Source: Nitrospirota bacterium
GTDB lineage: Bacteria; Nitrospirota; UBA9217
Assembly (NCBI GenBank): GCA_963749655.1
Contig: CAVVOB010000028.1
Location: 277,069 to 341,068, forward strand
Length of the DNA: 64,000 nt
Direction: 5' to 3'
Shown in pieces: positions 1-64,000 of the stretch (positions are counted from its first letter, which is position 1; every line of letters starts with the position of its first letter). A model generated the notes under the pieces. That model was not told the DNA's origin, ran no database searches, and was given only the letters and a program-made list of their open reading frames with translations. The translations under genes were made by a program, and so were the position numbers.

Positions 1-937
1 GCTGGTCCGTCAGGAAGAGCCCTTTGCCTTTGTCGGCAAAAGCAGGCCGGTCCAGGAGATCCTCGCGCTCATTCAAAAGGTCGCCCCCACGGACTCGGCG
101 GTCCTCATCCAGGGCGAGAGCGGAACGGGCAAGGAGATGGTCGCCAACACGGTCTGGCATTACAGCCAGCGCAAGAACGCGCCCTTCATCGCCCTGAACT
201 GCGCCACGCTGTCGGAGAACCTGATCGAGAGCGAGATCTTCGGCCACGAGAAGGGATCCTTCACGAACGCCTATCAGCAGAAGCACGGGCTCGTCGAGGT
301 CGCCGACAGGGGGACCCTGTTCCTGGACGAGATCAGCGAGATGCCCGTCCCGCTCCAGGCAAAGCTCCTCCGGTTCCTCGATGCCGGCGAGTTCCGGCGC
401 GTGGGCGGAACCAAGACCCTCCGCACCGACGTGCGGGTGGTCGCAGCAACCAACAGAGACCTGGGAGCGCTGATCCGCAACAACGGATTCCGCGAGGACC
501 TGTACTACCGCCTGAACGTGATCAACATCACCATCCCGCCCCTCCGGGAGCGGAAGGAGGACGTTGAGCTCCTGGCCCGGCATTTTCTCGAGCGGTACGC
601 AAAAAAGCTTGCCAAGCCCGTGTCCGCCTTCACCACCGAGGCGTTGGAGCTGCTGACGGCCTATCGCTGGCCCGGCAACGTGCGGGAGCTCGAGAACGTC
701 ATCGAGCGGGCCGTGATCGTCTGCGAGACCGGGACCATCGGCGCGGAAGACATCTCCATCTCTTCCTATGCGGCTGCCGGGGAGATCAGCGTCAATCCCT
801 CGCTCGAGGAAATGGAAAAGACCTACATCCTCCGGGTCCTGAAGGAAACGAGCGGCAACCAGTCCAAGGCGAGCCAGCTCCTCGGCATCGATCGGAAGAC
901 GCTCTACCTCAAGCTGAAGAAGTACGGGATCAGCTGA
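1..937 (+). CDS. Sigma-54-dependent transcriptional regulator (NtrC-family AAA+ with Fis-type HTH), 5' end outside the window
   Basis: Frame open from base 2; Walker A GESGTGKE, Walker B GTLFLDEI, FREDLYYRLNV, WPGNVRELEN, C-terminal HTH; GAFTGA loop reads GSFTNA. Confidence 0.92.
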   Translation, partial: LVRQEEPFAFVGKSRPVQEILALIQKVAPTDSAVLIQGESGTGKEMVANTVWHYSQRKNAPFIALNCATLSENLIESEIFGHEKGSFTNAYQQKHGLVEVADRGTLFLDEISEMPVPLQAKLLRFLDAGEFRRVGGTKTLRTDVRVVAATNRDLGALIRNNGFREDLYYRLNVINITIPPLRERKEDVELLARHFLERYAKKLAKPVSAFTTEALELLTAYRWPGNVRELENVIERAVIVCETGTIGAEDISISSYAAAGEISVNPSLEEMEKTYILRVLKETSGNQSKASQLLGIDRKTLYLKLKKYGIS

Positions 938-1147
938 TACTGTTTTCAGCATAGTTTATTAACGGCTACGGATAAATAAGAACCCACCTTTGCCGCAAAA
1001 AAGCACCTAAGGCGCAAAATAGGATCTGAATTAAACACGGGATTTTTTATGCGCATTTTGTGATTTATGTGGCTATAAAGACTTGTTCCGTTTCTGTAAA
1101 GGTGCAAATCCGTTCTGTGACGGGATAGGCAGTGAAGGTGAACCATC

Positions 1148-2003
1148 GTGAGTCTCGGTTTTTCCTGTGACACGGCGCTGGTCGTGGAAGGCGGCGGCAT
1201 GCGCGGCATTTTTTCGACCGGCCTGCTCGACGGCTTCCTGGAGCACCAGTTCGACCCCTTCCTTATGTACGTGGGCGTGTCTGCAGGCGCCACCAGCATC
1301 GCGGCCTTTCTCGCCGGAATGCACGGCCGCAACAAAAAGATCTACACCGATCTTTCCGTTCGCCCCGAGTTCATCAGTCTGTGGCGGTTCCTGCGCGGCG
1401 GCCATCTCATGGACCTGGACTGGCTCTGGAATCTCACGATCTCGCGCATGCGGCTCGATCTTCCGAAGATCTACGGCAAGAACAAACCCTTCCTCGTCGG
1501 CATGACGTCCGTGGAAACGGGCAGGCCTCTATTCAAGGAGACCGATGCAGGCAATCTCGAACAGGTGCTCAAGGCGTCGAGCGCCTTGCCTGTCTTCTAC
1601 CGCGGCTTCCTCACCATCGACCATCAGCAGATGACCGACGGCGGGGTATCGGACCCCATCCCCGTCGGCGAGGCCCTGCGCCGCGGCGCAACGCGCATCA
1701 TGGTAGTCCGGTCACCGGCCGCTGGGCTTCCGCGGTAAAATCGATCCGTTGTCGTCGCTCGTACAATGGCGCCTGCGCAGCCACCCGGCGCTCCGGCTGG
1801 CCTTGATCAATCATGACCGGATCTACAGCGAAGCAGTCGAGCTCATTCGCAAACCGCCTGCGGGCGTGTCCATGATCGAGGTCTGCCCGCCCGACGACTT
1901 CCGGCCTGCGCGGTTTACGCGCGACGCCGCTGTGCTGAGCGAGGGATACGAGCAGGGACGGGCAATGGCGACGGCCGCGATTGCCCGGTGGAAGCAATCA
2001 TAA
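1148..2003 (+). CDS. Patatin-like phospholipase (YjjU-like), split by one frameshift near 1715-1745
   Basis: EGGGMRG, GVSAG nucleophile motif, DGG; the C-terminal half continues in ORF 1749-2003. Confidence 0.8.
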
Positions 2004-2013
2004 GGAGAAACAC

Positions 2014-3189
2014 GTGTTCAGTATCACTCTGATATCAGCGTTCACCTTTGCCCACGTTTATGTTCTGTGGCGCGCAGCGTCCGTGCCGCTTCTCAGGCCC
2101 TCCTTGACGCGGAAACGGCTCGTGGCAGGCGGGGTCTTCCTCTGGCTGCTGTTCGCGGCCGCGTTTTTTTACGGACACGGCAGTCCGCGTGCGTTCGGGC
2201 CGATAGTCGAGCTTGCGGGCATGACCTGGTTGGGCGCAGTGCTCCTGACCGGAGTTTCGCTGCTCGCCGTCGATCTTGTCACGGGCTTCGGGTTGGCTCT
2301 GCCGCGCCTTGCGCCGACCCTGCGCGGAGCGGCCCTCGTCTGGGGGCTCGTCCTGTCCGTGATCGCCACGGTCCAGGGCACCCGCGCTCCCCTGATCGGG
2401 AATTATGAGGTCGAACTCCCGGGGATCCCTCCCCGGCTGGACGGCACGGTGATCATCGGCCTTTCGGACCTGCACATCGGCGCGACGCTGGATGGGGAAT
2501 GGCTTGCCAGACGCGTTGCCCAGGTCCAGGCTGAAAAACCGGACATGATCGTCCTGCTCGGCGACATCTTCGAAGGCCACGGCCGTCCTGCAAATGAACT
2601 TATAGAAATATTCAAGGGGCTCAAGGCTCCGATGGGCGTGTGGGCCGTACTGGGCAATCACGAGCTGCACGGCAGAGAGGTCTTCGCCGGCCGGCTGCTC
2701 CAGGCCGCAGGCATCGCTGTTCTGCGGAATGAACGTACGACGATCCGGCCCGGACTTGTGCTGGCAGGCGTGGATGATCTCACTACGAACTATCGCTCCG
2801 GGGCGAACAGCGATCTTGTCGCCAGGGCCCTTGCGACTCCGTCGGCCGGCGCTACGATACTCCTGTCGCATACGCCCTGGAAAGCCGACCGGGCCGCACA
2901 AGCAGGCGCAGAGCTCATGCTCTGCGGCCATACCCACGGCGGTCAGCTTTGGCCCTTCGGCTACCCCGTCAGGCTGTTCTATCCTCTGCTCGCGGGACAA
3001 TACGACGTGGACGGCATGACCGTGATCGTGTCCCGCGGCGCCGGCACCTGGGGTCCGCGCATGCGGTTGTGGCGGCCCGGGGAGATCATTCGCGTGACGT
3101 TGAGGACGGGGAATACGAGGGTCCGGCCGGTGCCGGAAAAGGCGAAAGAGGAGCAGGGGCGCCCACTTCGGCATTTGGTAGCACGATGA
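2014..3189 (+). CDS. Membrane-anchored metallophosphoesterase (YkuE/YaeI-like)
   Basis: N-terminal TM helices; DLH, GD, GNHE, SH and GHTHGGQ motifs; AGGAG before GTG at 2014. Confidence 0.88.
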   Translation: MFSITLISAFTFAHVYVLWRAASVPLLRPSLTRKRLVAGGVFLWLLFAAAFFYGHGSPRAFGPIVELAGMTWLGAVLLTGVSLLAVDLVTGFGLALPRLAPTLRGAALVWGLVLSVIATVQGTRAPLIGNYEVELPGIPPRLDGTVIIGLSDLHIGATLDGEWLARRVAQVQAEKPDMIVLLGDIFEGHGRPANELIEIFKGLKAPMGVWAVLGNHELHGREVFAGRLLQAAGIAVLRNERTTIRPGLVLAGVDDLTTNYRSGANSDLVARALATPSAGATILLSHTPWKADRAAQAGAELMLCGHTHGGQLWPFGYPVRLFYPLLAGQYDVDGMTVIVSRGAGTWGPRMRLWRPGEIIRVTLRTGNTRVRPVPEKAKEEQGRPLRHLVAR

Positions 3190-3399
3190 GTAAATCACCA
3201 TCAAGGCGGGACCTGCGCTGCTTCCCGGACACCGCCTTCACTTCTGCGCGATTTCCCCTGTACGGCGCTTGCTGATCTCAGCGAAAAATATTCAGGTCCT
3301 CCGTCTTGACACAGATCGCAATATCCCTATAATCAAAATACTCATAAACGCCCCCATACCCTGCCGTCCAGCGGCATCGATGATAAAGGAGGCATTGCG

Positions 3400-3825
3400 A
3401 TGCAGCAACTGCAAGCTCTGGCCTTGTCTATCGTATTTTTTATATTGTTCTTTGCATCGGTCCCGGGAAACGCCGACGCTGACATCACAGCACCGGGACA
3501 TACGATCTCGATCCGGTTTCCGGCTTTTTCCCTCACGCCGGGCCAGAAAATCTCGGGCTTCAAGCTGAAGTCCTCCCGGGGACGGCTTCAGAGTTCCTGC
3601 CTGCCTTCGCGTTGGACCTGCGAAAATCAGGGTAAAACACTTCACTGCTTTACCATTCATCCGTCCTATGCCACTGCGATGACCGGCAGGCTGCCGGAGA
3701 TCTTTGTCAGAGACCTGCCTGCAAGCGGGTCGCAACTGACCATCGAGGCTTCAATCGAATATCTTGAAGGAGACGGTTCGGAACGTTCCGGGGAATTCAA
3801 GGAGTCCGACCTGATCATAAAATAG
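3400..3825 (+). CDS. Hypothetical exported protein
   Basis: AAGGAGG RBS; hydrophobic signal peptide ending ..NADA. Confidence 0.65.
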   Translation: MQQLQALALSIVFFILFFASVPGNADADITAPGHTISIRFPAFSLTPGQKISGFKLKSSRGRLQSSCLPSRWTCENQGKTLHCFTIHPSYATAMTGRLPEIFVRDLPASGSQLTIEASIEYLEGDGSERSGEFKESDLIIK

Positions 3826-3937
3826 GGTTGCTGGCTCGGTACTCACCCAGCAAAAAAATGAACGCCTCCATTGCAAAAAAACATACTCGGGATTGACCGA
3901 ATGTTGCACAATGATGCTTAGCTCCGCCTCAATTCGC

Positions 3938-3995
3938 ATACCCTAAAAATACCCCATCGAAAGAATTGACTTCTGCCCGCGACATAATATACAGT
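3938..3995 (+). promoter_or_regulatory. ATACCC direct-repeat box plus sigma-70-like promoter
   Basis: ATACCCTAAAAATACCCCATC, 7 nt, then TTGACT-N18-TACAGT upstream of the 4070 gene. Confidence 0.5.
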
Positions 3996-4069
3996 TCAGT
4001 CTCAATCAGATAATTTCGCGAAGCGACTTCTGAATTTCCCTTGAAGTATCAATATACTCATAGGCGGCT

Positions 4070-4974
4070 ATGAAAAGAAAAACCATATTGATCGTCGAAG
4101 ACGACAAGGATGTCGCCCGGTATTATTCGGCGATCTTTGAGGAAAAGTACGAGGTCATAGTTACCTTCTCCGGCAGGCATGCCCTGAGGCGTTTGAATCA
4201 ACTCCCCGAAACGCATCTCGCAATCATTGACTACAGGCTCCCGGATATTTCCGGCCTCGACGTTCTGAGGGAGATTAAAAAATGCCGGCCCTCCGTGCCG
4301 GTCATCCTGGTAACAGCGTATGGGGACGAGAATGTGGCAGTTAAAGCGCTGCGATACGGAGCTAAGGACTATATCAAAAAGCCCGTTGCATACGACGACC
4401 TCTTGGAAAGAGTCGAATTTTTCCTGTCACTGCACAATGCGGAAAAAAAAGAGCGTAAATCAGTATGCCCGGAAGAACATCATGCCGCGCCTGCGCCGCT
4501 GAAAGACATTGCGTCTTGTCGACAGTTGAATTATATTGACGCACAATTCCACAAGCCACGGAGAATCTTTGCGAGTAATGGAACGGCACCTTGTTCGTTC
4601 GATCATTCAAAAATTAAAAAAGCGCTTCAATTCATCGACGATAACTTCACGATAAAGATCAGTCTTGAGTCAGTGGCGGAAAAAGCCTGTTTGTCCCGGT
4701 ATCACTTCTCGCGCGCATTCAAGAGAGCGACGGGCATTACGTATCAGGAATATCTTACGATGCGCCGGGTCGAGCAGGCGAAAAAGCTGTTAATGGATCC
4801 CGGCGGAGCATCACGGAAATCGCGCATTCTCTCGGCTACGATGATATGAACAACCTTATAAGAAACTTCAAAAAGCACACCGGCCTCACTCCCTCTGAAT
4901 TCAGAAACGGCGTACTTCTTTCCAACTCCATCAGTGTTCATACTGGCCCAGGAGAGGTATTTTCCAGGAAGTAG
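4070..4974 (+). CDS. Response regulator with AraC-type DNA-binding domain (YesN-like), frameshift near 4797
   Basis: Receiver motifs (EDD, DYRLP, T, KP) and first AraC HTH; second HTH SITEIAHSLGY..RNFKKHTGLTPSEFR lies in another frame, 4801-4974. Confidence 0.82.
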
Positions 4975-5287
4975 GGACCTCTGATTTACAGGTGTCCGCA
5001 AAAAGCCGTCAACCCTCATAAACATGTTCCGTTCAGCTCTCCTCTTCTCTTCCTCCAAGCAATAACAGCAATAAAAGCCTGAAAAAAAGCAACATTAGCC
5101 GAGACAGGAATGCAGAAATAATATGATAATGCAAACTGATGCGGAAGGCTCTATCGTTTTTATCATGGTTCGACATGAGATGTCGGTTGCGGAAATGGCA
5201 TTACTTGAAAGAAAGGAGGGCGGGATTACGCTGCGATAGAAAAAATCTAGCTCAATTTTATATTCCGAATCTAAAAAGGAGACAACC

Positions 5288-6334
5288 ATGCGTAAAACAG
5301 TATTGATCCTTAGTATCGCTGTGCTATCCCTATTTGTCACTTCGGTCGTTATTGCCGCAACCTGGACAATTCCGGCGAATGTGAAGATTGTGCAAAAAAC
5401 AGCTGCTTCTGGTGTTTATACTTCAATCCGGGCAGCGCTCGCTTCGATACCAGCTGGCTCTCCGTCAGCAGACAATCCCTTTGTGATAAAAGTCATGCCA
5501 GGAGTCTACGATGAAGGCCAAATAAATATGAGATCCTATGTCGATATCGAAGGCATGGGCCGGGAGAGCACCATCATCAACTCGGATGTAAGCAATGTCG
5601 ACTTTGATACCTGCACGGCCGGAACGATCGTCATGGCGCCTAACAGTGCAATCAGAAATCTCAGAGTAAAAAATTACGCCGCTACGCAGAATCTTGCTGC
5701 CGGCATAGTCTTTAATAATGTCGAGGCAAAGGCCGAAATGATCGACGTCTCCGTAGGAGATTCCGACACCTTTAACGCAAGAAATGCGGGCATTTGTTCC
5801 ACAGGAACTCAGGGACATGCCATTCTCAACAACATCTTCGTTGAAGTCCACAACGCCACTGACGGACACTCCAATCCTATCATGGCTCTCGCTGACGGAA
5901 ACGTGACGCTTTCAAACTCAAAGCTCCTTGCGTTTTCCACCGGCGATATCGGAGATATTTATGCGATAGACTGTGTTTATGGAAACGGGCTTGGAACAGT
6001 TAAAGTTGATAATAGTTATATTGAAGGAACGGCTGGGACCGGAGTTGTTACGATGTTGCATATTGATGACTGCAAGGCGTCCATTTCGGACTCTATTCTC
6101 AACCCACTCAATGGAGGCTGGATAGGTACTGTAACAGCACGTTATGATTTTAGTATTGTAAACACACAAATTTTCACGGGACCTGGCGGGACCAGCATTA
6201 GCTGGGCGGCTAGTGGGACTGCGAAGATTGCCAACAACTTGATTCAAGGCGGTTTGGGCAGTATCGATAATTTGTCTAATATGAAGCTTTTCAATAATTA
6301 TGATGAAAATTTTAACATGATTCCGAATCAATAG
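5288..6334 (+). CDS. Secreted pectin-lyase-like (parallel beta-helix) protein
   Basis: AAGGAG RBS, signal peptide, YTSIxAAL..VIKVMPGVYDE cap motif, Asn/Gly-rich beta repeats; visibly AT-richer than flanks. Confidence 0.65.
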   Translation: MRKTVLILSIAVLSLFVTSVVIAATWTIPANVKIVQKTAASGVYTSIRAALASIPAGSPSADNPFVIKVMPGVYDEGQINMRSYVDIEGMGRESTIINSDVSNVDFDTCTAGTIVMAPNSAIRNLRVKNYAATQNLAAGIVFNNVEAKAEMIDVSVGDSDTFNARNAGICSTGTQGHAILNNIFVEVHNATDGHSNPIMALADGNVTLSNSKLLAFSTGDIGDIYAIDCVYGNGLGTVKVDNSYIEGTAGTGVVTMLHIDDCKASISDSILNPLNGGWIGTVTARYDFSIVNTQIFTGPGGTSISWAASGTAKIANNLIQGGLGSIDNLSNMKLFNNYDENFNMIPNQ

Positions 6335-6343
6335 GTCTCAAGT

Positions 6344-6379
6344 GGGACCGGCTGCACATTGACGAATACAGCCGGTCCC
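6344..6379. terminator. Hairpin between convergent genes
   Basis: GGGACCGGCTG ... CAGCCGGTCCC 11-bp stem. Confidence 0.55.
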
Positions 6380-6426
6380 CGATCTTTAGCATACAATAAA
6401 TTAACGGCCACACCTTCTTTCGAAAA

Positions 6427-7301
6427 TCAAACAGAGATTGTCATCCTTACCTCAACCGCCTGCCTGTCCAGTTCCTCACCAATGACCACCATCCTGCTGC
6501 TCCCGATTTCCCTCTCGAAAACTACCTTGTCCACTCTGCCGTAGGTGCTGTCGAACCGCCACGGTCCCTCCTGCGTGTTGACGAGTGCCTTTGCCCGGGC
6601 AACTGATCCGAAACGGTCCTTTCGACAGTTCTTCGAAAAAGTGCGGTGAAATCCGCCAGTGCCGGTCTGTTCTTGACTGCGAACGACAGGGTCTCGAAAT
6701 GAACATGACAGTCATCAGACCGGATATCGCGCTTCCGAGGCGCTCGGGAAGGGCGCTGCTGATCGTGGCATTTCTGTACGAAACAGAACTGCGCGGGGAT
6801 TGAGGGAGGCGATCAGCTGCTCTGCTTTGTCGATAGCGGTCGCATCTGCAAGGTCCACCTTGTTCACCGCGATGACGTCGGCATTAACGATCTGTTCCTC
6901 GAAAAAACTACCGTACATGCCTGATTCAAAGAGCTCGGCGAATTCGACGGCGTCGACGATGCCCACGACCGATGCAGGGCCTGTTCCCGCGCTTTCCAAC
7001 GCTTCGAGCACGCCGGAAGGCGAGGCCACGCCGCTCGGCTCGATCATCAGGTGGTCGGGCGCAAACTGGTTCACGATCCGCTTGATCGTGGTGATCAGAT
7101 CGAATTTGAGCGTGCAGCAGACGCAGCCGCTCGGAAGCTCGACTGACTCGATACCGCAGCGGAAAAAATCTCTCCGTCGATGCCGGCCTGGCCGAAGTCG
7201 TTCACGAGCACGACAGTCTTCTCCGTGCGGTCCCTCAGGTAGTTTCTGATGAACGTCGTCTTGCCTGAACCCAGGAGCCCGCATACAATGGTCGTCTTCA
7301 T
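6427..7301 (-). pseudogene. CobW/COG0523 (G3E family) metallochaperone GTPase with several frameshifts
   Basis: GLLGSGKTT, VNDFG, GCVCC, IEPSG, NKVD and a CobW_C-like RAKALV..SRMVVIG tail spread over at least three frames; may be sequencing error. Confidence 0.8.
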
Positions 7302-7313
7302 GCTGTCTTCAAG

Positions 7314-7329
7314 TGCAACGATGATGCCA
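7314..7329 (-). promoter_or_regulatory. Sigma-54 (-24/-12) promoter for the cobW-like gene
   Basis: Minus strand TGGCATCATCGTTGCA = GG-N10-GC. Confidence 0.7.
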
Positions 7330-7681
7330 CGTCGTTTGGTCAGTGATGACATCAAGCAGCAAGGGCATCAACAGAAGGCCGGCCTCCTGCAATGGCTGAT
7401 CAAAGACGCATAAACAGTTACAGCGCACTGAGGCAAAACGCCCCGTGTCGTGGGGAATTTTTCATCTATCTTCCAGATGAAGAAGTTCTCAAGTTCTGAA
7501 TGCATGCCCGCACAGAGCGTTGTTCTGTTTCTCCGCAACCTGCTGTCTCCTTCGCCGCAGACGCAAACTCAATAACATCAGTACGATCGACCAAGACGAA
7601 CCTCTTGGCCATTCCCGAAAGACCTATAAGGCAAAGACCTCGGCCTGACAGAGCGCATCTCTGCAATGTATGATTTATTGC

Positions 7682-7697
7682 TGGCATTGCAGTTGCA
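7682..7697 (+). promoter_or_regulatory. Sigma-54 (-24/-12) promoter for the methyltransferase cluster
   Basis: TGGCATTGCAGTTGCA = GG-N10-GC, 15 nt before ATG 7713. Confidence 0.72.
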
Positions 7698-7712
7698 GAA
7701 TACTGCATTGCA

Positions 7713-8045
7713 ATGAAAAACATCCTTCTCTGTTCCTCAAATCCCATTCTGACCAAGAACCTGTACGCTATCCTGCGCGACGCGGGCTTTACCGTGGAAT
7801 CTATTGAACATCCTGCTTTTGCAGTACAGAGCGTGATGACCAAAAAATTCAACGCCGTTATCATCGACTCGGAGCCTTTCGGACTTTCGGCTGAAGACGC
7901 GGTCGAGATCATCAGGACCGTCGCTCCCGCGCTGCCGGTCCTGTTCGTGGGAGAGGATGCCCATGGCGCGATGCCTGCTGCGGAAAGGCCGCTCGATCTC
8001 GAAGAGTTGAAGCGAACGATCCGCACCATTGCTGTTAACGGCTGA
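7713..8045 (+). CDS. Single-domain receiver-like protein (atypical, lacks the acidic pocket)
   Basis: CheY-like pattern: ILL.., AVIID, PVLF, RPLDLEEL. Confidence 0.65.
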   Translation: MKNILLCSSNPILTKNLYAILRDAGFTVESIEHPAFAVQSVMTKKFNAVIIDSEPFGLSAEDAVEIIRTVAPALPVLFVGEDAHGAMPAAERPLDLEELKRTIRTIAVNG

Positions 8046-8069
8046 ATAAAAAGCATGAAGGGAGAGACC

Positions 8070-9098
8070 ATGAAACCAAAGGACGTGCTTTTCAAAGCAT
8101 TCGAGGGGGGCAAGACCGACCGGCTTCCCGTAACCCTGTTCGGAGCGGGGATGTGGAGCATCAAAGGCTGGGGTTCGTCGTTCCAGGAGCTCTCGCAGGA
8201 TGCGGACAAAATGACGGCGGTGCTCGTCGACATGAGCGAGAAGCTCAAGTGCGACGTGGTCTACGCAGGATCAGGGTACAACAACTTCCATGCATCGGCC
8301 CTGGGCGGCAGGATCAAATTCCGGGAAATGGGCGCGCCGGACCTGGAAAACCATTTCGTTTCTTCCGAGGAGGACCTGGCAAAGCTGAATCTTGGCGACC
8401 TTGACAAGGATGGGACCATCAAAACCGTGATGAAGGCGCTACGCCAGACAAAGGCTAAGATCGGCGACAATTATGCCGTCACCCTGACGGCCTGGGGGCC
8501 TTTTACACTCGGCGCCCGGCTGGTCGGTGAAGAGGCGATGATGAAGGCCACGTTCAAAAAGCCCGCCTTTGTCGAGAAGGTCATCGACTTTGCGACGGAC
8601 ATACTGATCCATCTTTATGAGCCGGTGGTCGCGGACAAGACCCTCGAGCTCATCAGCCTCGCCGATCCCACGGCATCGGGCGACCTTATCTCCCGGAAGC
8701 AGTTCGAGAAGTTCGCGGTGCCCGCTCTCAAGAAGTTTACCGACTGGGCGAAATCCAAGGGCGCCTACACGCTCGTCCATATCTGCGGGAACACGACCGA
8801 CCGGCTCGACTTGTTTCCGGCAACCGGCGCGTCCTGCATCAGCCTGGACCACAAGACGGACATGGCGAAAGCGAAAGAAGCGCTCCACGGCAAGATGTGC
8901 TTCGGCGGCAACGTGGACCCCGTCAAGATCATGCTGAACGGCACCGTCCAGGACGTGGAGAACGCCTGCAAGGACGTTATCAGGACCGCCGGCATGGACG
9001 GGGGGTTCGTGCTCATGCCGGGATGCGACATCCCGCCGACGGTGCCTTATGCGAACATTCAGAAATTAATCCAGGTCGCGTATGAGACAAAGCTGTAG
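8070..9098 (+). CDS. MtaA/CmuA-type methylcobalamin:thiol methyltransferase (uroporphyrinogen decarboxylase family)
   Basis: URO-D fold motifs GPFT, GNVDP; Zn ligands HICG and PGCD. Confidence 0.85.
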   Translation: MKPKDVLFKAFEGGKTDRLPVTLFGAGMWSIKGWGSSFQELSQDADKMTAVLVDMSEKLKCDVVYAGSGYNNFHASALGGRIKFREMGAPDLENHFVSSEEDLAKLNLGDLDKDGTIKTVMKALRQTKAKIGDNYAVTLTAWGPFTLGARLVGEEAMMKATFKKPAFVEKVIDFATDILIHLYEPVVADKTLELISLADPTASGDLISRKQFEKFAVPALKKFTDWAKSKGAYTLVHICGNTTDRLDLFPATGASCISLDHKTDMAKAKEALHGKMCFGGNVDPVKIMLNGTVQDVENACKDVIRTAGMDGGFVLMPGCDIPPTVPYANIQKLIQVAYETKL

Positions 9099-9362
9099 TT
9101 GAAGCCATGGATAAAAAACAAAACTTGATTGGAACCACAGATGAACACGGGTGCGGTGAAGCCGCACGCACAGATAAAAAAACGCATCTTTCTCTTTAAT
9201 GATTGACCGTGTGCGGCGAAGCCGCCTGTGGTCGATGACTTCTTTAAAAGGAGGTGACACAGTTCCTAGAAGCGAAAGGAGGTCGATACATTGGGTATCT
9301 TGGAAGAGTTGAAAAAACTGTTTTTCCGGTCGCAATCAGCAACCGGGCAAGGGGAGGCAAAA

Positions 9363-9806
9363 ATGGCTGACAAGAAAATGACGTTGGAAGAAGTGAACGA
9401 GTACATGAAGAAGCAGTGCGGTTTCGTGCCGAGGATGTTCCAGATCATCAACACCGTGACCCCGGAACCGGGCAGGACTTTCGCCGACTTCTATGCAAGC
9501 ATCTTCGGCGACGGGGCACTCTCCCGCAAGGTGAAGGAGCTCATGTTCATGTCCGGCGGCGTCGCCTACTGCTCGCCGCGCTGCATCATTCACGTGATCC
9601 CGGCGATCAACGCCGGCGCGACCACGGGCGAGATCTTCGAGGCCGCATCGGTCGGCATGATCCTCGCCGGCTTCGTGCCCGGCGGCCCCGGCATACCCTA
9701 TGCCTTTGAATATGCCTTGAAGTGCCTTGACATCGAGGCCAAGTTCCGCAAGGGCGAGAAGTGGGAATACCTGCCGCAGCCGAAGTTCGATCATGGCGTG
9801 TTTTAA
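9363..9806 (+). CDS. Carboxymuconolactone decarboxylase/AhpD-family protein
   Basis: DGALSRKVKELM, CSPRC..H, AINAGAT..EIFEA; GGAGG RBS. Confidence 0.8.
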   Translation: MADKKMTLEEVNEYMKKQCGFVPRMFQIINTVTPEPGRTFADFYASIFGDGALSRKVKELMFMSGGVAYCSPRCIIHVIPAINAGATTGEIFEAASVGMILAGFVPGGPGIPYAFEYALKCLDIEAKFRKGEKWEYLPQPKFDHGVF

Positions 9807-10001
9807 CTTTCATACAACGGGGGAGCGTTCTCGGACCTCCCCCGGTATTTTGGACTTATTAAACAATTCATCCAGCAAAAGCGGTTAACCGCAGAGAACG
9901 CAGAGGTCGCAGAGATGTCGAAAACATTGAGGCCGTGCTCTTCTCGGCGTTTCTGCAGAAAAAAAATAGGTCTATTCCTTGTCGTATGAAAAGGAGTCAC
10001 G

Positions 10002-10949
10002 ATGTTTCGATTCAACACCGAACAAAAAGTCTTTTCTCTGGGCGGCATGAAGGTCGGCGGACAGCCGGCCGAGAACCCGCCGCTCCTGATCGCGTCCATG
10101 TTTCACAACAAGGACCGGATCGTCACGGACCGGAAGGGCAACTTCGACCGTGCGGCGGCAACCGCCCTGATCAAGAAGCAGGAAGAGCTCTCGGCCTCCA
10201 CCGGCATCCCCTCCATGGTGGCCATGGTGGCGAACTCGCCCGAGGAGGCGAAGATCTACATCGACTTCTACCGAGAAACGACGTCCATGCCCTTCGGCAT
10301 CGACATGTGGGTCGCGGAAAAACGCGCCCAGGCCACGGAATACGTCGCGAAGCTCGGCCTCCAGGACAAATTCCTCTACAACAGCATCACGCCCTGGGAC
10401 AAGGACATCAAGGGCCAGGTGCAGAAGCTCAAGGACCTCGGGATCAAGCATGTCGTGGTCCAGGCTTTTGACGATACGGACCAGTCCCCCGCCGGCCGGC
10501 TCAAGTCGCTCGAGAACATTCTGAGTCAGGGCGCCGACTGCTTCGAGACCATCATCGTGGACACCTCGGTCATGAATCTGCCGGCAACGTCGTTCTCACT
10601 CGTCGCCAACCGCATGATCAAGGAGAAGCTGGGCCTCCCCTGCGGCGGCGCCTATTCGAACGGCACGCACATGTGGAAAGACGCGAAGACGATCTGGAGC
10701 CTGGACGGCTTCAAGGCCATGGACGCCGTGGTGCAGGGCATGGCCTCGGCGATCTGGAGCGACTTCAACTTCTACGGCCCTATCGTCACGGCGCCCCGGA
10801 TCTTCCCGGCCGTGGCCGCGGCGCAGGTCCTGCTCTCGACGCTGGTGTACGACGAGACGAAGAAGATCTCGGAGAACGAGAACGTTCCGATCAGGAAATA
10901 TTTTTCCGACTTCCTCGGCAAGCTGACCTCGGGAGCGGCGAGAAAGTAA
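10002..10949 (+). CDS. MtrH-family pterin-dependent corrinoid methyltransferase (MtrH/MtgA-like)
   Basis: F..EQKVFSLGGMKVGGQPAENPPLLIASMF N-terminus; YNSI, GLPCGG, FYGPI motifs. Confidence 0.85.
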   Translation: MFRFNTEQKVFSLGGMKVGGQPAENPPLLIASMFHNKDRIVTDRKGNFDRAAATALIKKQEELSASTGIPSMVAMVANSPEEAKIYIDFYRETTSMPFGIDMWVAEKRAQATEYVAKLGLQDKFLYNSITPWDKDIKGQVQKLKDLGIKHVVVQAFDDTDQSPAGRLKSLENILSQGADCFETIIVDTSVMNLPATSFSLVANRMIKEKLGLPCGGAYSNGTHMWKDAKTIWSLDGFKAMDAVVQGMASAIWSDFNFYGPIVTAPRIFPAVAAAQVLLSTLVYDETKKISENENVPIRKYFSDFLGKLTSGAARK

Positions 10950-11048
10950 AAAAATCCGTGAGGAGTAAGGAGTGAGGCGTAAGGGGATGAATACCATCTC
11001 CTCACTCCTCACACCTAACTCCTTACTCATCGATACTGAGGAGGAACC

Positions 11049-12068
11049 ATGAATTCACGAGAACGCGTGCTGAAGCTCTTCGCCGGCGAGGAAGTGGACC
11101 GGCCGCCCTGCTTCAGCGGCATGGGCAACGTGACCACCGAAGGCCTGAAATCGCTGAACCAGAAGTTTGCGGCTACTCATCTGGACGCGAAGATGATGGC
11201 CGGGGCTGCGGCCTCGACCTACAAACTCTTTGGGTTCGAGTGCGGCGTGGCGCCCTTCGACCTCTGCATTGAGGCCGAAGCCCTGGGGTGCGAGATCAAC
11301 GTCTATGCCCATTCCGAGGACCTGCTGTACCCCACGATCAAGAAAAAGCTCATCCACAGCGAAGCGGAGATGGAGATTGCCGTTCCCGCGGACTTCACGA
11401 AGCGCGGACGGGTGCCGCTCATGGTCGAGGCACTCGGGCTCCTCAAGAAGGACATCGGCGGAAGCGCCGCCGTCGGCACCTACGTGCTCGGACCCTTCAC
11501 GCTCGCGGGGCAGGTGATGGAACTGAACGACCTGCTGAAGCTGTCCTTCAAGAAGCCCGACAAGGTCGGCAAGCTGCTCGATACGCTCACCGGCGCCATC
11601 ATCCAGACCGCGCGGGAATACCAGAAAGCCGGCGTCGACTACATCACGGTCCGCGAGATGGGGGCCACCTCGGACGTGCTTTCCCCCCGGGTGTTCAAGA
11701 GCCTGATCCTGCCCTATCTTAAGAAGATCTTCGAGGCCATTACCGTGCCAAGCGTGCTTCACATCTGCGGCAAGACGAACGACATCGTGCCGGCCATGGT
11801 CGAGAGCGGGGCCAAGGCGATCAGCGTGGACCAGAAGAACGATCTCGCTGAAACGCGCAAGAAACTCGGACCCAAGGCGCTCGTGTTCGGGAACTACGAT
11901 CCCTACAATGTGCTGGTCGCCGGCACGCCGGACCTGGTGCGCCAGACGATCAAAAAATGCATGGACGACGGTGCGAGCGCGGTTTGGCCCGGGTGCGACA
12001 TCTGGCCCACGGTGCCGGCGGACAATTTCAAGGCAATGATGGATGAAGTCAACAATTACAGGAGGTAA
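11049..12068 (+). CDS. Second MtaA/CmuA-type methylcobalamin:thiol methyltransferase
   Basis: PFDLCIEAEALG, GPFTLA, HICG, GNYDP, PGCD. Confidence 0.87.
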   Translation: MNSRERVLKLFAGEEVDRPPCFSGMGNVTTEGLKSLNQKFAATHLDAKMMAGAAASTYKLFGFECGVAPFDLCIEAEALGCEINVYAHSEDLLYPTIKKKLIHSEAEMEIAVPADFTKRGRVPLMVEALGLLKKDIGGSAAVGTYVLGPFTLAGQVMELNDLLKLSFKKPDKVGKLLDTLTGAIIQTAREYQKAGVDYITVREMGATSDVLSPRVFKSLILPYLKKIFEAITVPSVLHICGKTNDIVPAMVESGAKAISVDQKNDLAETRKKLGPKALVFGNYDPYNVLVAGTPDLVRQTIKKCMDDGASAVWPGCDIWPTVPADNFKAMMDEVNNYRR

Positions 12069-12072
12069 TCCG

Positions 12073-12761
<689 letters not shown>

Positions 12762-12765
<4 letters not shown>

Positions 12766-13427
12766 AAGAGGACCTGCGGAGCGAACTCCTGGAGCACGGC
12801 GCCGCGCTCGTGGGCATTGCCGGCCTGCGCGGCTACCTGAGCGGCGAGATAAGCCACCTGGACCGGGCGGTCTCCATTGCCGTCGACCGGCGGCTGAACG
12901 AAGACACCGTCGTCATCCTGGTGAAGCTCCAGAAGCGCGCGGTGCGCTTTCTCAAGTCCCGGGGGTACCGGACGCTGGCCATCCCGCCGGACTCGGACAG
13001 GAAGAAGAACACATTCATCTCGAAGCTCTACTCCCTGTTCAACCACAAGATGGCCGCCACGTCGGCGGGCCTGGGCTGGATCGGGAAGAACGGGCTCCTG
13101 ATCAACCCTGAATACGGCCCGCGCCTGACGCTCGCTACGGTGCTGACCGATGCGCCGCTCGGGCCGGACCGCCCCGTAGAGCAATGCCTCTGCGGTCTGT
13201 GCACGCTCTGCAGGGACCACTGCCCTTCCCGGGCGATCACCGGCGCGGAGTGGTCCCGCACCAGACCCTTCACCGAACTGGTGAAGCTGTCGGAATGCAG
13301 GAGCCACAAGACGACAAAGAGGAAGACCGAGGGAAAGCCGAATTGCGGGTTATGCATCAACATTTGTCCCTTTGGGAGAAAAGAAGTAAATGCGGAATTC
13401 ACCCTGCACGCACGCAAGCACTCGTAA
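12762..13427 (+). CDS. QueG/reductive-dehalogenase-like 2x[4Fe-4S] protein
   Basis: HKMAA..AGLGWIGKNGLLINPEYGPR, CGLCTLCRDHCP, CGLCINICP. Confidence 0.8.
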
Positions 13428-13562
13428 ACGCAGGGCACAAGCGGAATGCGGAAAAGCAAGATGTCATTTCCGCGAAGGCGGGAATCCGGGGTTTTCCTGA
13501 TCTTCATCCGTGTCCATCAGTGTTCATCCGTGGTTTCATAAGTCCATTCTTGGAGGAATTGC

Positions 13563-15548
13563 ATGTCGAAGAAACACAAAGTCATATTCCAGCCCTCGGG
13601 CAGACGCGGCGAGGTTGAAGAGGGGCAGACCCTGCTCCAGGCCGCGCAGTCCCTGGGCGTTGATATCGAAGCGCTCTGCGGGAACAAGAAGGTCTGCGGC
13701 AAATGCAAGGTCCGCATCGAGGAAGGCTATTTCGAGAAGGACAACATCGACTCAGGCATGGCCCACATCTTCCCGCCCGTGCCGTCGCCCGATGAGATGA
13801 AGCACATCAAGCCCCAGGACGGGCCGGGGATCAGGCTCGCGTGCCAATGCGAGGTCCGGGGCGACGTGAAGGTCTTCGTGCCCGAACGTTCGCGGGCCGG
13901 CAAGCAGGTCGTCCGGAAGGCGGCCAAGGAGCTCACGATCAAGCTCGACCCCGCAGTCAAGAAATACAATGTCGCGCTCACAAAACCCTCCCTGCACGAT
14001 ATGACGACAGGAGACTGGGAGCGCGTGCTCAAGTCCCTGGAAGACAACTACGGCCTGAAGGGCCTGACCTTCGACTACCTCGTCTTGAAAGACCTCCAGG
14101 ACACCCTGCGGAAGGGCGAATGGAATGCAACAGCCACGGTCTGGATGGACAAGGAGATCGTCAAGATCGAGCCGGGATTCGTCGAAGCAAGCTACGGCCT
14201 GGCCGTGGACATCGGCACCACCACCTGCGTGGGCTACCTCACGGACCTGAACACGGGCAAGGTGGTGAACACCGAATCCATGATGAATCCCCAGGTGCCC
14301 TACGGCGAGGACGTGATGTCGCGAATCACCTACGCCATGAGCAATCCCGGCGTGGGCCTGGACACCATGCAGAAGGCGATCATCGAGGGCTTGAACGAGA
14401 TCATCGAACGGGTTGTGACGGAAATCAATAAAAACGGTCCCCATCCCGGGTACGTCATCGACGACCTCACCATCGTGTTCAACACGGCCATGCACCATAT
14501 CTTCCTGGGCCTGAATCCGGAGTACATCGGCCGATCGCCCTTCATTCCCGCGGTCCAGAACTCGCTGGACATCAAGGCACGCGACCTGGGCATCAGAATC
14601 AATCCCTCGGCCTACATCCATGTGCTTCCCATCGAGGCCGGCTTCGTAGGCGCGGACAACGTCGGCGTCCTGATCGCCGAGGAACCCTACAACCAGGACG
14701 AGAACGTGCTGATCATCGATATCGGCACGAACGGCGAGCTCCTCCTGGGCAACCGGAACAAGGTCTGCTCCACGTCCTGCGCAACGGGGCCCGCCTTCGA
14801 AGGCGCACAGATCAAGTTCGGCATGCGCGCGGCGCCGGGAGCCATCGAGACCGTGGAGATCGACCCCGTGACCAAGGACCCCCGCTACAAGGTCATCGGC
14901 AAAGCCGACTGGTCCTCCCATATCGAGAAAATGAACGTCAAGGGCCTCTGCGGGTCCGCCATCATCCAGGTCGTGGCCGAAATGTTCAAGGCCGGCATCA
15001 TCGACAAGTCCGGACGGTTCGTGCCGGACCTGGGCACTCCGCGGGTCCGAAGGGACGCTGACGGTAAGCCCGAATACGTGCTTGCCTGGGCAAGCGAGAC
15101 CTCCATCGGCCAGGACGTGACCATCACCCAGGGCGACGTGCGCGCCCTCCAGCTGGCCAAAGGCGCTCTCTATACCGGGGCCAAGCTCATGATGAAACGG
15201 CTGGGCATAACCACCCTCGACAAGGTGATCCTGGCAGGCGCTTTCGGGAGCCACATCGACCGTGAGGCGTCGCTCCTGCTGGGTATGTTCCCGGACTGCA
15301 GCATGGACAAGATCTACGCCGTGGGCAACGCCGCGGGCGACGGTTCGCGCATGGCGCTTTTGAACCGCGGGAAACGAAAGGAAGCCAACGAACGGGCCCG
15401 GTGGGTCGAGTTCGTCGAGATCGCCACGGACCCGGCCTTCGAGAAAGAGTTCATGCAGGCCATGCACATCCCGCATATGAAGGACAAGTTCCCGAACCTG
15501 AAGGCGCTGCTCGAGAAATCGAAGAGTCTTGTGGAGATAAAGGCGTGA
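13563..15548 (+). CDS. ATP-dependent reductive activator of corrinoid proteins (RACo; ASKHA/DUF4445 with 2Fe-2S domain)
   Basis: N-terminal CG..CGKC..RLAC; DIGTT, DIGTNGE, GPAFEG, LAGAFG, GNAA. Confidence 0.92.
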   Translation: MSKKHKVIFQPSGRRGEVEEGQTLLQAAQSLGVDIEALCGNKKVCGKCKVRIEEGYFEKDNIDSGMAHIFPPVPSPDEMKHIKPQDGPGIRLACQCEVRGDVKVFVPERSRAGKQVVRKAAKELTIKLDPAVKKYNVALTKPSLHDMTTGDWERVLKSLEDNYGLKGLTFDYLVLKDLQDTLRKGEWNATATVWMDKEIVKIEPGFVEASYGLAVDIGTTTCVGYLTDLNTGKVVNTESMMNPQVPYGEDVMSRITYAMSNPGVGLDTMQKAIIEGLNEIIERVVTEINKNGPHPGYVIDDLTIVFNTAMHHIFLGLNPEYIGRSPFIPAVQNSLDIKARDLGIRINPSAYIHVLPIEAGFVGADNVGVLIAEEPYNQDENVLIIDIGTNGELLLGNRNKVCSTSCATGPAFEGAQIKFGMRAAPGAIETVEIDPVTKDPRYKVIGKADWSSHIEKMNVKGLCGSAIIQVVAEMFKAGIIDKSGRFVPDLGTPRVRRDADGKPEYVLAWASETSIGQDVTITQGDVRALQLAKGALYTGAKLMMKRLGITTLDKVILAGAFGSHIDREASLLLGMFPDCSMDKIYAVGNAAGDGSRMALLNRGKRKEANERARWVEFVEIATDPAFEKEFMQAMHIPHMKDKFPNLKALLEKSKSLVEIKA

Positions 15549-15840
15549 CACAAATGCGGAATTCGGAATGCGGAGTGCGGAATAGAAAAACAGGATTTGT
15601 AACCACGGATAAACACGGATAAGAACAAGCCCTTCACCCGGTTAAATGATTTTCACTTGTGTTCATCTGTGTGTCCGGCGCAGCCGGACCCGTGGTTGCC
15701 AAAGTCGTTCGTTATGTGTTTTAAAGGTTACCGACGGAACCCCTTCCGGCGGTAATGTGGATGCAGGGGCGGGAAGGTTGACCTTTCCCCGGGCCTTTCC
15801 GCCCCTTCTTCCTTAAACAGATCGAAAAGGAAACAGGTTC

Positions 15841-16158
15841 ATGACAACAGTCGTCGTACACTCGGGAGCCTGCGGGTTCACGGTCACGATCACGGCAAAA
15901 AAAGGACAGGCAGGCAAGATCGTCCTTTCGCTGGACACGGACTGCGAAATGGTGAAGAAAATGCTCGCAGACATCGCGGTCCTCGACCGCTTCGCGCCGC
16001 TCGCGGGATTCACGACCAACCCCGTGCACCAGGCTGCGGCAAAACATTTGAAGCATGCGGCCTGCGCGGTCCCTTCCGGGATCCTGAAGGCGATCGAGGT
16101 GGAAGCCGGACTCAATGTTGCAAAAGACGCGACCATCGTGTTTGTCACGGAGAAGTGA
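15841..16158 (+). CDS. Small Cys-containing conserved hypothetical protein (DUF6951-like)
   Basis: GACGF, TDC and HAACAVPSGILKAIEVEAGL motifs; AAGGA RBS. Confidence 0.7.
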   Translation: MTTVVVHSGACGFTVTITAKKGQAGKIVLSLDTDCEMVKKMLADIAVLDRFAPLAGFTTNPVHQAAAKHLKHAACAVPSGILKAIEVEAGLNVAKDATIVFVTEK

Positions 16159-16269
16159 CGCTACCGGACGGTTCCCCAGTTGACGATTCGAATCCCGCTC
16201 CCTGCTCATTCTCAAGGGTTGTTCCTGTGATGTGTTATACTTTTTACAGCAAGTCAGGAATGAGGTGTC

Positions 16270-16956
16270 ATGGGAAAATTACTCGTTGTTGCCGCGTACA
16301 CGGCACTCGCGGCTTTCTGGACGCGCTTTGGAATGCACTTTCTGCTGTGGCAGCGCGCCGCGCGCCGGTCAGGAGAATCCTTCTTTCCGAAGCCGAAGCC
16401 GCGTTCAAAGGCCTGCGCGCAAACAGCGCTCGACCTTCTGTTCTTCGGCAGGCTCCTGGTGCGGAACCCGGCCCTGTGGCTGGGAGAATGGGTGTTTCAC
16501 TTCACCTTTCTTCTGGTCCTGCTCCGGCATCTTCGGTACTTCCTGAACCCGGTCCCCTCCTGGGTTTGGAGCATGCAAACGCCGGGATTGATCGCCGGGT
16601 ATATTCTTCCCCTGTCCCTGCTGTACATTCTCGCTGTCCGGTTCCTGTCAAAACGGGAAAAATACTCCTCACCAGCCAACGTGTTTCTGCTGGCAGTGGT
16701 GCTGATCATCAGCACCCTGGGCGTGTTGATGCACGGGTGGCTGAAGCCGAACCTGGTGGACGTAAAACTCTTCGTCCTCGGCCTCGCTGTCCTGAAGCCT
16801 GTCGCGGCCCCGGCAAGTCCGTGGTTCTGGGCCCACTTCCTGCTGGTCCTGGTTCTTGCGGTCTTCGTGCCCACGCACATCTTCTCCGCGCCGCTGGTGA
16901 TGTGGGAGGCGAGGAAGCGGGAGCAGGCGCTGCGTTTGGTGATGCATGAAAAATAA
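16270..16956 (+). CDS. NarI/HdrE/DsrM-like membrane b-type cytochrome subunit
   Basis: About five TM helices with His pairs FH..LRH and AH..TH; adjacent to a CCG-domain Fe-S protein. Confidence 0.72.
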   Translation: MGKLLVVAAYTALAAFWTRFGMHFLLWQRAARRSGESFFPKPKPRSKACAQTALDLLFFGRLLVRNPALWLGEWVFHFTFLLVLLRHLRYFLNPVPSWVWSMQTPGLIAGYILPLSLLYILAVRFLSKREKYSSPANVFLLAVVLIISTLGVLMHGWLKPNLVDVKLFVLGLAVLKPVAAPASPWFWAHFLLVLVLAVFVPTHIFSAPLVMWEARKREQALRLVMHEK

Positions 16957-17093
16957 TGAAAGAGCGAAAGATTCAAGACCCGGAGATTTACCACAGAGAG
17001 CACAGAGATAAAGCAGCTGATCTCGATTTTCTCTGTGAGTCTCTGTGGTTAATAAAGATATTAATCCGGCAATCTTGCCGACTGTATGTTTTT

Positions 17094-18297
17094 ATGAATA
17101 AGAAACGTTCATACAGCCGAGGAGCTTTCCGCGGCCCAGATCATCGAGATCGACGCCTGCACGCAGTGCGGCGAGTGCCTCAAGCACTGCCCGGTGCAGG
17201 ACGTGACCGGCAATTCTACGGTGTCGCCGCCCGAGAAGATCCGCATGTTCCGGGAGTTCCTCCGCTCGACGGACGGGCTCAAGGCGCGGCTCTTCGGACC
17301 GGCTGACGCGGACAAAAAGCTCCTCGACGACTTCACGAAAGCGGTCTACGAGTGCACGACCTGCGGCGCCTGCGGCCAGAACTGCCCGGTCGGCATCTTC
17401 ACCCAGCGCCTCTGGCCCATGCTCAGGAAAGAAATGGTGAAGCGGGGGCTCGGACCCCTCGGCGTCCAGGCAAACATGCCTGCCGCGATCATGAAGAGCG
17501 GCAACCCCTACGACAAGCCTGCGTCGGAGCGGTATGCGCCCTGGTTCCCGGAGCAGGTGAAAGTCGCCGAGAGATCGGAGATCGCCTACTACGCAGGATG
17601 CACCGGCGCATACGAAGCGCAGCCCATGGTCAGGGCGGACGTGCAGGTCCTCCATGCGATCAACGAGCCCTTTACCATGCTGCCCGCCGAGGAAGAGGTG
17701 TGCTGCGGCTTTCCGCTCTTCATCACCGGACAGCACGACCAGCTCAAGGACCTGGTGACGCGGCTGGTTGAAGGATACCGGAGCCGCGGCGTCAGAACGC
17801 TCGTCTGTTCCTGCCCCTGCTGCGTGAACATCATGACCAGGGACTGGCCCCTGTTCTACGGCAGGGAGCTGCCCTTCAGGATACGGCACATCACGCAATA
17901 TGTATCCGACGCGATCAGCGCGGGCAAACTCAGATTCTCGCAGGAGCTGAAGGAACGGATCATCTACCACGATCCCTGCTATCTCTCGCGCGGCGTGGGC
18001 GTTATCGAAGAACCGCGGGCCGTCCTGAGGAGCATCCCCGGTTTAACGCTCCTCGAATTCGAGCGCTCTGGCCTCAACTCCCGATGCTGCGGGTCCGGAG
18101 GGGCAGCGAGAAAGGTCTTTCACGAAAATGCCATTGCCATGGGCAGGCTGACCATCGACGAGGCAGTAGCCAAGAAGGCTGACCGTTTGATCCTGTCCTG
18201 TCCGGCATGCTACGCCAAAGTGAACGAGGCCATGAAAGGGCACAAGAACCAGATCCGGATCACGGACATCATGGAGCTGGTGAGCGGATTGATTTAG
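17094..18297 (+). CDS. HdrD/GlpC-type Fe-S protein with two CCG domains; apparent frameshift just after the ATG at 17094
   Basis: CTQCGECLKHCP, CTTCGACGQNCP, YAGC/CCG/CPCC, HDPC/CCG/CPAC; frame open from 17098, upstream of the GTG at 17194. Confidence 0.87.
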
Positions 18298-18452
18298 ATT
18301 CAGGAGCACGCTTTGCCACGAATTAACGCGAATTTGCACGAATGGACAAAAAATAGAACCCCTGTCAGGCTTGAGGGTTGCTCTCTTCGTGCTGATGTCT
18401 TATAGAGTTGGGAAGCGGTTGATTCGAAATTGTCCGGCATTGAATTCGATCA

Positions 18453-18526
18453 GTCATTCCTGCGAAAGCAGGGATCCAGGTTCCCTCACGAAATGCCGCT
18501 GGATTCCGGGTCAAGCCCGGAATGAC
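18453..18526. repeat. Pair of REP/dRS3-like palindromes (further copies near 13463-13487 and 61471-61495)
   Basis: GTCATTCCTGCGAAAGCAGGGATCC and inverted GGATTCCGGGTCAAGCCCGGAATGAC. Confidence 0.65.
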
Positions 18527-18543
18527 GGCGTGAAGAAAAGAGT

Positions 18544-19803
18544 ATGAGCCACTTTTCGATAAAATGCAGTAAGTGCGGCAAGATCCTCGAGAACGCCTTC
18601 TGCGCCTTCTGCGAGCACTGCAAGGACGCGCTTCTCGTGACGGATTATCACGACCGGCGTTTCGCTGAGCAGGACCGGCCGGGCGTCTGGCGGTTCAACT
18701 GGCTGCCGATTCATGAGGGCCCGGTGCCGCAGACCGGACCGTTGGTGTACCGCTCGCAGGGACTTGCCGCGTCGCTCGGCCTCGAGAACCTCTTCATCGC
18801 CTTCAACGGTTACTGGCCGGAGAAGGGCGCCTTGATCGAGACCTGCACGTTCAAGGAGTTCGAGGCCGCTATCGTGCTCCAGAACGCGCGGGAGAACGGC
18901 GTCGAGGGCCTGATCGTGGCTTCGGCCGGAAACACCGCGCGGGCCTTTGCCCACCTGTCCGCAGTCACGGGCTTCCCGATCGTTATCGTCGTGCCGCGCA
19001 TGTGCATCATGGAAATGTGGTACCTGGAACGGCAGTCCGTGATCCCGACGCTTGCCGTGGCAGACGGCGACTATGCTGACTCCATCGACGTGGCAAAGCG
19101 GATCGCCATGGCTACGGGGTATCCCTTTGAAGGCGGCGTGAAGAACATTGCGAAAAGAGACGGCCTCGGCATCGTGATGCTCGAAGCGGTCTCGAAGATC
19201 GGAAGGCTGCCGGACCATTATGTCCAGGCCGTGGGCAGCGGCACCGGAGCTGTGGGCGGATGGGAGATGGCTGAGCGTTTCTTGAAAGACGGGCGATACG
19301 GTTCGCGTCTGCCGATTCTGCACCTGGGCCAAAACCTGCCTTTTGCTCCCATGCTTCATGCCTGGGAAAAAGGGAGCAGGACCCTGGCCCCTGAAGATCT
19401 TGATCCGGCGCTCATCTCCCGGATCACCACCCGCGTGCTGTCCACGCGGTATCCTGCGTACTCGGTCCAGGGCGGAGTGTACGATGCGCTCTCGGCATCG
19501 AACGGCAGGATGTACGGCGTTGAGAACGATGCGGTCTACAGCGGCATGGATCTGTTCCTCAAGACCGAAGGCATGGACATTGTTCCTGCCTCAGGCGTTG
19601 CCGTGGCAGTTCTCGAGGAAGCCCTGCGCAGGGGCGCTATCAGCAGGAGCGAAACGATTCTTCTGAACATCACCGGCGGAGGAGAAGCGAGGCTGCGGCA
19701 GGACCGGAGGACCTTCGCTGTTGTGCCGAAATACATCTCCAAAAACATCACTGATAAAGAGATCGAGGAGCTCTTGTGCAACAGCCTGAAGAAAAGCTCA
19801 TAG
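18544..19803 (+). CDS. Cysteate synthase (MA3297-type, threonine-synthase-like PLP enzyme)
   Basis: N-terminal CxxC..C, NGYWPEKGA..TCTFKEFEA (PLP Lys), ASAGNT, EGGVKNIAKRDGLG, QAVGSGTG, LNITGGG. Confidence 0.87.
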   Translation: MSHFSIKCSKCGKILENAFCAFCEHCKDALLVTDYHDRRFAEQDRPGVWRFNWLPIHEGPVPQTGPLVYRSQGLAASLGLENLFIAFNGYWPEKGALIETCTFKEFEAAIVLQNARENGVEGLIVASAGNTARAFAHLSAVTGFPIVIVVPRMCIMEMWYLERQSVIPTLAVADGDYADSIDVAKRIAMATGYPFEGGVKNIAKRDGLGIVMLEAVSKIGRLPDHYVQAVGSGTGAVGGWEMAERFLKDGRYGSRLPILHLGQNLPFAPMLHAWEKGSRTLAPEDLDPALISRITTRVLSTRYPAYSVQGGVYDALSASNGRMYGVENDAVYSGMDLFLKTEGMDIVPASGVAVAVLEEALRRGAISRSETILLNITGGGEARLRQDRRTFAVVPKYISKNITDKEIEELLCNSLKKSS

Positions 19804-20979
19804 CCGTTCTGAAAAAGAACAGCGTCGACTTCACGGCGTCGCTTCCTTGCGAGAAGATCAAAACGCTCCTCGAAATGGTCGGCGGCTCTTTCCCTCATGT
19901 TCCGCTGACGCGCGAGGAGGAGGGTGTGGGCATCTGCGCGGGTGCTGCGCTCGCGGGCAAACGGCCGGCCCTGTTCGTCCAGAGCTCGGGCCTGGGCAAT
20001 ATGATCAATGCCTTGCTGTCTCTCACCCAGTTTTACGAACTTCCGCTTGCGATCTTTGTGAGCAGGCGCGGTGTATACAAAGAAAAGATCGAGGCCCAGC
20101 TCCCCATGGGACAGCGGCTGGGCGGCATCCTTTCCGGCGCAGGCATCGGTTGGACCGAGATCAATACGGCAAACGACCTTGCAAAGGTAGAGCAGGAACT
20201 GCCGGAGGTGTATTCGAAAAATCTCGTTCATGCGTTTTTAATGAGCCCGGCGGTGTGGGAAGGGTCCCAGTGCGGAACGACGGAGAAACAAGGCGGAATT
20301 CGGAATTCCCGCGCACTCCGTGCATCCGCACTCGTAAACGCTGGGGACAGGTCGGAATGCGGAAGTGAAACCGCAAAAGCCGGTGCAGACTCCTCACTCC
20401 GTACTCCTCACTCCTCACTGCCGCAACTCACCCGCTACGACCTCATCAAGATCATAGCGCCCTATCTGGAGAACAACGTTGTCGTGAGCAACCTCGGCTG
20501 GCCTTCGAAAGAACTCTATGCGATCAAGCACCAGCCGTCGAACTTCTACATGCTCGGGAGCATGGGGATGGCTAACGCCTATCGGCCTGGGTATCGCGCT
20601 TTCGACGAAGAAGAAAGTTTTCGTGCTCGACGGCGACGGGAGCCTCTTGATGAATCCCGGCACGCTCGCAACAGCAGCCGGACAAGGGCCGAAAAACCTG
20701 ACCATCCTCGCCATCGACAACGGCGCCTACGGGTCCACGGGAAATCAGCCCACTCTTGCCGCAAGCTGCGTCGACCTGGAGCAGGTGGCACAAGGGTTCG
20801 GGATCAGGAATACAGTGAAGGTTTCGGAAGAGAAAGAAATCAACGAAGCGATGAAACAGCAACGGTCAGGATTTACCTTCATTCACATTCTGGCGGTGCC
20901 GGGGAACAAGGACGTGCCGAACATTCCGGTTCACCACCTGGAAATCAAGAAGCAGGTGCAGGAGTTCTTGCGGGGTTAA
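19776..20979 (+). CDS. comDE: Fused sulfopyruvate decarboxylase alpha+beta; one extra base near 20574
   Basis: ComD motifs SLPC, TREEEGVGICAGA, QSSGLGN; ComE motifs NLGWPSKEL, NFYMLGSMG, DGDGSLLMN, DNGAYGSTGNQPT (ThDP motif in the shifted frame). Confidence 0.87.
20293..20364 (+). repeat. ~70 bp dispersed repeat (copies 39176-39250, 61389-61457; diverged copy 13389-13453)
   Basis: Core TCCCGCGCACTCCGTGCATCCGCACTCGTAAACGCTGGGGACAG flanked by CGGAAT. Confidence 0.85.
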
Positions 20980-21031
20980 TAAAGCAGACCGTTAGCAGAC
21001 TGCTTCGCTGTTGTCGAAAGTCATCGCGGCA

Positions 21032-21442
21032 TCACTCATTGGCTGTGACCATCAGCCGTTCCCTGTCCTTGAACAGCATATTGCATTTATTGTTCAGCAG
21101 ATTTACCACGACGCCCTTGCCGAAGGTCTCGTGATTGACAATGTCACCGACCCGGTATTTCGAAGCCCTGCTGTAATCGCGCTCTTTTCCCTTCGCCTCT
21201 GCAAGACTGGCTGCCCAGACGAGCTCCGCTGTCGCCGCTTCGTCGACGACTTTTTTAGCCCTTGCCTTATGGACCTTCTGAGCGTCAATCTGAACCCTGA
21301 ATTTGTGCATACTGCCGCAGGTCTTGCATCTCACTTTTACGATCGTCTCTCTAGCCATCATCATGATGGTATGATCGCTGTTCGCCTTGCACTTCCCGCA
21401 ATAGGAATCGATGTTTTGACCAGAATTAAATTTCTCCACCAT
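21032..21442 (-). CDS. Conserved hypothetical protein with Zn-ribbon and C-terminal Tudor/SH3-like segment
   Basis: CGKC..H..CKTC..H; YRVGDIVNHETFGKGVV. Confidence 0.7.
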   Translation of the reverse strand: MVEKFNSGQNIDSYCGKCKANSDHTIMMMARETIVKVRCKTCGSMHKFRVQIDAQKVHKARAKKVVDEAATAELVWAASLAEAKGKERDYSRASKYRVGDIVNHETFGKGVVVNLLNNKCNMLFKDRERLMVTANE

Positions 21443-21597
21443 ACCGGCTCTCCCTGTAATGCCAAAATTTGCATAAAGAGGCTTCTGTGGGACAGTGGCA
21501 GCATACACCCTGTGGTCTGGAAAAGCTGTACCTCTTTTTACGATAATGCAAGGCAAAGGGAAGGAAGGGGCGACGTCGCAATCCAAGAGTGTATTAT

Positions 21598-21655
21598 ATT
21601 GAACGCGCGCGTGAGGAGCGTGCTTTTCGCGACTCACTCGACGCGCTCGTTAATT
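21598..21655 (-). mobile_element. attC-like integron recombination site (58 bp)
   Basis: AATTAAC..GCGCGTCGAG..CTCACGCGC..GTTCAAT imperfect palindrome with unpaired C; upstream ORF stop TAA lies inside the R'' box. Confidence 0.72.
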
Positions 21656-22159
21656 TCTAATTTCAACTAAAACATCTTGCGGGAAGTTCATCTGATATGA
21701 CCCAAACTCCACAGCTTTGACTCTTTCCCGTCCAACCTCAAGCTCGACGGTTTCAATTTGGCCACTGTACATATGCACGAACACAAAGAGACTTTTCGGT
21801 GTGTTTGCGACTGATGCTGTTAACCAATTTAGAAAATCGTCACGGAAGCCCTCACGTCTCACCTTCATGTTCTTTTCGTGATCGTCCAGCGCTCTTTGAA
21901 TTTTGCTTTCAGACCAGTTCTTTTTCTTATATTTATGCCGAAGTGCTTCTTTTGCTCTTTTTTCTTCGCCCGGTCTAGCAGGCGCGTAAAGATCACAAGA
22001 ACACATTGCCGTAATAATGGCGAGGGAATCATAATCTTTTGGCAAAAGGTTGGTAATGGCCTGATTAGTAATCCTAAGTGGCTGCAATCCCTTGGGCAAC
22101 ACCGCTAGAATCGAATTTGCCGTCGTTTTAGGAAATGCGACTGTAATGTAATAGCACAT
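21650..22159 (-). CDS. Hypothetical protein (gene-cassette-like)
   Basis: 169-aa AT-rich ORF, MCY start and CSC motif, bounded by GTTAATT and attC. Confidence 0.7.
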   Translation of the reverse strand: MCYYITVAFPKTTANSILAVLPKGLQPLRITNQAITNLLPKDYDSLAIITAMCSCDLYAPARPGEEKRAKEALRHKYKKKNWSESKIQRALDDHEKNMKVRREGFRDDFLNWLTASVANTPKSLFVFVHMYSGQIETVELEVGRERVKAVEFGSYQMNFPQDVLVEIRN

Positions 22160-22252
22160 AGACTTCCTTTAAAAATTAACCAGTTATTATCGAGACGGAA
22201 AAAGCATCTATGCTTTTCGTGCGCATATCAAGTACCAGGGAGCACACCACCA

Positions 22253-23038
22253 TCACAATCCCCGGCTCGCTGCCCAGCCCAGAATCCGATCTGCAACGAC
22301 CTGCCAGCCCGGCTCCAGCATCATGTCATGCGCCATGTTGGGAAAGATCTCTGCTTCTCTTCCATAGGCATGTGCCGTTGCCTTTTGTTCCGCTACGGAA
22401 AAGATACGGTCATTTTCAGCTGCGAGAACCAGCATCGGGGTCTTGATGTTTTCAGGGCGCGGAAGATCGAAAAGGAGCGTCTCGAGCTGCATGCGGAAGG
22501 ACTCTTGCTGCAAACGCGAAAAATGTCGTGCGATCTCGGCCGGAGGAACCTGCTGAGAGAAGAAAGAATCGCGCGCAAGTTCCTGCGTTCGTATTGCCTC
22601 CTGCAAGCTCATAAACACCTGCGATCTTATAAATGGCCCGGGATGCCGCAGGGCGTAGCGGACGGCAAAGCCGATCGTCCCTGATACGGGGATCGTGGCC
22701 AGGAGAACACAGGCCGCGGCAGAGTTCTTTTCCAGATATTTTTGCGCCACGTACCCACCCATGGAATGACCGACGATCATCGGCGGCCGGGGGAGAGATT
22801 CCGCCACCTTTGCTACATCGGCAACGTAGCCATGTGCAGCGCTGTGCCAACGAATGTTTTCCCGCCCTTCACTCGCGCCATGGCCGCGCAGGCTGACAGC
22901 GTAGGTGGCATACCCGTGCTGAGCAAAATAGGGCTGGAATTTCTCCCAGCACCATGCACCGTGCCAGGCGCCGTGCACAAAGAGAATCGGTGTCGGACGG
23001 GTCGCGTTCGTTGTATCGGCAATAACTTCGAGTTTCAT
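22253..23038 (-). CDS. Alpha/beta hydrolase
   Basis: HGAWHGAWCW, GHSMGG, catalytic D and H (AHDMM). Confidence 0.9.
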   Translation of the reverse strand: MKLEVIADTTNATRPTPILFVHGAWHGAWCWEKFQPYFAQHGYATYAVSLRGHGASEGRENIRWHSAAHGYVADVAKVAESLPRPPMIVGHSMGGYVAQKYLEKNSAAACVLLATIPVSGTIGFAVRYALRHPGPFIRSQVFMSLQEAIRTQELARDSFFSQQVPPAEIARHFSRLQQESFRMQLETLLFDLPRPENIKTPMLVLAAENDRIFSVAEQKATAHAYGREAEIFPNMAHDMMLEPGWQVVADRILGWAASRGL

Positions 23039-23114
23039 GGCGCAATTGATCCTTTCGACAAGAGGTCTTCCGAAGATATCTCGGACACCAAATTCTTTAA
23101 ATCACAAGATCAGA

Positions 23115-23241
23115 TCAAGCGGTCATGCTTGGGAGGAGTCGAGATAAGGTCGAACCGCGGCTGGGAAGGGCCTCCCGGAGAACGACATTACTATACTTGG
23201 ACAAATTAGGCAAGGACTCCGATGGGGTATTTTTGCGGGAG
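23115..23241 (-). promoter_or_regulatory. Conserved promoter/leader element, copy 1
   Basis: Shares TCAAGCGGTCATGC, GGGAGG..CCTCCC, AACGACATTACTATACTT and GATGGGGTATTT with 61105-61226. Confidence 0.7.
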
Positions 23242-23507
23242 GGAATACTACAGTTATGAGTTCGTAATTTTTTGTTTTCAGTTAAAAATCATGGGTATTC
23301 AGTCGCAGTTCCTTGATCTTACGGAGTTTCTTGACCGATACCGCGGAGCAGGAGAAAAGACGAAAAAGGAGGAATGTGGACGGTAGTTTCTCTGCGCTCA
23401 GCGTGTTTGCGCTCCAACGACGAGATGGGATCGGGAAGGGAAAAACACTCCCAATTATGTTGTAGAATCATTGGTTTGGTCCGTCCGGACGATAAAGATG
23501 ACGGCCT

Positions 23508-24116
23508 CTACAGTTTCCCGGTCTTCTGGTACTCCTGCACATAGACCTTGATGGCCCGAAGGATGATCCAGTCCAGGGTAACGCTGTTGTCCTGGGCGAT
23601 CCGGACGAGGGCATCGATCAGTTCCTTGTCTATTGCAGGCATGCCCTGTGACGGTGTCGAAGCTTCGGGCTCGGGCGAGGATGCCGTTGAAGGCACGCTC
23701 TGTTCTGCGCCGGGATTACGCTTCACATGCTCGCGCCGAAGTTGTTCCATCAAGTTATGAACATCGCCGCTCATGATCGCCTGCCGTACGTCATCGGGTA
23801 CGTCGCCAGCCGGTGGTGTCTCTTGCTGCTGTGGTGAAGGCGGCGACTGTTCCGCGGCAGGCGATGGCGGCATTGCCATACCGGGCCCCGGCATCATGCC
23901 GGTCATGCCCATCATCATGTTTGCCAGGTTCCTGGCGTATTCATTGTCCGGCATTTCTTCCTTCAGAAACTCGTCGAGCTTTCCCTCTGCCATTGCTTGC
24001 GCCATGCGGTCGGCTGTCAGGTTGCCTGCGTCTTCCGGCTGTTCGAATCCTTTTTTTCTGCCAAAGGCTGTTGTCGGCGGTTTGGGAAGCGGTTTATCTT
24101 TGTGGGATTTCCTCAC
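23508..24116 (-). CDS. Hypothetical Pro/Met-rich protein with possible C-terminal ribbon-helix-helix-like segment
   Basis: GTG start after AAGGAG; the upstream part of the listed 378-aa ORF overlaps another gene. Confidence 0.65.
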   Translation of the reverse strand: MRKSHKDKPLPKPPTTAFGRKKGFEQPEDAGNLTADRMAQAMAEGKLDEFLKEEMPDNEYARNLANMMMGMTGMMPGPGMAMPPSPAAEQSPPSPQQQETPPAGDVPDDVRQAIMSGDVHNLMEQLRREHVKRNPGAEQSVPSTASSPEPEASTPSQGMPAIDKELIDALVRIAQDNSVTLDWIILRAIKVYVQEYQKTGKL

Positions 24117-24133
24117 TGATCTCCTTTCCCGTA

Positions 24134-24835
24134 CTACCTGAAGTACGCTGCGAAATAGGGCTTGAGCGCCTTCAACGTGTCGTCTGCAACGAGCGGCACC
24201 ATGGACGCAAAACAGTCGAGGTTGACGAGTGCGTTGATGTTCGCGTCCTTCTTGGCCGCATCGCGCAAGCGGACAGCGAAATCGCGGTTCACCTTGCCCA
24301 CCTCGGCATAGACCTTGGTCAGGCCGTCGAGCCGCCACTCGGCGTGCTGGTTTTCCTGGTTTTTGTAATACTGGACCAAAAGATACATCGAGACCATCCT
24401 GAAAACCGTCTCGTCGAGCGACGCGAAGGGCAGGTGGAACCGAACCATGGGTTTGAGGTGCTCCATGACGGGGCAGCCGCTCGTGGTCATGATGATGCCG
24501 ATGAGCGGGCTCAGGCCGAGCTGGATGGTGGTCTCCTTGGCGAAAATGCGCTCCTCCGTCGTCACGGTCACGACGACCTCTTCGTGGGAGAGCGTGTCCT
24601 TGAACTCCTCGGCAATGTCCCCGAAGTTCAGGGCCACGGGACAATAAATGGTCTTCTTCACATCAAGGGGGCAATTCTCGCATTGTTTGTGCGTGAGCAG
24701 GGCCCAGAGGGGCTGGTGATTGTTCGTTTGATCCCTCTGCAGGGCAAGCGTGTCGCGGTCCAGGCTGACGATGAACTTCTTGCTCGTACCTTTTTTGAAT
24801 TTGTAGGCATACTCGATTACAATTGGCGCGGCCAT
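24134..24835 (-). CDS. Conserved hypothetical protein (DUF6901-like)
   Basis: QCENCPL..YCPVA, SGCP..LKPMVRFHLPFAS..ET; GGAGG RBS. Confidence 0.75.
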   Translation of the reverse strand: MAAPIVIEYAYKFKKGTSKKFIVSLDRDTLALQRDQTNNHQPLWALLTHKQCENCPLDVKKTIYCPVALNFGDIAEEFKDTLSHEEVVVTVTTEERIFAKETTIQLGLSPLIGIIMTTSGCPVMEHLKPMVRFHLPFASLDETVFRMVSMYLLVQYYKNQENQHAEWRLDGLTKVYAEVGKVNRDFAVRLRDAAKKDANINALVNLDCFASMVPLVADDTLKALKPYFAAYFR

Positions 24836-25040
24836 GTGTCCCTCCGTCTAGGGAATACAATATCTCATGGCCCGGACCTTGTCAAGACAACTCCCGTCCC
24901 CGGACTTTGAAAATAGCGGGCGGAATTGAGGCGAATTATTGTTGCACGAATTCCGGAGAAAGGGTAAAGTGGGGGCACAAAAAACACTGATCAACGCTTC
25001 AGGAAAGCATCTTCCTGGAACGGAAAACAAGGAGATTCTC

Positions 25041-25469
25041 ATGGCGCAGGCAAAGCAGGGCGACACTGTTCAGATCCATTACACCGGCAAGCTGGGAGAC
25101 GGCACCGTGTTCGATAGTTCCCGGGGCCGCCGGCCGCTCCAGTTCACCATCGGCAAGGGAGCGGTCATTGCCGGGTTCGAACAGGCTGTGGTCGGCATGG
25201 AGACCGGCGAGTCCAAGACCACGACAATTCCCGTGGACCAGGCATACGGGGCCCGCAGGGACGATATGATCGTGACCGTGGAGCGGAGTCAGCTTCCCGC
25301 GGAGGTGAATCCCAAAGTCGGACAGCGGCTCGAACTTACCCAGGAGGACGACCGGACCATTCTCGTTACGGTCATGGACGTCACGGATTCAACCATGACC
25401 CTTGACGCGAACCATCCTCTTGCGGGCAAAGACCTTATCTTCGACCTCGAGCTTGTCGGGATCCTGTAG
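25041..25469 (+). CDS. FKBP-type peptidyl-prolyl cis-trans isomerase (SlyD/FkpB-like)
   Basis: HYTGKL.DGTVFDSS, DANHPLAGKDL. Confidence 0.92.
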   Translation: MAQAKQGDTVQIHYTGKLGDGTVFDSSRGRRPLQFTIGKGAVIAGFEQAVVGMETGESKTTTIPVDQAYGARRDDMIVTVERSQLPAEVNPKVGQRLELTQEDDRTILVTVMDVTDSTMTLDANHPLAGKDLIFDLELVGIL

Positions 25470-25495
25470 ACCCGGCAAGCTTCCTCGGCAACGAC

Positions 25496-26142
25496 ATGCA
25501 GGACCTTTCCCCCTTCGATCATCACCGGGATGAATATGAGGCGTGGTTCGTGCGCCATGCCGCGGTCTACCGATCCGAGCTGTCGGCAATCAGGGCCCTG
25601 ATGCCGGACCACGGCAGGGGGCTCGAGATCGGCGTCGGAAGCGGTCTCTTTGCGGGACCGCTCGGCATGCAGGCCGGCGTCGATCCATTCGCCAAGGATG
25701 CTCGAACTGGCCCGACAACGGGGCATCGACGTTGTCCAGGGCGTTGCAGAATCACTTCCTTTCCGGACCAATCCTTCGATCTCGCGCTCATGGTCACTAC
25801 GTCTGTTTCCTCGATGACATCGACCTTGCTTTCAGCGAGGCCTTCCGCGTACTGAAAAATAATAAAGGCGTCTTTCTGGTCGGCTTCGTGGACAAGGCAA
25901 GCGCCATCGGCCGGTCCTACGAGGAGAAGAAGGACAAGAGCCTTTTCTACTGCAACGCGGAATTCTATACGGTCCCTGACCTGCTTGCCCATCTCAGCCT
26001 TGCCGGCTTCATAAACTTCCGCATTGTCCAGACACTCTTTCATTCCCTTTCCGAGAGCACAAAACAAGAACCGATTCGCGAGGGACACGGGGAAGGATCT
26101 TTTATCGTGATCAAGGCGGAGAAGGAGGGTGACAGCCCATGA
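25496..26142 (+). pseudogene. Class I SAM-dependent methyltransferase with about three frameshifts
   Basis: LEIGVGSG; GVDP/SPRMLELA..AESLPF; VCFLDD..EAFRVLK in alternating frames. Confidence 0.75.
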
Positions 26143-27042
26143 CTAGAGCCGGAAACCGCAGAGCGAAAGTCGCACTCGTCAGGACAGCAGACCGCGAAAC
26201 CGGCGTTCCTGCGGTGATCGATCCGCTCAAGATCGATGCCTTCCAGGGAAAGAACGTACTGCTCAAGCCAAACTTCAATACCGACGACCCGTATCCCGGC
26301 TCAACCCACAACGACACCCTGCGGTACCTGATCAATCGACTCCGGACCCTGGGCGCGGGCAGGATCACCGTGGCAGAACGAAGCGGACCTGCTGATACGA
26401 GCGAAGTGATCACGTCAAAGGGCGTGGACAAGCTCTGCAAGGAGCTGAGCGTTGATCTCCTCAACTTCGAGGACCTTCCGCCTGACGCATGGAAGCGGTA
26501 AAGCCGGAGCACTGCACGTGGAAAACAGGCTTCGACATTGCCCGGCCCGTGCTCGACGCCGATTCTGTCGTAACAACTGCTGCCTCAAGACCCACGGGTA
26601 CGGCGTCGTCTTCACGATATCCCTGAAACTTGCCGTTGGCATCACCCACAAGCGCAACATGGCCGAACTGCACTCCTCAGGTGGGAACATGGGCAGGCTG
26701 ATCGCCGAGATCAACCAGGCTTATGCACCGTCTCTCATCCTCCTCGACGCCATCGAAGCTTTCGTGGACCGCGGCCCCATGACGGGCCCCCGCAAGCGGG
26801 CTGATGTCCTTGTCGCAAAATCGGACCGGACCGCCATCGGCGCGGTCGGCCTCGCGATCCTGCAACATCTCGGCAGCAACGCGGCCATCATGGGAACGAA
26901 GATCTTCGAGCACGACCAGCTCCGCCGCGCTGTGGAGCTCGGTCTCGGCATATCAGACCCGCAGCAGATCGAATTCGTGACTGGTGACAAGGAAAGCCGG
27001 AAGTATGCGGAAAAGCTGAAAGAGATCCTTAGAAGGGGATGA
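26139..27042 (+). pseudogene. DUF362-family protein with about two frameshifts
   Basis: LLKPNFN, AERSG, LKTH..FTISLKLAVG, GLG motifs across frames. Confidence 0.75.
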
Positions 27043-27097
27043 AACATCTAAAAACAATCAGCCACGGACAGGTAATTAAGAAGATATCGGAGGGGAC

Positions 27098-27137
27098 AAA
27101 AAAACCGCTCCCTGCTGGTCAAAGCAGGGAGCGGTTT
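27098..27137 (-). terminator. Intrinsic terminator after yidC
   Basis: 15-bp stem AAACCGCTCCCTGCT/AGCAGGGAGCGGTTT with U-tract on the minus strand. Confidence 0.8.
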
Positions 27138-27152
27138 CCGTCAGTCAAAAAA

Positions 27153-28847
27153 CTATGATAAAGCGGGCGGCGCTGTTACGCCGATGAGTTTCCGCACGTA
27201 CAACTGCTGTCCGATGGAGAGCAGGTTGCTCAGCGTGATGTAGAGCAGCAGTCCGGCCGGCAGCCAGGCAAAGAGGAAGATAAAAGCGATGTTCATGAAC
27301 ATCATGATCTTGGCCTGCTGGGGGTCCGGCGTGGTGGACGTCATCTTCATGGTGAAGATCATGCTCACGCCCATAAGAATCGGCAGAATGTAGTAGGGAT
27401 CGAAGACCGAAAGGTCCTTGATCCAGAAGGGAATGAACGACGCCTGCCGGAGCTCGATGGACACGGACAGCACGTTATACAGGGCCACGAAGAACGGCAG
27501 CTGGAGCAGCATGGGGAGGCACCCGCCGAGGGGGTTCACCTTGTGCTCCTTGTACAGCTTCATCATCTCCTGGTTCATGCGGGTCGGGTCTTTCTTGAAC
27601 TTCTCCCGCACGGCCATGAGCTGCGGCTGGATCTTCTTCATCTCCTCCATGGCCTTGGCGCTCTTGAGCGAAGGATAGAAGAGCAGTGCGCGGACCACGA
27701 TCGTGAGAAGAATGATCGCGATGCCGTAGTTTCTCGTGATGCCGAAAAATAGCTCCAGGAGCCAGAACATGGGCTTTGCGAGGATGCTGAACCAGCCGTA
27801 GTCGACCATCCGCTCCAGACCGTGCCCCTGCGCCTGCAGGAGCGTAAAGCTCTTCGGGCCGGCGTAAAGCGTGAACTTCTGTTCCTCCGGCTTTTCCTTG
27901 ACCGTCAGCTCCGTCGTGAGCAGATCGCCCACTTCCTTGGGAGCCGCTGTTTTTTTGCTGGTGACGATGCCGTTCGCGCCGTAGATCAGGGCAGCGGTGA
28001 AATACTTGTCGTCCTGGGCAAGCCAGCCGATATTGCCGGCATACTGCACCTCGCCCTTGATGCTGTCCACCTTGTCTGCAATAAGCTTGTTGTCGGCAAC
28101 GGTGACCATGCCGACGCGGCCGCTTGCGTCCTTGCTCACCTTGTCCGCGAGCCCGAAGTCCGTGCCGAGGTCAAGAGAGTATCCGTCGAGGTTCTTCGTC
28201 GTTACGGCCACATCCACCTTGTAGCTGTCGTTGTAGAAGACGAGCTTCTTTTCGATGACGATGCCGCCGGGACCGGAATAGGAAAGGACCAGGGTCTCGG
28301 AAGGTTTATCCTTGCCGAGATGCAGCGCGTCTCGGTCCGCCTGGAACGCGACGCCTGCGAGACCGGCGAGGTTCTTGTCAAGCGGGACCACGGTGAGCGG
28401 GGGCGTCATTTCGTTTCTGCCTATTCCCTCGTATACGGGAACGAGCTGCACATTGCCCAGTTCCTTTTTCGGCTTCTCCTCTTTTTTCGCCTCTCCGGTG
28501 AACTTCTTGTACAGCGCACCAAGGCCGACTTCGGTCTTGTCCGCTTCCCGGTAGTGCTTGAGCTCCCAGTGCCTGATCACGCCGCCGGCCGTATTCACCA
28601 CGGCCTTCATCAGGTCTGTTTCGATGACGATGTCCTTCCCCTTGACGGACGGCTCGATTTTCGCCGCGACTTCAGGCCGTACTGCGAGCGGTTTTTCCTG
28701 CTCGGCTGCTTTTTGCCGGACCGGCTCCTGCTTAGCGGACTCCGGCGCTACGGGCTTTATTGGCGGTTTTGGCGCAAAAAAACGTACATACACCAGAAAA
28801 ACCAGCAGAGAGAGCGATAAAGCTAAAATGAATCTTCGTGTTTCCAT
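27153..28847 (-). CDS. yidC: Membrane protein insertase YidC
   Basis: DYGWF, NYGIAII, VNPLGGCLP, DPYYILP. Confidence 0.96.
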   Translation of the reverse strand: METRRFILALSLSLLVFLVYVRFFAPKPPIKPVAPESAKQEPVRQKAAEQEKPLAVRPEVAAKIEPSVKGKDIVIETDLMKAVVNTAGGVIRHWELKHYREADKTEVGLGALYKKFTGEAKKEEKPKKELGNVQLVPVYEGIGRNEMTPPLTVVPLDKNLAGLAGVAFQADRDALHLGKDKPSETLVLSYSGPGGIVIEKKLVFYNDSYKVDVAVTTKNLDGYSLDLGTDFGLADKVSKDASGRVGMVTVADNKLIADKVDSIKGEVQYAGNIGWLAQDDKYFTAALIYGANGIVTSKKTAAPKEVGDLLTTELTVKEKPEEQKFTLYAGPKSFTLLQAQGHGLERMVDYGWFSILAKPMFWLLELFFGITRNYGIAIILLTIVVRALLFYPSLKSAKAMEEMKKIQPQLMAVREKFKKDPTRMNQEMMKLYKEHKVNPLGGCLPMLLQLPFFVALYNVLSVSIELRQASFIPFWIKDLSVFDPYYILPILMGVSMIFTMKMTSTTPDPQQAKIMMFMNIAFIFLFAWLPAGLLLYITLSNLLSIGQQLYVRKLIGVTAPPALS

Positions 28848-28928
28848 GAATCCTCCGGATCTCGGGTTACTCCGTTACGACGGTGTTTGTCACATCGGGC
28901 CCGGCACTTCTCTTCCCGACGAGGGTTG

Positions 28929-29165
28929 TCATTTCTTTCCAGACTCTTCGGCCACGGGATCGACGGGATCGTAGCCGCCGGGATGAAAGGGATGGCACCG
29001 GGCGAGCCGCGCCCCCGTCATCCACATCGCCCGTATCGTGCCTTTCTTCTCGAAGGCCTCGAGCGCGTATTCCGAACACGAGGGGGTGAAGCGGCAAGCT
29101 TGAGGCAGGAAAGGAGAGAGAATAAGCCGATAGAGGCGGATGAGAGCGATAAAAAATCGATTCAC
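28929..29165 (-). CDS. yidD: Membrane protein insertion efficiency factor YidD
   Basis: CRFTPSCSEY..RCHPFHPGGYDP. Confidence 0.95.
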   Translation of the reverse strand: MNRFFIALIRLYRLILSPFLPQACRFTPSCSEYALEAFEKKGTIRAMWMTGARLARCHPFHPGGYDPVDPVAEESGKK

Positions 29166-29533
29166 GATCGTGCGCCTTCCGGACGTTGATTGCGAAGGGC
29201 CGTCCTCTTGAGGACCGCTTCCACCGCTTGTGCGATCTGCGCGTACGAGGCCGTGTACAGCTCCCGCCGCGCCACAAAGACCAGATCGAACCCCAGGGAA
29301 TAGCCTGCGAGCGCCTGCATGACACTGCTCCGTATCCGGCGCTTCAGTCTGTTTCTTCCGACTGCATTCGCAAACTTCTTGCTGACCGATATGCCGACCC
29401 GGAAATTGCCCTTGTCGTTGCCGGCATAAAAAAGAGAAAGACCGTCGAGAGACAGTCTTTTTCCATTCATCGTTGAAACGAACTCCGTATTTTTCCGCAA
29501 GCGCTCGCTTTTACGGTAGGCGTAGGGCATCAC
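29162..29533 (-). CDS. rnpA: Ribonuclease P protein component
   Basis: ERL, GISVSKK..AVGRNRLKR. Confidence 0.93.
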   Translation of the reverse strand: MMPYAYRKSERLRKNTEFVSTMNGKRLSLDGLSLFYAGNDKGNFRVGISVSKKFANAVGRNRLKRRIRSSVMQALAGYSLGFDLVFVARRELYTASYAQIAQAVEAVLKRTALRNQRPEGARS

Positions 29534-29551
29534 ACCTTCCAGCCGGCAATG

Positions 29552-29689
29552 CTAGACCGCCAGACGCTTTCTTCCCTTGGCCCTGCGACGGTTGATAACG
29601 TTCCTTCCGTTCGGGGTGCCCATCCGCTTCCTGAAGCCCTGCGCGCGCTTCTGCTTGAGATTGCTTTTTTGTGCTGTTGTCTCCGACAT
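29552..29689 (-). CDS. rpmH: 50S ribosomal protein L34 (not in the ORF track)
   Basis: [45 protein letters not shown]; AGGAG RBS; position upstream of rnpA. Confidence 0.92.
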
Positions 29690-29727
29690 CGTTCCTGCTC
29701 CTTCATTGGTAATTTGGACAGGGGGGT

Positions 29728-29809
29728 ATTATAAGCGAAAACAGAAATATGTCAAGGGAAAAACCAGTGGAAACAGGCTTTTGACATTGCCGTCCCGGTT
29801 TGGTACAGT
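29728..29809. promoter_or_regulatory. Back-to-back sigma-70 promoters (rpmH and NUDIX gene)
   Basis: Minus TTGACA-N16-TATAAT (29755-29728); plus TTGACA-N17-TACAGT (29781-29809). Confidence 0.7.
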
Positions 29810-29937
29810 ACGGGCGTGATGGCATGGCCTCACGATGAGCTGTGGTTTCTCCTGAAGACGCTGAATACCGGGACCTGCGGGACCTGAAAGACCCGTTCGT
29901 TCCTCCCGCCTTCAGACTGTCTGAGTGCTTTTGACGA

Positions 29938-30373
29938 ATGAAAAAAGGCATAGACTATATCGGCGTAGGCGTTGGTGCCGTCATTCTAGACCGTGACGGC
30001 AGGGTCTTTCTCGCCAAGGCGCGGCCGCGAAGTTCGCAACGAAAAGGGCAGGTGGGAGTTCCCCGGCGGAAGCGTCGAGTTCAACGAAACGCTGGAACAT
30101 GCCCTTGTTCGTGAAATCCGGGAAGAGTACGGCGTCGAGATCGAGGTCCGGGAGCTGCTTGACGTCGTCAGCCATATCCTCCCGGCTGAAAAGCAGCACT
30201 GGGTGTCTCCCACGTTTCTGTGCACCGTGAAGAGCGGCACACCGTCCATCCGGGAGCCCCACAAGTGCGACGAGATCGGCTGGTTCGCGGTCGATGAAAT
30301 TCCCGAGGACCTTCTCACGCTTGCCTCACGGAAGAGCCTGGAGAGCGTTAAAAAAAGAATTTTTCCCTTCTGA
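29938..30373 (+). CDS. NUDIX hydrolase, frameshift near 30015
   Basis: MKKGIDYIGVGVGAVI.. followed in another frame by the Nudix box GGSVEFNETLEHALVREIREEYG. Confidence 0.83.
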
Positions 30374-30383
30374 AAGGAAGTGT

Positions 30384-31055
30384 ATGTCTTACACCTATCC
30401 CATCGACGCCATGCTCCTGCTCGGCCCTACGGGCGTTGGCAAAAGTCCGCTCGGCGATGCCATTGAGAAAAACGGGCTCTTCGGCAGATCATGCCGTCAT
30501 CTCGATTTCGGATCAGAGCTCCGCGGTGCGGTCACCAGCAAGGAACAGTCAGCAGCCTACTCGAAAGAGGAGCTGGCTTTCATCCATGGCGTCCTTGAAC
30601 AGGGGCTTCTGCTCGAAAACGAACACTTCGCCCTGGCAGAAAAAATCATCTCCCTTTTTCTGAGCCGGGTGGGCTTCTCCCTGCGCAGTATGCTCGTCTT
30701 GAACGGCATTCCCCGCCACGCAGGACAGGCGAAGGACATTGCCGCGATCGCCCGCGTTCATGCGCTCTGCGTGCTCGATTGCTCTGCAGACGTCGTGTTT
30801 TCCCGTATTCACTCGAACGTAGGGGGGGACAGAACCGAACGGATAGACGACAGCAGGGATCTGATCGGAAAAAAACTTGCGATCTTCAGGGAGCGGACCG
30901 CTCCGCTCATAGAACACTATGAAAAACTCGGCAGCAGCGTGTACCGCGTCACCGTTACCGGAACTATGACTCCCGATGATGCGTACCGAAGCCTCTCATC
31001 GCTTGCCGCCCTTCACCCACCAGTCGCCCTTGTCGCTGAACCACCACAACGATGA
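30384..31055 (+). CDS. Adenylate-kinase-like nucleoside monophosphate kinase
   Basis: GPTGVGKS, LNGIPR..QA, RIDD..F.ERTAPLIEHY. Confidence 0.8.
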   Translation: MSYTYPIDAMLLLGPTGVGKSPLGDAIEKNGLFGRSCRHLDFGSELRGAVTSKEQSAAYSKEELAFIHGVLEQGLLLENEHFALAEKIISLFLSRVGFSLRSMLVLNGIPRHAGQAKDIAAIARVHALCVLDCSADVVFSRIHSNVGGDRTERIDDSRDLIGKKLAIFRERTAPLIEHYEKLGSSVYRVTVTGTMTPDDAYRSLSSLAALHPPVALVAEPPQR

Positions 31056-31571
31056 ATCGGTTTCCAGGATGACCCTGGCCAGCTCGCGCGCCGCATCCGT
31101 CTGAAGCCGCTTGAGCGAGAACTCAAGCCATTCATCTGCGTATTTATTTCCGAGGTCTTTGTATTCCTTCAGCGCCAGGATCATTTCCAGCTGGTCCGCG
31201 TCCCGCGCAAGCCGCGCCTCCTCAGTTTTTCCCTCGATGAATTCGTGGATCAGTTCCCTGATCTCGCTTCCGAAGGGAAGGGTCGCCGCAAGATCATCTA
31301 CTGCCTTCGACTCGTCTGCGTTCACGTATTTCTTGTTTACGTAATTCAGGTCCCCGGTCCTCGCTTCCGGAAGATCGTGGAACAGACAGAGCCTGATCAG
31401 ACGATCGACATTGATACCCTCTGCCAGTCTGCCGAGCGCATACCCGATGTACGTGGTCCTGAAGATGTGCTCCGCAACGGACTCGGCGCCGGTGCCGAGG
31501 AACTGAAATCCGCTCCGCGGGGTCCGCTTGAGCATGCCTGCTTCGAAAAGAAAGTTTGCGATGTTTTTCAT
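30996..31571 (-). CDS. HD-domain phosphohydrolase (YfbR/HDDC2-like)
   Basis: RSG..ESVAEH, HDLPEARTGD, DADQLE. Confidence 0.88.
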   Translation of the reverse strand: MKNIANFLFEAGMLKRTPRSGFQFLGTGAESVAEHIFRTTYIGYALGRLAEGINVDRLIRLCLFHDLPEARTGDLNYVNKKYVNADESKAVDDLAATLPFGSEIRELIHEFIEGKTEEARLARDADQLEMILALKEYKDLGNKYADEWLEFSLKRLQTDAARELARVILETDSSLWWFSDKGDWWVKGGKR

Positions 31572-31619
31572 GGCAGGTTCTTATACCACCTTTCCCGGAA
31601 CGTGTAAAGCTTCTCTCTC

Positions 31620-31911
31620 GTATTCTTAAAAAAAATTAGTTTTGCGATGGGGATATTCGATTTTGGGAGATTGTCTACAGGTTGCCCGGGGTAAGATCTA
31701 TTATTAAGATATATTAAATAAATTAGCAGTAGTAGTAGTAGGTGTTGTGAATATGTTGGGATGTCTTTTATCTGTTTGAAAGGCTGAAAAAAAAAGAACA
31801 GCGCAGAATGAGAAAGCGGATGTGAATGACTGAGGACTGCGCTGTTGATAACCATGGATGCGTGATGATTCACAGGTTGTTCCACGGCAACTCACAGCAG
31901 GCTGTGCATTA
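31620..31911. other. Probable replication origin (oriC)
   Basis: AT-rich 31695-31723, trios TAG CAG TAG TAG TAG TAG 31724-31741, DnaA-box-like 9-mers at 31746, 31821, 31843, 31866 and 31903. Confidence 0.78.
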
Positions 31912-32263
31912 TCCCGGAGGCCAGGAAAAACGGCGTCCGGACAGGATATGAAGATGAATATGGAACACTGTCTGGCCGGCACCGGAGCCGTTGTTGATGA
32001 CCATGCGGTAGCCTTTTTTGTCCAGGTCCTTTTCCGTCGCAATCTGTTTTGCCACCCAGAAGAGGTGTCCGATCAAGTTCCCGGTCCGACTCGGCAATGC
32101 TGTGAATTTCGGGGATGTGCTTTTTCGGCACGACGAGGATATGCACGGGCGCCTGGGGGTTCACGTCTTCAAAGGCCACCACGCTTTCGTCCTCGTAAAC
32201 GATCTTCGACGGGATCTTTTTTTCGATGATTTTGCAGAAGATGCAGACAGGATCAAGGCTCAT
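31909..32263 (-). CDS. hinT: Histidine triad nucleotide-binding protein, frameshift near 32080
   Basis: [18 protein letters not shown], then [15 protein letters not shown] in the other frame. Confidence 0.87.
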
Positions 32264-32601
32264 GGTTTTTCTCCCTGGCGGCCGGAAAAGCTCCGGAAGA
32301 AGCAGGACCGCGCGCCGGTGTGACAGGCGGGGCCGGTCTGATCGACTTTGATCAGGAGCGTATCCTGATCACAGTCATAGAGGATGTCCTTGACCCGCTG
32401 AACATGGCCCGAGGTCTCTCCCTTTTGCCAGAACTTCTGCCGGGAGCGGCTCCAGAACCAGGTGAGCCCGGTTTCAACGGTTCTTTTCAGTGATTCGGCG
32501 TTCATATACGCGACCATCAGGACCTCGCTGGATTGCCAGTCCTGGATGACCGCGGGAATGAGCCCCTTGTCGTCGAATTTGAGGTTGTCGGGTATCTTCA
32601 T
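32260..32601 (-). CDS. hisI: Phosphoribosyl-AMP cyclohydrolase
   Basis: FWSRSR..W.KGETSG, DCD.D, ACHTG..SCF. Confidence 0.95.
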
Positions 32602-32660
32602 GAAAAACGTTTTAACATAAACGCCGCAAAATGTCCAGCGATCGGAGGCGGAAAAAAAGC

Positions 32661-32696
32661 AAAAAAAAACCGGTCTTCGGGAAGAGGACCGGTTTT
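32661..32696 (-). terminator. Intrinsic terminator after tusA-dsrE
   Basis: AAAACCGGTC..GACCGGTTTT stem with U-tract on the minus strand. Confidence 0.7.
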
Positions 32697-32720
32697 GCAT
32701 GATTGCTGTTTGAGTGAGGA

Positions 32721-33194
32721 CTAGATGAACAGGTTGATCTGTGAATCGGCAGCCACGTCCAGCCAGGTTGCAGCGCCGCCGAACTCAACGCCGTCAACAA
32801 TGTCCGACTGCTTGACGCCCATGACGTCCATGGTCATCTGGCAGGCGATGAGTTTTACTCCGCTTTCCTTGGCCATATCCAGGAGCTGGCCGATGGATGC
32901 CACGCCGTGCTTGTTGAACATGGATTTCATCATGGACGTTGCCATGGCCTCCATGCCCGGAAGCGAGCCGACCAGCGTGGGGATCGGCACCGGCATCGGC
33001 ATGGCGGGGTTTCCGATCGGGGAAATCTTCAGCTTGTCGGCATTGCCTTTCTTGATGATATCGAGGCCGAAGAACGTGAAAAAGATCGTTACGTCCACAT
33101 CCATGGCCGCGGCGGTTGTCGCCAGGATCAGGGGCGGATACGCCATGTCCAGCGAACCTTTTGACGCAATGATGGTCATCTTCTTATTTGCCAT
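32721..33194 (-). CDS. DsrE/DsrF/DrsH-like sulfur relay protein (DsrE2 type)
   Basis: [31 protein letters not shown]. Confidence 0.88.
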
Positions 33195-33211
33195 TGTGTT
33201 CTCCTTGGGGG

Positions 33212-33454
33212 TTAAGCCGTTTTCTTGATGAAGAACGTGAACGTTCCGGCACCTTCATCGACTTTGAGGATTTCGTTGCCTGTTCTTTTTGCCCACGACG
33301 CCATATCGTTTTTCGAGCCCGGGTCCGTCGTCTCGACCTTCAAAACCTGGTCTTTGGAAAGAGCCTCAACCGCTTTCTTGGTTTTCAAGATCGGGAGAGG
33401 GCAACTCAACCCCTTTGCGTCAAGAACCTGATCAAACTTTATATCTGCTGACAT
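33212..33454 (-). CDS. tusA: TusA-family sulfurtransferase
   Basis: LDAKGLSCPLP, TDPGS..D. Confidence 0.9.
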   Translation of the reverse strand: MSADIKFDQVLDAKGLSCPLPILKTKKAVEALSKDQVLKVETTDPGSKNDMASWAKRTGNEILKVDEGAGTFTFFIKKTA

Positions 33455-33518
33455 GTTTCACCTCCGCGAAAAATAATAAAAGACGACATACTTTCTTGTT
33501 CTAAGAAACACCTGTTTT

Positions 33519-33547
33519 ACTATACTGAGGTATAGTTGCAAAGTCAA
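33519..33547 (-). promoter_or_regulatory. Sigma-70 promoter with overlapping palindromic operator
   Basis: TTGACT-N17-TATAGT; palindrome ACTATAC-TGAG-GTATAGT at 33519-33536. Confidence 0.72.
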
Positions 33548-34014
33548 GCAATTTTTAAATCGTTTGCCGCACGACGTCATCCGCCTTTTTTAAAGCATAT
33601 CACGGATGGTAAACCCGATTATGGCGGTCTTCATCTGCAGAAAATGGGAACTGTGCCAGCCCTTTGATTGGGTAGAAAATGCCTCGACAAAATGGTCGAT
33701 GCTCTTGATGTTTCATTTTTATCCAAGATGTTGATATCGAGACAGATGTATGATTTCCAATCGAAAGCAACACGATAGCCGCTCTGTTTTGAAAGGGTTC
33801 CGGGAGACAGAAATGCCTTGCCAGAACGGGGCGGTTCTGGTATAGTTTGCCCTCGTCAGCTCTGGCTATCCAGTCAGAGCATAATTTTTTGCAAGATGTG
33901 TGCTAAGCCCGGTATTTCTGCAGCTCTCAAAATCACGCAAATATTGGGCAGAAAAAGCGGACAATTAGCCTCCTAGCGGACGCATAACCTTTCGAAAATA
34001 CAATTAAAATCCTA

Positions 34015-34034
34015 TTGTCCACAGGTGTGGATAA
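34015..34034. promoter_or_regulatory. Pair of DnaA boxes upstream of dnaA
   Basis: TTGTCCACA-GG-TGTGGATAA. Confidence 0.8.
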
Positions 34035-34081
34035 GCATGTTTGTAACCAGGGCCGTTTTTCGGGGTATTTTTGGGGTATCT

Positions 34082-35410
34082 ATGGATCAGGAAAAAGTCT
34101 GGGAAGAGATTCTGCTGCTCATAGAAAATCGAATGTCTAAGCAGGGTTACGACACCTGGTTTAGCCAATCGAAACTCCTGTCCATAGACGGCAACAGGTT
34201 GTTGATAGAAGTGCCCAGCAAGTTTCACCGGGACTGGATCAAGGAGCATCATTGGGGCACGCTGAGCGAAGTGATCAGCGAGGTGACCAAACGCAAGGAC
34301 GTGGAAATAGATTTTTTTGTCCAGCCCCAGCAGGCAAAAAAAACCGTCCGACACACCAAGGAAGAAAAGAAGGAAGGGCGGGAGGAGAAGATCGGTCTCT
34401 TCGAAAAAAAGTACACGTTCAACACCTTTGTTGTCGGACCGAGCAATCAGTTCGCGCACGCAGCGGCCAAAGCCGTTGCCGATGCTCCCGGCAGGGCCTA
34501 CAATCCGCTCTTCATTTACAGCGGCGTCGGACTCGGCAAGACCCATCTGGTCAATGCCATCGGCCACCACATCCAGAGCAGATCTCCCAGGACCAAGGTC
34601 GCCTATCTGTCGTCCGAACAATTCACCAACGAGCTCATCAACCGCATGAGCCATCAGCGGATGGAGGAGTTCCGCCAGAAGTACCGGAACATGGACATCC
34701 TGCTCATCGACGACATCCAGTTCATTGCCGGGAAGGAGCGGACGCAGGAGGAGTTTTTCCACACGTTCAACGCCCTGTACGAGGCGCAGAAACAGATCGT
34801 GCTGACCAGCGACCGGCAGCCCAAAGAAATACCCGATATCGAGGAGCGCCTCCGCTCGCGGTTCGAGTCCGGTCTCATCTCGGACATCCAGCCGCCCGAC
34901 CTGGAGACGCGAATCGCCATTCTGAAAAAGAAAGCGGACTTCTGGGGCATCCGCCTTCCCGACGACGTTGCCGAGTTCCTCGCCTCGATCATGAAAAGCA
35001 ACATCCGTGAACTCGAAGGCGGCCTGGTCAAGCTCGGTGCGGTCTCGTCTCTTACGAACACCGAGATCACCCAGGAACTTGCCAAGAACGAGTTGAAATA
35101 TCTGATCGACAGCAGGGAAAAAGTCATAACCAACGACCTGATCCAGAAGATCGTTGCGGAATCCTTCGGCGTGAAAATTTCCGATCTGAAGTCGAAACGC
35201 CGCACCAAGGCAGTCGTTCTGCCGCGACAGGTTGCCATGTATCTGTGCCGGAACCTCGCCAATTCCTCGCTTCCCGAGATAGGCAATTTCTTCGGCGGTA
35301 AGGACCACAGCACGGTAATCCACGCAGTGAAAGTCATCGAGGAAAAGAAAGAAAAGGACCCTGATCTGAGGGCCAGAATAGAGATGTTGATTAGGCAGAT
35401 AAAACATTGA
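34082..35410 (+). CDS. dnaA: Chromosomal replication initiator DnaA
   Basis: YNPLFIYSGVGLGKTHL, LLIDDIQF, DHSTVIHA. Confidence 0.98.
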   Translation: MDQEKVWEEILLLIENRMSKQGYDTWFSQSKLLSIDGNRLLIEVPSKFHRDWIKEHHWGTLSEVISEVTKRKDVEIDFFVQPQQAKKTVRHTKEEKKEGREEKIGLFEKKYTFNTFVVGPSNQFAHAAAKAVADAPGRAYNPLFIYSGVGLGKTHLVNAIGHHIQSRSPRTKVAYLSSEQFTNELINRMSHQRMEEFRQKYRNMDILLIDDIQFIAGKERTQEEFFHTFNALYEAQKQIVLTSDRQPKEIPDIEERLRSRFESGLISDIQPPDLETRIAILKKKADFWGIRLPDDVAEFLASIMKSNIRELEGGLVKLGAVSSLTNTEITQELAKNELKYLIDSREKVITNDLIQKIVAESFGVKISDLKSKRRTKAVVLPRQVAMYLCRNLANSSLPEIGNFFGGKDHSTVIHAVKVIEEKKEKDPDLRARIEMLIRQIKH

Positions 35411-35496
35411 AAGTAAAAACAAAAATACCAAAACTTTTTATTGCTATTTCGTAGGGATTCTGATACTATTCGGGATGTGACAGGAGGCTTCCCTAG

Positions 35497-36612
35497 ATGA
35501 AATTGAAAATCCGGAAAGAGGAAATCCTGAAAGGGTTGCAGAGGATCCAGGGCGTTGTGGAAAAGAAAAACACCATGCCCATTCTCTCCAATATGCTTCT
35601 GACTGCCGAGGGGTCGAGCATCGAGATCATCGCCACCGACCTCGAAATCGGTCTGCGCGGCCGCTACGCCGCCGAAGTGGAAAAACCCGGTTCCGTCACG
35701 GTATCCGCAAAAAAAATGTACGAGATCGTGCGGGAGCTTCCGGCTGACGAGGTGCAGATCTCGGTTGAGGATGCGAACTGGGTCCGGATCGTCTCCGGGC
35801 AATCACAGTTCAAGCTCGTCGGGTTGCCGAAGGATGAATATCCCGCCCTGCCCGATGTTGCAGAAGAGGGGATGATCGTCATCGACGGCAACACTCTTCG
35901 GGACATGATCAAAAAAACGCTCTATTCCGTGGGAGAAAACGATGCACGGTATGTGCTGAACGGCCTGTTCATCCACATGACCCAGACCAAGGACGGCCTG
36001 AATATCCGCATGGTCGGCACCGACGGTCACCGGCTTTCCATGATCGACCAGGTCGTCGATGCCAAGCACAAGGAAGAGAGCCTGATCATTCCCAAGAAGG
36101 CGATGTTGGAACTCCGCCGTCTCCTTGAGGAGGATGCTCCCCAGGCGGAGCTTCGGCTGGGCTTCAGCAAGAACCACGCGCTTTTCAAGCGCGACGGCCT
36201 TGTCATGGTTTCGAAGCTTATCGACGGGAACTACCCGAACTACCTCCAGGTCGTTCCCACCAAGAGTACAAAAAAGGTCACGATCTCCAAAGAAATGTTT
36301 ACTCACGCAGTGAAGCGCGTGTCGATCCTGTCCAAGGAAAAAACGAATGCCGTCAAAGTGCAGCTGGAAAAGGACCGCCTTGTTCTCTCGACGAACAATC
36401 CGGAAGTGGGGGAGGCGAGCGAAGAGCTCGCCGTGGATTACCGGGGGGAAGCCATCGCCATCGGATTCAATTCCCGCTACCTCATGGACGTGCTGACGGC
36501 GCTTGACCGGGAAACAATCGCACTTGAGCTTAGCGACCCTCTGAGCCCGTGCCTCATCACGGAGGATGGAAACGCGAGTTACAAGTGTGTGGTCATGCCC
36601 ATGAGGGTGTAA
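35497..36612 (+). CDS. dnaN: DNA polymerase III beta clamp
   Basis: ATDLEI, TDGHRL, GNYPNY, VVMPMR. Confidence 0.98.
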   Translation: MKLKIRKEEILKGLQRIQGVVEKKNTMPILSNMLLTAEGSSIEIIATDLEIGLRGRYAAEVEKPGSVTVSAKKMYEIVRELPADEVQISVEDANWVRIVSGQSQFKLVGLPKDEYPALPDVAEEGMIVIDGNTLRDMIKKTLYSVGENDARYVLNGLFIHMTQTKDGLNIRMVGTDGHRLSMIDQVVDAKHKEESLIIPKKAMLELRRLLEEDAPQAELRLGFSKNHALFKRDGLVMVSKLIDGNYPNYLQVVPTKSTKKVTISKEMFTHAVKRVSILSKEKTNAVKVQLEKDRLVLSTNNPEVGEASEELAVDYRGEAIAIGFNSRYLMDVLTALDRETIALELSDPLSPCLITEDGNASYKCVVMPMRV

Positions 36613-36767
36613 GAAGTCAATCTCGAACTTCTAAGCTCGAAATCCTAAAGATGAACAAGGGGGCCGATCGCTTGTCCGTTTAGAATTTCGAGATTCGGGT
36701 TTAGAACTTGCTGTGTTGACGAGGGATTGATCCGCTGCGGACAAATCCCTCTTTTTGCGAGGAGTGA

Positions 36768-39170
<2,403 letters not shown>

Positions 39171-39282
39171 ATAAAATGCGGATTTCGGAATTCCCGCGCA
39201 CTCCGTGCACCCGCACTCGTAAACGCTGGGGACAGGTCGGAGTGCGGAATAAAACCAAAACCGCAGAAAGAAAAAGAGCTAG

Positions 39283-41775
39283 ATGGAACCCCAAGAAATA
39301 AAATCACAGATCAATATCGAGCAGGAGATGAAGACCTCCTATCTCGACTACTCCATGAGCGTGATCGTGGGACGCGCGCTTCCGGACGTGCGGGACGGTT
39401 TGAAGCCCGTTCACCGCAGGATTCTCTATGCCATGTTCCGTGAAGGCCTCGTGCACAACAAGAAGTACTCCAAGAGCGCGGGCGTCGTCGGGGAAGTGCT
39501 GAAGAAGTATCATCCCCACGGAGACAGCGCCGTGTACGATACGATGGTGCGCATGGCCCAGGATTTCAACATGCGCTATCCCCTGGTCGACGGGCAGGGC
39601 AACTTCGGCTCCGTTGACGGCGACCCGGCTGCTGCGTACCGGTATACCGAGGCGAGGCTCACGAAACTGGCCGAGGAAATGCTCGCCGACATCGACAAGG
39701 AGACCGTGGATTTCACCCCGAACTTTGATGATACCACGGTCGAGCCCTCCGTCCTCCCCACGCGCGTGCCGAACCTCCTGATTAACGGCTCGGCGGGCAT
39801 TGCCGTGGGCATGGCCACGAACATTCCGCCGCACAATCTGTCGGAAGTGGTCGAGGGGCTTGTCATGATGATCGACAACCCCGAGGTCTCGATCCCGGAC
39901 CTGATGACGGTCATAAAGGGCCCGGACTTTCCCACTGCCGGGTTCATCCACGGATACGAAGGCATCAAGCAGGCCTATATGACCGGCCGCGGCATCATCC
40001 AGATGCGCGCCCGGGCCACGATCGAGGAGGGCAAAGGGGACCGCGAAAGCATCGTGGTGACCGAACTGCCCTATCAGGTGAACAAGGCCAGGCTGCTCGA
40101 ACGGATCGCCGAACTCGTCCAGGAAAAAAAGATCAACGGCATATCGGAGATCCGCGACGAGTCCGACCGCGAAGGCATGCGCGTTGTGATCGACCTCAAG
40201 AAGGGCGAGATCACGAACGTTATCCTGAACCAGCTCTTCAAACACACGGCCATGCAGTCCACCTTCGGCGTGATCATGCTTGCGCTGGTGAACAACCAGC
40301 CCCGGGTGCTGAACCTCAAGAAGCTCCTGTCCAATTTCATCCAGCACCGCCGGGAAGTCGTGATCCGCAGAACGAAGTACGATCTCAAGAAGGCCGAGGA
40401 GCGCGCCCATATTCTTCTGGGCCTCAAAATAGCGCTCGATAATCTCGATGCCGTGATCGCCCTCATCAAGGCCTCGGCGAATCCCGACGAAGCCAAGACA
40501 GGCCTTGTCCGTGAGTTCAAGCTGTCTGAAATCCAGGCCCAGGCTATTCTCGAGATGCGGCTGCAGCGGCTCACGGGGCTGGAGCGCGACAAGATCATTG
40601 CCGAGTACGAGGAAACGCTCAAGGAGATCGCCCGGTTGAGCGAGATTCTGGCGTCCGATGCGCTGGTGATGAAGATCATCAAGGACGAACTGCTGGCGCT
40701 CAAGGCCGAGTACGGCGACCCGCGCCGGACCGAGATCATTGCGGAAACGAGCGAGATCGACATCGAGGACCTGATCAAGGACGAAGAGATGGTGATCACC
40801 ATCTCCCATGCCGGGTATATCAAGCGGAACGTCCTCACGACCTACCGGGCGCAGAAACGCGGCGGCAAGGGCAAGATCGGCATGGAGACCAAGGAAGAGG
40901 ATTTCGTAGAGCGGCTCTTTACGGCCACGACCCACAGTTATATCCTCTTCTTCACGAATAAGGGCCGCGTCTACTGGCTCAAGGTCCACCAGATCCCCGA
41001 GGCCAGCCGACAGGCCAAGGGAAAAGCCATTGTAAACCTCATCCAGATCGGCCAGGAGGAACGGGTCACGGCCGCGCTCCCGGTCCGCGAGTTTACTCCC
41101 GGCCACTTTATCCTCATGGCGACCAAGAAGGGCATCATCAAGAAAACGGAGCTCGAGTCCTACAGCCATCCGCGGCCCTCGGGCATTATCGCGATCACCC
41201 TGGAGGAAGGCGACGAGCTTATCTCCAGCGAGGTGACCGACGGCAAGTGCGACGTGTTCCTGGGTACCCGGGACGGCCTGTCGATCCGGTTCTCCGAGAC
41301 CGATGTCCGGGAGATCGGGCGAACGGGCAAGGGCGTCATCGGCATCAGGCTCGACGAAGGCAATGAGGTTGTGGGCATGGAGATCGTACGCGACGACTCC
41401 ACGATCCTGACGGTGACCGAGAACGGCTACGGCAAGCGGAGCACGCTCGAAGATTACCGGAGCCAGGGCAGGGGCGGCAAGGGCATCATCACCATCAAGA
41501 TCACCGAGAAGAACGGCCGGGTGACCGGCATGGCCCAGGTGTCCGAAGAGGACGAGATCATTCTGATCACCGGCAACGGAAAGGTCCTGCGAATCCGGGC
41601 GAAGGACATCTCGGTGCAGGGCCGCAATACGCAGGGCGTGCGTCTCTTTGACATCGAAGAGAGCGACAAGGTCGTCAGTTTCGCCAAGGTGGCGGAGCGC
41701 GAAGATGAGAAAGAAGCCGCGTCCGACAAGAGCGCCCCCGGGCCGGCCGCAGCCAAGGACAGCAACGGATCATGA
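39283..41775 (+). CDS. gyrA: DNA gyrase subunit A
   Basis: KYHPHGD, AAYRYTE, GyrA-box QKRGGKG. Confidence 0.98.
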
Positions 41776-42566
41776 AGAGGATACTCACATCGCTCCTGAT
41801 CGGAACGCTTCTCGTTCTGGCCGGGTGTGAGGTGTTTGACAAGGCAGCCGGCAACGAATACGAAGCAGCGATGAAACGGTGGAACGCCGGCGACTACCAG
41901 GTCGCGGTCAAGCAGTTCTTCGATCTGGTGAAGGAGCACCCCTCCAGTCCGAAAGCCGATGATGCGCTCTACTGGGCGGGAGTCACGCAGTTTCTGTATC
42001 TCGGCGAGACAGACAAGGCGCTCCAGACGCTTCGGCTCTTGCTCAAGACCTACCCGCGTCGCGACATGGCGCCTCAGGCACAGTGGTACATCGCCCAGAT
42101 CTACGAGCTGGGATACAGTGATTACGAGCGGGCGATCGAGGAATACCGCAAGGCATCTACCTACGCGAACCGCGAGGTCCGGGAAAAGAGCCTGTACAGC
42201 GTTGCCGAATGCCTGTTTCGCGTCGGACGGATAGAAGAGGCGAGCAACACTTGGCTGCGCCAGATCACGGAATTCCCGAACGGGACGCAGTCGCGACTGG
42301 CGTATTTTCGCCTCGGAACCGCGGCCTTTTCAAAAGGCGACCTAGATCTTTCGGAGCAGTATTACCGCAAGGCACTGGAGCAGAATCCGGACCGGGAACT
42401 CGTGATCAAGGCGAAGTTCGCTCTCGCCGAATGCCTGGAGCTGGGGGACAACCAGAAGGAAGCGCTTGCGCTGTACCGCGAGCTTGAGCCCGTTTATCCC
42501 AATCCTGAAGCCATTCAGATAAAGATCAAGGCGCTCGAGGCGAGGATCCTCAAGAAAAGCTATTGA
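41772..42566 (+). CDS. Tetratricopeptide-repeat lipoprotein (BamD/CpoB-like)
   Basis: Lipobox LAGC; repeated TPR helices. Confidence 0.82.
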
Positions 42567-43895
<1,329 letters not shown>

Positions 43896-43962
43896 TTGCG
43901 GATTTCGGATTGCGGAATGCGGATTCATAAATCCAAAATCTACAATTCGCAATCTACAATTT
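43896..43962. repeat. Heptamer inverted arrays (GCGGATT..AATCCGC type); also 44060-44126, 45740-45806, 45908-45985, 48308-48375, 49078-49145, 15552-15583
   Basis: Three or four tandem 7-mers followed by their reverse complements in intergenic gaps. Confidence 0.8.
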
Positions 43963-43967
43963 CATAC

Positions 43968-44053
<86 letters not shown>

Positions 44054-44135
44054 TATATATAATTGTGAATTTCGAATTGCGGATTGCATAATTAGGAATC
44101 CGAAATTCGAAATCTACAATCCGCAAGTGAAGCAC

Positions 44136-44225
44136 GGAGAGGTGGCCGAGAGGCTGAAGGCAGCTGCCTGCTAAGCAGTTGTGGGGGTAACCTCACCCCG
44201 GGTTCGAATCCCGGCCTCTCCGCCA
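44136..44225 (+). tRNA. tRNA-Ser(GCT)
   Basis: Cloverleaf, GCT anticodon, long variable arm, CCA. Confidence 0.95.
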
Positions 44226-44328
44226 TTTTGTAAACAAAGGGCCGCGAAACGACGACGATCGCATACAGGAAGCGTCCTTATTCGCAGAACACCAGACAGG
44301 CATCATATTCTCAAGGAGGGGTATCCAA

Positions 44329-44841
44329 ATGCTGAAGAAGATGGCAGTAGCGGTTATGGTTCTCGTTCTCGCCGGTTCTTTCGGGGCCTGCAAAAAGAAA
44401 GAAGAAAAGCCCCAGCTTCCTCCCGGCCATCCGCCAATGGAAGGCGGCATGCCGCCCCAAGGAATGCCGGAAGGACCCAAGGTTGATCGTCAGGTTGTAG
44501 TCCCGAAAAGCGTAGCAGCCAAGTTCAAAGCGGTAAAGCTCATGATCTCAGACAAAGCAGCCAAGACCTCCAAGGAGGTCACGGTCAACATCGGGTCCGA
44601 GGTGGCCGTGCCGAATTCAAAGATTAAAGTAAAAGTGCTGGCCTTCCTTCCGGATTTCCGGATGGGCGACAAGGACATCACATCGGCGTCCGACAAACCG
44701 AACAACCCTGCGGCCCAGATTGAAGTGACGGAGACGGGCAAACCGGAATGGAAAGGCTGGGTGTATTCACTCCATCCTGATGTTCACCCCTTCACGCACG
44801 AGAAGTATGCCATTACGCTGGTCGCCGGCGTCTCGAAGTAA
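44329..44841 (+). CDS. Lipoprotein (DUF2155-like)
   Basis: Lipobox FGAC, LPPGHPP, NNPAA, GW.Y..HP..HP. Confidence 0.7.
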   Translation: MLKKMAVAVMVLVLAGSFGACKKKEEKPQLPPGHPPMEGGMPPQGMPEGPKVDRQVVVPKSVAAKFKAVKLMISDKAAKTSKEVTVNIGSEVAVPNSKIKVKVLAFLPDFRMGDKDITSASDKPNNPAAQIEVTETGKPEWKGWVYSLHPDVHPFTHEKYAITLVAGVSK

Positions 44842-44915
44842 ACTGCTTCGGGCTCCCGCAGATGTGCTATACATTGGGCACAGATGCAAGTTGATTGCAT
44901 CTGTGCACTTTATTT

Positions 44916-44992
44916 GCGCCCATAGCTCAGTTGGATAGAGCGACGGACTACGAATCCGTAGGCCAGAGGTTCGAATCCTCTTGGGCGCACCA
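44916..44992 (+). tRNA. tRNA-Arg(ACG)
   Basis: GCGCCCA acceptor stem, ACG anticodon, GTTCGAATC, CCA. Confidence 0.96.
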
Positions 44993-45104
44993 CTTTTGAG
45001 CAGGAAGACAGGCATCGACAGCGGATTGCAGGGTTTCGCGGAAGAGAACCTCTGGCCAGGGGTGTCCCTGGCATTAATGAGCAACAGAAACATTCGCAGG
45101 CGCG

Positions 45105-45587
45105 ATGAATCAAGATGAAGCATTTATGCGTCTGGCGCTCGCCGAAGCGGAAAAGGCGGCTTTGGCCGGAGAGACGCCGGTAGGAGCGGTACTTACCGTC
45201 GGTGACATTGTTATCGCCGCAGCGCACAACATGCGCGAGACGTGGCAGGACCCTGCTGCCCACGCGGAGCTGCTGGTAATTCGAGAAGCGTCCGTACGGC
45301 TCGGCAGGTGGAGGCTTCAGGACGCCACGGTGTACGTAACGCTGGAACCCTGTCTCATGTGCGCCGGGGCCCTGGTGCTTGCCCGGGTGAACAGGCTGGT
45401 CTATGGCTGCCGGGATTCCAAAGCAGGCGCGCTCGGCTCTGTGTATGATGTGGTTCGGGATGGCAGGCTGAATCATACTTACCGCATCACGCCGGGGGTG
45501 CTCGAGGCCGACTGCAGGGAGGTCCTCCGGAGGTTTTTCGAACGACTGAGGGAAAAGCCTCACGAGCCACGAGGGATGAAGGTGTAA
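45105..45587 (+). CDS. tadA: tRNA adenosine(34) deaminase
   Basis: PVGA, HAE, TLEPCLMC. Confidence 0.95.
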   Translation: MNQDEAFMRLALAEAEKAALAGETPVGAVLTVGDIVIAAAHNMRETWQDPAAHAELLVIREASVRLGRWRLQDATVYVTLEPCLMCAGALVLARVNRLVYGCRDSKAGALGSVYDVVRDGRLNHTYRITPGVLEADCREVLRRFFERLREKPHEPRGMKV

Positions 45588-45636
45588 TTCATCAAAGGAC
45601 AACGTTCATCCGGCGATCAGGAGCATGACAGCATCC

Positions 45637-45726
45637 GGAGAGGTGGCCGAGTGGCTGAAGGCGGCAGTCTCGAAAACTGTTGTGGGGGTAACTCCACCGG
45701 GGGTTCAAATCCCCCCCTCTCCGCCA
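45637..45726 (+). tRNA. tRNA-Ser(CGA)
   Basis: Cloverleaf, CGA anticodon, long variable arm, CCA. Confidence 0.95.
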
Positions 45727-45811
45727 TATATAATAAAATTTGCGAATTTGAATTGCGAATTAAGACCTGAAGTCAATCCGCAATCCGAAATCTACAATCT
45801 GAAATTGATCC

Positions 45812-45899
45812 GGAGAGGTGGCCGAGCGGCTGAAGGCGCACGCTTGGAAAGCGTGTTTAGGGAAACCTAACGTGGGTTCGAACCCCACCCTCTCCGCCA
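45812..45899 (+). tRNA. tRNA-Ser(GGA)
   Basis: Cloverleaf, GGA anticodon, long variable arm, CCA. Confidence 0.95.
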
Positions 45900-45992
45900 C
45901 TATTAGAATTGCGGATTTCGGATTGCGGATTTAAAGAATAAAGGCAGCAGCACGGTTTTTAATCCGCAATTTACAATCCGAAATTAAATAGC

Positions 45993-46105
45993 GCTCATGA
46001 GCCCGGGTCCTGCGCAACCACGGTCCCGTGAACCCCGTCAGGTCCGGAAGGAAGCAGCGGTAAGCGGGTTCCAGGTGTGCCGCGGGGGTGCCCGGGTTTA
46101 TGAGC
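45993..46105 (+). ncRNA. ffs: Signal recognition particle 4.5S RNA
   Basis: Helix-8 motif GTCAGGTCCGGAAGGAAGCAGC inside a long hairpin; upstream of dnaX. Confidence 0.93.
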
Positions 46106-46227
46106 CTTTTGTTTTTTGCGTAAAGATCCCCACAAAATTTCAAAGAACTGTTTTTTCATCCGTTTTTCTCTGTGTACATCCGTGGTTTATTCAGCATTGA
46201 TCTTATGAGAATTAACGTGAGGGTGCA

Positions 46228-47856
46228 ATGAGCTACCAGGTGCTTGCCAGAAAGTGGAGGCCCCAGGTTTTTGAAGACGTCGTCGGCCAGGGACACATCA
46301 CGCGGACGCTTCAAAATGCGATCGTCTCCGGAAGGCTGGCGCATGCCTTCCTGTTCTCCGGTCCGCGCGGAGTCGGCAAGACGACAACGGCCCGCATCCT
46401 CGCGAAAGCACTGAACTGCGCGCAAGGGCCGACGCCGTCGCCCTGCGGCAAGTGCGACTCCTGCCTTGAAACGACGGCTGGAACGTCGGTGGACGTCATA
46501 GAGATCGACGGTGCGTCAAACCGCGGCATCGAGCATATCCGTGAGCTGCGCGAGGCCGTTAAATACGCGCCCGTGGGCGGCAAGAACAAGGTCTATGTCA
46601 TAGACGAAGTCCACATGCTCACCAACGAGGCGTTCAATGCCCTCTTGAAGACCCTTGAGGAACCGCCGCCGCACGTTATCTTTATCTTTGCCACCACGGA
46701 GCCGCAGAAGATCCCCGCCACCATTCACTCCCGCTGTCAGCGCTACGGCTTCAAGCGCATTCCTTTGCAGGACATCATCAACCGGCTTCGCATGATTGCC
46801 GACTCGGAAGGCATTACCATATCCGACAGCGGGTTGGCCCTGATCGCACGCGCAGCCGAAGGCAGCATGAGGGACTCTCAAAGCCTTCTGGATCAGGCCG
46901 TTTCGTACAGCGGCATGCAGATCAAGGATGACGAACTTCAGGCGACCCTCGGCTCCGTTGCTCAGGAGCGGCTTCTGCAGTTTTCCTCAAGCCTCCTTTC
47001 CCGGGACGCAGCCGGCCTGTTGAAACGGGTTGATGCTCTGCTGGAGCAGGGCCAGGACATGCGCCAGTTCCTGGCCGGAGTGATCGAGCATCTGCGGAAC
47101 CTCATGATCATGAAAGTGGCCGCCGCGACGGCCGGCTCGACCATCGAGCTCCCTGCCGCAGACATCGAGGCGATCAAACTGCAGGCAGCCGGAGCGGACA
47201 TGGAGCATCTGCTGATGCTGTTCGACAGCCTGTCCAGAACGCTCGATGAAATGCGCTGGTCTCCGCACCAGCGATTCACTTTTGAGATCGGCGTAATCAA
47301 AGCAAGCAACATTGTTCCGCTCCAGCCCCTTGCGGACCTGCTCGATCGGATAAAGGAACTCGAAGGGCGGATTGCCCCTGCTGGATCGGCACCGGTCGCT
47401 CCTCATGCGCCCCATGGCGTGGCGGAGCGGTCCGCATCATATGCCCGGCCTGCGAAGCCGGCAACACTCGCCCCCGCCGGAGGAGGGCAGGGCGACCTTT
47501 GGCAGCGGATTTTGACACAGGTGAAGGCAAAAAAGCCGGGTCTTGCGTCGTTTCTTGAAGAAAGCCGGATCCTCGAGGTAACCGAAGCAGCATTGGTGGT
47601 CGGCGTTAAGGGCGGTTTCCAGGCGGACCGGATTAAAAATCCCGAAAACACCGCCGTCATCGAGCAAACCGCCGGAGAGGTATTGGGAAAAAAGATCGCC
47701 CTGCAGGTGCAGATCCTGAAGGAAGAGCAGAAGCCGGAGGCGAAAGCAAAAGCCCCGAAGAAAAACAAACCCGCAGCCGAGGACCCGGCCGTGCAGGACG
47801 TCCTCCGGGTGTTCACCCAGGGCGAAGTCATCGAACGCGACGAGTCAACAGAGTAG
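46228..47856 (+). CDS. dnaX: DNA polymerase III subunit gamma/tau
   Basis: YQVLARKWRP, GPRGVGKT, IDEVHML, SRC. Confidence 0.97.
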   Translation: MSYQVLARKWRPQVFEDVVGQGHITRTLQNAIVSGRLAHAFLFSGPRGVGKTTTARILAKALNCAQGPTPSPCGKCDSCLETTAGTSVDVIEIDGASNRGIEHIRELREAVKYAPVGGKNKVYVIDEVHMLTNEAFNALLKTLEEPPPHVIFIFATTEPQKIPATIHSRCQRYGFKRIPLQDIINRLRMIADSEGITISDSGLALIARAAEGSMRDSQSLLDQAVSYSGMQIKDDELQATLGSVAQERLLQFSSSLLSRDAAGLLKRVDALLEQGQDMRQFLAGVIEHLRNLMIMKVAAATAGSTIELPAADIEAIKLQAAGADMEHLLMLFDSLSRTLDEMRWSPHQRFTFEIGVIKASNIVPLQPLADLLDRIKELEGRIAPAGSAPVAPHAPHGVAERSASYARPAKPATLAPAGGGQGDLWQRILTQVKAKKPGLASFLEESRILEVTEAALVVGVKGGFQADRIKNPENTAVIEQTAGEVLGKKIALQVQILKEEQKPEAKAKAPKKNKPAAEDPAVQDVLRVFTQGEVIERDESTE

Positions 47857-47987
47857 GCGCCCCGGCTTTCATTTATTTTTTTTATACTGCCATAAATACC
47901 GCATTTTTACTTGCAAAACCCCAAAAAATCTTTTATTATACACTCCCTTTTCCCCTTAACTAACAGTTTCGTTAATCAGGATCTCCT

Positions 47988-48308
47988 ATGTCAAAAAACA
48001 TGCTCAGCAATATCATGAAACAGGCGCAGCAGATGCAGGAGCGGGTCAAGAAGCTCCAGGAAGAAGCTGCGAGCAAAACCGTTGAGGCTTCCTCCGGCGG
48101 CGGAATGGTGACGGTAGTCGCCAACGGCCGGCAGGAGGTTTTGTCCATCAAGATAGATCCCTCGGTTGTCGATCCCAAAGACCTGGAAATGCTTCAGGAC
48201 CTCATCACTGCCGCGGTGAACGAGGCGCTCAGAAAATCGCAGGATCTGATGAAGGAAGAAATGGGCAAGCTCACGGCCGGGATGGGGCTGCCGCCGGGGC
48301 TGTTCTAA
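47988..48308 (+). CDS. ybaB: YbaB/EbfC nucleoid-associated protein
   Basis: MKQAQQMQ, SGGGMV, LQDLITAAVNEA. Confidence 0.95.
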   Translation: MSKNMLSNIMKQAQQMQERVKKLQEEAASKTVEASSGGGMVTVVANGRQEVLSIKIDPSVVDPKDLEMLQDLITAAVNEALRKSQDLMKEEMGKLTAGMGLPPGLF

Positions 48309-48378
48309 TTGCGGATTTTGGATTGTCACTTTCGGATTTTATTGATCCGCAATCAGCAATTCGCAATTCGAAATTGAT

Positions 48379-49077
48379 ATGATCCAGGGTGAACAAGAAA
48401 GACCGCCGGCTAAAGAAGAACCCGCAACTCGCGTTGCCCCAGCCTCGAAAGGGCGGGCCAAAGCAGGGGCCCAGGTCTCCGAAGTTTCCGGCAAGGCCTT
48501 GGGCAGGATGGTCGAGGCCTTCATGCGGCTTCCCGGCATCGGCAGGAAAAGCGCTGAGCGGCTTGCCTTCGCCGTTCTGGGCATGCCGAGGGAAGAAGCA
48601 GCGGGTCTTGCGCAGGCCATCCTGGACCTCAAGAACAACAGCAGGTACTGCACGGCCTGCAACAACATCACCGAGGACGAGCTCTGCGGCATCTGTCGCG
48701 ATCAGCGGCGGGACGGGACCCGGATTTGCGTCGTTGAAGAGCCGAGCAACATTCTCATTCTCGAAAAGAGCGGCATCTTCCGCGGCCGTTACCATGCACT
48801 GCTGGGCGCGATCTCGCCCCTGGACGGCATCGGTCCCGAAGACCTCAAGATCGACGGCCTCATGGACCGGCTCAAAGCGGGCGGCATCACGGAAGTCATC
48901 ATCGCAACGAACCCGACGGTCAAGGGCGAGACCACGGCGTTGTATCTGTCGAAGCTGATCAAGCCCCTGGGCATAAGCGTGAGCCGCATTGCCTACGGTC
49001 TTCCGGTCGGTGGCGATATCGAGTACGCGGATGAGAACACGGTCCAGCGGGCGCTCGAAGGACGCAGGGAAATGTAA
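48379..49077 (+). CDS. recR: Recombination mediator RecR (start uncertain)
   Basis: LPGIG.KSA.R, C4 zinc finger, ATNPT..GE.TA, SRIA.G.PVG. Confidence 0.95.
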   Translation: MIQGEQERPPAKEEPATRVAPASKGRAKAGAQVSEVSGKALGRMVEAFMRLPGIGRKSAERLAFAVLGMPREEAAGLAQAILDLKNNSRYCTACNNITEDELCGICRDQRRDGTRICVVEEPSNILILEKSGIFRGRYHALLGAISPLDGIGPEDLKIDGLMDRLKAGGITEVIIATNPTVKGETTALYLSKLIKPLGISVSRIAYGLPVGGDIEYADENTVQRALEGRREM

Positions 49078-49160
49078 TTCAATTGCGGATTTCGGATTGC
49101 GGAATCAGGTCAAATCCGCAATTCGCAATCTACAATCCGAAATTGATTTGGGAGGTTCTT

Positions 49161-49736
49161 ATGGCAGACATGATTGAAATCAGGTGGCACGGCAGGGGCG
49201 GCCAGGGTACGGTGACCGCAGCCAAGGTGCTTGCTGACGCCTGCCTGTCCGGCGGACGCAACGTGCAGGCATTCCCCGAATACGGACCGGAGCGCGCGGG
49301 AGCGCCGCTTCGCGCCTATAACCGCATCAGCGAGAAGGTGCTGCGGATGCACTGCCCGGTGTTGAACCCCGGCGTCGTCTGTGTCGTGGACGCGACGCTG
49401 CTCGACGCTATCAACGTAGCCGAGGGCGCGAAGGACGACGCCGTGTTCATCGTCAACACGAGCCATGACCCGAAAGAGGTCCGCGAAAAGCTGAAAGCAA
49501 AGCCATCGCAGAAGGTTTTCACCGTGGATGCCACGAAGATAGCCATAGAGACCATCGGCAGGCCCATGCCGAACTCCTCCATGCTCGGCGCGGTGAACAA
49601 GGCCACGGCGATCGTGACCATGGAAGTGCTGCTCGACGATGTGAAGGGCAGCTTCGGCAAGAAGTTCGCGCAGAAGATCATTGACGGGAATCTCGCCGCG
49701 GTCAAGCGCGGATACGAGGAGGTAAAGCAGGGATGA
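49161..49736 (+). CDS. porC: Pyruvate/2-oxoacid:ferredoxin oxidoreductase gamma subunit
   Basis: IRWHGRGGQG, YGPERAGAP. Confidence 0.92.
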   Translation: MADMIEIRWHGRGGQGTVTAAKVLADACLSGGRNVQAFPEYGPERAGAPLRAYNRISEKVLRMHCPVLNPGVVCVVDATLLDAINVAEGAKDDAVFIVNTSHDPKEVREKLKAKPSQKVFTVDATKIAIETIGRPMPNSSMLGAVNKATAIVTMEVLLDDVKGSFGKKFAQKIIDGNLAAVKRGYEEVKQG

Positions 49737-50026
49737 AACAGATGAACTGGAAAGAGCTGCCGCATGCGGGCACGTGCCTGAAGGCCGGCAACGCGAATGA
49801 ATATAAGACAGGGTCCTGGCGGACCTATAAACCGCGCTGGATCGAGGAGAACTGCATCCAGTGCCTGTTTTGCTGGATCTATTGTCCGGATTCCGCCGTC
49901 AAGGTTAAGGACGAAAAGATGATCGGATTCGACTATGACCACTGCAAGGGCTGCGGCGTCTGCGCCATGGAATGCCCCGGAAAGAAGGGCAACAAAGCCA
50001 TCGTCATGGAAGAGGAGGGCAAATAA
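49733..50026 (+). CDS. porD: Pyruvate/2-oxoacid:ferredoxin oxidoreductase delta subunit
   Basis: TGSWR, CIQCLFCWIYCP, CKGCGVCAMECP. Confidence 0.92.
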   Translation: MKQMNWKELPHAGTCLKAGNANEYKTGSWRTYKPRWIEENCIQCLFCWIYCPDSAVKVKDEKMIGFDYDHCKGCGVCAMECPGKKGNKAIVMEEEGK

Positions 50027-50027
50027 C

Positions 50028-51215
50028 ATGGCAATCACGACGACCAAGACCGTTGCGGTCACCGGCAACCAGGCGGTTGCCGAAGCCTTCCGCCAGCTGA
50101 ACCCGGACGTCATGCCGGCATACCCCATCACCCCGTCCACGGGCATCATGGAATCGTTCACCAAGTTCGTGTCCGACGGCAAGGTGGACACCGAGACGAT
50201 CCTCGTGGAGAGCGAGCACAGCGCCATGAGCGCCTGCATCGGCGCATCGGCAGCCGGCGGCCGCGTCGCGACGGCAACGAGCGCCCAGGGCCTGGCCCTC
50301 ATGTGGGAAATGCTGCATATCGCCTCGGGCTACCGGCTTCCGATCCTGATGGCGCTGGTGAACCGTGCGCTTTCTGCGCCGCTGAACATCCACGGCGACC
50401 ACTCCGACGGCATGGGCATGCGCGACTGCGGCTGGATCCAGCTCTTTTGCGAGAACGGCCAGGAAGCCTATGACAATACCATCATGGCCTACCGGATCGC
50501 CGAGCACAAGGATGTGCGGCTTCCGATCGCCGTCAACATGGACGGCTTCATCATCAGCCATTCCATCGAGAGCATGCAGTACATCACCGACGAGGACGTG
50601 AAGAAGTTCATCGGCGACTACATCGCCATGGATCCGCTCCTCGATATCGACAATCCGAAGAGCATCGGTGCCCTGGTGCTGACGGATTACTACATGGAAC
50701 ACAAGCGCGTCCAGCACCAGGCGATGCTGAACGCAAAGAAGGTCATACAGGATGTTTCCGCAGAGTTTGCGAAACTGACGGGCAGGAAATACGACCTCTT
50801 CGAGACCTATCGGCTGGAAGATGCCGACGTCGCGATCGTGGCCCTCAATTCCGCTGCAGGAACCATCAAGGATGAGGTCGACCGCTATCGCGAAAAGGGC
50901 ATGAAGGTCGGGCTCCTGAAGCCCCGCGTGTTCCGTCCTTTCCCCTATGAAGAAGTGGGAGCCGCGCTCAAGAACGCAAAGGCCGTCTGCGTGATGGACC
51001 GGGCGGATTCCTACGGCGGATACGGACCGCTCTTCATGGAGATCGCTTCCGCCCTGGCCCCGTTCCGTGGTTCGGTCGTGTTCAACAAGATCTACGGCCT
51101 CGGCGGCAGGGACCTGATGCCCCATGACGTAGACCAGGTGATCGAAGAGACCGCCGAAGTCGCCAAGACCGGCAAGGTCAAGATGATGAAAGAATACATT
51201 ACCGTAAGGAATTAA
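50028..51215 (+). CDS. porA: Pyruvate/2-oxoacid:ferredoxin oxidoreductase alpha subunit
   Basis: AYPITP, ESEHSA, NRAL, GLGGRD. Confidence 0.93.
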   Translation: MAITTTKTVAVTGNQAVAEAFRQLNPDVMPAYPITPSTGIMESFTKFVSDGKVDTETILVESEHSAMSACIGASAAGGRVATATSAQGLALMWEMLHIASGYRLPILMALVNRALSAPLNIHGDHSDGMGMRDCGWIQLFCENGQEAYDNTIMAYRIAEHKDVRLPIAVNMDGFIISHSIESMQYITDEDVKKFIGDYIAMDPLLDIDNPKSIGALVLTDYYMEHKRVQHQAMLNAKKVIQDVSAEFAKLTGRKYDLFETYRLEDADVAIVALNSAAGTIKDEVDRYREKGMKVGLLKPRVFRPFPYEEVGAALKNAKAVCVMDRADSYGGYGPLFMEIASALAPFRGSVVFNKIYGLGGRDLMPHDVDQVIEETAEVAKTGKVKMMKEYITVRN

Positions 51216-51328
51216 ATACGAAACTCGAAATCCTAAATACGAAATAATATCGAATCCCCGATCATGAATTTGCAGATTGCTTCGGATTTAGATATGAGAG
51301 TTTAGGATTTCTCTCCGAAGGAGAGCAC

Positions 51329-52282
51329 ATGAGCACTACTGAGGAAAAACCCCTGACCCTGAAATCGCTGACACACAAGCCGGACCTGCTTTCCGGCGGT
51401 CACCGGATGTGCTCCGGTTGCGGCGCCCCGACCGTCGTGCGCCAGGTGATGCTGGCCATCGACGAACCGGTCGTGATCGCGAACGCCACGGGCTGCCTCG
51501 AGGTCTCGACCTGCCTGTTCCCCTACACGGCATGGCGGGTGCCGTGGATGCACAGCGCCTTTGAGAACGCCGCAGCCACCGCCTCCGGCATCGAGACCAT
51601 GTACCGGTCGCTCCGGAAACAGGGAAAGCTTAAGAAGAACATGAAGTTCATCGCCTTCGGCGGCGACGGCGGCACGTACGATATCGGGTTCCAGGCCCTG
51701 TCGGGAGCAATGGAGCGCGGTCATCAGCTGCTCTACATCTGCTATGACAACGGCGCCTATATGAACACGGGCATCCAGCGGTCAAGCGCGACTCCCCTGG
51801 GGGCCGACACCACGACGCAGCCGGTGGGGTCCAAGGTCCCGGGCAAGTCGGTGCGCCGGAAGGACCTGACCCGCATCATGGCTGCCCATAACGTGGCATA
51901 CGCCGCGCAAGCCTCGCCCCACAACTGGAAGGACCTCATGACCAAGGTGAAAAAGGCGCTGGCAACGAACGGTCCTGCCTACATGGGGGTCATGGCGCCC
52001 TGCAACCGCGGCTGGAGGACCCAGACCAACGACTCGATCCAGCTCTCCCGGCTTGCGGTCGAGACCTGCTACTGGCCACTTTATGAAGTATCGGGCGGAA
52101 AGTGGACCATCAATTTCGATCCGAAGGACAAGAAGAAGCCCGTTGCCGAGTGGCTCAAGCCCCAGGGCAGATTCAAGCATCTCTTTGCTCCGGGCAACGA
52201 GGCGCTGCTCCAGCAGTTCCAGGATCTTGTTGATCAGGACTGGGAGAGCCTCAAGAAGCTCCAGGAAATGTCAAAAAGCTAG
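51329..52282 (+). CDS. porB: Pyruvate/2-oxoacid:ferredoxin oxidoreductase beta subunit
   Basis: GH..CSGC, ATGC, GGDGG..DIG, YMNTGIQRS. Confidence 0.93.
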   Translation: MSTTEEKPLTLKSLTHKPDLLSGGHRMCSGCGAPTVVRQVMLAIDEPVVIANATGCLEVSTCLFPYTAWRVPWMHSAFENAAATASGIETMYRSLRKQGKLKKNMKFIAFGGDGGTYDIGFQALSGAMERGHQLLYICYDNGAYMNTGIQRSSATPLGADTTTQPVGSKVPGKSVRRKDLTRIMAAHNVAYAAQASPHNWKDLMTKVKKALATNGPAYMGVMAPCNRGWRTQTNDSIQLSRLAVETCYWPLYEVSGGKWTINFDPKDKKKPVAEWLKPQGRFKHLFAPGNEALLQQFQDLVDQDWESLKKLQEMSKS

Positions 52283-52311
52283 CGCGGCTTCTGCGCAGCA
52301 GGCTGTCTTTC

Positions 52312-52343
52312 ATAGCCGGGGAGCGGACTCCCCGGCTATTTTT
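52312..52343 (+). terminator. Intrinsic terminator after porB
   Basis: ATAGCCGGGGAG-CGGA-CTCCCCGGCTAT-TTTT. Confidence 0.85.
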
Positions 52344-52455
52344 CGTGGTGAGCGGAACCAAAAAAAGGCTTGAAATATAGCTATCAGTATGGTTTAATAG
52401 CTTCACTGCGTGTTATTTTGGGCGTTGTGTCACACTTTGAAGAGGAGATGCAGAC

Positions 52456-52950
52456 ATGCTGGGTTCAGATTTGGTAATGTATGAAGAGGAATTTAAGCAG
52501 ATAGACACGGAACTCCAGCGCCTTCTTCAGCAGGCGAACGCGAAAGTCGTGTTCCTGGTGGACAAGAACGGCCAGCTTATCGCGGCCACGGGTGAAACAG
52601 AGAATCTGGACACCACCTCGCTTGCATCACTGACGGCAGGAAATATCGCGGCCACGGGCGGCATGGCAAAGCTCCTCGGAGAAAAGGAGTTTTCCATTCT
52701 CTTCCACGAAGGCGCCCGGGACAACATCCACATTTCGATCATCGGACAGCGGGTGATCCTGGTGGTCATCTTCGACCAGCGGTCGTCACTCGGCCTCGTG
52801 CGGCTGCGGGTGAAAAAGAGCGCCGAGGTTCTCGGAAGCATTTTCAATCAACTCCTGCAGAAAGTGGAAACGGAAAAAGGTTCGGGCAAAGGCGCCGAGT
52901 CTCCCTTTGCCGAGATTACCGACGAAGACATTGATAAGCTCTTCGGATAG
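52456..52950 (+). CDS. mglB: Roadblock/LC7 protein MglB
   Basis: [36 protein letters not shown]. Confidence 0.93.
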
Positions 52951-52997
52951 CCCCTCGAGCATTCCCTGATCACCGCAAGGAGAGGAATCACGGTCCC

Positions 52998-53591
52998 ATG
53001 TCCTTTATCAATTATTCGTCGCGAGAGATAAACTGCAAGATTGTCTTCTACGGCCCCGGCCTCTGCGGCAAGACGACGAACCTTCAGTGGATCTACAAGA
53101 AAACCAACCCCGACAGCAAGGGCAAGATGATCTCGCTGGCAACGGAGACGGAACGAACCTTGTTCTTCGACTTCCTGCCGCTTGCCCTCGGCGAGATCCG
53201 CGGCTTCAAGACCCGCTTCCATCTCTATACCGTTCCCGGACAGGTGTTTTACGATGCAAGCCGGAAGCTCATCCTCAAGGGCGTTGATGGCGTGGTGTTC
53301 GTGGCCGACTCCCAGATCGAGCGTATGGAGGCCAACATCGAAAGCGTGGAGAACCTCCGCATCAACCTGTCTGAGCAGGGATATGATCTGGACAAGATTC
53401 CCTACGTGATCCAGTATAACAAACGGGACCTGCCGAATGTGGTGCCCATGGATGAGATGCGCAGGGTCTTGAATCCCAAAAGCGTGCCGGATTTTGAAGC
53501 CTGCGCCACTGACGGCACCGGCATCTTCGATACGCTGAAGGCGATCGCAAAACTCGTGATCATGGAGCTCAAGAAGGGGCAGGAAGCGTAG
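52998..53591 (+). CDS. mglA: Small Ras-like GTPase MglA
   Basis: [36 protein letters not shown]. Confidence 0.96.
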
Positions 53592-53675
53592 TTTTTTTAA
53601 ATAACCCGTTGACATATCAGGTTATATATGGTATTTATACCAGCCTGATTTATTGCAGTTCAAGTAACCGATCAT

Positions 53676-53751
53676 TCCCGAGTAGCTCAGTTGGTAGAGC
53701 AGGTGGCTGTTAACCACCGTGTCGCAGGTTCAAGTCCTGCCTCGGGAGCCA
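53676..53751 (+). tRNA. tRNA-Asn(GTT)
   Basis: TCCCGAG acceptor stem, GTT anticodon, GTTCAAGTC, CCA. Confidence 0.96.
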
Positions 53752-53793
53752 AAAAATAAAAAAGCCCTCCTAAACGGAGGGCTTTTTTATTTT
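53752..53793. terminator. Bidirectional intrinsic terminator
   Basis: AAAAAAGCCCTCC-TAAAC-GGAGGGCTTTTTT. Confidence 0.85.
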
Positions 53794-53872
53794 TCCAATC
53801 ACGACTAGGTGGAGAGCTCCTTTTCACGATCCGGATGGACAGCGTGGCCAGAGACCGCGCATTTGGCCGCCC

Positions 53873-54139
53873 CTACCTGCGTCTCGGTCCCGGCCCCGGT
53901 TCGGCCTCCATTCCCTGCCTCACTTCGGCGATGGCCGCGCTCACCAGCTCCAGTGCCTTGGCGCGGTGCTTTGATGGGGCCGCCTTTTCCAGCTGTGCCT
54001 TTGCCTTCTCCAGATGCTCAAGGGCGGACTTCATGTGGGGCTGCCGAACTTCGGCCTGAAGGCCGCCGGAATCGAATATCATTAAACCGAATACCGTTAA
54101 ACCGATAATAACCAGGACTGCGATAAACCGTTTTGACAT
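53873..54139 (-). CDS. Small exported helical protein
   Basis: AGGAGG RBS, signal peptide, QPHMKSALEHL..HRAKALELV motif. Confidence 0.72.
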   Translation of the reverse strand: MSKRFIAVLVIIGLTVFGLMIFDSGGLQAEVRQPHMKSALEHLEKAKAQLEKAAPSKHRAKALELVSAAIAEVRQGMEAEPGPGPRRR

Positions 54140-54305
54140 GTGCTCCTCCTTGCGAGTGGGTTGAAATATGCCCTTAGTATAGCATAGGGAAAAGTTACAG
54201 ATCAACAGAAGACAAACGAGCACGTTACAGACTGTCCGCGAAATCAGGATCATTGACCTTTAAACTGTAAGTCAGAGCGTCGAGGTCTTCGGTTTCCGGC
54301 CCGGG

Positions 54306-55490
54306 TCAATACAACGGGCCCGGGGAAGATGGTCGGCCGAAGGTGATCGCGCCGAACATCCCCTGCCTCGGGGTGTGAAAACCGGCGGAAAAGAAAAGTG
54401 TCGACAATGGGCCGGCGACAGCGTTGTTGCCGAACGAAAGGGCGTGGAGTCCGGGGACCACAAGAGGCGAGCCTGCGTCATCGGAGAGATAGCCGAGAAA
54501 GCGTCCGGACCCTCTATCGAACCCTGCGATCGTTCCGTTCCCGTTGTTCCCGATGAGCAGCGCGCCGCCGTATCTTCCGAATTCCGGGGGCGCTTCTGCG
54601 ATTCCCCAGGGAGCGTTCAGCCACGGGCCGTGTTCGAGCCGAAGGACGAGGTTCCCGTCGCCGTCGAAGACGTCGACGTAACCGGCGCCATCAGCCGGAG
54701 CAGCATCCCTTTTCAGGTCATCTAATTCCGCATAAGCCACGATGACGTATCCGGAAAGCGACTGAATATTGTAGGGTCCATAGCCGGGAGGAATGAGCGG
54801 ATCTGTGAATGCGCCGTCTTTCAGCGAAAGGTACGTAAAGCTGCCGTCATAGACCTCAACCCGGCCCTGTCCCAAGTTGGCAGTATAGAGAACGTTTTGG
54901 TGCTGATATCGGCCGATCGCTGCTCCGGTATAAATTGCGTCAGGCGAGTTGTCAACCAGGAGATCGGGGGAATCTCCGTAATTGCCGCTCCATCCCATGA
55001 TTGCGTCGTCGCGGGTCACAACCAGAATCCGCGCCGGAGCTCCCGGTTCAAGCTCGAAATCATTCGTGTCATTGAGCACAATGCCGGTGGGACTCGCATC
55101 GTCGTAGATGCCGCCCGGCGAGGGGGGCAGCACCAGCACGAAGGGAGAAAGAGCAGGCACGGGAATTCCCGCTCCGCTGTACTGCGTTATACGGCCGCGT
55201 CCTTCATTTGCGATCCACAAGGGACCGGAACGACTTTTTGTCATACCCCAGGGATCGACGAGGCTTGAGTCCACGGTAGTGGCAATGCCCGGTTTGTTCG
55301 AAGCCAGAATCGTCGAGATATAGGCTGCTCTCGCTCCCTCCCGCTCCTGCGCAATTGCGGGAAAAGGGGCTGCAAGACCGCCTAATCCTAATGCCAGTAT
55401 GAAGACCGCGGCTGGAAAGAAATCAGCCCGGTGTTGCAACGGGCGTTGTCCTTCCGAACGTTCAAGTCCGAACAGTATGAAACTCCGCAT
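54306..55490 (-). CDS. TIGR03118-family exported protein
   Basis: LVDPWG, PTGIV.N, F.DP..P.GY.P.NIQ, LNAPWG, LLIGN.G.G.I. Confidence 0.82.
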   Translation of the reverse strand: MRSFILFGLERSEGQRPLQHRADFFPAAVFILALGLGGLAAPFPAIAQEREGARAAYISTILASNKPGIATTVDSSLVDPWGMTKSRSGPLWIANEGRGRITQYSGAGIPVPALSPFVLVLPPSPGGIYDDASPTGIVLNDTNDFELEPGAPARILVVTRDDAIMGWSGNYGDSPDLLVDNSPDAIYTGAAIGRYQHQNVLYTANLGQGRVEVYDGSFTYLSLKDGAFTDPLIPPGYGPYNIQSLSGYVIVAYAELDDLKRDAAPADGAGYVDVFDGDGNLVLRLEHGPWLNAPWGIAEAPPEFGRYGGALLIGNNGNGTIAGFDRGSGRFLGYLSDDAGSPLVVPGLHALSFGNNAVAGPLSTLFFSAGFHTPRQGMFGAITFGRPSSPGPLY

Positions 55491-55727
55491 TGTTACCTCT
55501 TTGTTTAATCGTACCTCCGACGGAGCAGCAGAACAATAAGACCTCGGTCGTAGATTGGCCAGAACAGCCTGCTGATAACGTCACAGCACTGAAAGGGAGT
55601 TACAGATGCGGGGGGAGCTTTATACCCTAAAAATACCCTATCCAGGGGATTGACAATAAGTTGAATTTCGACAATACTTACTGGTACATACAATGAACAG
55701 TTGTCAGGTGTTTTCAGGGGGCGTCCA

Positions 55728-55913
55728 GTGCAGACATCGAGAGTGAACGGGAATACGATCCACCCGTCAGCTGAACAATTCCATGCGGTAGCGGCGGTTT
55801 ATTGCAAGCTTTTTTCCGATACGATTACTTCAGGGATCTGCGTTCTCAGAAAACAGGAGCTGAACGGCAGGGGAGGATTTTCCTGCATGGGCTGCGCCCT
55901 GGAAAAGTGCTGA
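55728..55913 (+). CDS. Small Cys-rich protein (61 aa)
   Basis: AGGGGG RBS before GTG; C-X11-C-X14-CxxC; upstream TTGACA promoter and downstream terminator. Confidence 0.55.
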   Translation: MQTSRVNGNTIHPSAEQFHAVAAVYCKLFSDTITSGICVLRKQELNGRGGFSCMGCALEKC

Positions 55914-55942
55914 CGCCCCGGGACGGGCAAAGAACAGGGCCG

Positions 55943-55979
55943 AAAAAACCGCTGAAAACGCGTTTCAGCGGTTTTTTTT
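55943..55979. terminator. Bidirectional intrinsic terminator
   Basis: AAAAAACCGCTGAAA-ACGCG-TTTCAGCGGTTTTTT. Confidence 0.85.
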
Positions 55980-55993
55980 GTGCCTTTATTGGA

Positions 55994-57235
55994 TCAGGCC
56001 CTGGCGGGTTTTTTCAAGAACCTCGTGAGAATGATCGCCAGGCCCGCGAAAGCCGCGGCCATAAAAAAGCTGCTCGAAAAACTGCCTGTCTTTTCGGCAA
56101 GAACACCGGCGACCGACGGCCCGGCGATCTGGCCGAGGCCGAAGATGAAGGTGATGAATCCGAACGCGGCAAGCGCCTTGTCCACGCCCACATACTCGCT
56201 CACTGCAGCCACCATGATCGAAGGAATGGACCAGGCTACGATGCCATAGAAGCCGATGGACAGGTAGAGGAACAGCGGCGGCAGGTTTGCCGCAACCATC
56301 AGGTAGGCGAGCATCTGGAGTGAGAATACGATCATCAATCCCGTCTTTCTTCCCAGCCGATCGGACAAGGTGCCGAAAATGGGACCGGAAAGCAGACTCA
56401 GAAGCCCGACCCAGGACCAGAAGTTCCCCGCAATCGTTTCCGAAAATCCCCGCTCCTTGACCAGCGTCGTAACAATGAAGGTCGCATAGATCACATACGT
56501 ATAGCCGAAGAGAAAATAGACGGCGCCGAGCAGATACAGGGTCCTGTTCCGGTAAATGCTCCGGTCCTCGACCTGTGCGTGCCGGACTACGGCCATATTC
56601 CGGTCGTCGCTTCCCAGGGGCGCCAGCCCCTTGTCCTCGGGCGTGTTCCTGAGCAGCACGTTCGCGATGATCGCCGTGGTAAAGACGACCCCTGCCAGGA
56701 TCAGCCAGTTCATACGCCAGCCTTCGGGGCCGATGAGATGATTGATAAAGGGAATGAGCTTTCCCGAGATGACGATGGCGAACCCGCTCCCGATCACCAC
56801 GAAGCCCGCCGCCCTCCCGCGGATCGAACGGTCGAACCAGGCTGTGATGAGCCCCATGACCGGAACGTTCGCCGCGCCGCTGCCCATGCCGGTGATAGTA
56901 TACAGGGCCAGCACCTGGGAAAATCCCGTTGCCCGGCTGATAAGAGCCATGGAAGCGCCGATGTCGACGAGGGCGAGCACGATCAGGGTGCGCGATCCGA
57001 TCTTGCCGGCGATCTGGCCGCAGAACAGCACTGCCACCAGATAGCCGATGAAGTTTCCCGTGCTGATGAAGCCGATCTGGGAATAGGAAAGGTTGAGCGT
57101 CGTTGCCATGGACGGCAGCAGCATGCCCAGGGCGAAGCGGCCGAAGCCGAGGCAGGCGAAGATGCAGAGCATGCCCGTGGCTACGATGACCCAGCCGTAG
57201 TGGAAGGGGAGGCGGAAGACTTTCTGTTCAGACAT
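55994..57235 (-). CDS. MFS transporter (YbfB/YjiJ-like)
   Basis: About 12 TM helices; GFGRFA, G.LSDRLGRK, GQIAGP. Confidence 0.9.
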   Translation of the reverse strand: MSEQKVFRLPFHYGWVIVATGMLCIFACLGFGRFALGMLLPSMATTLNLSYSQIGFISTGNFIGYLVAVLFCGQIAGKIGSRTLIVLALVDIGASMALISRATGFSQVLALYTITGMGSGAANVPVMGLITAWFDRSIRGRAAGFVVIGSGFAIVISGKLIPFINHLIGPEGWRMNWLILAGVVFTTAIIANVLLRNTPEDKGLAPLGSDDRNMAVVRHAQVEDRSIYRNRTLYLLGAVYFLFGYTYVIYATFIVTTLVKERGFSETIAGNFWSWVGLLSLLSGPIFGTLSDRLGRKTGLMIVFSLQMLAYLMVAANLPPLFLYLSIGFYGIVAWSIPSIMVAAVSEYVGVDKALAAFGFITFIFGLGQIAGPSVAGVLAEKTGSFSSSFFMAAAFAGLAIILTRFLKKPARA

Positions 57236-57348
57236 GGCAGGAACTATAACATGATTGGAAAAAGGGGAAAAGGGATTTCTTCAAGGCGTTCGGTGATGCG
57301 GCTTTCAAAATGGGATACAATAAAAATAGAGTTCGAAGGAGGTGCCCT

Positions 57349-57804
57349 ATGACTACAACCATGGTTGAGACAGGCGTGGAGCGGGACCAGGTGATCGAGA
57401 CGGTCACACGGCTCTTTATCTATACCGACAACAGGGACTGGCCGAAGGTCAAAGCTTTGTTCACCCACCGGGTCCTTTTCGACATGACCTCCCTGGCCGG
57501 AGGACAGCCGGCGACGATTACTTCCCAGGAGATCGTGGACGGGTGGGAGCAGGGTCTTAAAAGCCTGAAAGCGATCCATCATCAGGCGGGAAATTTTCTC
57601 GTTGATATAACCGGGGATGAAGCAGCGGTCTTCTGCTACGGAGTTGCCTGGCATTACCTGCCCAATAAGACGGAACAGAACACCCGGGTTTTCGTCGGCA
57701 GCTATGACATTCATCTCATGAGGCAGGACGGGGAATGGAAAATCGACCGGTTCAAATTCAACCTGAAGTTCATCGACGGGAACAGGGAATTGGAAAAGAG
57801 CTAG
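57349..57804 (+). CDS. NTF2/SnoaL-like protein
   Basis: D.RDW, HHQ.GN, G.Y...L...DGEWKI; AGGAGG RBS. Confidence 0.85.
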   Translation: MTTTMVETGVERDQVIETVTRLFIYTDNRDWPKVKALFTHRVLFDMTSLAGGQPATITSQEIVDGWEQGLKSLKAIHHQAGNFLVDITGDEAAVFCYGVAWHYLPNKTEQNTRVFVGSYDIHLMRQDGEWKIDRFKFNLKFIDGNRELEKS

Positions 57805-58496
57805 ATCCGCCCCCGGCTGCCGGTGCTTGATTCGAAGACCCGCGCCTGAAGATAGAGAGAAACGCTTCCTGCAATGAGAAACAGAATCACCTTGTCCCAA
57901 TCGTAGCGTAAATAGACAGGCAGTGATACCAGGAGAAGGACCAGCGCCGCGATGGACGTAAAAGGCTCGAAGCGGAAAAGGGCGCCGGCGAATATCACCA
58001 CGAAGAGCAGCGTTTGTATCCGCGTAATATCGATGCTCCAGTCGGCAAGCCCCGGTATGGCCTGCCATTGAACAGAATAGTCGGGGAGGGCGTACCACGA
58101 TTGATTGCCCGCGGGCGGGACCTTGGCGATGGCCGGCAGCTTGATCCAGTCAAAGGGATGGGCACTCTCGCCGCCGATCAGCAGTTTGAACAGGAGGCAG
58201 AGCACCAGGAAATTGACGATGATCTGCGGCCATTTCCAGTTGCCTTGAACAGGCCGGAGCGAGCCGCGATGATAGAGGAGAAGCAGCAGGAGAACGCTGA
58301 AGAGGACCTGATAGTAGTGCTGCGGGTATCCCAGACCCAGGTATCCCAGAACAACAGCAGCGAGGCCGAGCGCGAACGGCAAGAGAGGATGGAGCCTGGG
58401 CGGCAGATTCGGTTCATCCGCAGACCAAGGGCCGAGGCGCTCCTCGAGCCGCTCGATGCGTTTTTCAAGATCACTGATGTCGGGGTGATCATGCAT
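57801..58496 (-). CDS. Hypothetical membrane protein
   Basis: Multiple TM segments; GGAGG RBS. Confidence 0.7.
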   Translation of the reverse strand: MHDHPDISDLEKRIERLEERLGPWSADEPNLPPRLHPLLPFALGLAAVVLGYLGLGYPQHYYQVLFSVLLLLLLYHRGSLRPVQGNWKWPQIIVNFLVLCLLFKLLIGGESAHPFDWIKLPAIAKVPPAGNQSWYALPDYSVQWQAIPGLADWSIDITRIQTLLFVVIFAGALFRFEPFTSIAALVLLLVSLPVYLRYDWDKVILFLIAGSVSLYLQARVFESSTGSRGRI

Positions 58497-58548
58497 TGCC
58501 TGCCGCCTCCGGTAAGGGTGATCTATACCTCAGCACGTGAACGAACCG

Positions 58549-58953
58549 TCACTTCGACTTGTCCGGCGACTCTTCATTCGTCTTGTGTTTCGCTTTGGCC
58601 CTTTCATACAGCCCGTTCAAATCGGCAATTGCCTTGTCCATCCTGACTTTCACCTTGTCCCACGTTTCGTTCGTTGCCTTGCGCAGATCTTCGAGGTCCT
58701 TTTGCGCGCCCGGCTGACTCTTTTTGAACTCGTCATAGAGCCGGTTGATCTCCGTTCGCGGCTGACCTTCCTTCCTGGACTTTGCGGCAAGCTGGTCCAT
58801 GTTCTTGTCCAGCTCGTTCAGTTTCTGCTCCGCCGCCTTTTCGCTCTCCTGCCGCTGCGCTGCGGGTTCCAGCGCCCGGGCGCTGTAAGGAAGGCTGAAC
58901 AGTGTTGATGCAAGTATTGTAGACACAACTATCAGGAAGATATTTCGTATCAT
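58549..58953 (-). CDS. Exported coiled-coil protein
   Basis: Signal peptide, charged helical body; GAGGA RBS. Confidence 0.7.
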   Translation of the reverse strand: MIRNIFLIVVSTILASTLFSLPYSARALEPAAQRQESEKAAEQKLNELDKNMDQLAAKSRKEGQPRTEINRLYDEFKKSQPGAQKDLEDLRKATNETWDKVKVRMDKAIADLNGLYERAKAKHKTNEESPDKSK

Positions 58954-59090
58954 ACGTGGATTCCTCCTATTCTTCTTCGATCCGGTCGAGGTTAGCTCTT
59001 CGACTCTGGATCTATCATAACACAGGAAGAGGGCCGCAGTTTACGTACAAAGCAAGCGAGCGATTGGCTGTATACGCTTCTTATTTGGCA

Positions 59091-59531
59091 TCAAGGCAGC
59101 TGCAGTTCTTTCCAGGCAGATCGGAGCAATGACCGAAAATGTCTCGCCAGAGAAATATAGAGCATGCCGAACAGCCATAGCCAGAAAAATCCCATGACGG
59201 AAACTATTTGAACAATCGTTATCGGATTCCTCACACCGGATCGCCCCCATGTTTGAGGCAGGCCCGGCGGATTTGCCCACTCCCAAGTCGCGAAAAATAT
59301 TCCCACTAAAACAATAACAAACCCGGTGATTATCATTAAGATCTTTTTAAACTTGATAGAATATGACGCGACGAGTTTACCATTCGAGATACTAACTGCC
59401 ACTTCAGCGTCTATGGCGATATTTCGACCGATCTTGAGTGCAGCATCGTTATAAAAGCGTTCAGCGGTATCCGCTGGATCGCCGCGTAGCGGAAACTCAA
59501 GTTTCCCGTTGTAACTGAGTGGAAAAGCCAT
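59091..59531 (-). CDS. Hypothetical membrane protein (cassette-like)
   Basis: Two TM segments; begins 25 nt after the attC-like site with a GGAGG RBS. Confidence 0.6.
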   Translation of the reverse strand: MAFPLSYNGKLEFPLRGDPADTAERFYNDAALKIGRNIAIDAEVAVSISNGKLVASYSIKFKKILMIITGFVIVLVGIFFATWEWANPPGLPQTWGRSGVRNPITIVQIVSVMGFFWLWLFGMLYISLARHFRSLLRSAWKELQLP

Positions 59532-59556
59532 ATTCCCCTCCGCCTCTCCTTCATGA

Positions 59557-59616
59557 CTTCAACCAGCGCGTCACGCGCCGCCTTTAGGCGCGTCGCTGTG
59601 GACGCGCAAGTTGGTA
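59557..59616 (-). mobile_element. attC-like integron recombination site (60 bp)
   Basis: TACCAAC-TTGCGCGTCCAC..GCC-TAAA-GGC..GTGACGCGC-TG-GTTGAAG with an unpaired C in the L'' box. Confidence 0.72.
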
Positions 59617-59648
59617 TCACTTTCTGTGCGCTTGCTTCGTAAATAAAC

Positions 59649-60419
59649 TCATTTAAGTTGTTGGATTGAATTAATGTTTGTCCCGTTTACTATCTTAACG
59701 GGTGGATATTTCGAGTCATACTTAGCGGGAAATACATACAAACGCTCTCCAGACGATAATAACAGGAAATATTCAGTCTTTGGTTCATCTCGGAGTTTCA
59801 CCATTGGCAAAGATGACGTTTCCAGATTCTTATCCTTCAGGGCCGCGTTTCGCCCCATTTGAGACGGAGCATAATACAAACCAATAGCAATTATGAGATA
59901 GGTGAGGGAAGCCAAGTGTAAATTTACTCTTAAATCAGAGTTGCTAAGCCGAAACGCCAATAGCTCTAAGGTGCATGTTGCGAGCGCAACAATAATAAAC
60001 ACATTAACCATAGATAATATTCGCGCTGCTGTAGAGTATCCATGATTTGCAAGAAGTGGATCGGCGATTGAGATTGCTATAAAAAACCACCGGCCATGAT
60101 TGACGACAAAGACACTGGCCTTAAATCGAGGGCTAAACTCAAGAAGCGTTTCCTTCTCAGTTTCCGCCAGATCCTTTATCCCAATGAACGCAAAAAAAAG
60201 TACAATGACGACTGGCCACCAGCTATAACCCATAAGCATCAATATAGGTACATCTGACTGAACCCACGACGCACCAAAGGTTGAAAAGTAAGCCTGTGCA
60301 TACGCCCATCCAATAATATAAGCAAAACCACTGAGGCCTACAATCCCAGTTGCTAACTTGGGCAGGTTGTGCAACAAGCGTTTTGCGCCATGGAGGATTG
60401 GTTTTCTAGTGAGATCCAT
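59649..60419 (-). CDS. Hypothetical multi-pass membrane protein (cassette-like)
   Basis: AT-rich, about five TM segments, YIIGWAYAQAYFSTFG motif. Confidence 0.7.
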   Translation of the reverse strand: MDLTRKPILHGAKRLLHNLPKLATGIVGLSGFAYIIGWAYAQAYFSTFGASWVQSDVPILMLMGYSWWPVVIVLFFAFIGIKDLAETEKETLLEFSPRFKASVFVVNHGRWFFIAISIADPLLANHGYSTAARILSMVNVFIIVALATCTLELLAFRLSNSDLRVNLHLASLTYLIIAIGLYYAPSQMGRNAALKDKNLETSSLPMVKLRDEPKTEYFLLLSSGERLYVFPAKYDSKYPPVKIVNGTNINSIQQLK

Positions 60420-60506
60420 TGAGATTAATCTCCAAATTTGTTCTGTATATTAGCCCGGTCCGTACATATCTGTGGAAGCAATAGTTGCCTGCGCATACGC
60501 TCCATT

Positions 60507-60925
60507 TCATAAATGCATTAAGATTTGCGCTTGAACAAATGGATGAAATTCTTCGTAAATAGTATTTGAACGATGGTTGAGCTTTTCCATTTCGGGTGTA
60601 GAAGAATGTGACGGATTGGGGATCGAAAATGAAGTGGTGTTCTTCCATATGACGTTTCTTCCAATTGCAACAAGCCCATTTGTCGATTGCGTGTCCCGAT
60701 AATCTCATCTCTAATTAAACCAACTGCTTTAATAGCAATCTTGTCCGCACCAAAGGCACACGCTTTGATATAAACAACATCGCCGACCTTTAGAGTACGC
60801 ATGAATTGATGAAGCTCAGGCGCATCCTCAACTGGCCAGCCGATACCAACAATTTCCGTTTGGATGAAGTCGGGGCTAACATCAGTTGTCCCGTCATAGA
60901 AAGCTCCTACTGCGTAAATAGCCAT
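60507..60925 (-). CDS. Hypothetical protein resembling PUA/EVE-like domains, frameshift near 60690
   Basis: VGIGW..F..LKVGDVVYIK..AVGLI; a third frame gives GRNVIW..RSNTIYEEFHPFVQ..HL stop. Confidence 0.55.
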
Positions 60926-61104
60926 ATCGTGCCCCCAGTCTTATATTCAAACCAATAAGTGATTATCGAGCCCTATCCGGTTAGGAAAGAACAAATTTTC
61001 GGTGTTTACCAGTTTAGCAAAGACAATGCCGAACGCCATTCTTCATCGACAATCTTCCCTTGGCAAGGGTCTAAAAACGGTTTTGCATCCAAGTAGAAAT
61101 TAGT

Positions 61105-61226
61105 TCAAGCGGTCATGCGGGGAGGAGCTAGGATGGATCAAATCGTGCTTGGAAGGCCTCCCAAAAACGACATTACTATACTTCGACGAATTAGGAAAGG
61201 ATTTCGATGGGGTATTTATGGGGGAG
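61105..61226 (-). promoter_or_regulatory. Conserved promoter/leader element, copy 2
   Basis: Colinear similarity to 23115-23241. Confidence 0.7.
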
Positions 61227-61516
61227 AAGGTTTTGAAACCGTTTTGAGTTGTGAGTGTTGAGTTTTGAGTTGATCCTTGCGAGTAAGAAATATTTAGCGT
61301 TTTGAGCTATAAGTTGCTACCAGGTCCTCATTGCTCTCTTGAGCAGAACCATGCTACGAACAAGGTAGTACCCTGTTAAAAGAGAGGCAATGCAGAATTC
61401 CCGCGCACTCCGTGCATCCGCACTCGTAAACGCTGGGGACAGGGCGGAATGCGGAATGAATGTGTTACCTGGATTCCAGCCTTCGCTGGAACGACGACAA
61501 GAAGAGATGGATTATT

Positions 61517-61939
61517 TCACGATGCTCCGACCTGCTTCACGATCTCCCCGAGGCTCTCCTTCTTCCGGTACACCGTACCCTGGAACAGAGCGATTTTATC
61601 TCCGGCATCATCCATGACCGTAATGAGGTAAGTGGCGAGCCTGGGATTGAACGATGCTTCTTCAGCAGTCGCGGTCAGGGTGCCGGATTTGACGGCCTTG
61701 AAAAACGAAATGCTCACATTGATTGCCACGGCAAGCGTGCCGTGGGAATTCGAGGCTGCGGAAAAGACCGCGTCGGCAAGGGAGAAGATCGCGCCGCCGT
61801 GCAGCATGCCTGCGCTGTTCAGGTGGTGGCTTGCGATCGTCATCCGGGCACTGGCCCTGCCTTGCCCGTATTCCAGCATTTCCACCCCGAGGTGCTTTGC
61901 ATAGCGGTCGTTTTCGATGAATTTTTTCAGAACGTCCAT
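61517..61939 (-). CDS. PaaI-family hotdog-fold thioesterase
   Basis: [15 protein letters not shown]; AAGGA RBS. Confidence 0.9.
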
Positions 61940-62201
61940 GGTTATCCTTTCCAAAGCGGAGGGCATAGGGCATAGCGCATGGGGCGACGAGCAAGAGCGC
62001 AAAGTGCGGAGGGTCAACGCCATGCATTATGTCCTATGCTCCATGCAGCAAACTGCCGCCATTATAGCAAAATATAGCCTCCCGGCTCAACGGTTATATG
62101 ATTTTGTGTTTACAAAAGCGTGCATTCTGGTTTATAATGGCCCTCGTTTCCTTGCAAATCCGAGGTTTTCTTGTTTGAAATCCCGTCCCGAGGAGCGCCC
62201 C

Positions 62202-63545
62202 ATGCCCTGGAATCCAGAAGAAACCCTTTCGCGCCAGGAACTTTCTAAACTGCAGACCGAACGCCTGAAGAAGGCCTGCGAGCGGGTCTACAGCCGCGTA
62301 CCTTTCTATAAGAAGAAATTCGACGACCTAGGTATCAAACCTTCGGACATAAAATCCATCAACGACGTAACGAAACTCCCCTTTACGAAAAAGTCGGACC
62401 TCCGCGACAACTACCCCTACGGCCTCTTTGCCGAGCCGCTGGAGGACATCGTCCGCATCCACGCCTCGTCAGGCACCACAGGCAAGCCCACGGTCGTCGC
62501 CTACAACCGCAACGACATCAATCTCTGGGCAGAAGTGATGGCCAGGACCTTTACCTGCGCGGGCACGACGAAGAAGGACGTGGTCCAGAACGCCTACGGC
62601 TACGGCCTCTTTACCGGCGGTCTGGGCGCCCATTACGGCGCTGAGCGGGTGGGGGCCTCGGTCATTCCGATCTCGGGCGGCAACACGCAGAAGCAGATCC
62701 TGCTCCTCCAGGATTTCGGCAGTACCGTGCTCACGTGTACGCCCTCTTTCGCTCTTTACATCTACGATGTCATGTGCGAGATGAAGATCAGCCTTGAAAC
62801 GATCAAGCTCAGGGTCGGCCTCTTCGGGGCCGAGCCCTGGACCGACGAGATGCGCAAGGAGATCGAGGAGCGCCTCCGGGTCAAGGCCATCGACATCTAC
62901 GGCCTCTCGGAGATCATCGGCCCCGGCGTTTCTTCCGAATGCGTCGAAGCCCAGGACGGACTGCATTTCAATGAAGACCATTTCTTTCCCGAGATCCTCA
63001 ACCCGCAGACCGGCGATCCGCTGCCCTACGGCCAGGAGGGCGAGCTCGTGGTCACGAGCATGTCGCGCGAGGCCATGCCGCTCATCCGCTACCGCACCGG
63101 CGACATCACGAGCCTCAATCCCGAGAAGTGCCGATGCGGAAGAACGCTCGTCCGCATGAAGCGCGTGCGCGGAAGGGCGGACGACATGCTGATCATCCGC
63201 GGGGTGAACGTGTTTCCGTCGCAGGTCGAATCGGTCCTGCTCCGCTCCGAAGAAGTGGCGCCGCACTACATCATCGAAGTGAACCGCAAAGGCAGGCTTG
63301 ACGAGATGAACGTGAACGTCGAGGTCACGCCCAAGTTCATGGAGGGAATCGCGAGCAAGGTGCTCTCCACGGACCTTAAGGCTTTTGTCCAGGAAGAAGA
63401 AGAGCTCCTCCATCTCAAGCACGAGATCCAGAAGAACGTGAAGGACATCATCGGGGTGAACACGGAAGTGACCCTCCGGCCGCCCAATACCATCCAGCGG
63501 AGCGAAGGCAAGGCCAAGCGGGTGATCGACAACCGGCCGAAATAG
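62202..63545 (+). CDS. paaK: Phenylacetate--CoA ligase
   Basis: [43 protein letters not shown]. Confidence 0.93.
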
Positions 63546-63547
63546 CA

Positions 63548-63979
63548 GTTTTGAGTTTTGAGTGAGACGACAGGAGCAGCGAATTCCTTCTCTTTTTTCA
63601 CGCGGAGCCGCGGAGCTCGCGGAGAAAGCAAAGACGAAATTCTGCCTCGCGCAAAGACGCAAAGGCGCAAAGGCGCAAAGAACGTCAAACAGCGGTGAAT
63701 GAATTTAAGAACCAAGTCAGCAGGTTTAGACTTCTCCGCGTACTCCGCGCCTCCGCGTGAGATACGTTTGCGGTTTTGAGTTTTAAGTGAGACGGCAGGA
63801 GCAGCGAATTCCTTCTCTTTTTTCACGCGGAGCCGCGGAGCTCGCGGAGAAAGCAAAGACGAAATTCTGCCTCGCGCAAAGACGCAAACGCGCAAAGAAC
63901 GTCAAACAGTGGTGAATGAATTTAAGAACCAAGTCAGCAGGTTTAGACTTCTCCGCCTACTCCGCGCCTCCGCGTGAGA
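63548..63979. repeat. Tandem duplication of a ~210 bp palindromic non-coding element (63548-63762 and 63773-63979)
   Basis: Near-identical copies, each with CACGCGGAG..GCGGAGAA / TTCTCCGC..CTCCGCGTG arms enclosing GCAAAG repeats. Confidence 0.9.
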
Positions 63980-64000
63980 CGAATCTTTTGGGGGCTCGCG

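Follow-up and report, generated by a model that had tools for sequence, protein, structure and literature searches.

The question raised by this locus is what a bacterium does with overlapping genes for a cysteate synthase (CS) and a fused sulfopyruvate decarboxylase (ComDE), which occupy positions 18544-20979 of the analysed stretch of 64,000 nucleotides (the window) from contig CAVVOB010000028.1 of the Nitrospirota assembly GCA_963749655.1. Coenzyme M (CoM) is regarded as a cofactor of methanogens, alkane-oxidising archaea and a few aerobic alkene-oxidising bacteria, and the last step of its synthesis is still debated. The position of these archaeal-type CoM precursor genes at the end of an operon for B12-dependent methyl transfer and disulfide-reductase-like proteins hints at an undescribed use of CoM in bacteria. 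In the best reading of the sequences, to which we give about an even chance, the cs-comDE pair would supply a CoM-type thiol for corrinoid methyl transfer in Nitrospirota, and a one-base break in comDE would be an assembly error. No paper describing cs-comDE together with a methyl-transfer cluster came up in literature searches, some of which were directed at Nitrospirota or Thermodesulfovibrionia.

The gene at 18544-19803 (forward strand, 419 aa) matches the NCBIfam cysteate synthase model TIGR03844 with 470.7 bits, above the equivalog cut-off of 324.9, and threonine synthase models give at most 86 bits on the same ORF. In an alignment of 52 sequences, F103 is invariant and K104, which we take to be the PLP-binding lysine, is nearly invariant; both are present in the window protein. 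In the gene tree, a branch with a length of 4.31 and a support of 100* sets 80 CS rows apart from the two ThrC-like rows of the outgroup. Both profiles and tree group the gene with the cysteate synthases and not with the threonine synthases, and by its sequence it is a true member of the cysteate synthase family, as an earlier note on this DNA had proposed. The nearest named homologues belong to Nitrospirota MAGs, where "cysteate synthase" is already the database name for the homologous gene.

The following ORF (19776-21134, forward strand) starts with a GTG at 19776 and the CS stop codon is at 19801-19803, so that the two reading frames share 28 nt. The gene itself extends over 19776-20979. 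Its ComD part gives 180.1 bits with TIGR03845 (cut-off 147.95), close to the 184-185 bits of three relatives. The match of the ComE part to TIGR03846 is split into 61.8 bits in the ComD frame, covering the first 46 model positions, and 156 bits in the frame of 20575-20979; intact relatives score 221.8, 229.9 and 214.0 bits (cut-off 221.5). A phosphonopyruvate decarboxylase identity is not supported, as the corresponding model TIGR03297 gives 203-221 bits on the intact relatives' ComDE, below its cut-off of 312.5. In all ten relatives in which it could be assessed, ComDE is a single ORF of 374-410 aa. The gene is accordingly classed, as far as profiles can place it, as a true member of the fused sulfopyruvate decarboxylase family. 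The ORF coordinates, profile matches and alignment with relatives thus confirm what the earlier note had described, namely a PLP enzyme overlapping the start of ComD by 28 nt and a ComD-ComE fusion in one ORF save for a single extra base.

A DNA alignment with six relatives locates exactly one extra base in the window, an A inside GCT-AAC-GCC at 20573/20574, which is absent from all six. The TPP-binding GDG...N motif of the window gene falls past this break, in another frame, and stands in a single frame in the ten assessable relatives. A programmed frameshift is ruled out by the lack of the extra base in the aligned relatives and by their uninterrupted ORFs. The earlier note had raised the possibility of a real frameshift inactivating ComE; the break is private to this MAG, being absent from all ten relatives. 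An assembly error is the likelier cause because of this private occurrence and because threonine synthase and other genes are also broken: of 22 sampled genes of this MAG (G000), four are split, including threonine synthase across three frames, and in the window a DUF362 gene is split as well and the HdrD-like gene is broken near its 5' end. The congeneric MAGs G009 and L056 have frameshifts throughout. A metagenome search with words from 17000-21000 gave four runs containing 5-19% of them, all through Logan contigs of relatives, and among the matches listed none spans 20573/20574.

Alternatively, the breaks in the ComDE, HdrD-like and cobW-like genes could be real and reflect strain-level decay, which we consider unlikely; ComE would then be inactive, because the TPP-binding motif is downstream of the break. 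The 64-kb window shows four split genes, of which three do sit in or beside the cluster described below, and dnaA, dnaN, gyrB, gyrA, serS and dnaX are whole in the same window. However, by our own arithmetic, the chance that at least three of four breaks fall in about a quarter of the compared DNA is approximately 0.06, which is not compelling, and splits also affect threonine synthase and one more gene outside the cluster. The cobW-like break sits in a homopolymer run, and no break affects the other ten genes of the cluster, which are 60-94% identical to their counterparts in relatives. An assembly error in this MAG is the most likely origin of the one-base break in comDE, and the gene is probably intact in the organism itself.

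The host is a bacterium, in agreement with the earlier note, because the window holds a sigma-54 activator, a YidC with a periplasmic domain, dnaA, dnaN, gyrB and gyrA, and because the nearest named homologues are from Nitrospirota MAGs. The genome carries dsrA (560 bits) with dsrB adjacent. In G000, the model of MMP16/ComF (TIGR03287) gave matches to the ferredoxin part only, of at most 30.1 bits, and mcrA (TIGR03256) gave no match. COG1900 (PF01837) was found neither in this genome, which is 86.6% complete, nor in G001, G002, G014, G019 and G024. No Xsc was found in this MAG, the best match, at 122 bits, being well below the cut-off of 676. A tblastn search of G000 with the MTHFR protein of G002 as query gave no MTHFR, which at this completeness is no evidence of absence.

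A cluster conserved among anaerobic Nitrospirota with dsrAB ends with the cs-comDE pair, and this context is the main clue to the use of the pair. The 13 genes, all on the forward strand, encode in order a response regulator, MtaA-like protein 1, an AhpD-like protein, an MtrH-like protein, MtaA-like protein 2, a corrinoid protein, an RDH/QueG-like protein, RACo, DUF6951, a DsrM-like protein, an HdrD-like protein, CS and ComDE. That the pair closes such a methyltransferase/Hdr-like cluster had been missed in the earlier note. A gene for a CobW/G3E-family GTPase (Pfam cobW; 6433-7301, reverse strand) diverges from the cluster and flanks it in seven of eight relatives' loci, the eighth ending at a contig edge. 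When its 291-aa orthologues from G002 and G011 are aligned to the window, the match passes from one frame to another at 7155-7158; the break, near 7158, lies in an A/T run, and the contig of one relative carries an additional T after 7158. A promoter and terminator scan of 7300-21700 gave no excess over shuffled sequences (4 versus 3.8 and 16 versus 14.4, respectively).

The first cluster gene (7713-8045) encodes a receiver-only response regulator, which matches Pfam Response_reg with 25.2 bits, below the cut-off of 30.2, and has the same place in all eight relatives. Two methyltransferases of the URO-D family follow, MtaA-like 1 at 8055-9098 (Pfam URO-D, 204.6 bits) and MtaA-like 2 at 11049-12068 (240.2 bits). 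MtaA-like 1 gives 188.1 bits with TIGR01463 (MtaA/CmuA), under the cut-off of 235.4, and passes none of the MtaA/MtbA family cut-offs; its best solved relative is the methylcobalamin:CoM methyltransferase of M. mazei, 4ay7. MtaA-like 2, which matches 4ay7 with 157.6 bits, passes TIGR01463 (244.1 bits) and the methylcobalamin:coenzyme M methyltransferase subfamily model NF004889 (265.5 bits, cut-off 244), and scores 247.3 bits with the equivalog MtaA_Meth, below the cut-off of 400. The H-x-C and C positions of 4ay7, which we take to be the zinc ligands, are kept in both proteins, with HICG and PGC aligned.

Between the two methyltransferases lie an AhpD/CMD-family protein with a C-x3-C-x2-H motif (9291-9806; Pfam CMD, 26.8 bits), which is the most conserved protein of the cluster (89-94% identity in eight relatives) and matches AhpD 5dik weakly, and an MtrH-like methylcorrinoid:pterin methyltransferase (10002-10949; NF002142, 329.2 bits, cut-off 287). 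The latter is related in sequence to MtrH 8z9u_B and to the methylcorrinoid:tetrahydrofolate methyltransferase of D. hafniense, 6sj8. The corrinoid protein (12043-12765; Pfam B12-binding and B12-binding_2) scores 202.5 bits with TIGR02370 (cut-off 215.3), and its likely start is at 12073, from which the relatives align with 93% identity. It is followed by a short RDH/QueG-like protein with two 4Fe-4S motifs (12762-13427), for which TIGR02486 RDH (73 bits) and QueG (62 bits) are both far under their cut-offs, and in which residues 99-206 align with PceA 4uqu and QueG 5d08. A RACo-type reductive activator of corrinoid proteins is encoded at 13563-15548 (Pfam RACo_C_ter, Raco_middle, RACo_linker and Fer2).

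The DUF6951 protein (15841-16158; Pfam DUF6951, 98.6 bits) is possibly IscU/SufE-like, judging from its predicted structure. In an alignment of 11 sequences, C11, C35, H72 and C75 are invariant, a Cys-Cys-His-Cys spacing that we take to parallel that of the IscU ligands. The AlphaFold model (pLDDT 88.4) has SufE and ISCU as its best Foldseek matches, with E values of 0.05-0.2 (top E 0.052, probability 0.97). The best VIA match is the A. fulgidus IscU 4eb5_C (Z 6.5, rmsd 3.3, 92 residues), although unrelated folds tie at Z 6.0-6.3. A profile search of the PDB sequences returned no IscU and no sequence relation to any solved protein, and the ESM Atlas gave DUF6951 clusters only.

The next gene (16270-16956) encodes a DsrM/NarI-like membrane cytochrome b in an HdrE-like position, which is kept in all eight relatives; it scores 65.7 bits with the DsrM model NF038037 (cut-off 300) and has no Pfam match. 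Beside it lies an HdrD/DsrK-like CCG-domain iron-sulfur protein (17094-18297; Pfam CCG and Fer4_8), whose best NCBIfam match is TfrB, the CoM/CoB fumarate reductase subunit (173-181 bits, cut-off 385), and which gives 70-98 bits with DsrK, also under cut-off. As it is below every NCBIfam cut-off, its sequence is not distinguishable from DsrK- or TfrB-like proteins. The protein has 400 aa and starts with MKNKRSF in relatives; in the window its first six codons are in a different frame, the break following the sixth of them at about 17112. This change of frame and the lack of an in-frame TGA at a Cys position rule out selenocysteine read-through as an explanation for the short ORF. Against the PDB sequences, the HdrD-like, AhpD-like and RDH-like proteins gave distant matches only.

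The cluster is syntenic in all eight relatives and is found again in Nitrospirota whose CS is as little as 57% identical. CS is above its cut-off in 67 of the 401 Nitrospirota genomes and in 35 of the 162 genera sampled, and 21 of the 24 Nitrospirota loci with upstream flanking sequence have an HdrD-like gene ahead of CS. Among 41 relatives, 18 have an orthologue of MtaA-like 2, and CS is confined to those that carry it (15 plus the frameshifted G009). Two relatives have MtaA-like 2 without CS, G015, at a contig end, and G005, a 74%-complete MAG. Loci L045 and L049 carry cs-comDE without the cluster alongside, a FolD gene lies inside the cluster in L042, L054 and L059, and genes for NMT1/SsuA-like binding proteins adjoin CS in L048 and L049. 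At seven bacterial loci outside the Nitrospirota, in Spirochaetota, Odoribacter, a cyanobacterium and a Desulfobacteria MAG, the CS homologue in no case has a ComDE alongside.

In the preferred reading, CS would form cysteate from phosphoserine and sulfite, a housekeeping aminotransferase would convert cysteate to sulfopyruvate, and ComDE would decarboxylate the latter to sulfoacetaldehyde. Sulfoacetaldehyde would then become 2-mercaptoethanesulfonate (CoM), or a near relative, without the archaeal ComF. The thiol would be formed either by chemical reaction with cellular sulfide or with the aid of cluster proteins, that is, DUF6951 and the DsrM/HdrD-like pair; as neither ComF/MMP16 nor COG1900 was found in the six genomes, this step would have no known enzyme. 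The thiol would serve as the methyl acceptor or donor for the zinc MtaA-type methyltransferases, which would exchange the methyl group with tetrahydrofolate via the corrinoid protein and the MtrH-like enzyme, and the HdrD/DsrM-like pair would keep the thiol reduced from the quinone pool. The family scores of CS and ComDE and the conservation of the cluster speak for this reading. The NF004889 score of MtaA-like 2 and the zinc-motif positions kept in both MtaA-like proteins argue for the link with CoM, the relationship of the MtrH-like enzyme to 6sj8 and the FolD genes in three clusters for the link with folate, and dsrA and dsrB for a supply of sulfite and sulfide. Against it stand the failure to find ComF and COG1900 in six genomes and mcrA in G000, MtaA-like 1 under all cut-offs, MtaA-like 2 under the MtaA equivalog cut-off, the HdrD-like protein under every cut-off, the likeness of the methyltransferase set to CoM-independent O-demethylase-type systems, and the two loci with cs-comDE apart from the cluster.

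A bolder form of this proposal, tentative and rather doubtful as a whole, is that anaerobic Nitrospirota make CoM without ComF, that the IscU/SufE-like DUF6951 protein and the quinone-linked DsrM/HdrD-like pair insert or recycle the thiol sulfur, and that CoM runs a soluble, MCR-free shuttle from methyl-CoM to methyl-tetrahydrofolate through the two MtaA-type enzymes, the corrinoid protein and the MtrH-like enzyme. This would amount to bacterial CoM-dependent methylotrophy that would draw on methylated sulfur or methoxy compounds, for example, and supply the respiration of sulfite or sulfate. The operon found in many anaerobic Nitrospirota places archaeal precursor genes beside genes for MtaA-, MtrH- and Hdr-like proteins. 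If CoM is indeed made and used there, bacteria that cycle sulfur in sediments and aquifers would be added to the users of CoM chemistry, with a ComF-independent solution for the last step of synthesis, and CoM, analogues such as bromoethanesulfonate and the cs/comDE genes would no longer be markers of methanogens in environmental data.

Sulfoacetaldehyde or cysteate might instead lead to another product, such as isethionate, taurine, sulfoacetate, a sulfonolipid head group or an osmolyte, next to a conventional methyl-X:tetrahydrofolate system, formed by the neighbouring methyltransferase genes, in which the sulfonate has no cofactor role. The failure to find ComF and COG1900 in six genomes is consistent with this, as is the occurrence of CS homologues without ComDE in other bacteria, which indicates that cysteate has other bacterial uses. 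The methyltransferase set also resembles CoM-independent systems: a URO-D methyltransferase, an MtrH-like enzyme, a corrinoid protein and RACo, as generally understood, also make up bacterial O-demethylase-type systems, in which no CoM is needed. However, the CS of the other bacteria forms a separate clade with 100* support, and the cluster contains no reductase, aminotransferase or acyltransferase for such products. The confinement of CS, among the relatives searched, to genomes with the methyltransferase cluster, and a gene order kept to 57% CS identity, are hard to explain without a functional tie, so that we regard another product as fairly improbable. A third reading, in which imported C3 sulfonates would be converted to sulfopyruvate and by ComDE to sulfoacetaldehyde, with the freed sulfite feeding dissimilatory sulfite reduction, appears very unlikely. 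Catabolic ComDE is known in sulfolactate-degrading bacteria, dsrAB is present, and the binding-protein genes beside CS in L048 and L049 fit an import of sulfonates. Nevertheless, the PLP enzyme belongs to a biosynthetic equivalog that consumes sulfite, Xsc stays far under its cut-off, and the cluster holds no desulfonating enzyme.

The phosphoserine-dependent (type 2) CoM genes of M. acetivorans comprise the same two families in the order cs-comDE with a fused ComDE, and the Nitrospirota proteins score near or above the NCBIfam equivalog cut-offs. According to PMC11844431, cs is MA3297, comDE is MA3298 and MMP16/ComF is MA3299, which bears out the Methanosarcina-type arrangement named in the earlier note; of 48 archaeal loci, 39 have ComD following CS on the downstream side. 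The same source reports that a Methanosarcina mutant without MMP16 still grows without CoM when given sulfide, and that sulfide and sulfoacetaldehyde react abiotically, both in favour of the preferred reading. The Nitrospirota genes differ from those of M. acetivorans in that cs and comDE overlap by 25-28 nt, whereas the archaeal genes are separated, in that no MMP16/COG1900 and no MCR were found, in the setting of the pair within a bacterial 13-gene cluster, and in a CS identity of at most 48% to any archaeal homologue.

The MtaA-like zinc methyltransferases, corrinoid protein and MtrH-like enzyme, and the membrane cytochrome b beside a CCG-domain iron-sulfur protein, recall the Methanosarcina machinery for CoM methyl transfer and heterodisulfide reduction (MtaA/MtbA/MtsA, MtrH and HdrDE). 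In contrast to the latter, the Nitrospirota proteins are all under the archaeal equivalog cut-offs, and a membrane Mtr complex, MCR and any sign of coenzyme B are lacking. The presence of FolD in some clusters makes tetrahydrofolate the probable pterin. The cluster is similar to bacterial O-demethylase-type systems (MT1, corrinoid protein, MT2 and activating enzyme, e.g., D. hafniense 6sj8) in that a single operon combines a methyltransferase of the URO-D family and a corrinoid protein with RACo and an MT2 of the MtrH family. It adds, however, a second MtaA-type enzyme, the Hdr-like pair, DUF6951, the AhpD-like protein and cs-comDE, and we know of no requirement for a sulfonate thiol in such systems. 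Sulfonolipid (capnine) producing Bacteroidota have cysteate synthases, for which we take the Odoribacter locus L104 as a stand-in; its CS is of the same family but has no ComDE alongside and falls in a separate clade of the tree. The CoM of Xanthobacter is reportedly made from phosphoenolpyruvate by unrelated enzymes. It serves aerobic alkene metabolism, in contrast to the corrinoid methyl transfer of an anaerobe proposed here. The likeness lies in a bacterial CoM for a non-methanogenic purpose (PMC9457059).

As to origin, the earlier note had suggested either a transfer from archaea to bacteria or a common ancestry. The Nitrospirota form a group of their own in both gene trees, that of CS and that of ComDE, and no donor stands out. 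The free CS tree places them outside the archaeal clade with an SH-aLRT of 88, and the CS of the other bacteria is nested as a separate clade among the archaeal CS (100* support). A recent transfer from Methanosarcina was set aside, as archaeal CS is at most 48% identical to that of Nitrospirota and the free trees put the latter outside the archaeal clade; yet an AU test did not reject Nitrospirota and Methanosarcinales/Methanoperedens as one clade (p-AU 0.353, LG+G4, with the group chosen after the tree was seen).

The linker between ComD and ComE contains, in frame, a copy of a short dispersed repeat at 20290-20349 (repeat families D1 and D10), other copies of which are located at 13389-13454 and 15553-15583.

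The PLP enzyme at 18544–19803 (+ strand, 419 aa) is cysteate synthase (CS), as proposed in the earlier note: its ORF matches the NCBIfam equivalog TIGR03844 at 470.7 bits against a cut-off of 324.9, and no NCBIfam threonine synthase model gives more than 86 bits. The following gene, at 19776–20979 (+), encodes ComDE, the fused sulfopyruvate decarboxylase. Its ORF begins with a GTG at 19776, 28 nt ahead of the CS stop, so that the overlap previously read between CS, which ends at 19803, and the ComD start is confirmed. This ORF matches the alpha-subunit model TIGR03845 at 180.1 bits (cut-off of 147.95) and also covers the initial 46 positions of the beta-subunit model TIGR03846, the other 135 positions of which (156 bits) are matched in the frame of 20575–20979. 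These frames, together with a DNA alignment with six relatives, also bear out the claim that the ComD and ComE motifs share one ORF apart from a single extra base, which is an A in GCT-AAC-GCC at 20573/20574.

The window comes from a contig of 341 kb in the source MAG (G000; 4.27 Mb, 39 contigs, 86.6% complete, 5.8% contamination), and it contains bacterial genes for a sigma-54 activator, YidC with a periplasmic domain, dnaA, dnaN, gyrB, and gyrA. The named homologues closest to the pair are from Nitrospirota MAGs, and the host is a bacterium. The finding itself is genuine and of biological interest. The label "cysteate synthase" is already attached to Nitrospirota MAG genes in databases, and the literature searches found no account of Nitrospirota CoM-type genes or of the operon that contains them.

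The CS-ComDE pair forms the 3' end of a conserved 13-gene cluster, which begins with a response regulator (7713–8045), MtaA-like 1 (8055–9098), an AhpD-like protein (9291–9806), an MtrH-like protein (10002–10949), MtaA-like 2 (11049–12068), and a corrinoid protein (12043–12765). These are followed by a short RDH/QueG-like iron-sulfur protein (12762–13427), RACo (13563–15548), DUF6951 (15841–16158), a DsrM-like cytochrome b (16270–16956), and an HdrD-like CCG protein (17094–18297); a cobW-like gene lies divergently upstream. The order and orientation are the same in all eight relatives' loci compared, from four genera. Among the 25 Nitrospirota loci of the species-representative collection (CS identity of 57–81%), ComDE follows CS in all except L048, and of the 24 loci with an upstream flank, 21 have an HdrD-like gene ahead of CS (exceptions L045, L049, and L053). 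Genes for NMT1/SsuA-like substrate-binding proteins adjoin CS at L048:5319–6362, where the flank is without ComDE, and at L049:10415–11362.

Among 41 relatives' genomes, an orthologue of MtaA-like 2 was found in 18 and CS above the cut-off in 15, all of which carry both. In the three genomes with MtaA-like 2 and no scored CS, CS is frameshifted (G009), the contig ends in the DsrM-like gene (G015), or the genome is 74% complete (G005). Across the phylum, 67 of 401 genomes, from 35 of 162 genera and several families, have a CS above the cut-off; it was found in 0/76, 0/40, and 0/28 genomes of the three largest other families sampled. Contigs C40 and C16 of one congener, G004, hold two copies each of CS and MtaA-like 2, which could reflect a duplicated cluster or two strains sharing one bin.

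The extra A in ComDE is absent in all six aligned relatives, and ComDE is an uninterrupted ORF of 374–410 aa in 10 of the 11 relatives' loci examined, the eleventh (L010) being cut by a contig end. If the break is real, ComE would be without its GDG...N thiamine-diphosphate motif, which lies 3' of the break. The cluster would then be truly decaying in this strain, a reading compatible with the others and in keeping with the unbroken dnaA, dnaN, gyrB, gyrA, serS, and dnaX of the window. Public sequencing runs matching the region contain relatives' contigs only, and none of the listed matches spans the break. Such decay is nevertheless judged unlikely, because ComDE is intact in the relatives and breaks occur elsewhere in the source MAG. 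Its threonine synthase (contig C27:48773–50119) is spread over three frames when aligned with the proteins of relatives, which accounts for the weak, fragmentary ThrC matches in this genome, and its DUF362 gene, 26139–27042 (+), is split into two overlapping ORFs (profile positions 1–75 and 104–199). Within the cluster region, the initial six codons of the HdrD-like gene are in a different frame (break near 17112), and in the cobW-like gene the frame changes at 7158, in an A/T run that is longer by one T in the contig of one relative. When the relatives' locus ORFs were compared with the whole source genome, three of 21 collapsed places were flagged as split; with ComDE, masked by a merged CS/ComDE row, this gives four of 22 genes. 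Nearly every gene is frameshifted in two other MAGs of the same group (G009 and L056). The ComDE break is thus quite probably an assembly or sequencing error, and because of its frame breaks the window is a flawed exemplar of the finding.

The CS tree comprised 82 rows, of which 28 are from Nitrospirota, 45 from archaea, and 7 from other bacteria, with 2 ThrC-like outgroups; the partial or frameshifted L041, L056, L067, and L070 and two outgroup loci without a usable ORF were left out. The Nitrospirota lie outside a single clade of archaeal and other bacterial CS (SH-aLRT of 88), and in a tree under LG+G4 they form one group with a support of 92. The CS of other bacteria (Spirochaetota, Odoribacter, and a cyanobacterium) forms a separate clade nested within the archaeal one, and ComDE adjoins CS in none of these seven loci. 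The ComDE tree (26 Nitrospirota and 35 archaea) has the same single split with a support of 82. A tree joining the Nitrospirota with the Methanosarcinales/Methanoperedens clade is not rejected by the AU test (p-AU of 0.353). The single Nitrospirota group in both trees indicates that the pair was, as judged from these sequences, acquired or inherited once, long ago.

Of the known systems, the archaeal cs-comDE-MMP16 set comes closest, and the Nitrospirota share two of its three genes and their order. In contrast to it, the Nitrospirota set is without ComF and MCR and is built into a bacterial corrinoid/Hdr-like operon. In the source MAG, dsrAB is present, and mcrA, Xsc, and MMP16 were not found; a COG1900 protein was found neither there nor in five relatives, four of them 99–100% complete. 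According to PMC11844431, a Methanosarcina mutant deprived of MMP16 needs no added CoM as long as sulfide is present, and an abiotic reaction of sulfide with sulfoacetaldehyde is reported; ComF could therefore be dispensable for a sulfide-producing bacterium.

MtaA-like 2 scores 265.5 bits on the "methylcobalamin:coenzyme M methyltransferase" subfamily model of NCBIfam (cut-off of 244) and 247 on the MtaA equivalog (cut-off of 400), thus passing the first and falling short of the second; MtaA-like 1 is below both cut-offs. The best solved structure for both proteins is M. mazei MtaA (4ay7), whose zinc-ligand H-x-C and C positions are retained. Among solved structures, the MtrH-like protein is related to MtrH and to the methylcorrinoid:tetrahydrofolate methyltransferase of D. 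hafniense. A FolD gene separates DUF6951 from the Hdr-like genes in three divergent clusters (L042, L054, and L059), an insertion that connects the system with C1 units bound to folate. CCG and ferredoxin domains are present in the HdrD-like protein, whose top family match, under the cut-off, is the CoM/CoB-dependent TfrB. In DUF6951, C11, C35, H72, and C75 are invariant, and the folds closest to its model (pLDDT of 88.4) are SufE and IscU, a weak likeness (Foldseek E of 0.05; VIA Z of 6.5, tied with unrelated folds at 6.0–6.3). No sequence-level link to solved proteins was found, and a sulfur-acceptor role suggested by the model is a lead, not a finding.

From family memberships and gene linkage, the following chain can be proposed. 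CS would condense phosphoserine with sulfite of the cell's own sulfur metabolism, and a general aminotransferase and ComDE would yield sulfoacetaldehyde. With sulfide, which DUF6951 and the DsrM/HdrD-like pair might deliver or reduce, this would give 2-mercaptoethanesulfonate or a near relative. The thiol would be methylated or demethylated by the MtaA-type enzymes via the corrinoid protein, which the MtrH-like enzyme would couple to tetrahydrofolate and RACo, perhaps supplied by the RDH/QueG-like ferredoxin, would reactivate; the Hdr-like pair would hold the thiol reduced. The whole chain, from CS through thiol-based corrinoid methyl transfer, is given about an even chance. The pair might instead serve a different sulfonate end product, which seems rather unlikely, or act in sulfonate catabolism, which is considered improbable.

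A second corrinoid cluster occurs in two relatives, at L121 (G002:C2:685000–704900) and L122 (G016:C9). It encodes a histidine kinase, a response regulator, a URO-D protein (~50% identical to MtaA-like 2), cobW, and a MoxR-like AAA protein, followed by a 903-aa protein without a Pfam family, DUF2284, a second URO-D protein, a corrinoid protein, and RACo. MTHFR is divergent upstream, and an MtrH-like gene is missing; a tblastn search of the 86.6% complete source MAG did not recover this second cluster. The cobW-like gene of the window, 6433–7301 (−), weakly matches a CobW-related selenoprotein in NCBIfam (49.8 bits), and the AhpD-like gene (+) weakly matches GSU3128/AhpD-type (seleno)proteins (20–24 bits); no in-frame TGA was seen at the selenocysteine-relevant sites of either.

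A short dispersed repeat has three copies, at the 3' end of the RDH/QueG-like gene (13389–13454), in the RACo-DUF6951 spacer (15553–15583), and, in frame, in the ComD-ComE linker (20290–20349). Read through the break, the ComDE of the source MAG would be ~27 aa longer than that of the relative G014. The intergenic positions 13487 and 18498–18499 are joined in contigs of four public metagenomes, skipping ~5010 nt; this suggests that both are copies of an intergenic repeat element of wide occurrence and speaks against a deletion. Since dnaA, dnaN, gyrB, and gyrA are consecutive at 34025–41775, the region of the likely replication origin is ~13 kb away from the cluster. Just upstream of dnaA, a small ORF at 33212–33454 (−) has a TusA-like "CPxP" motif in its translation.
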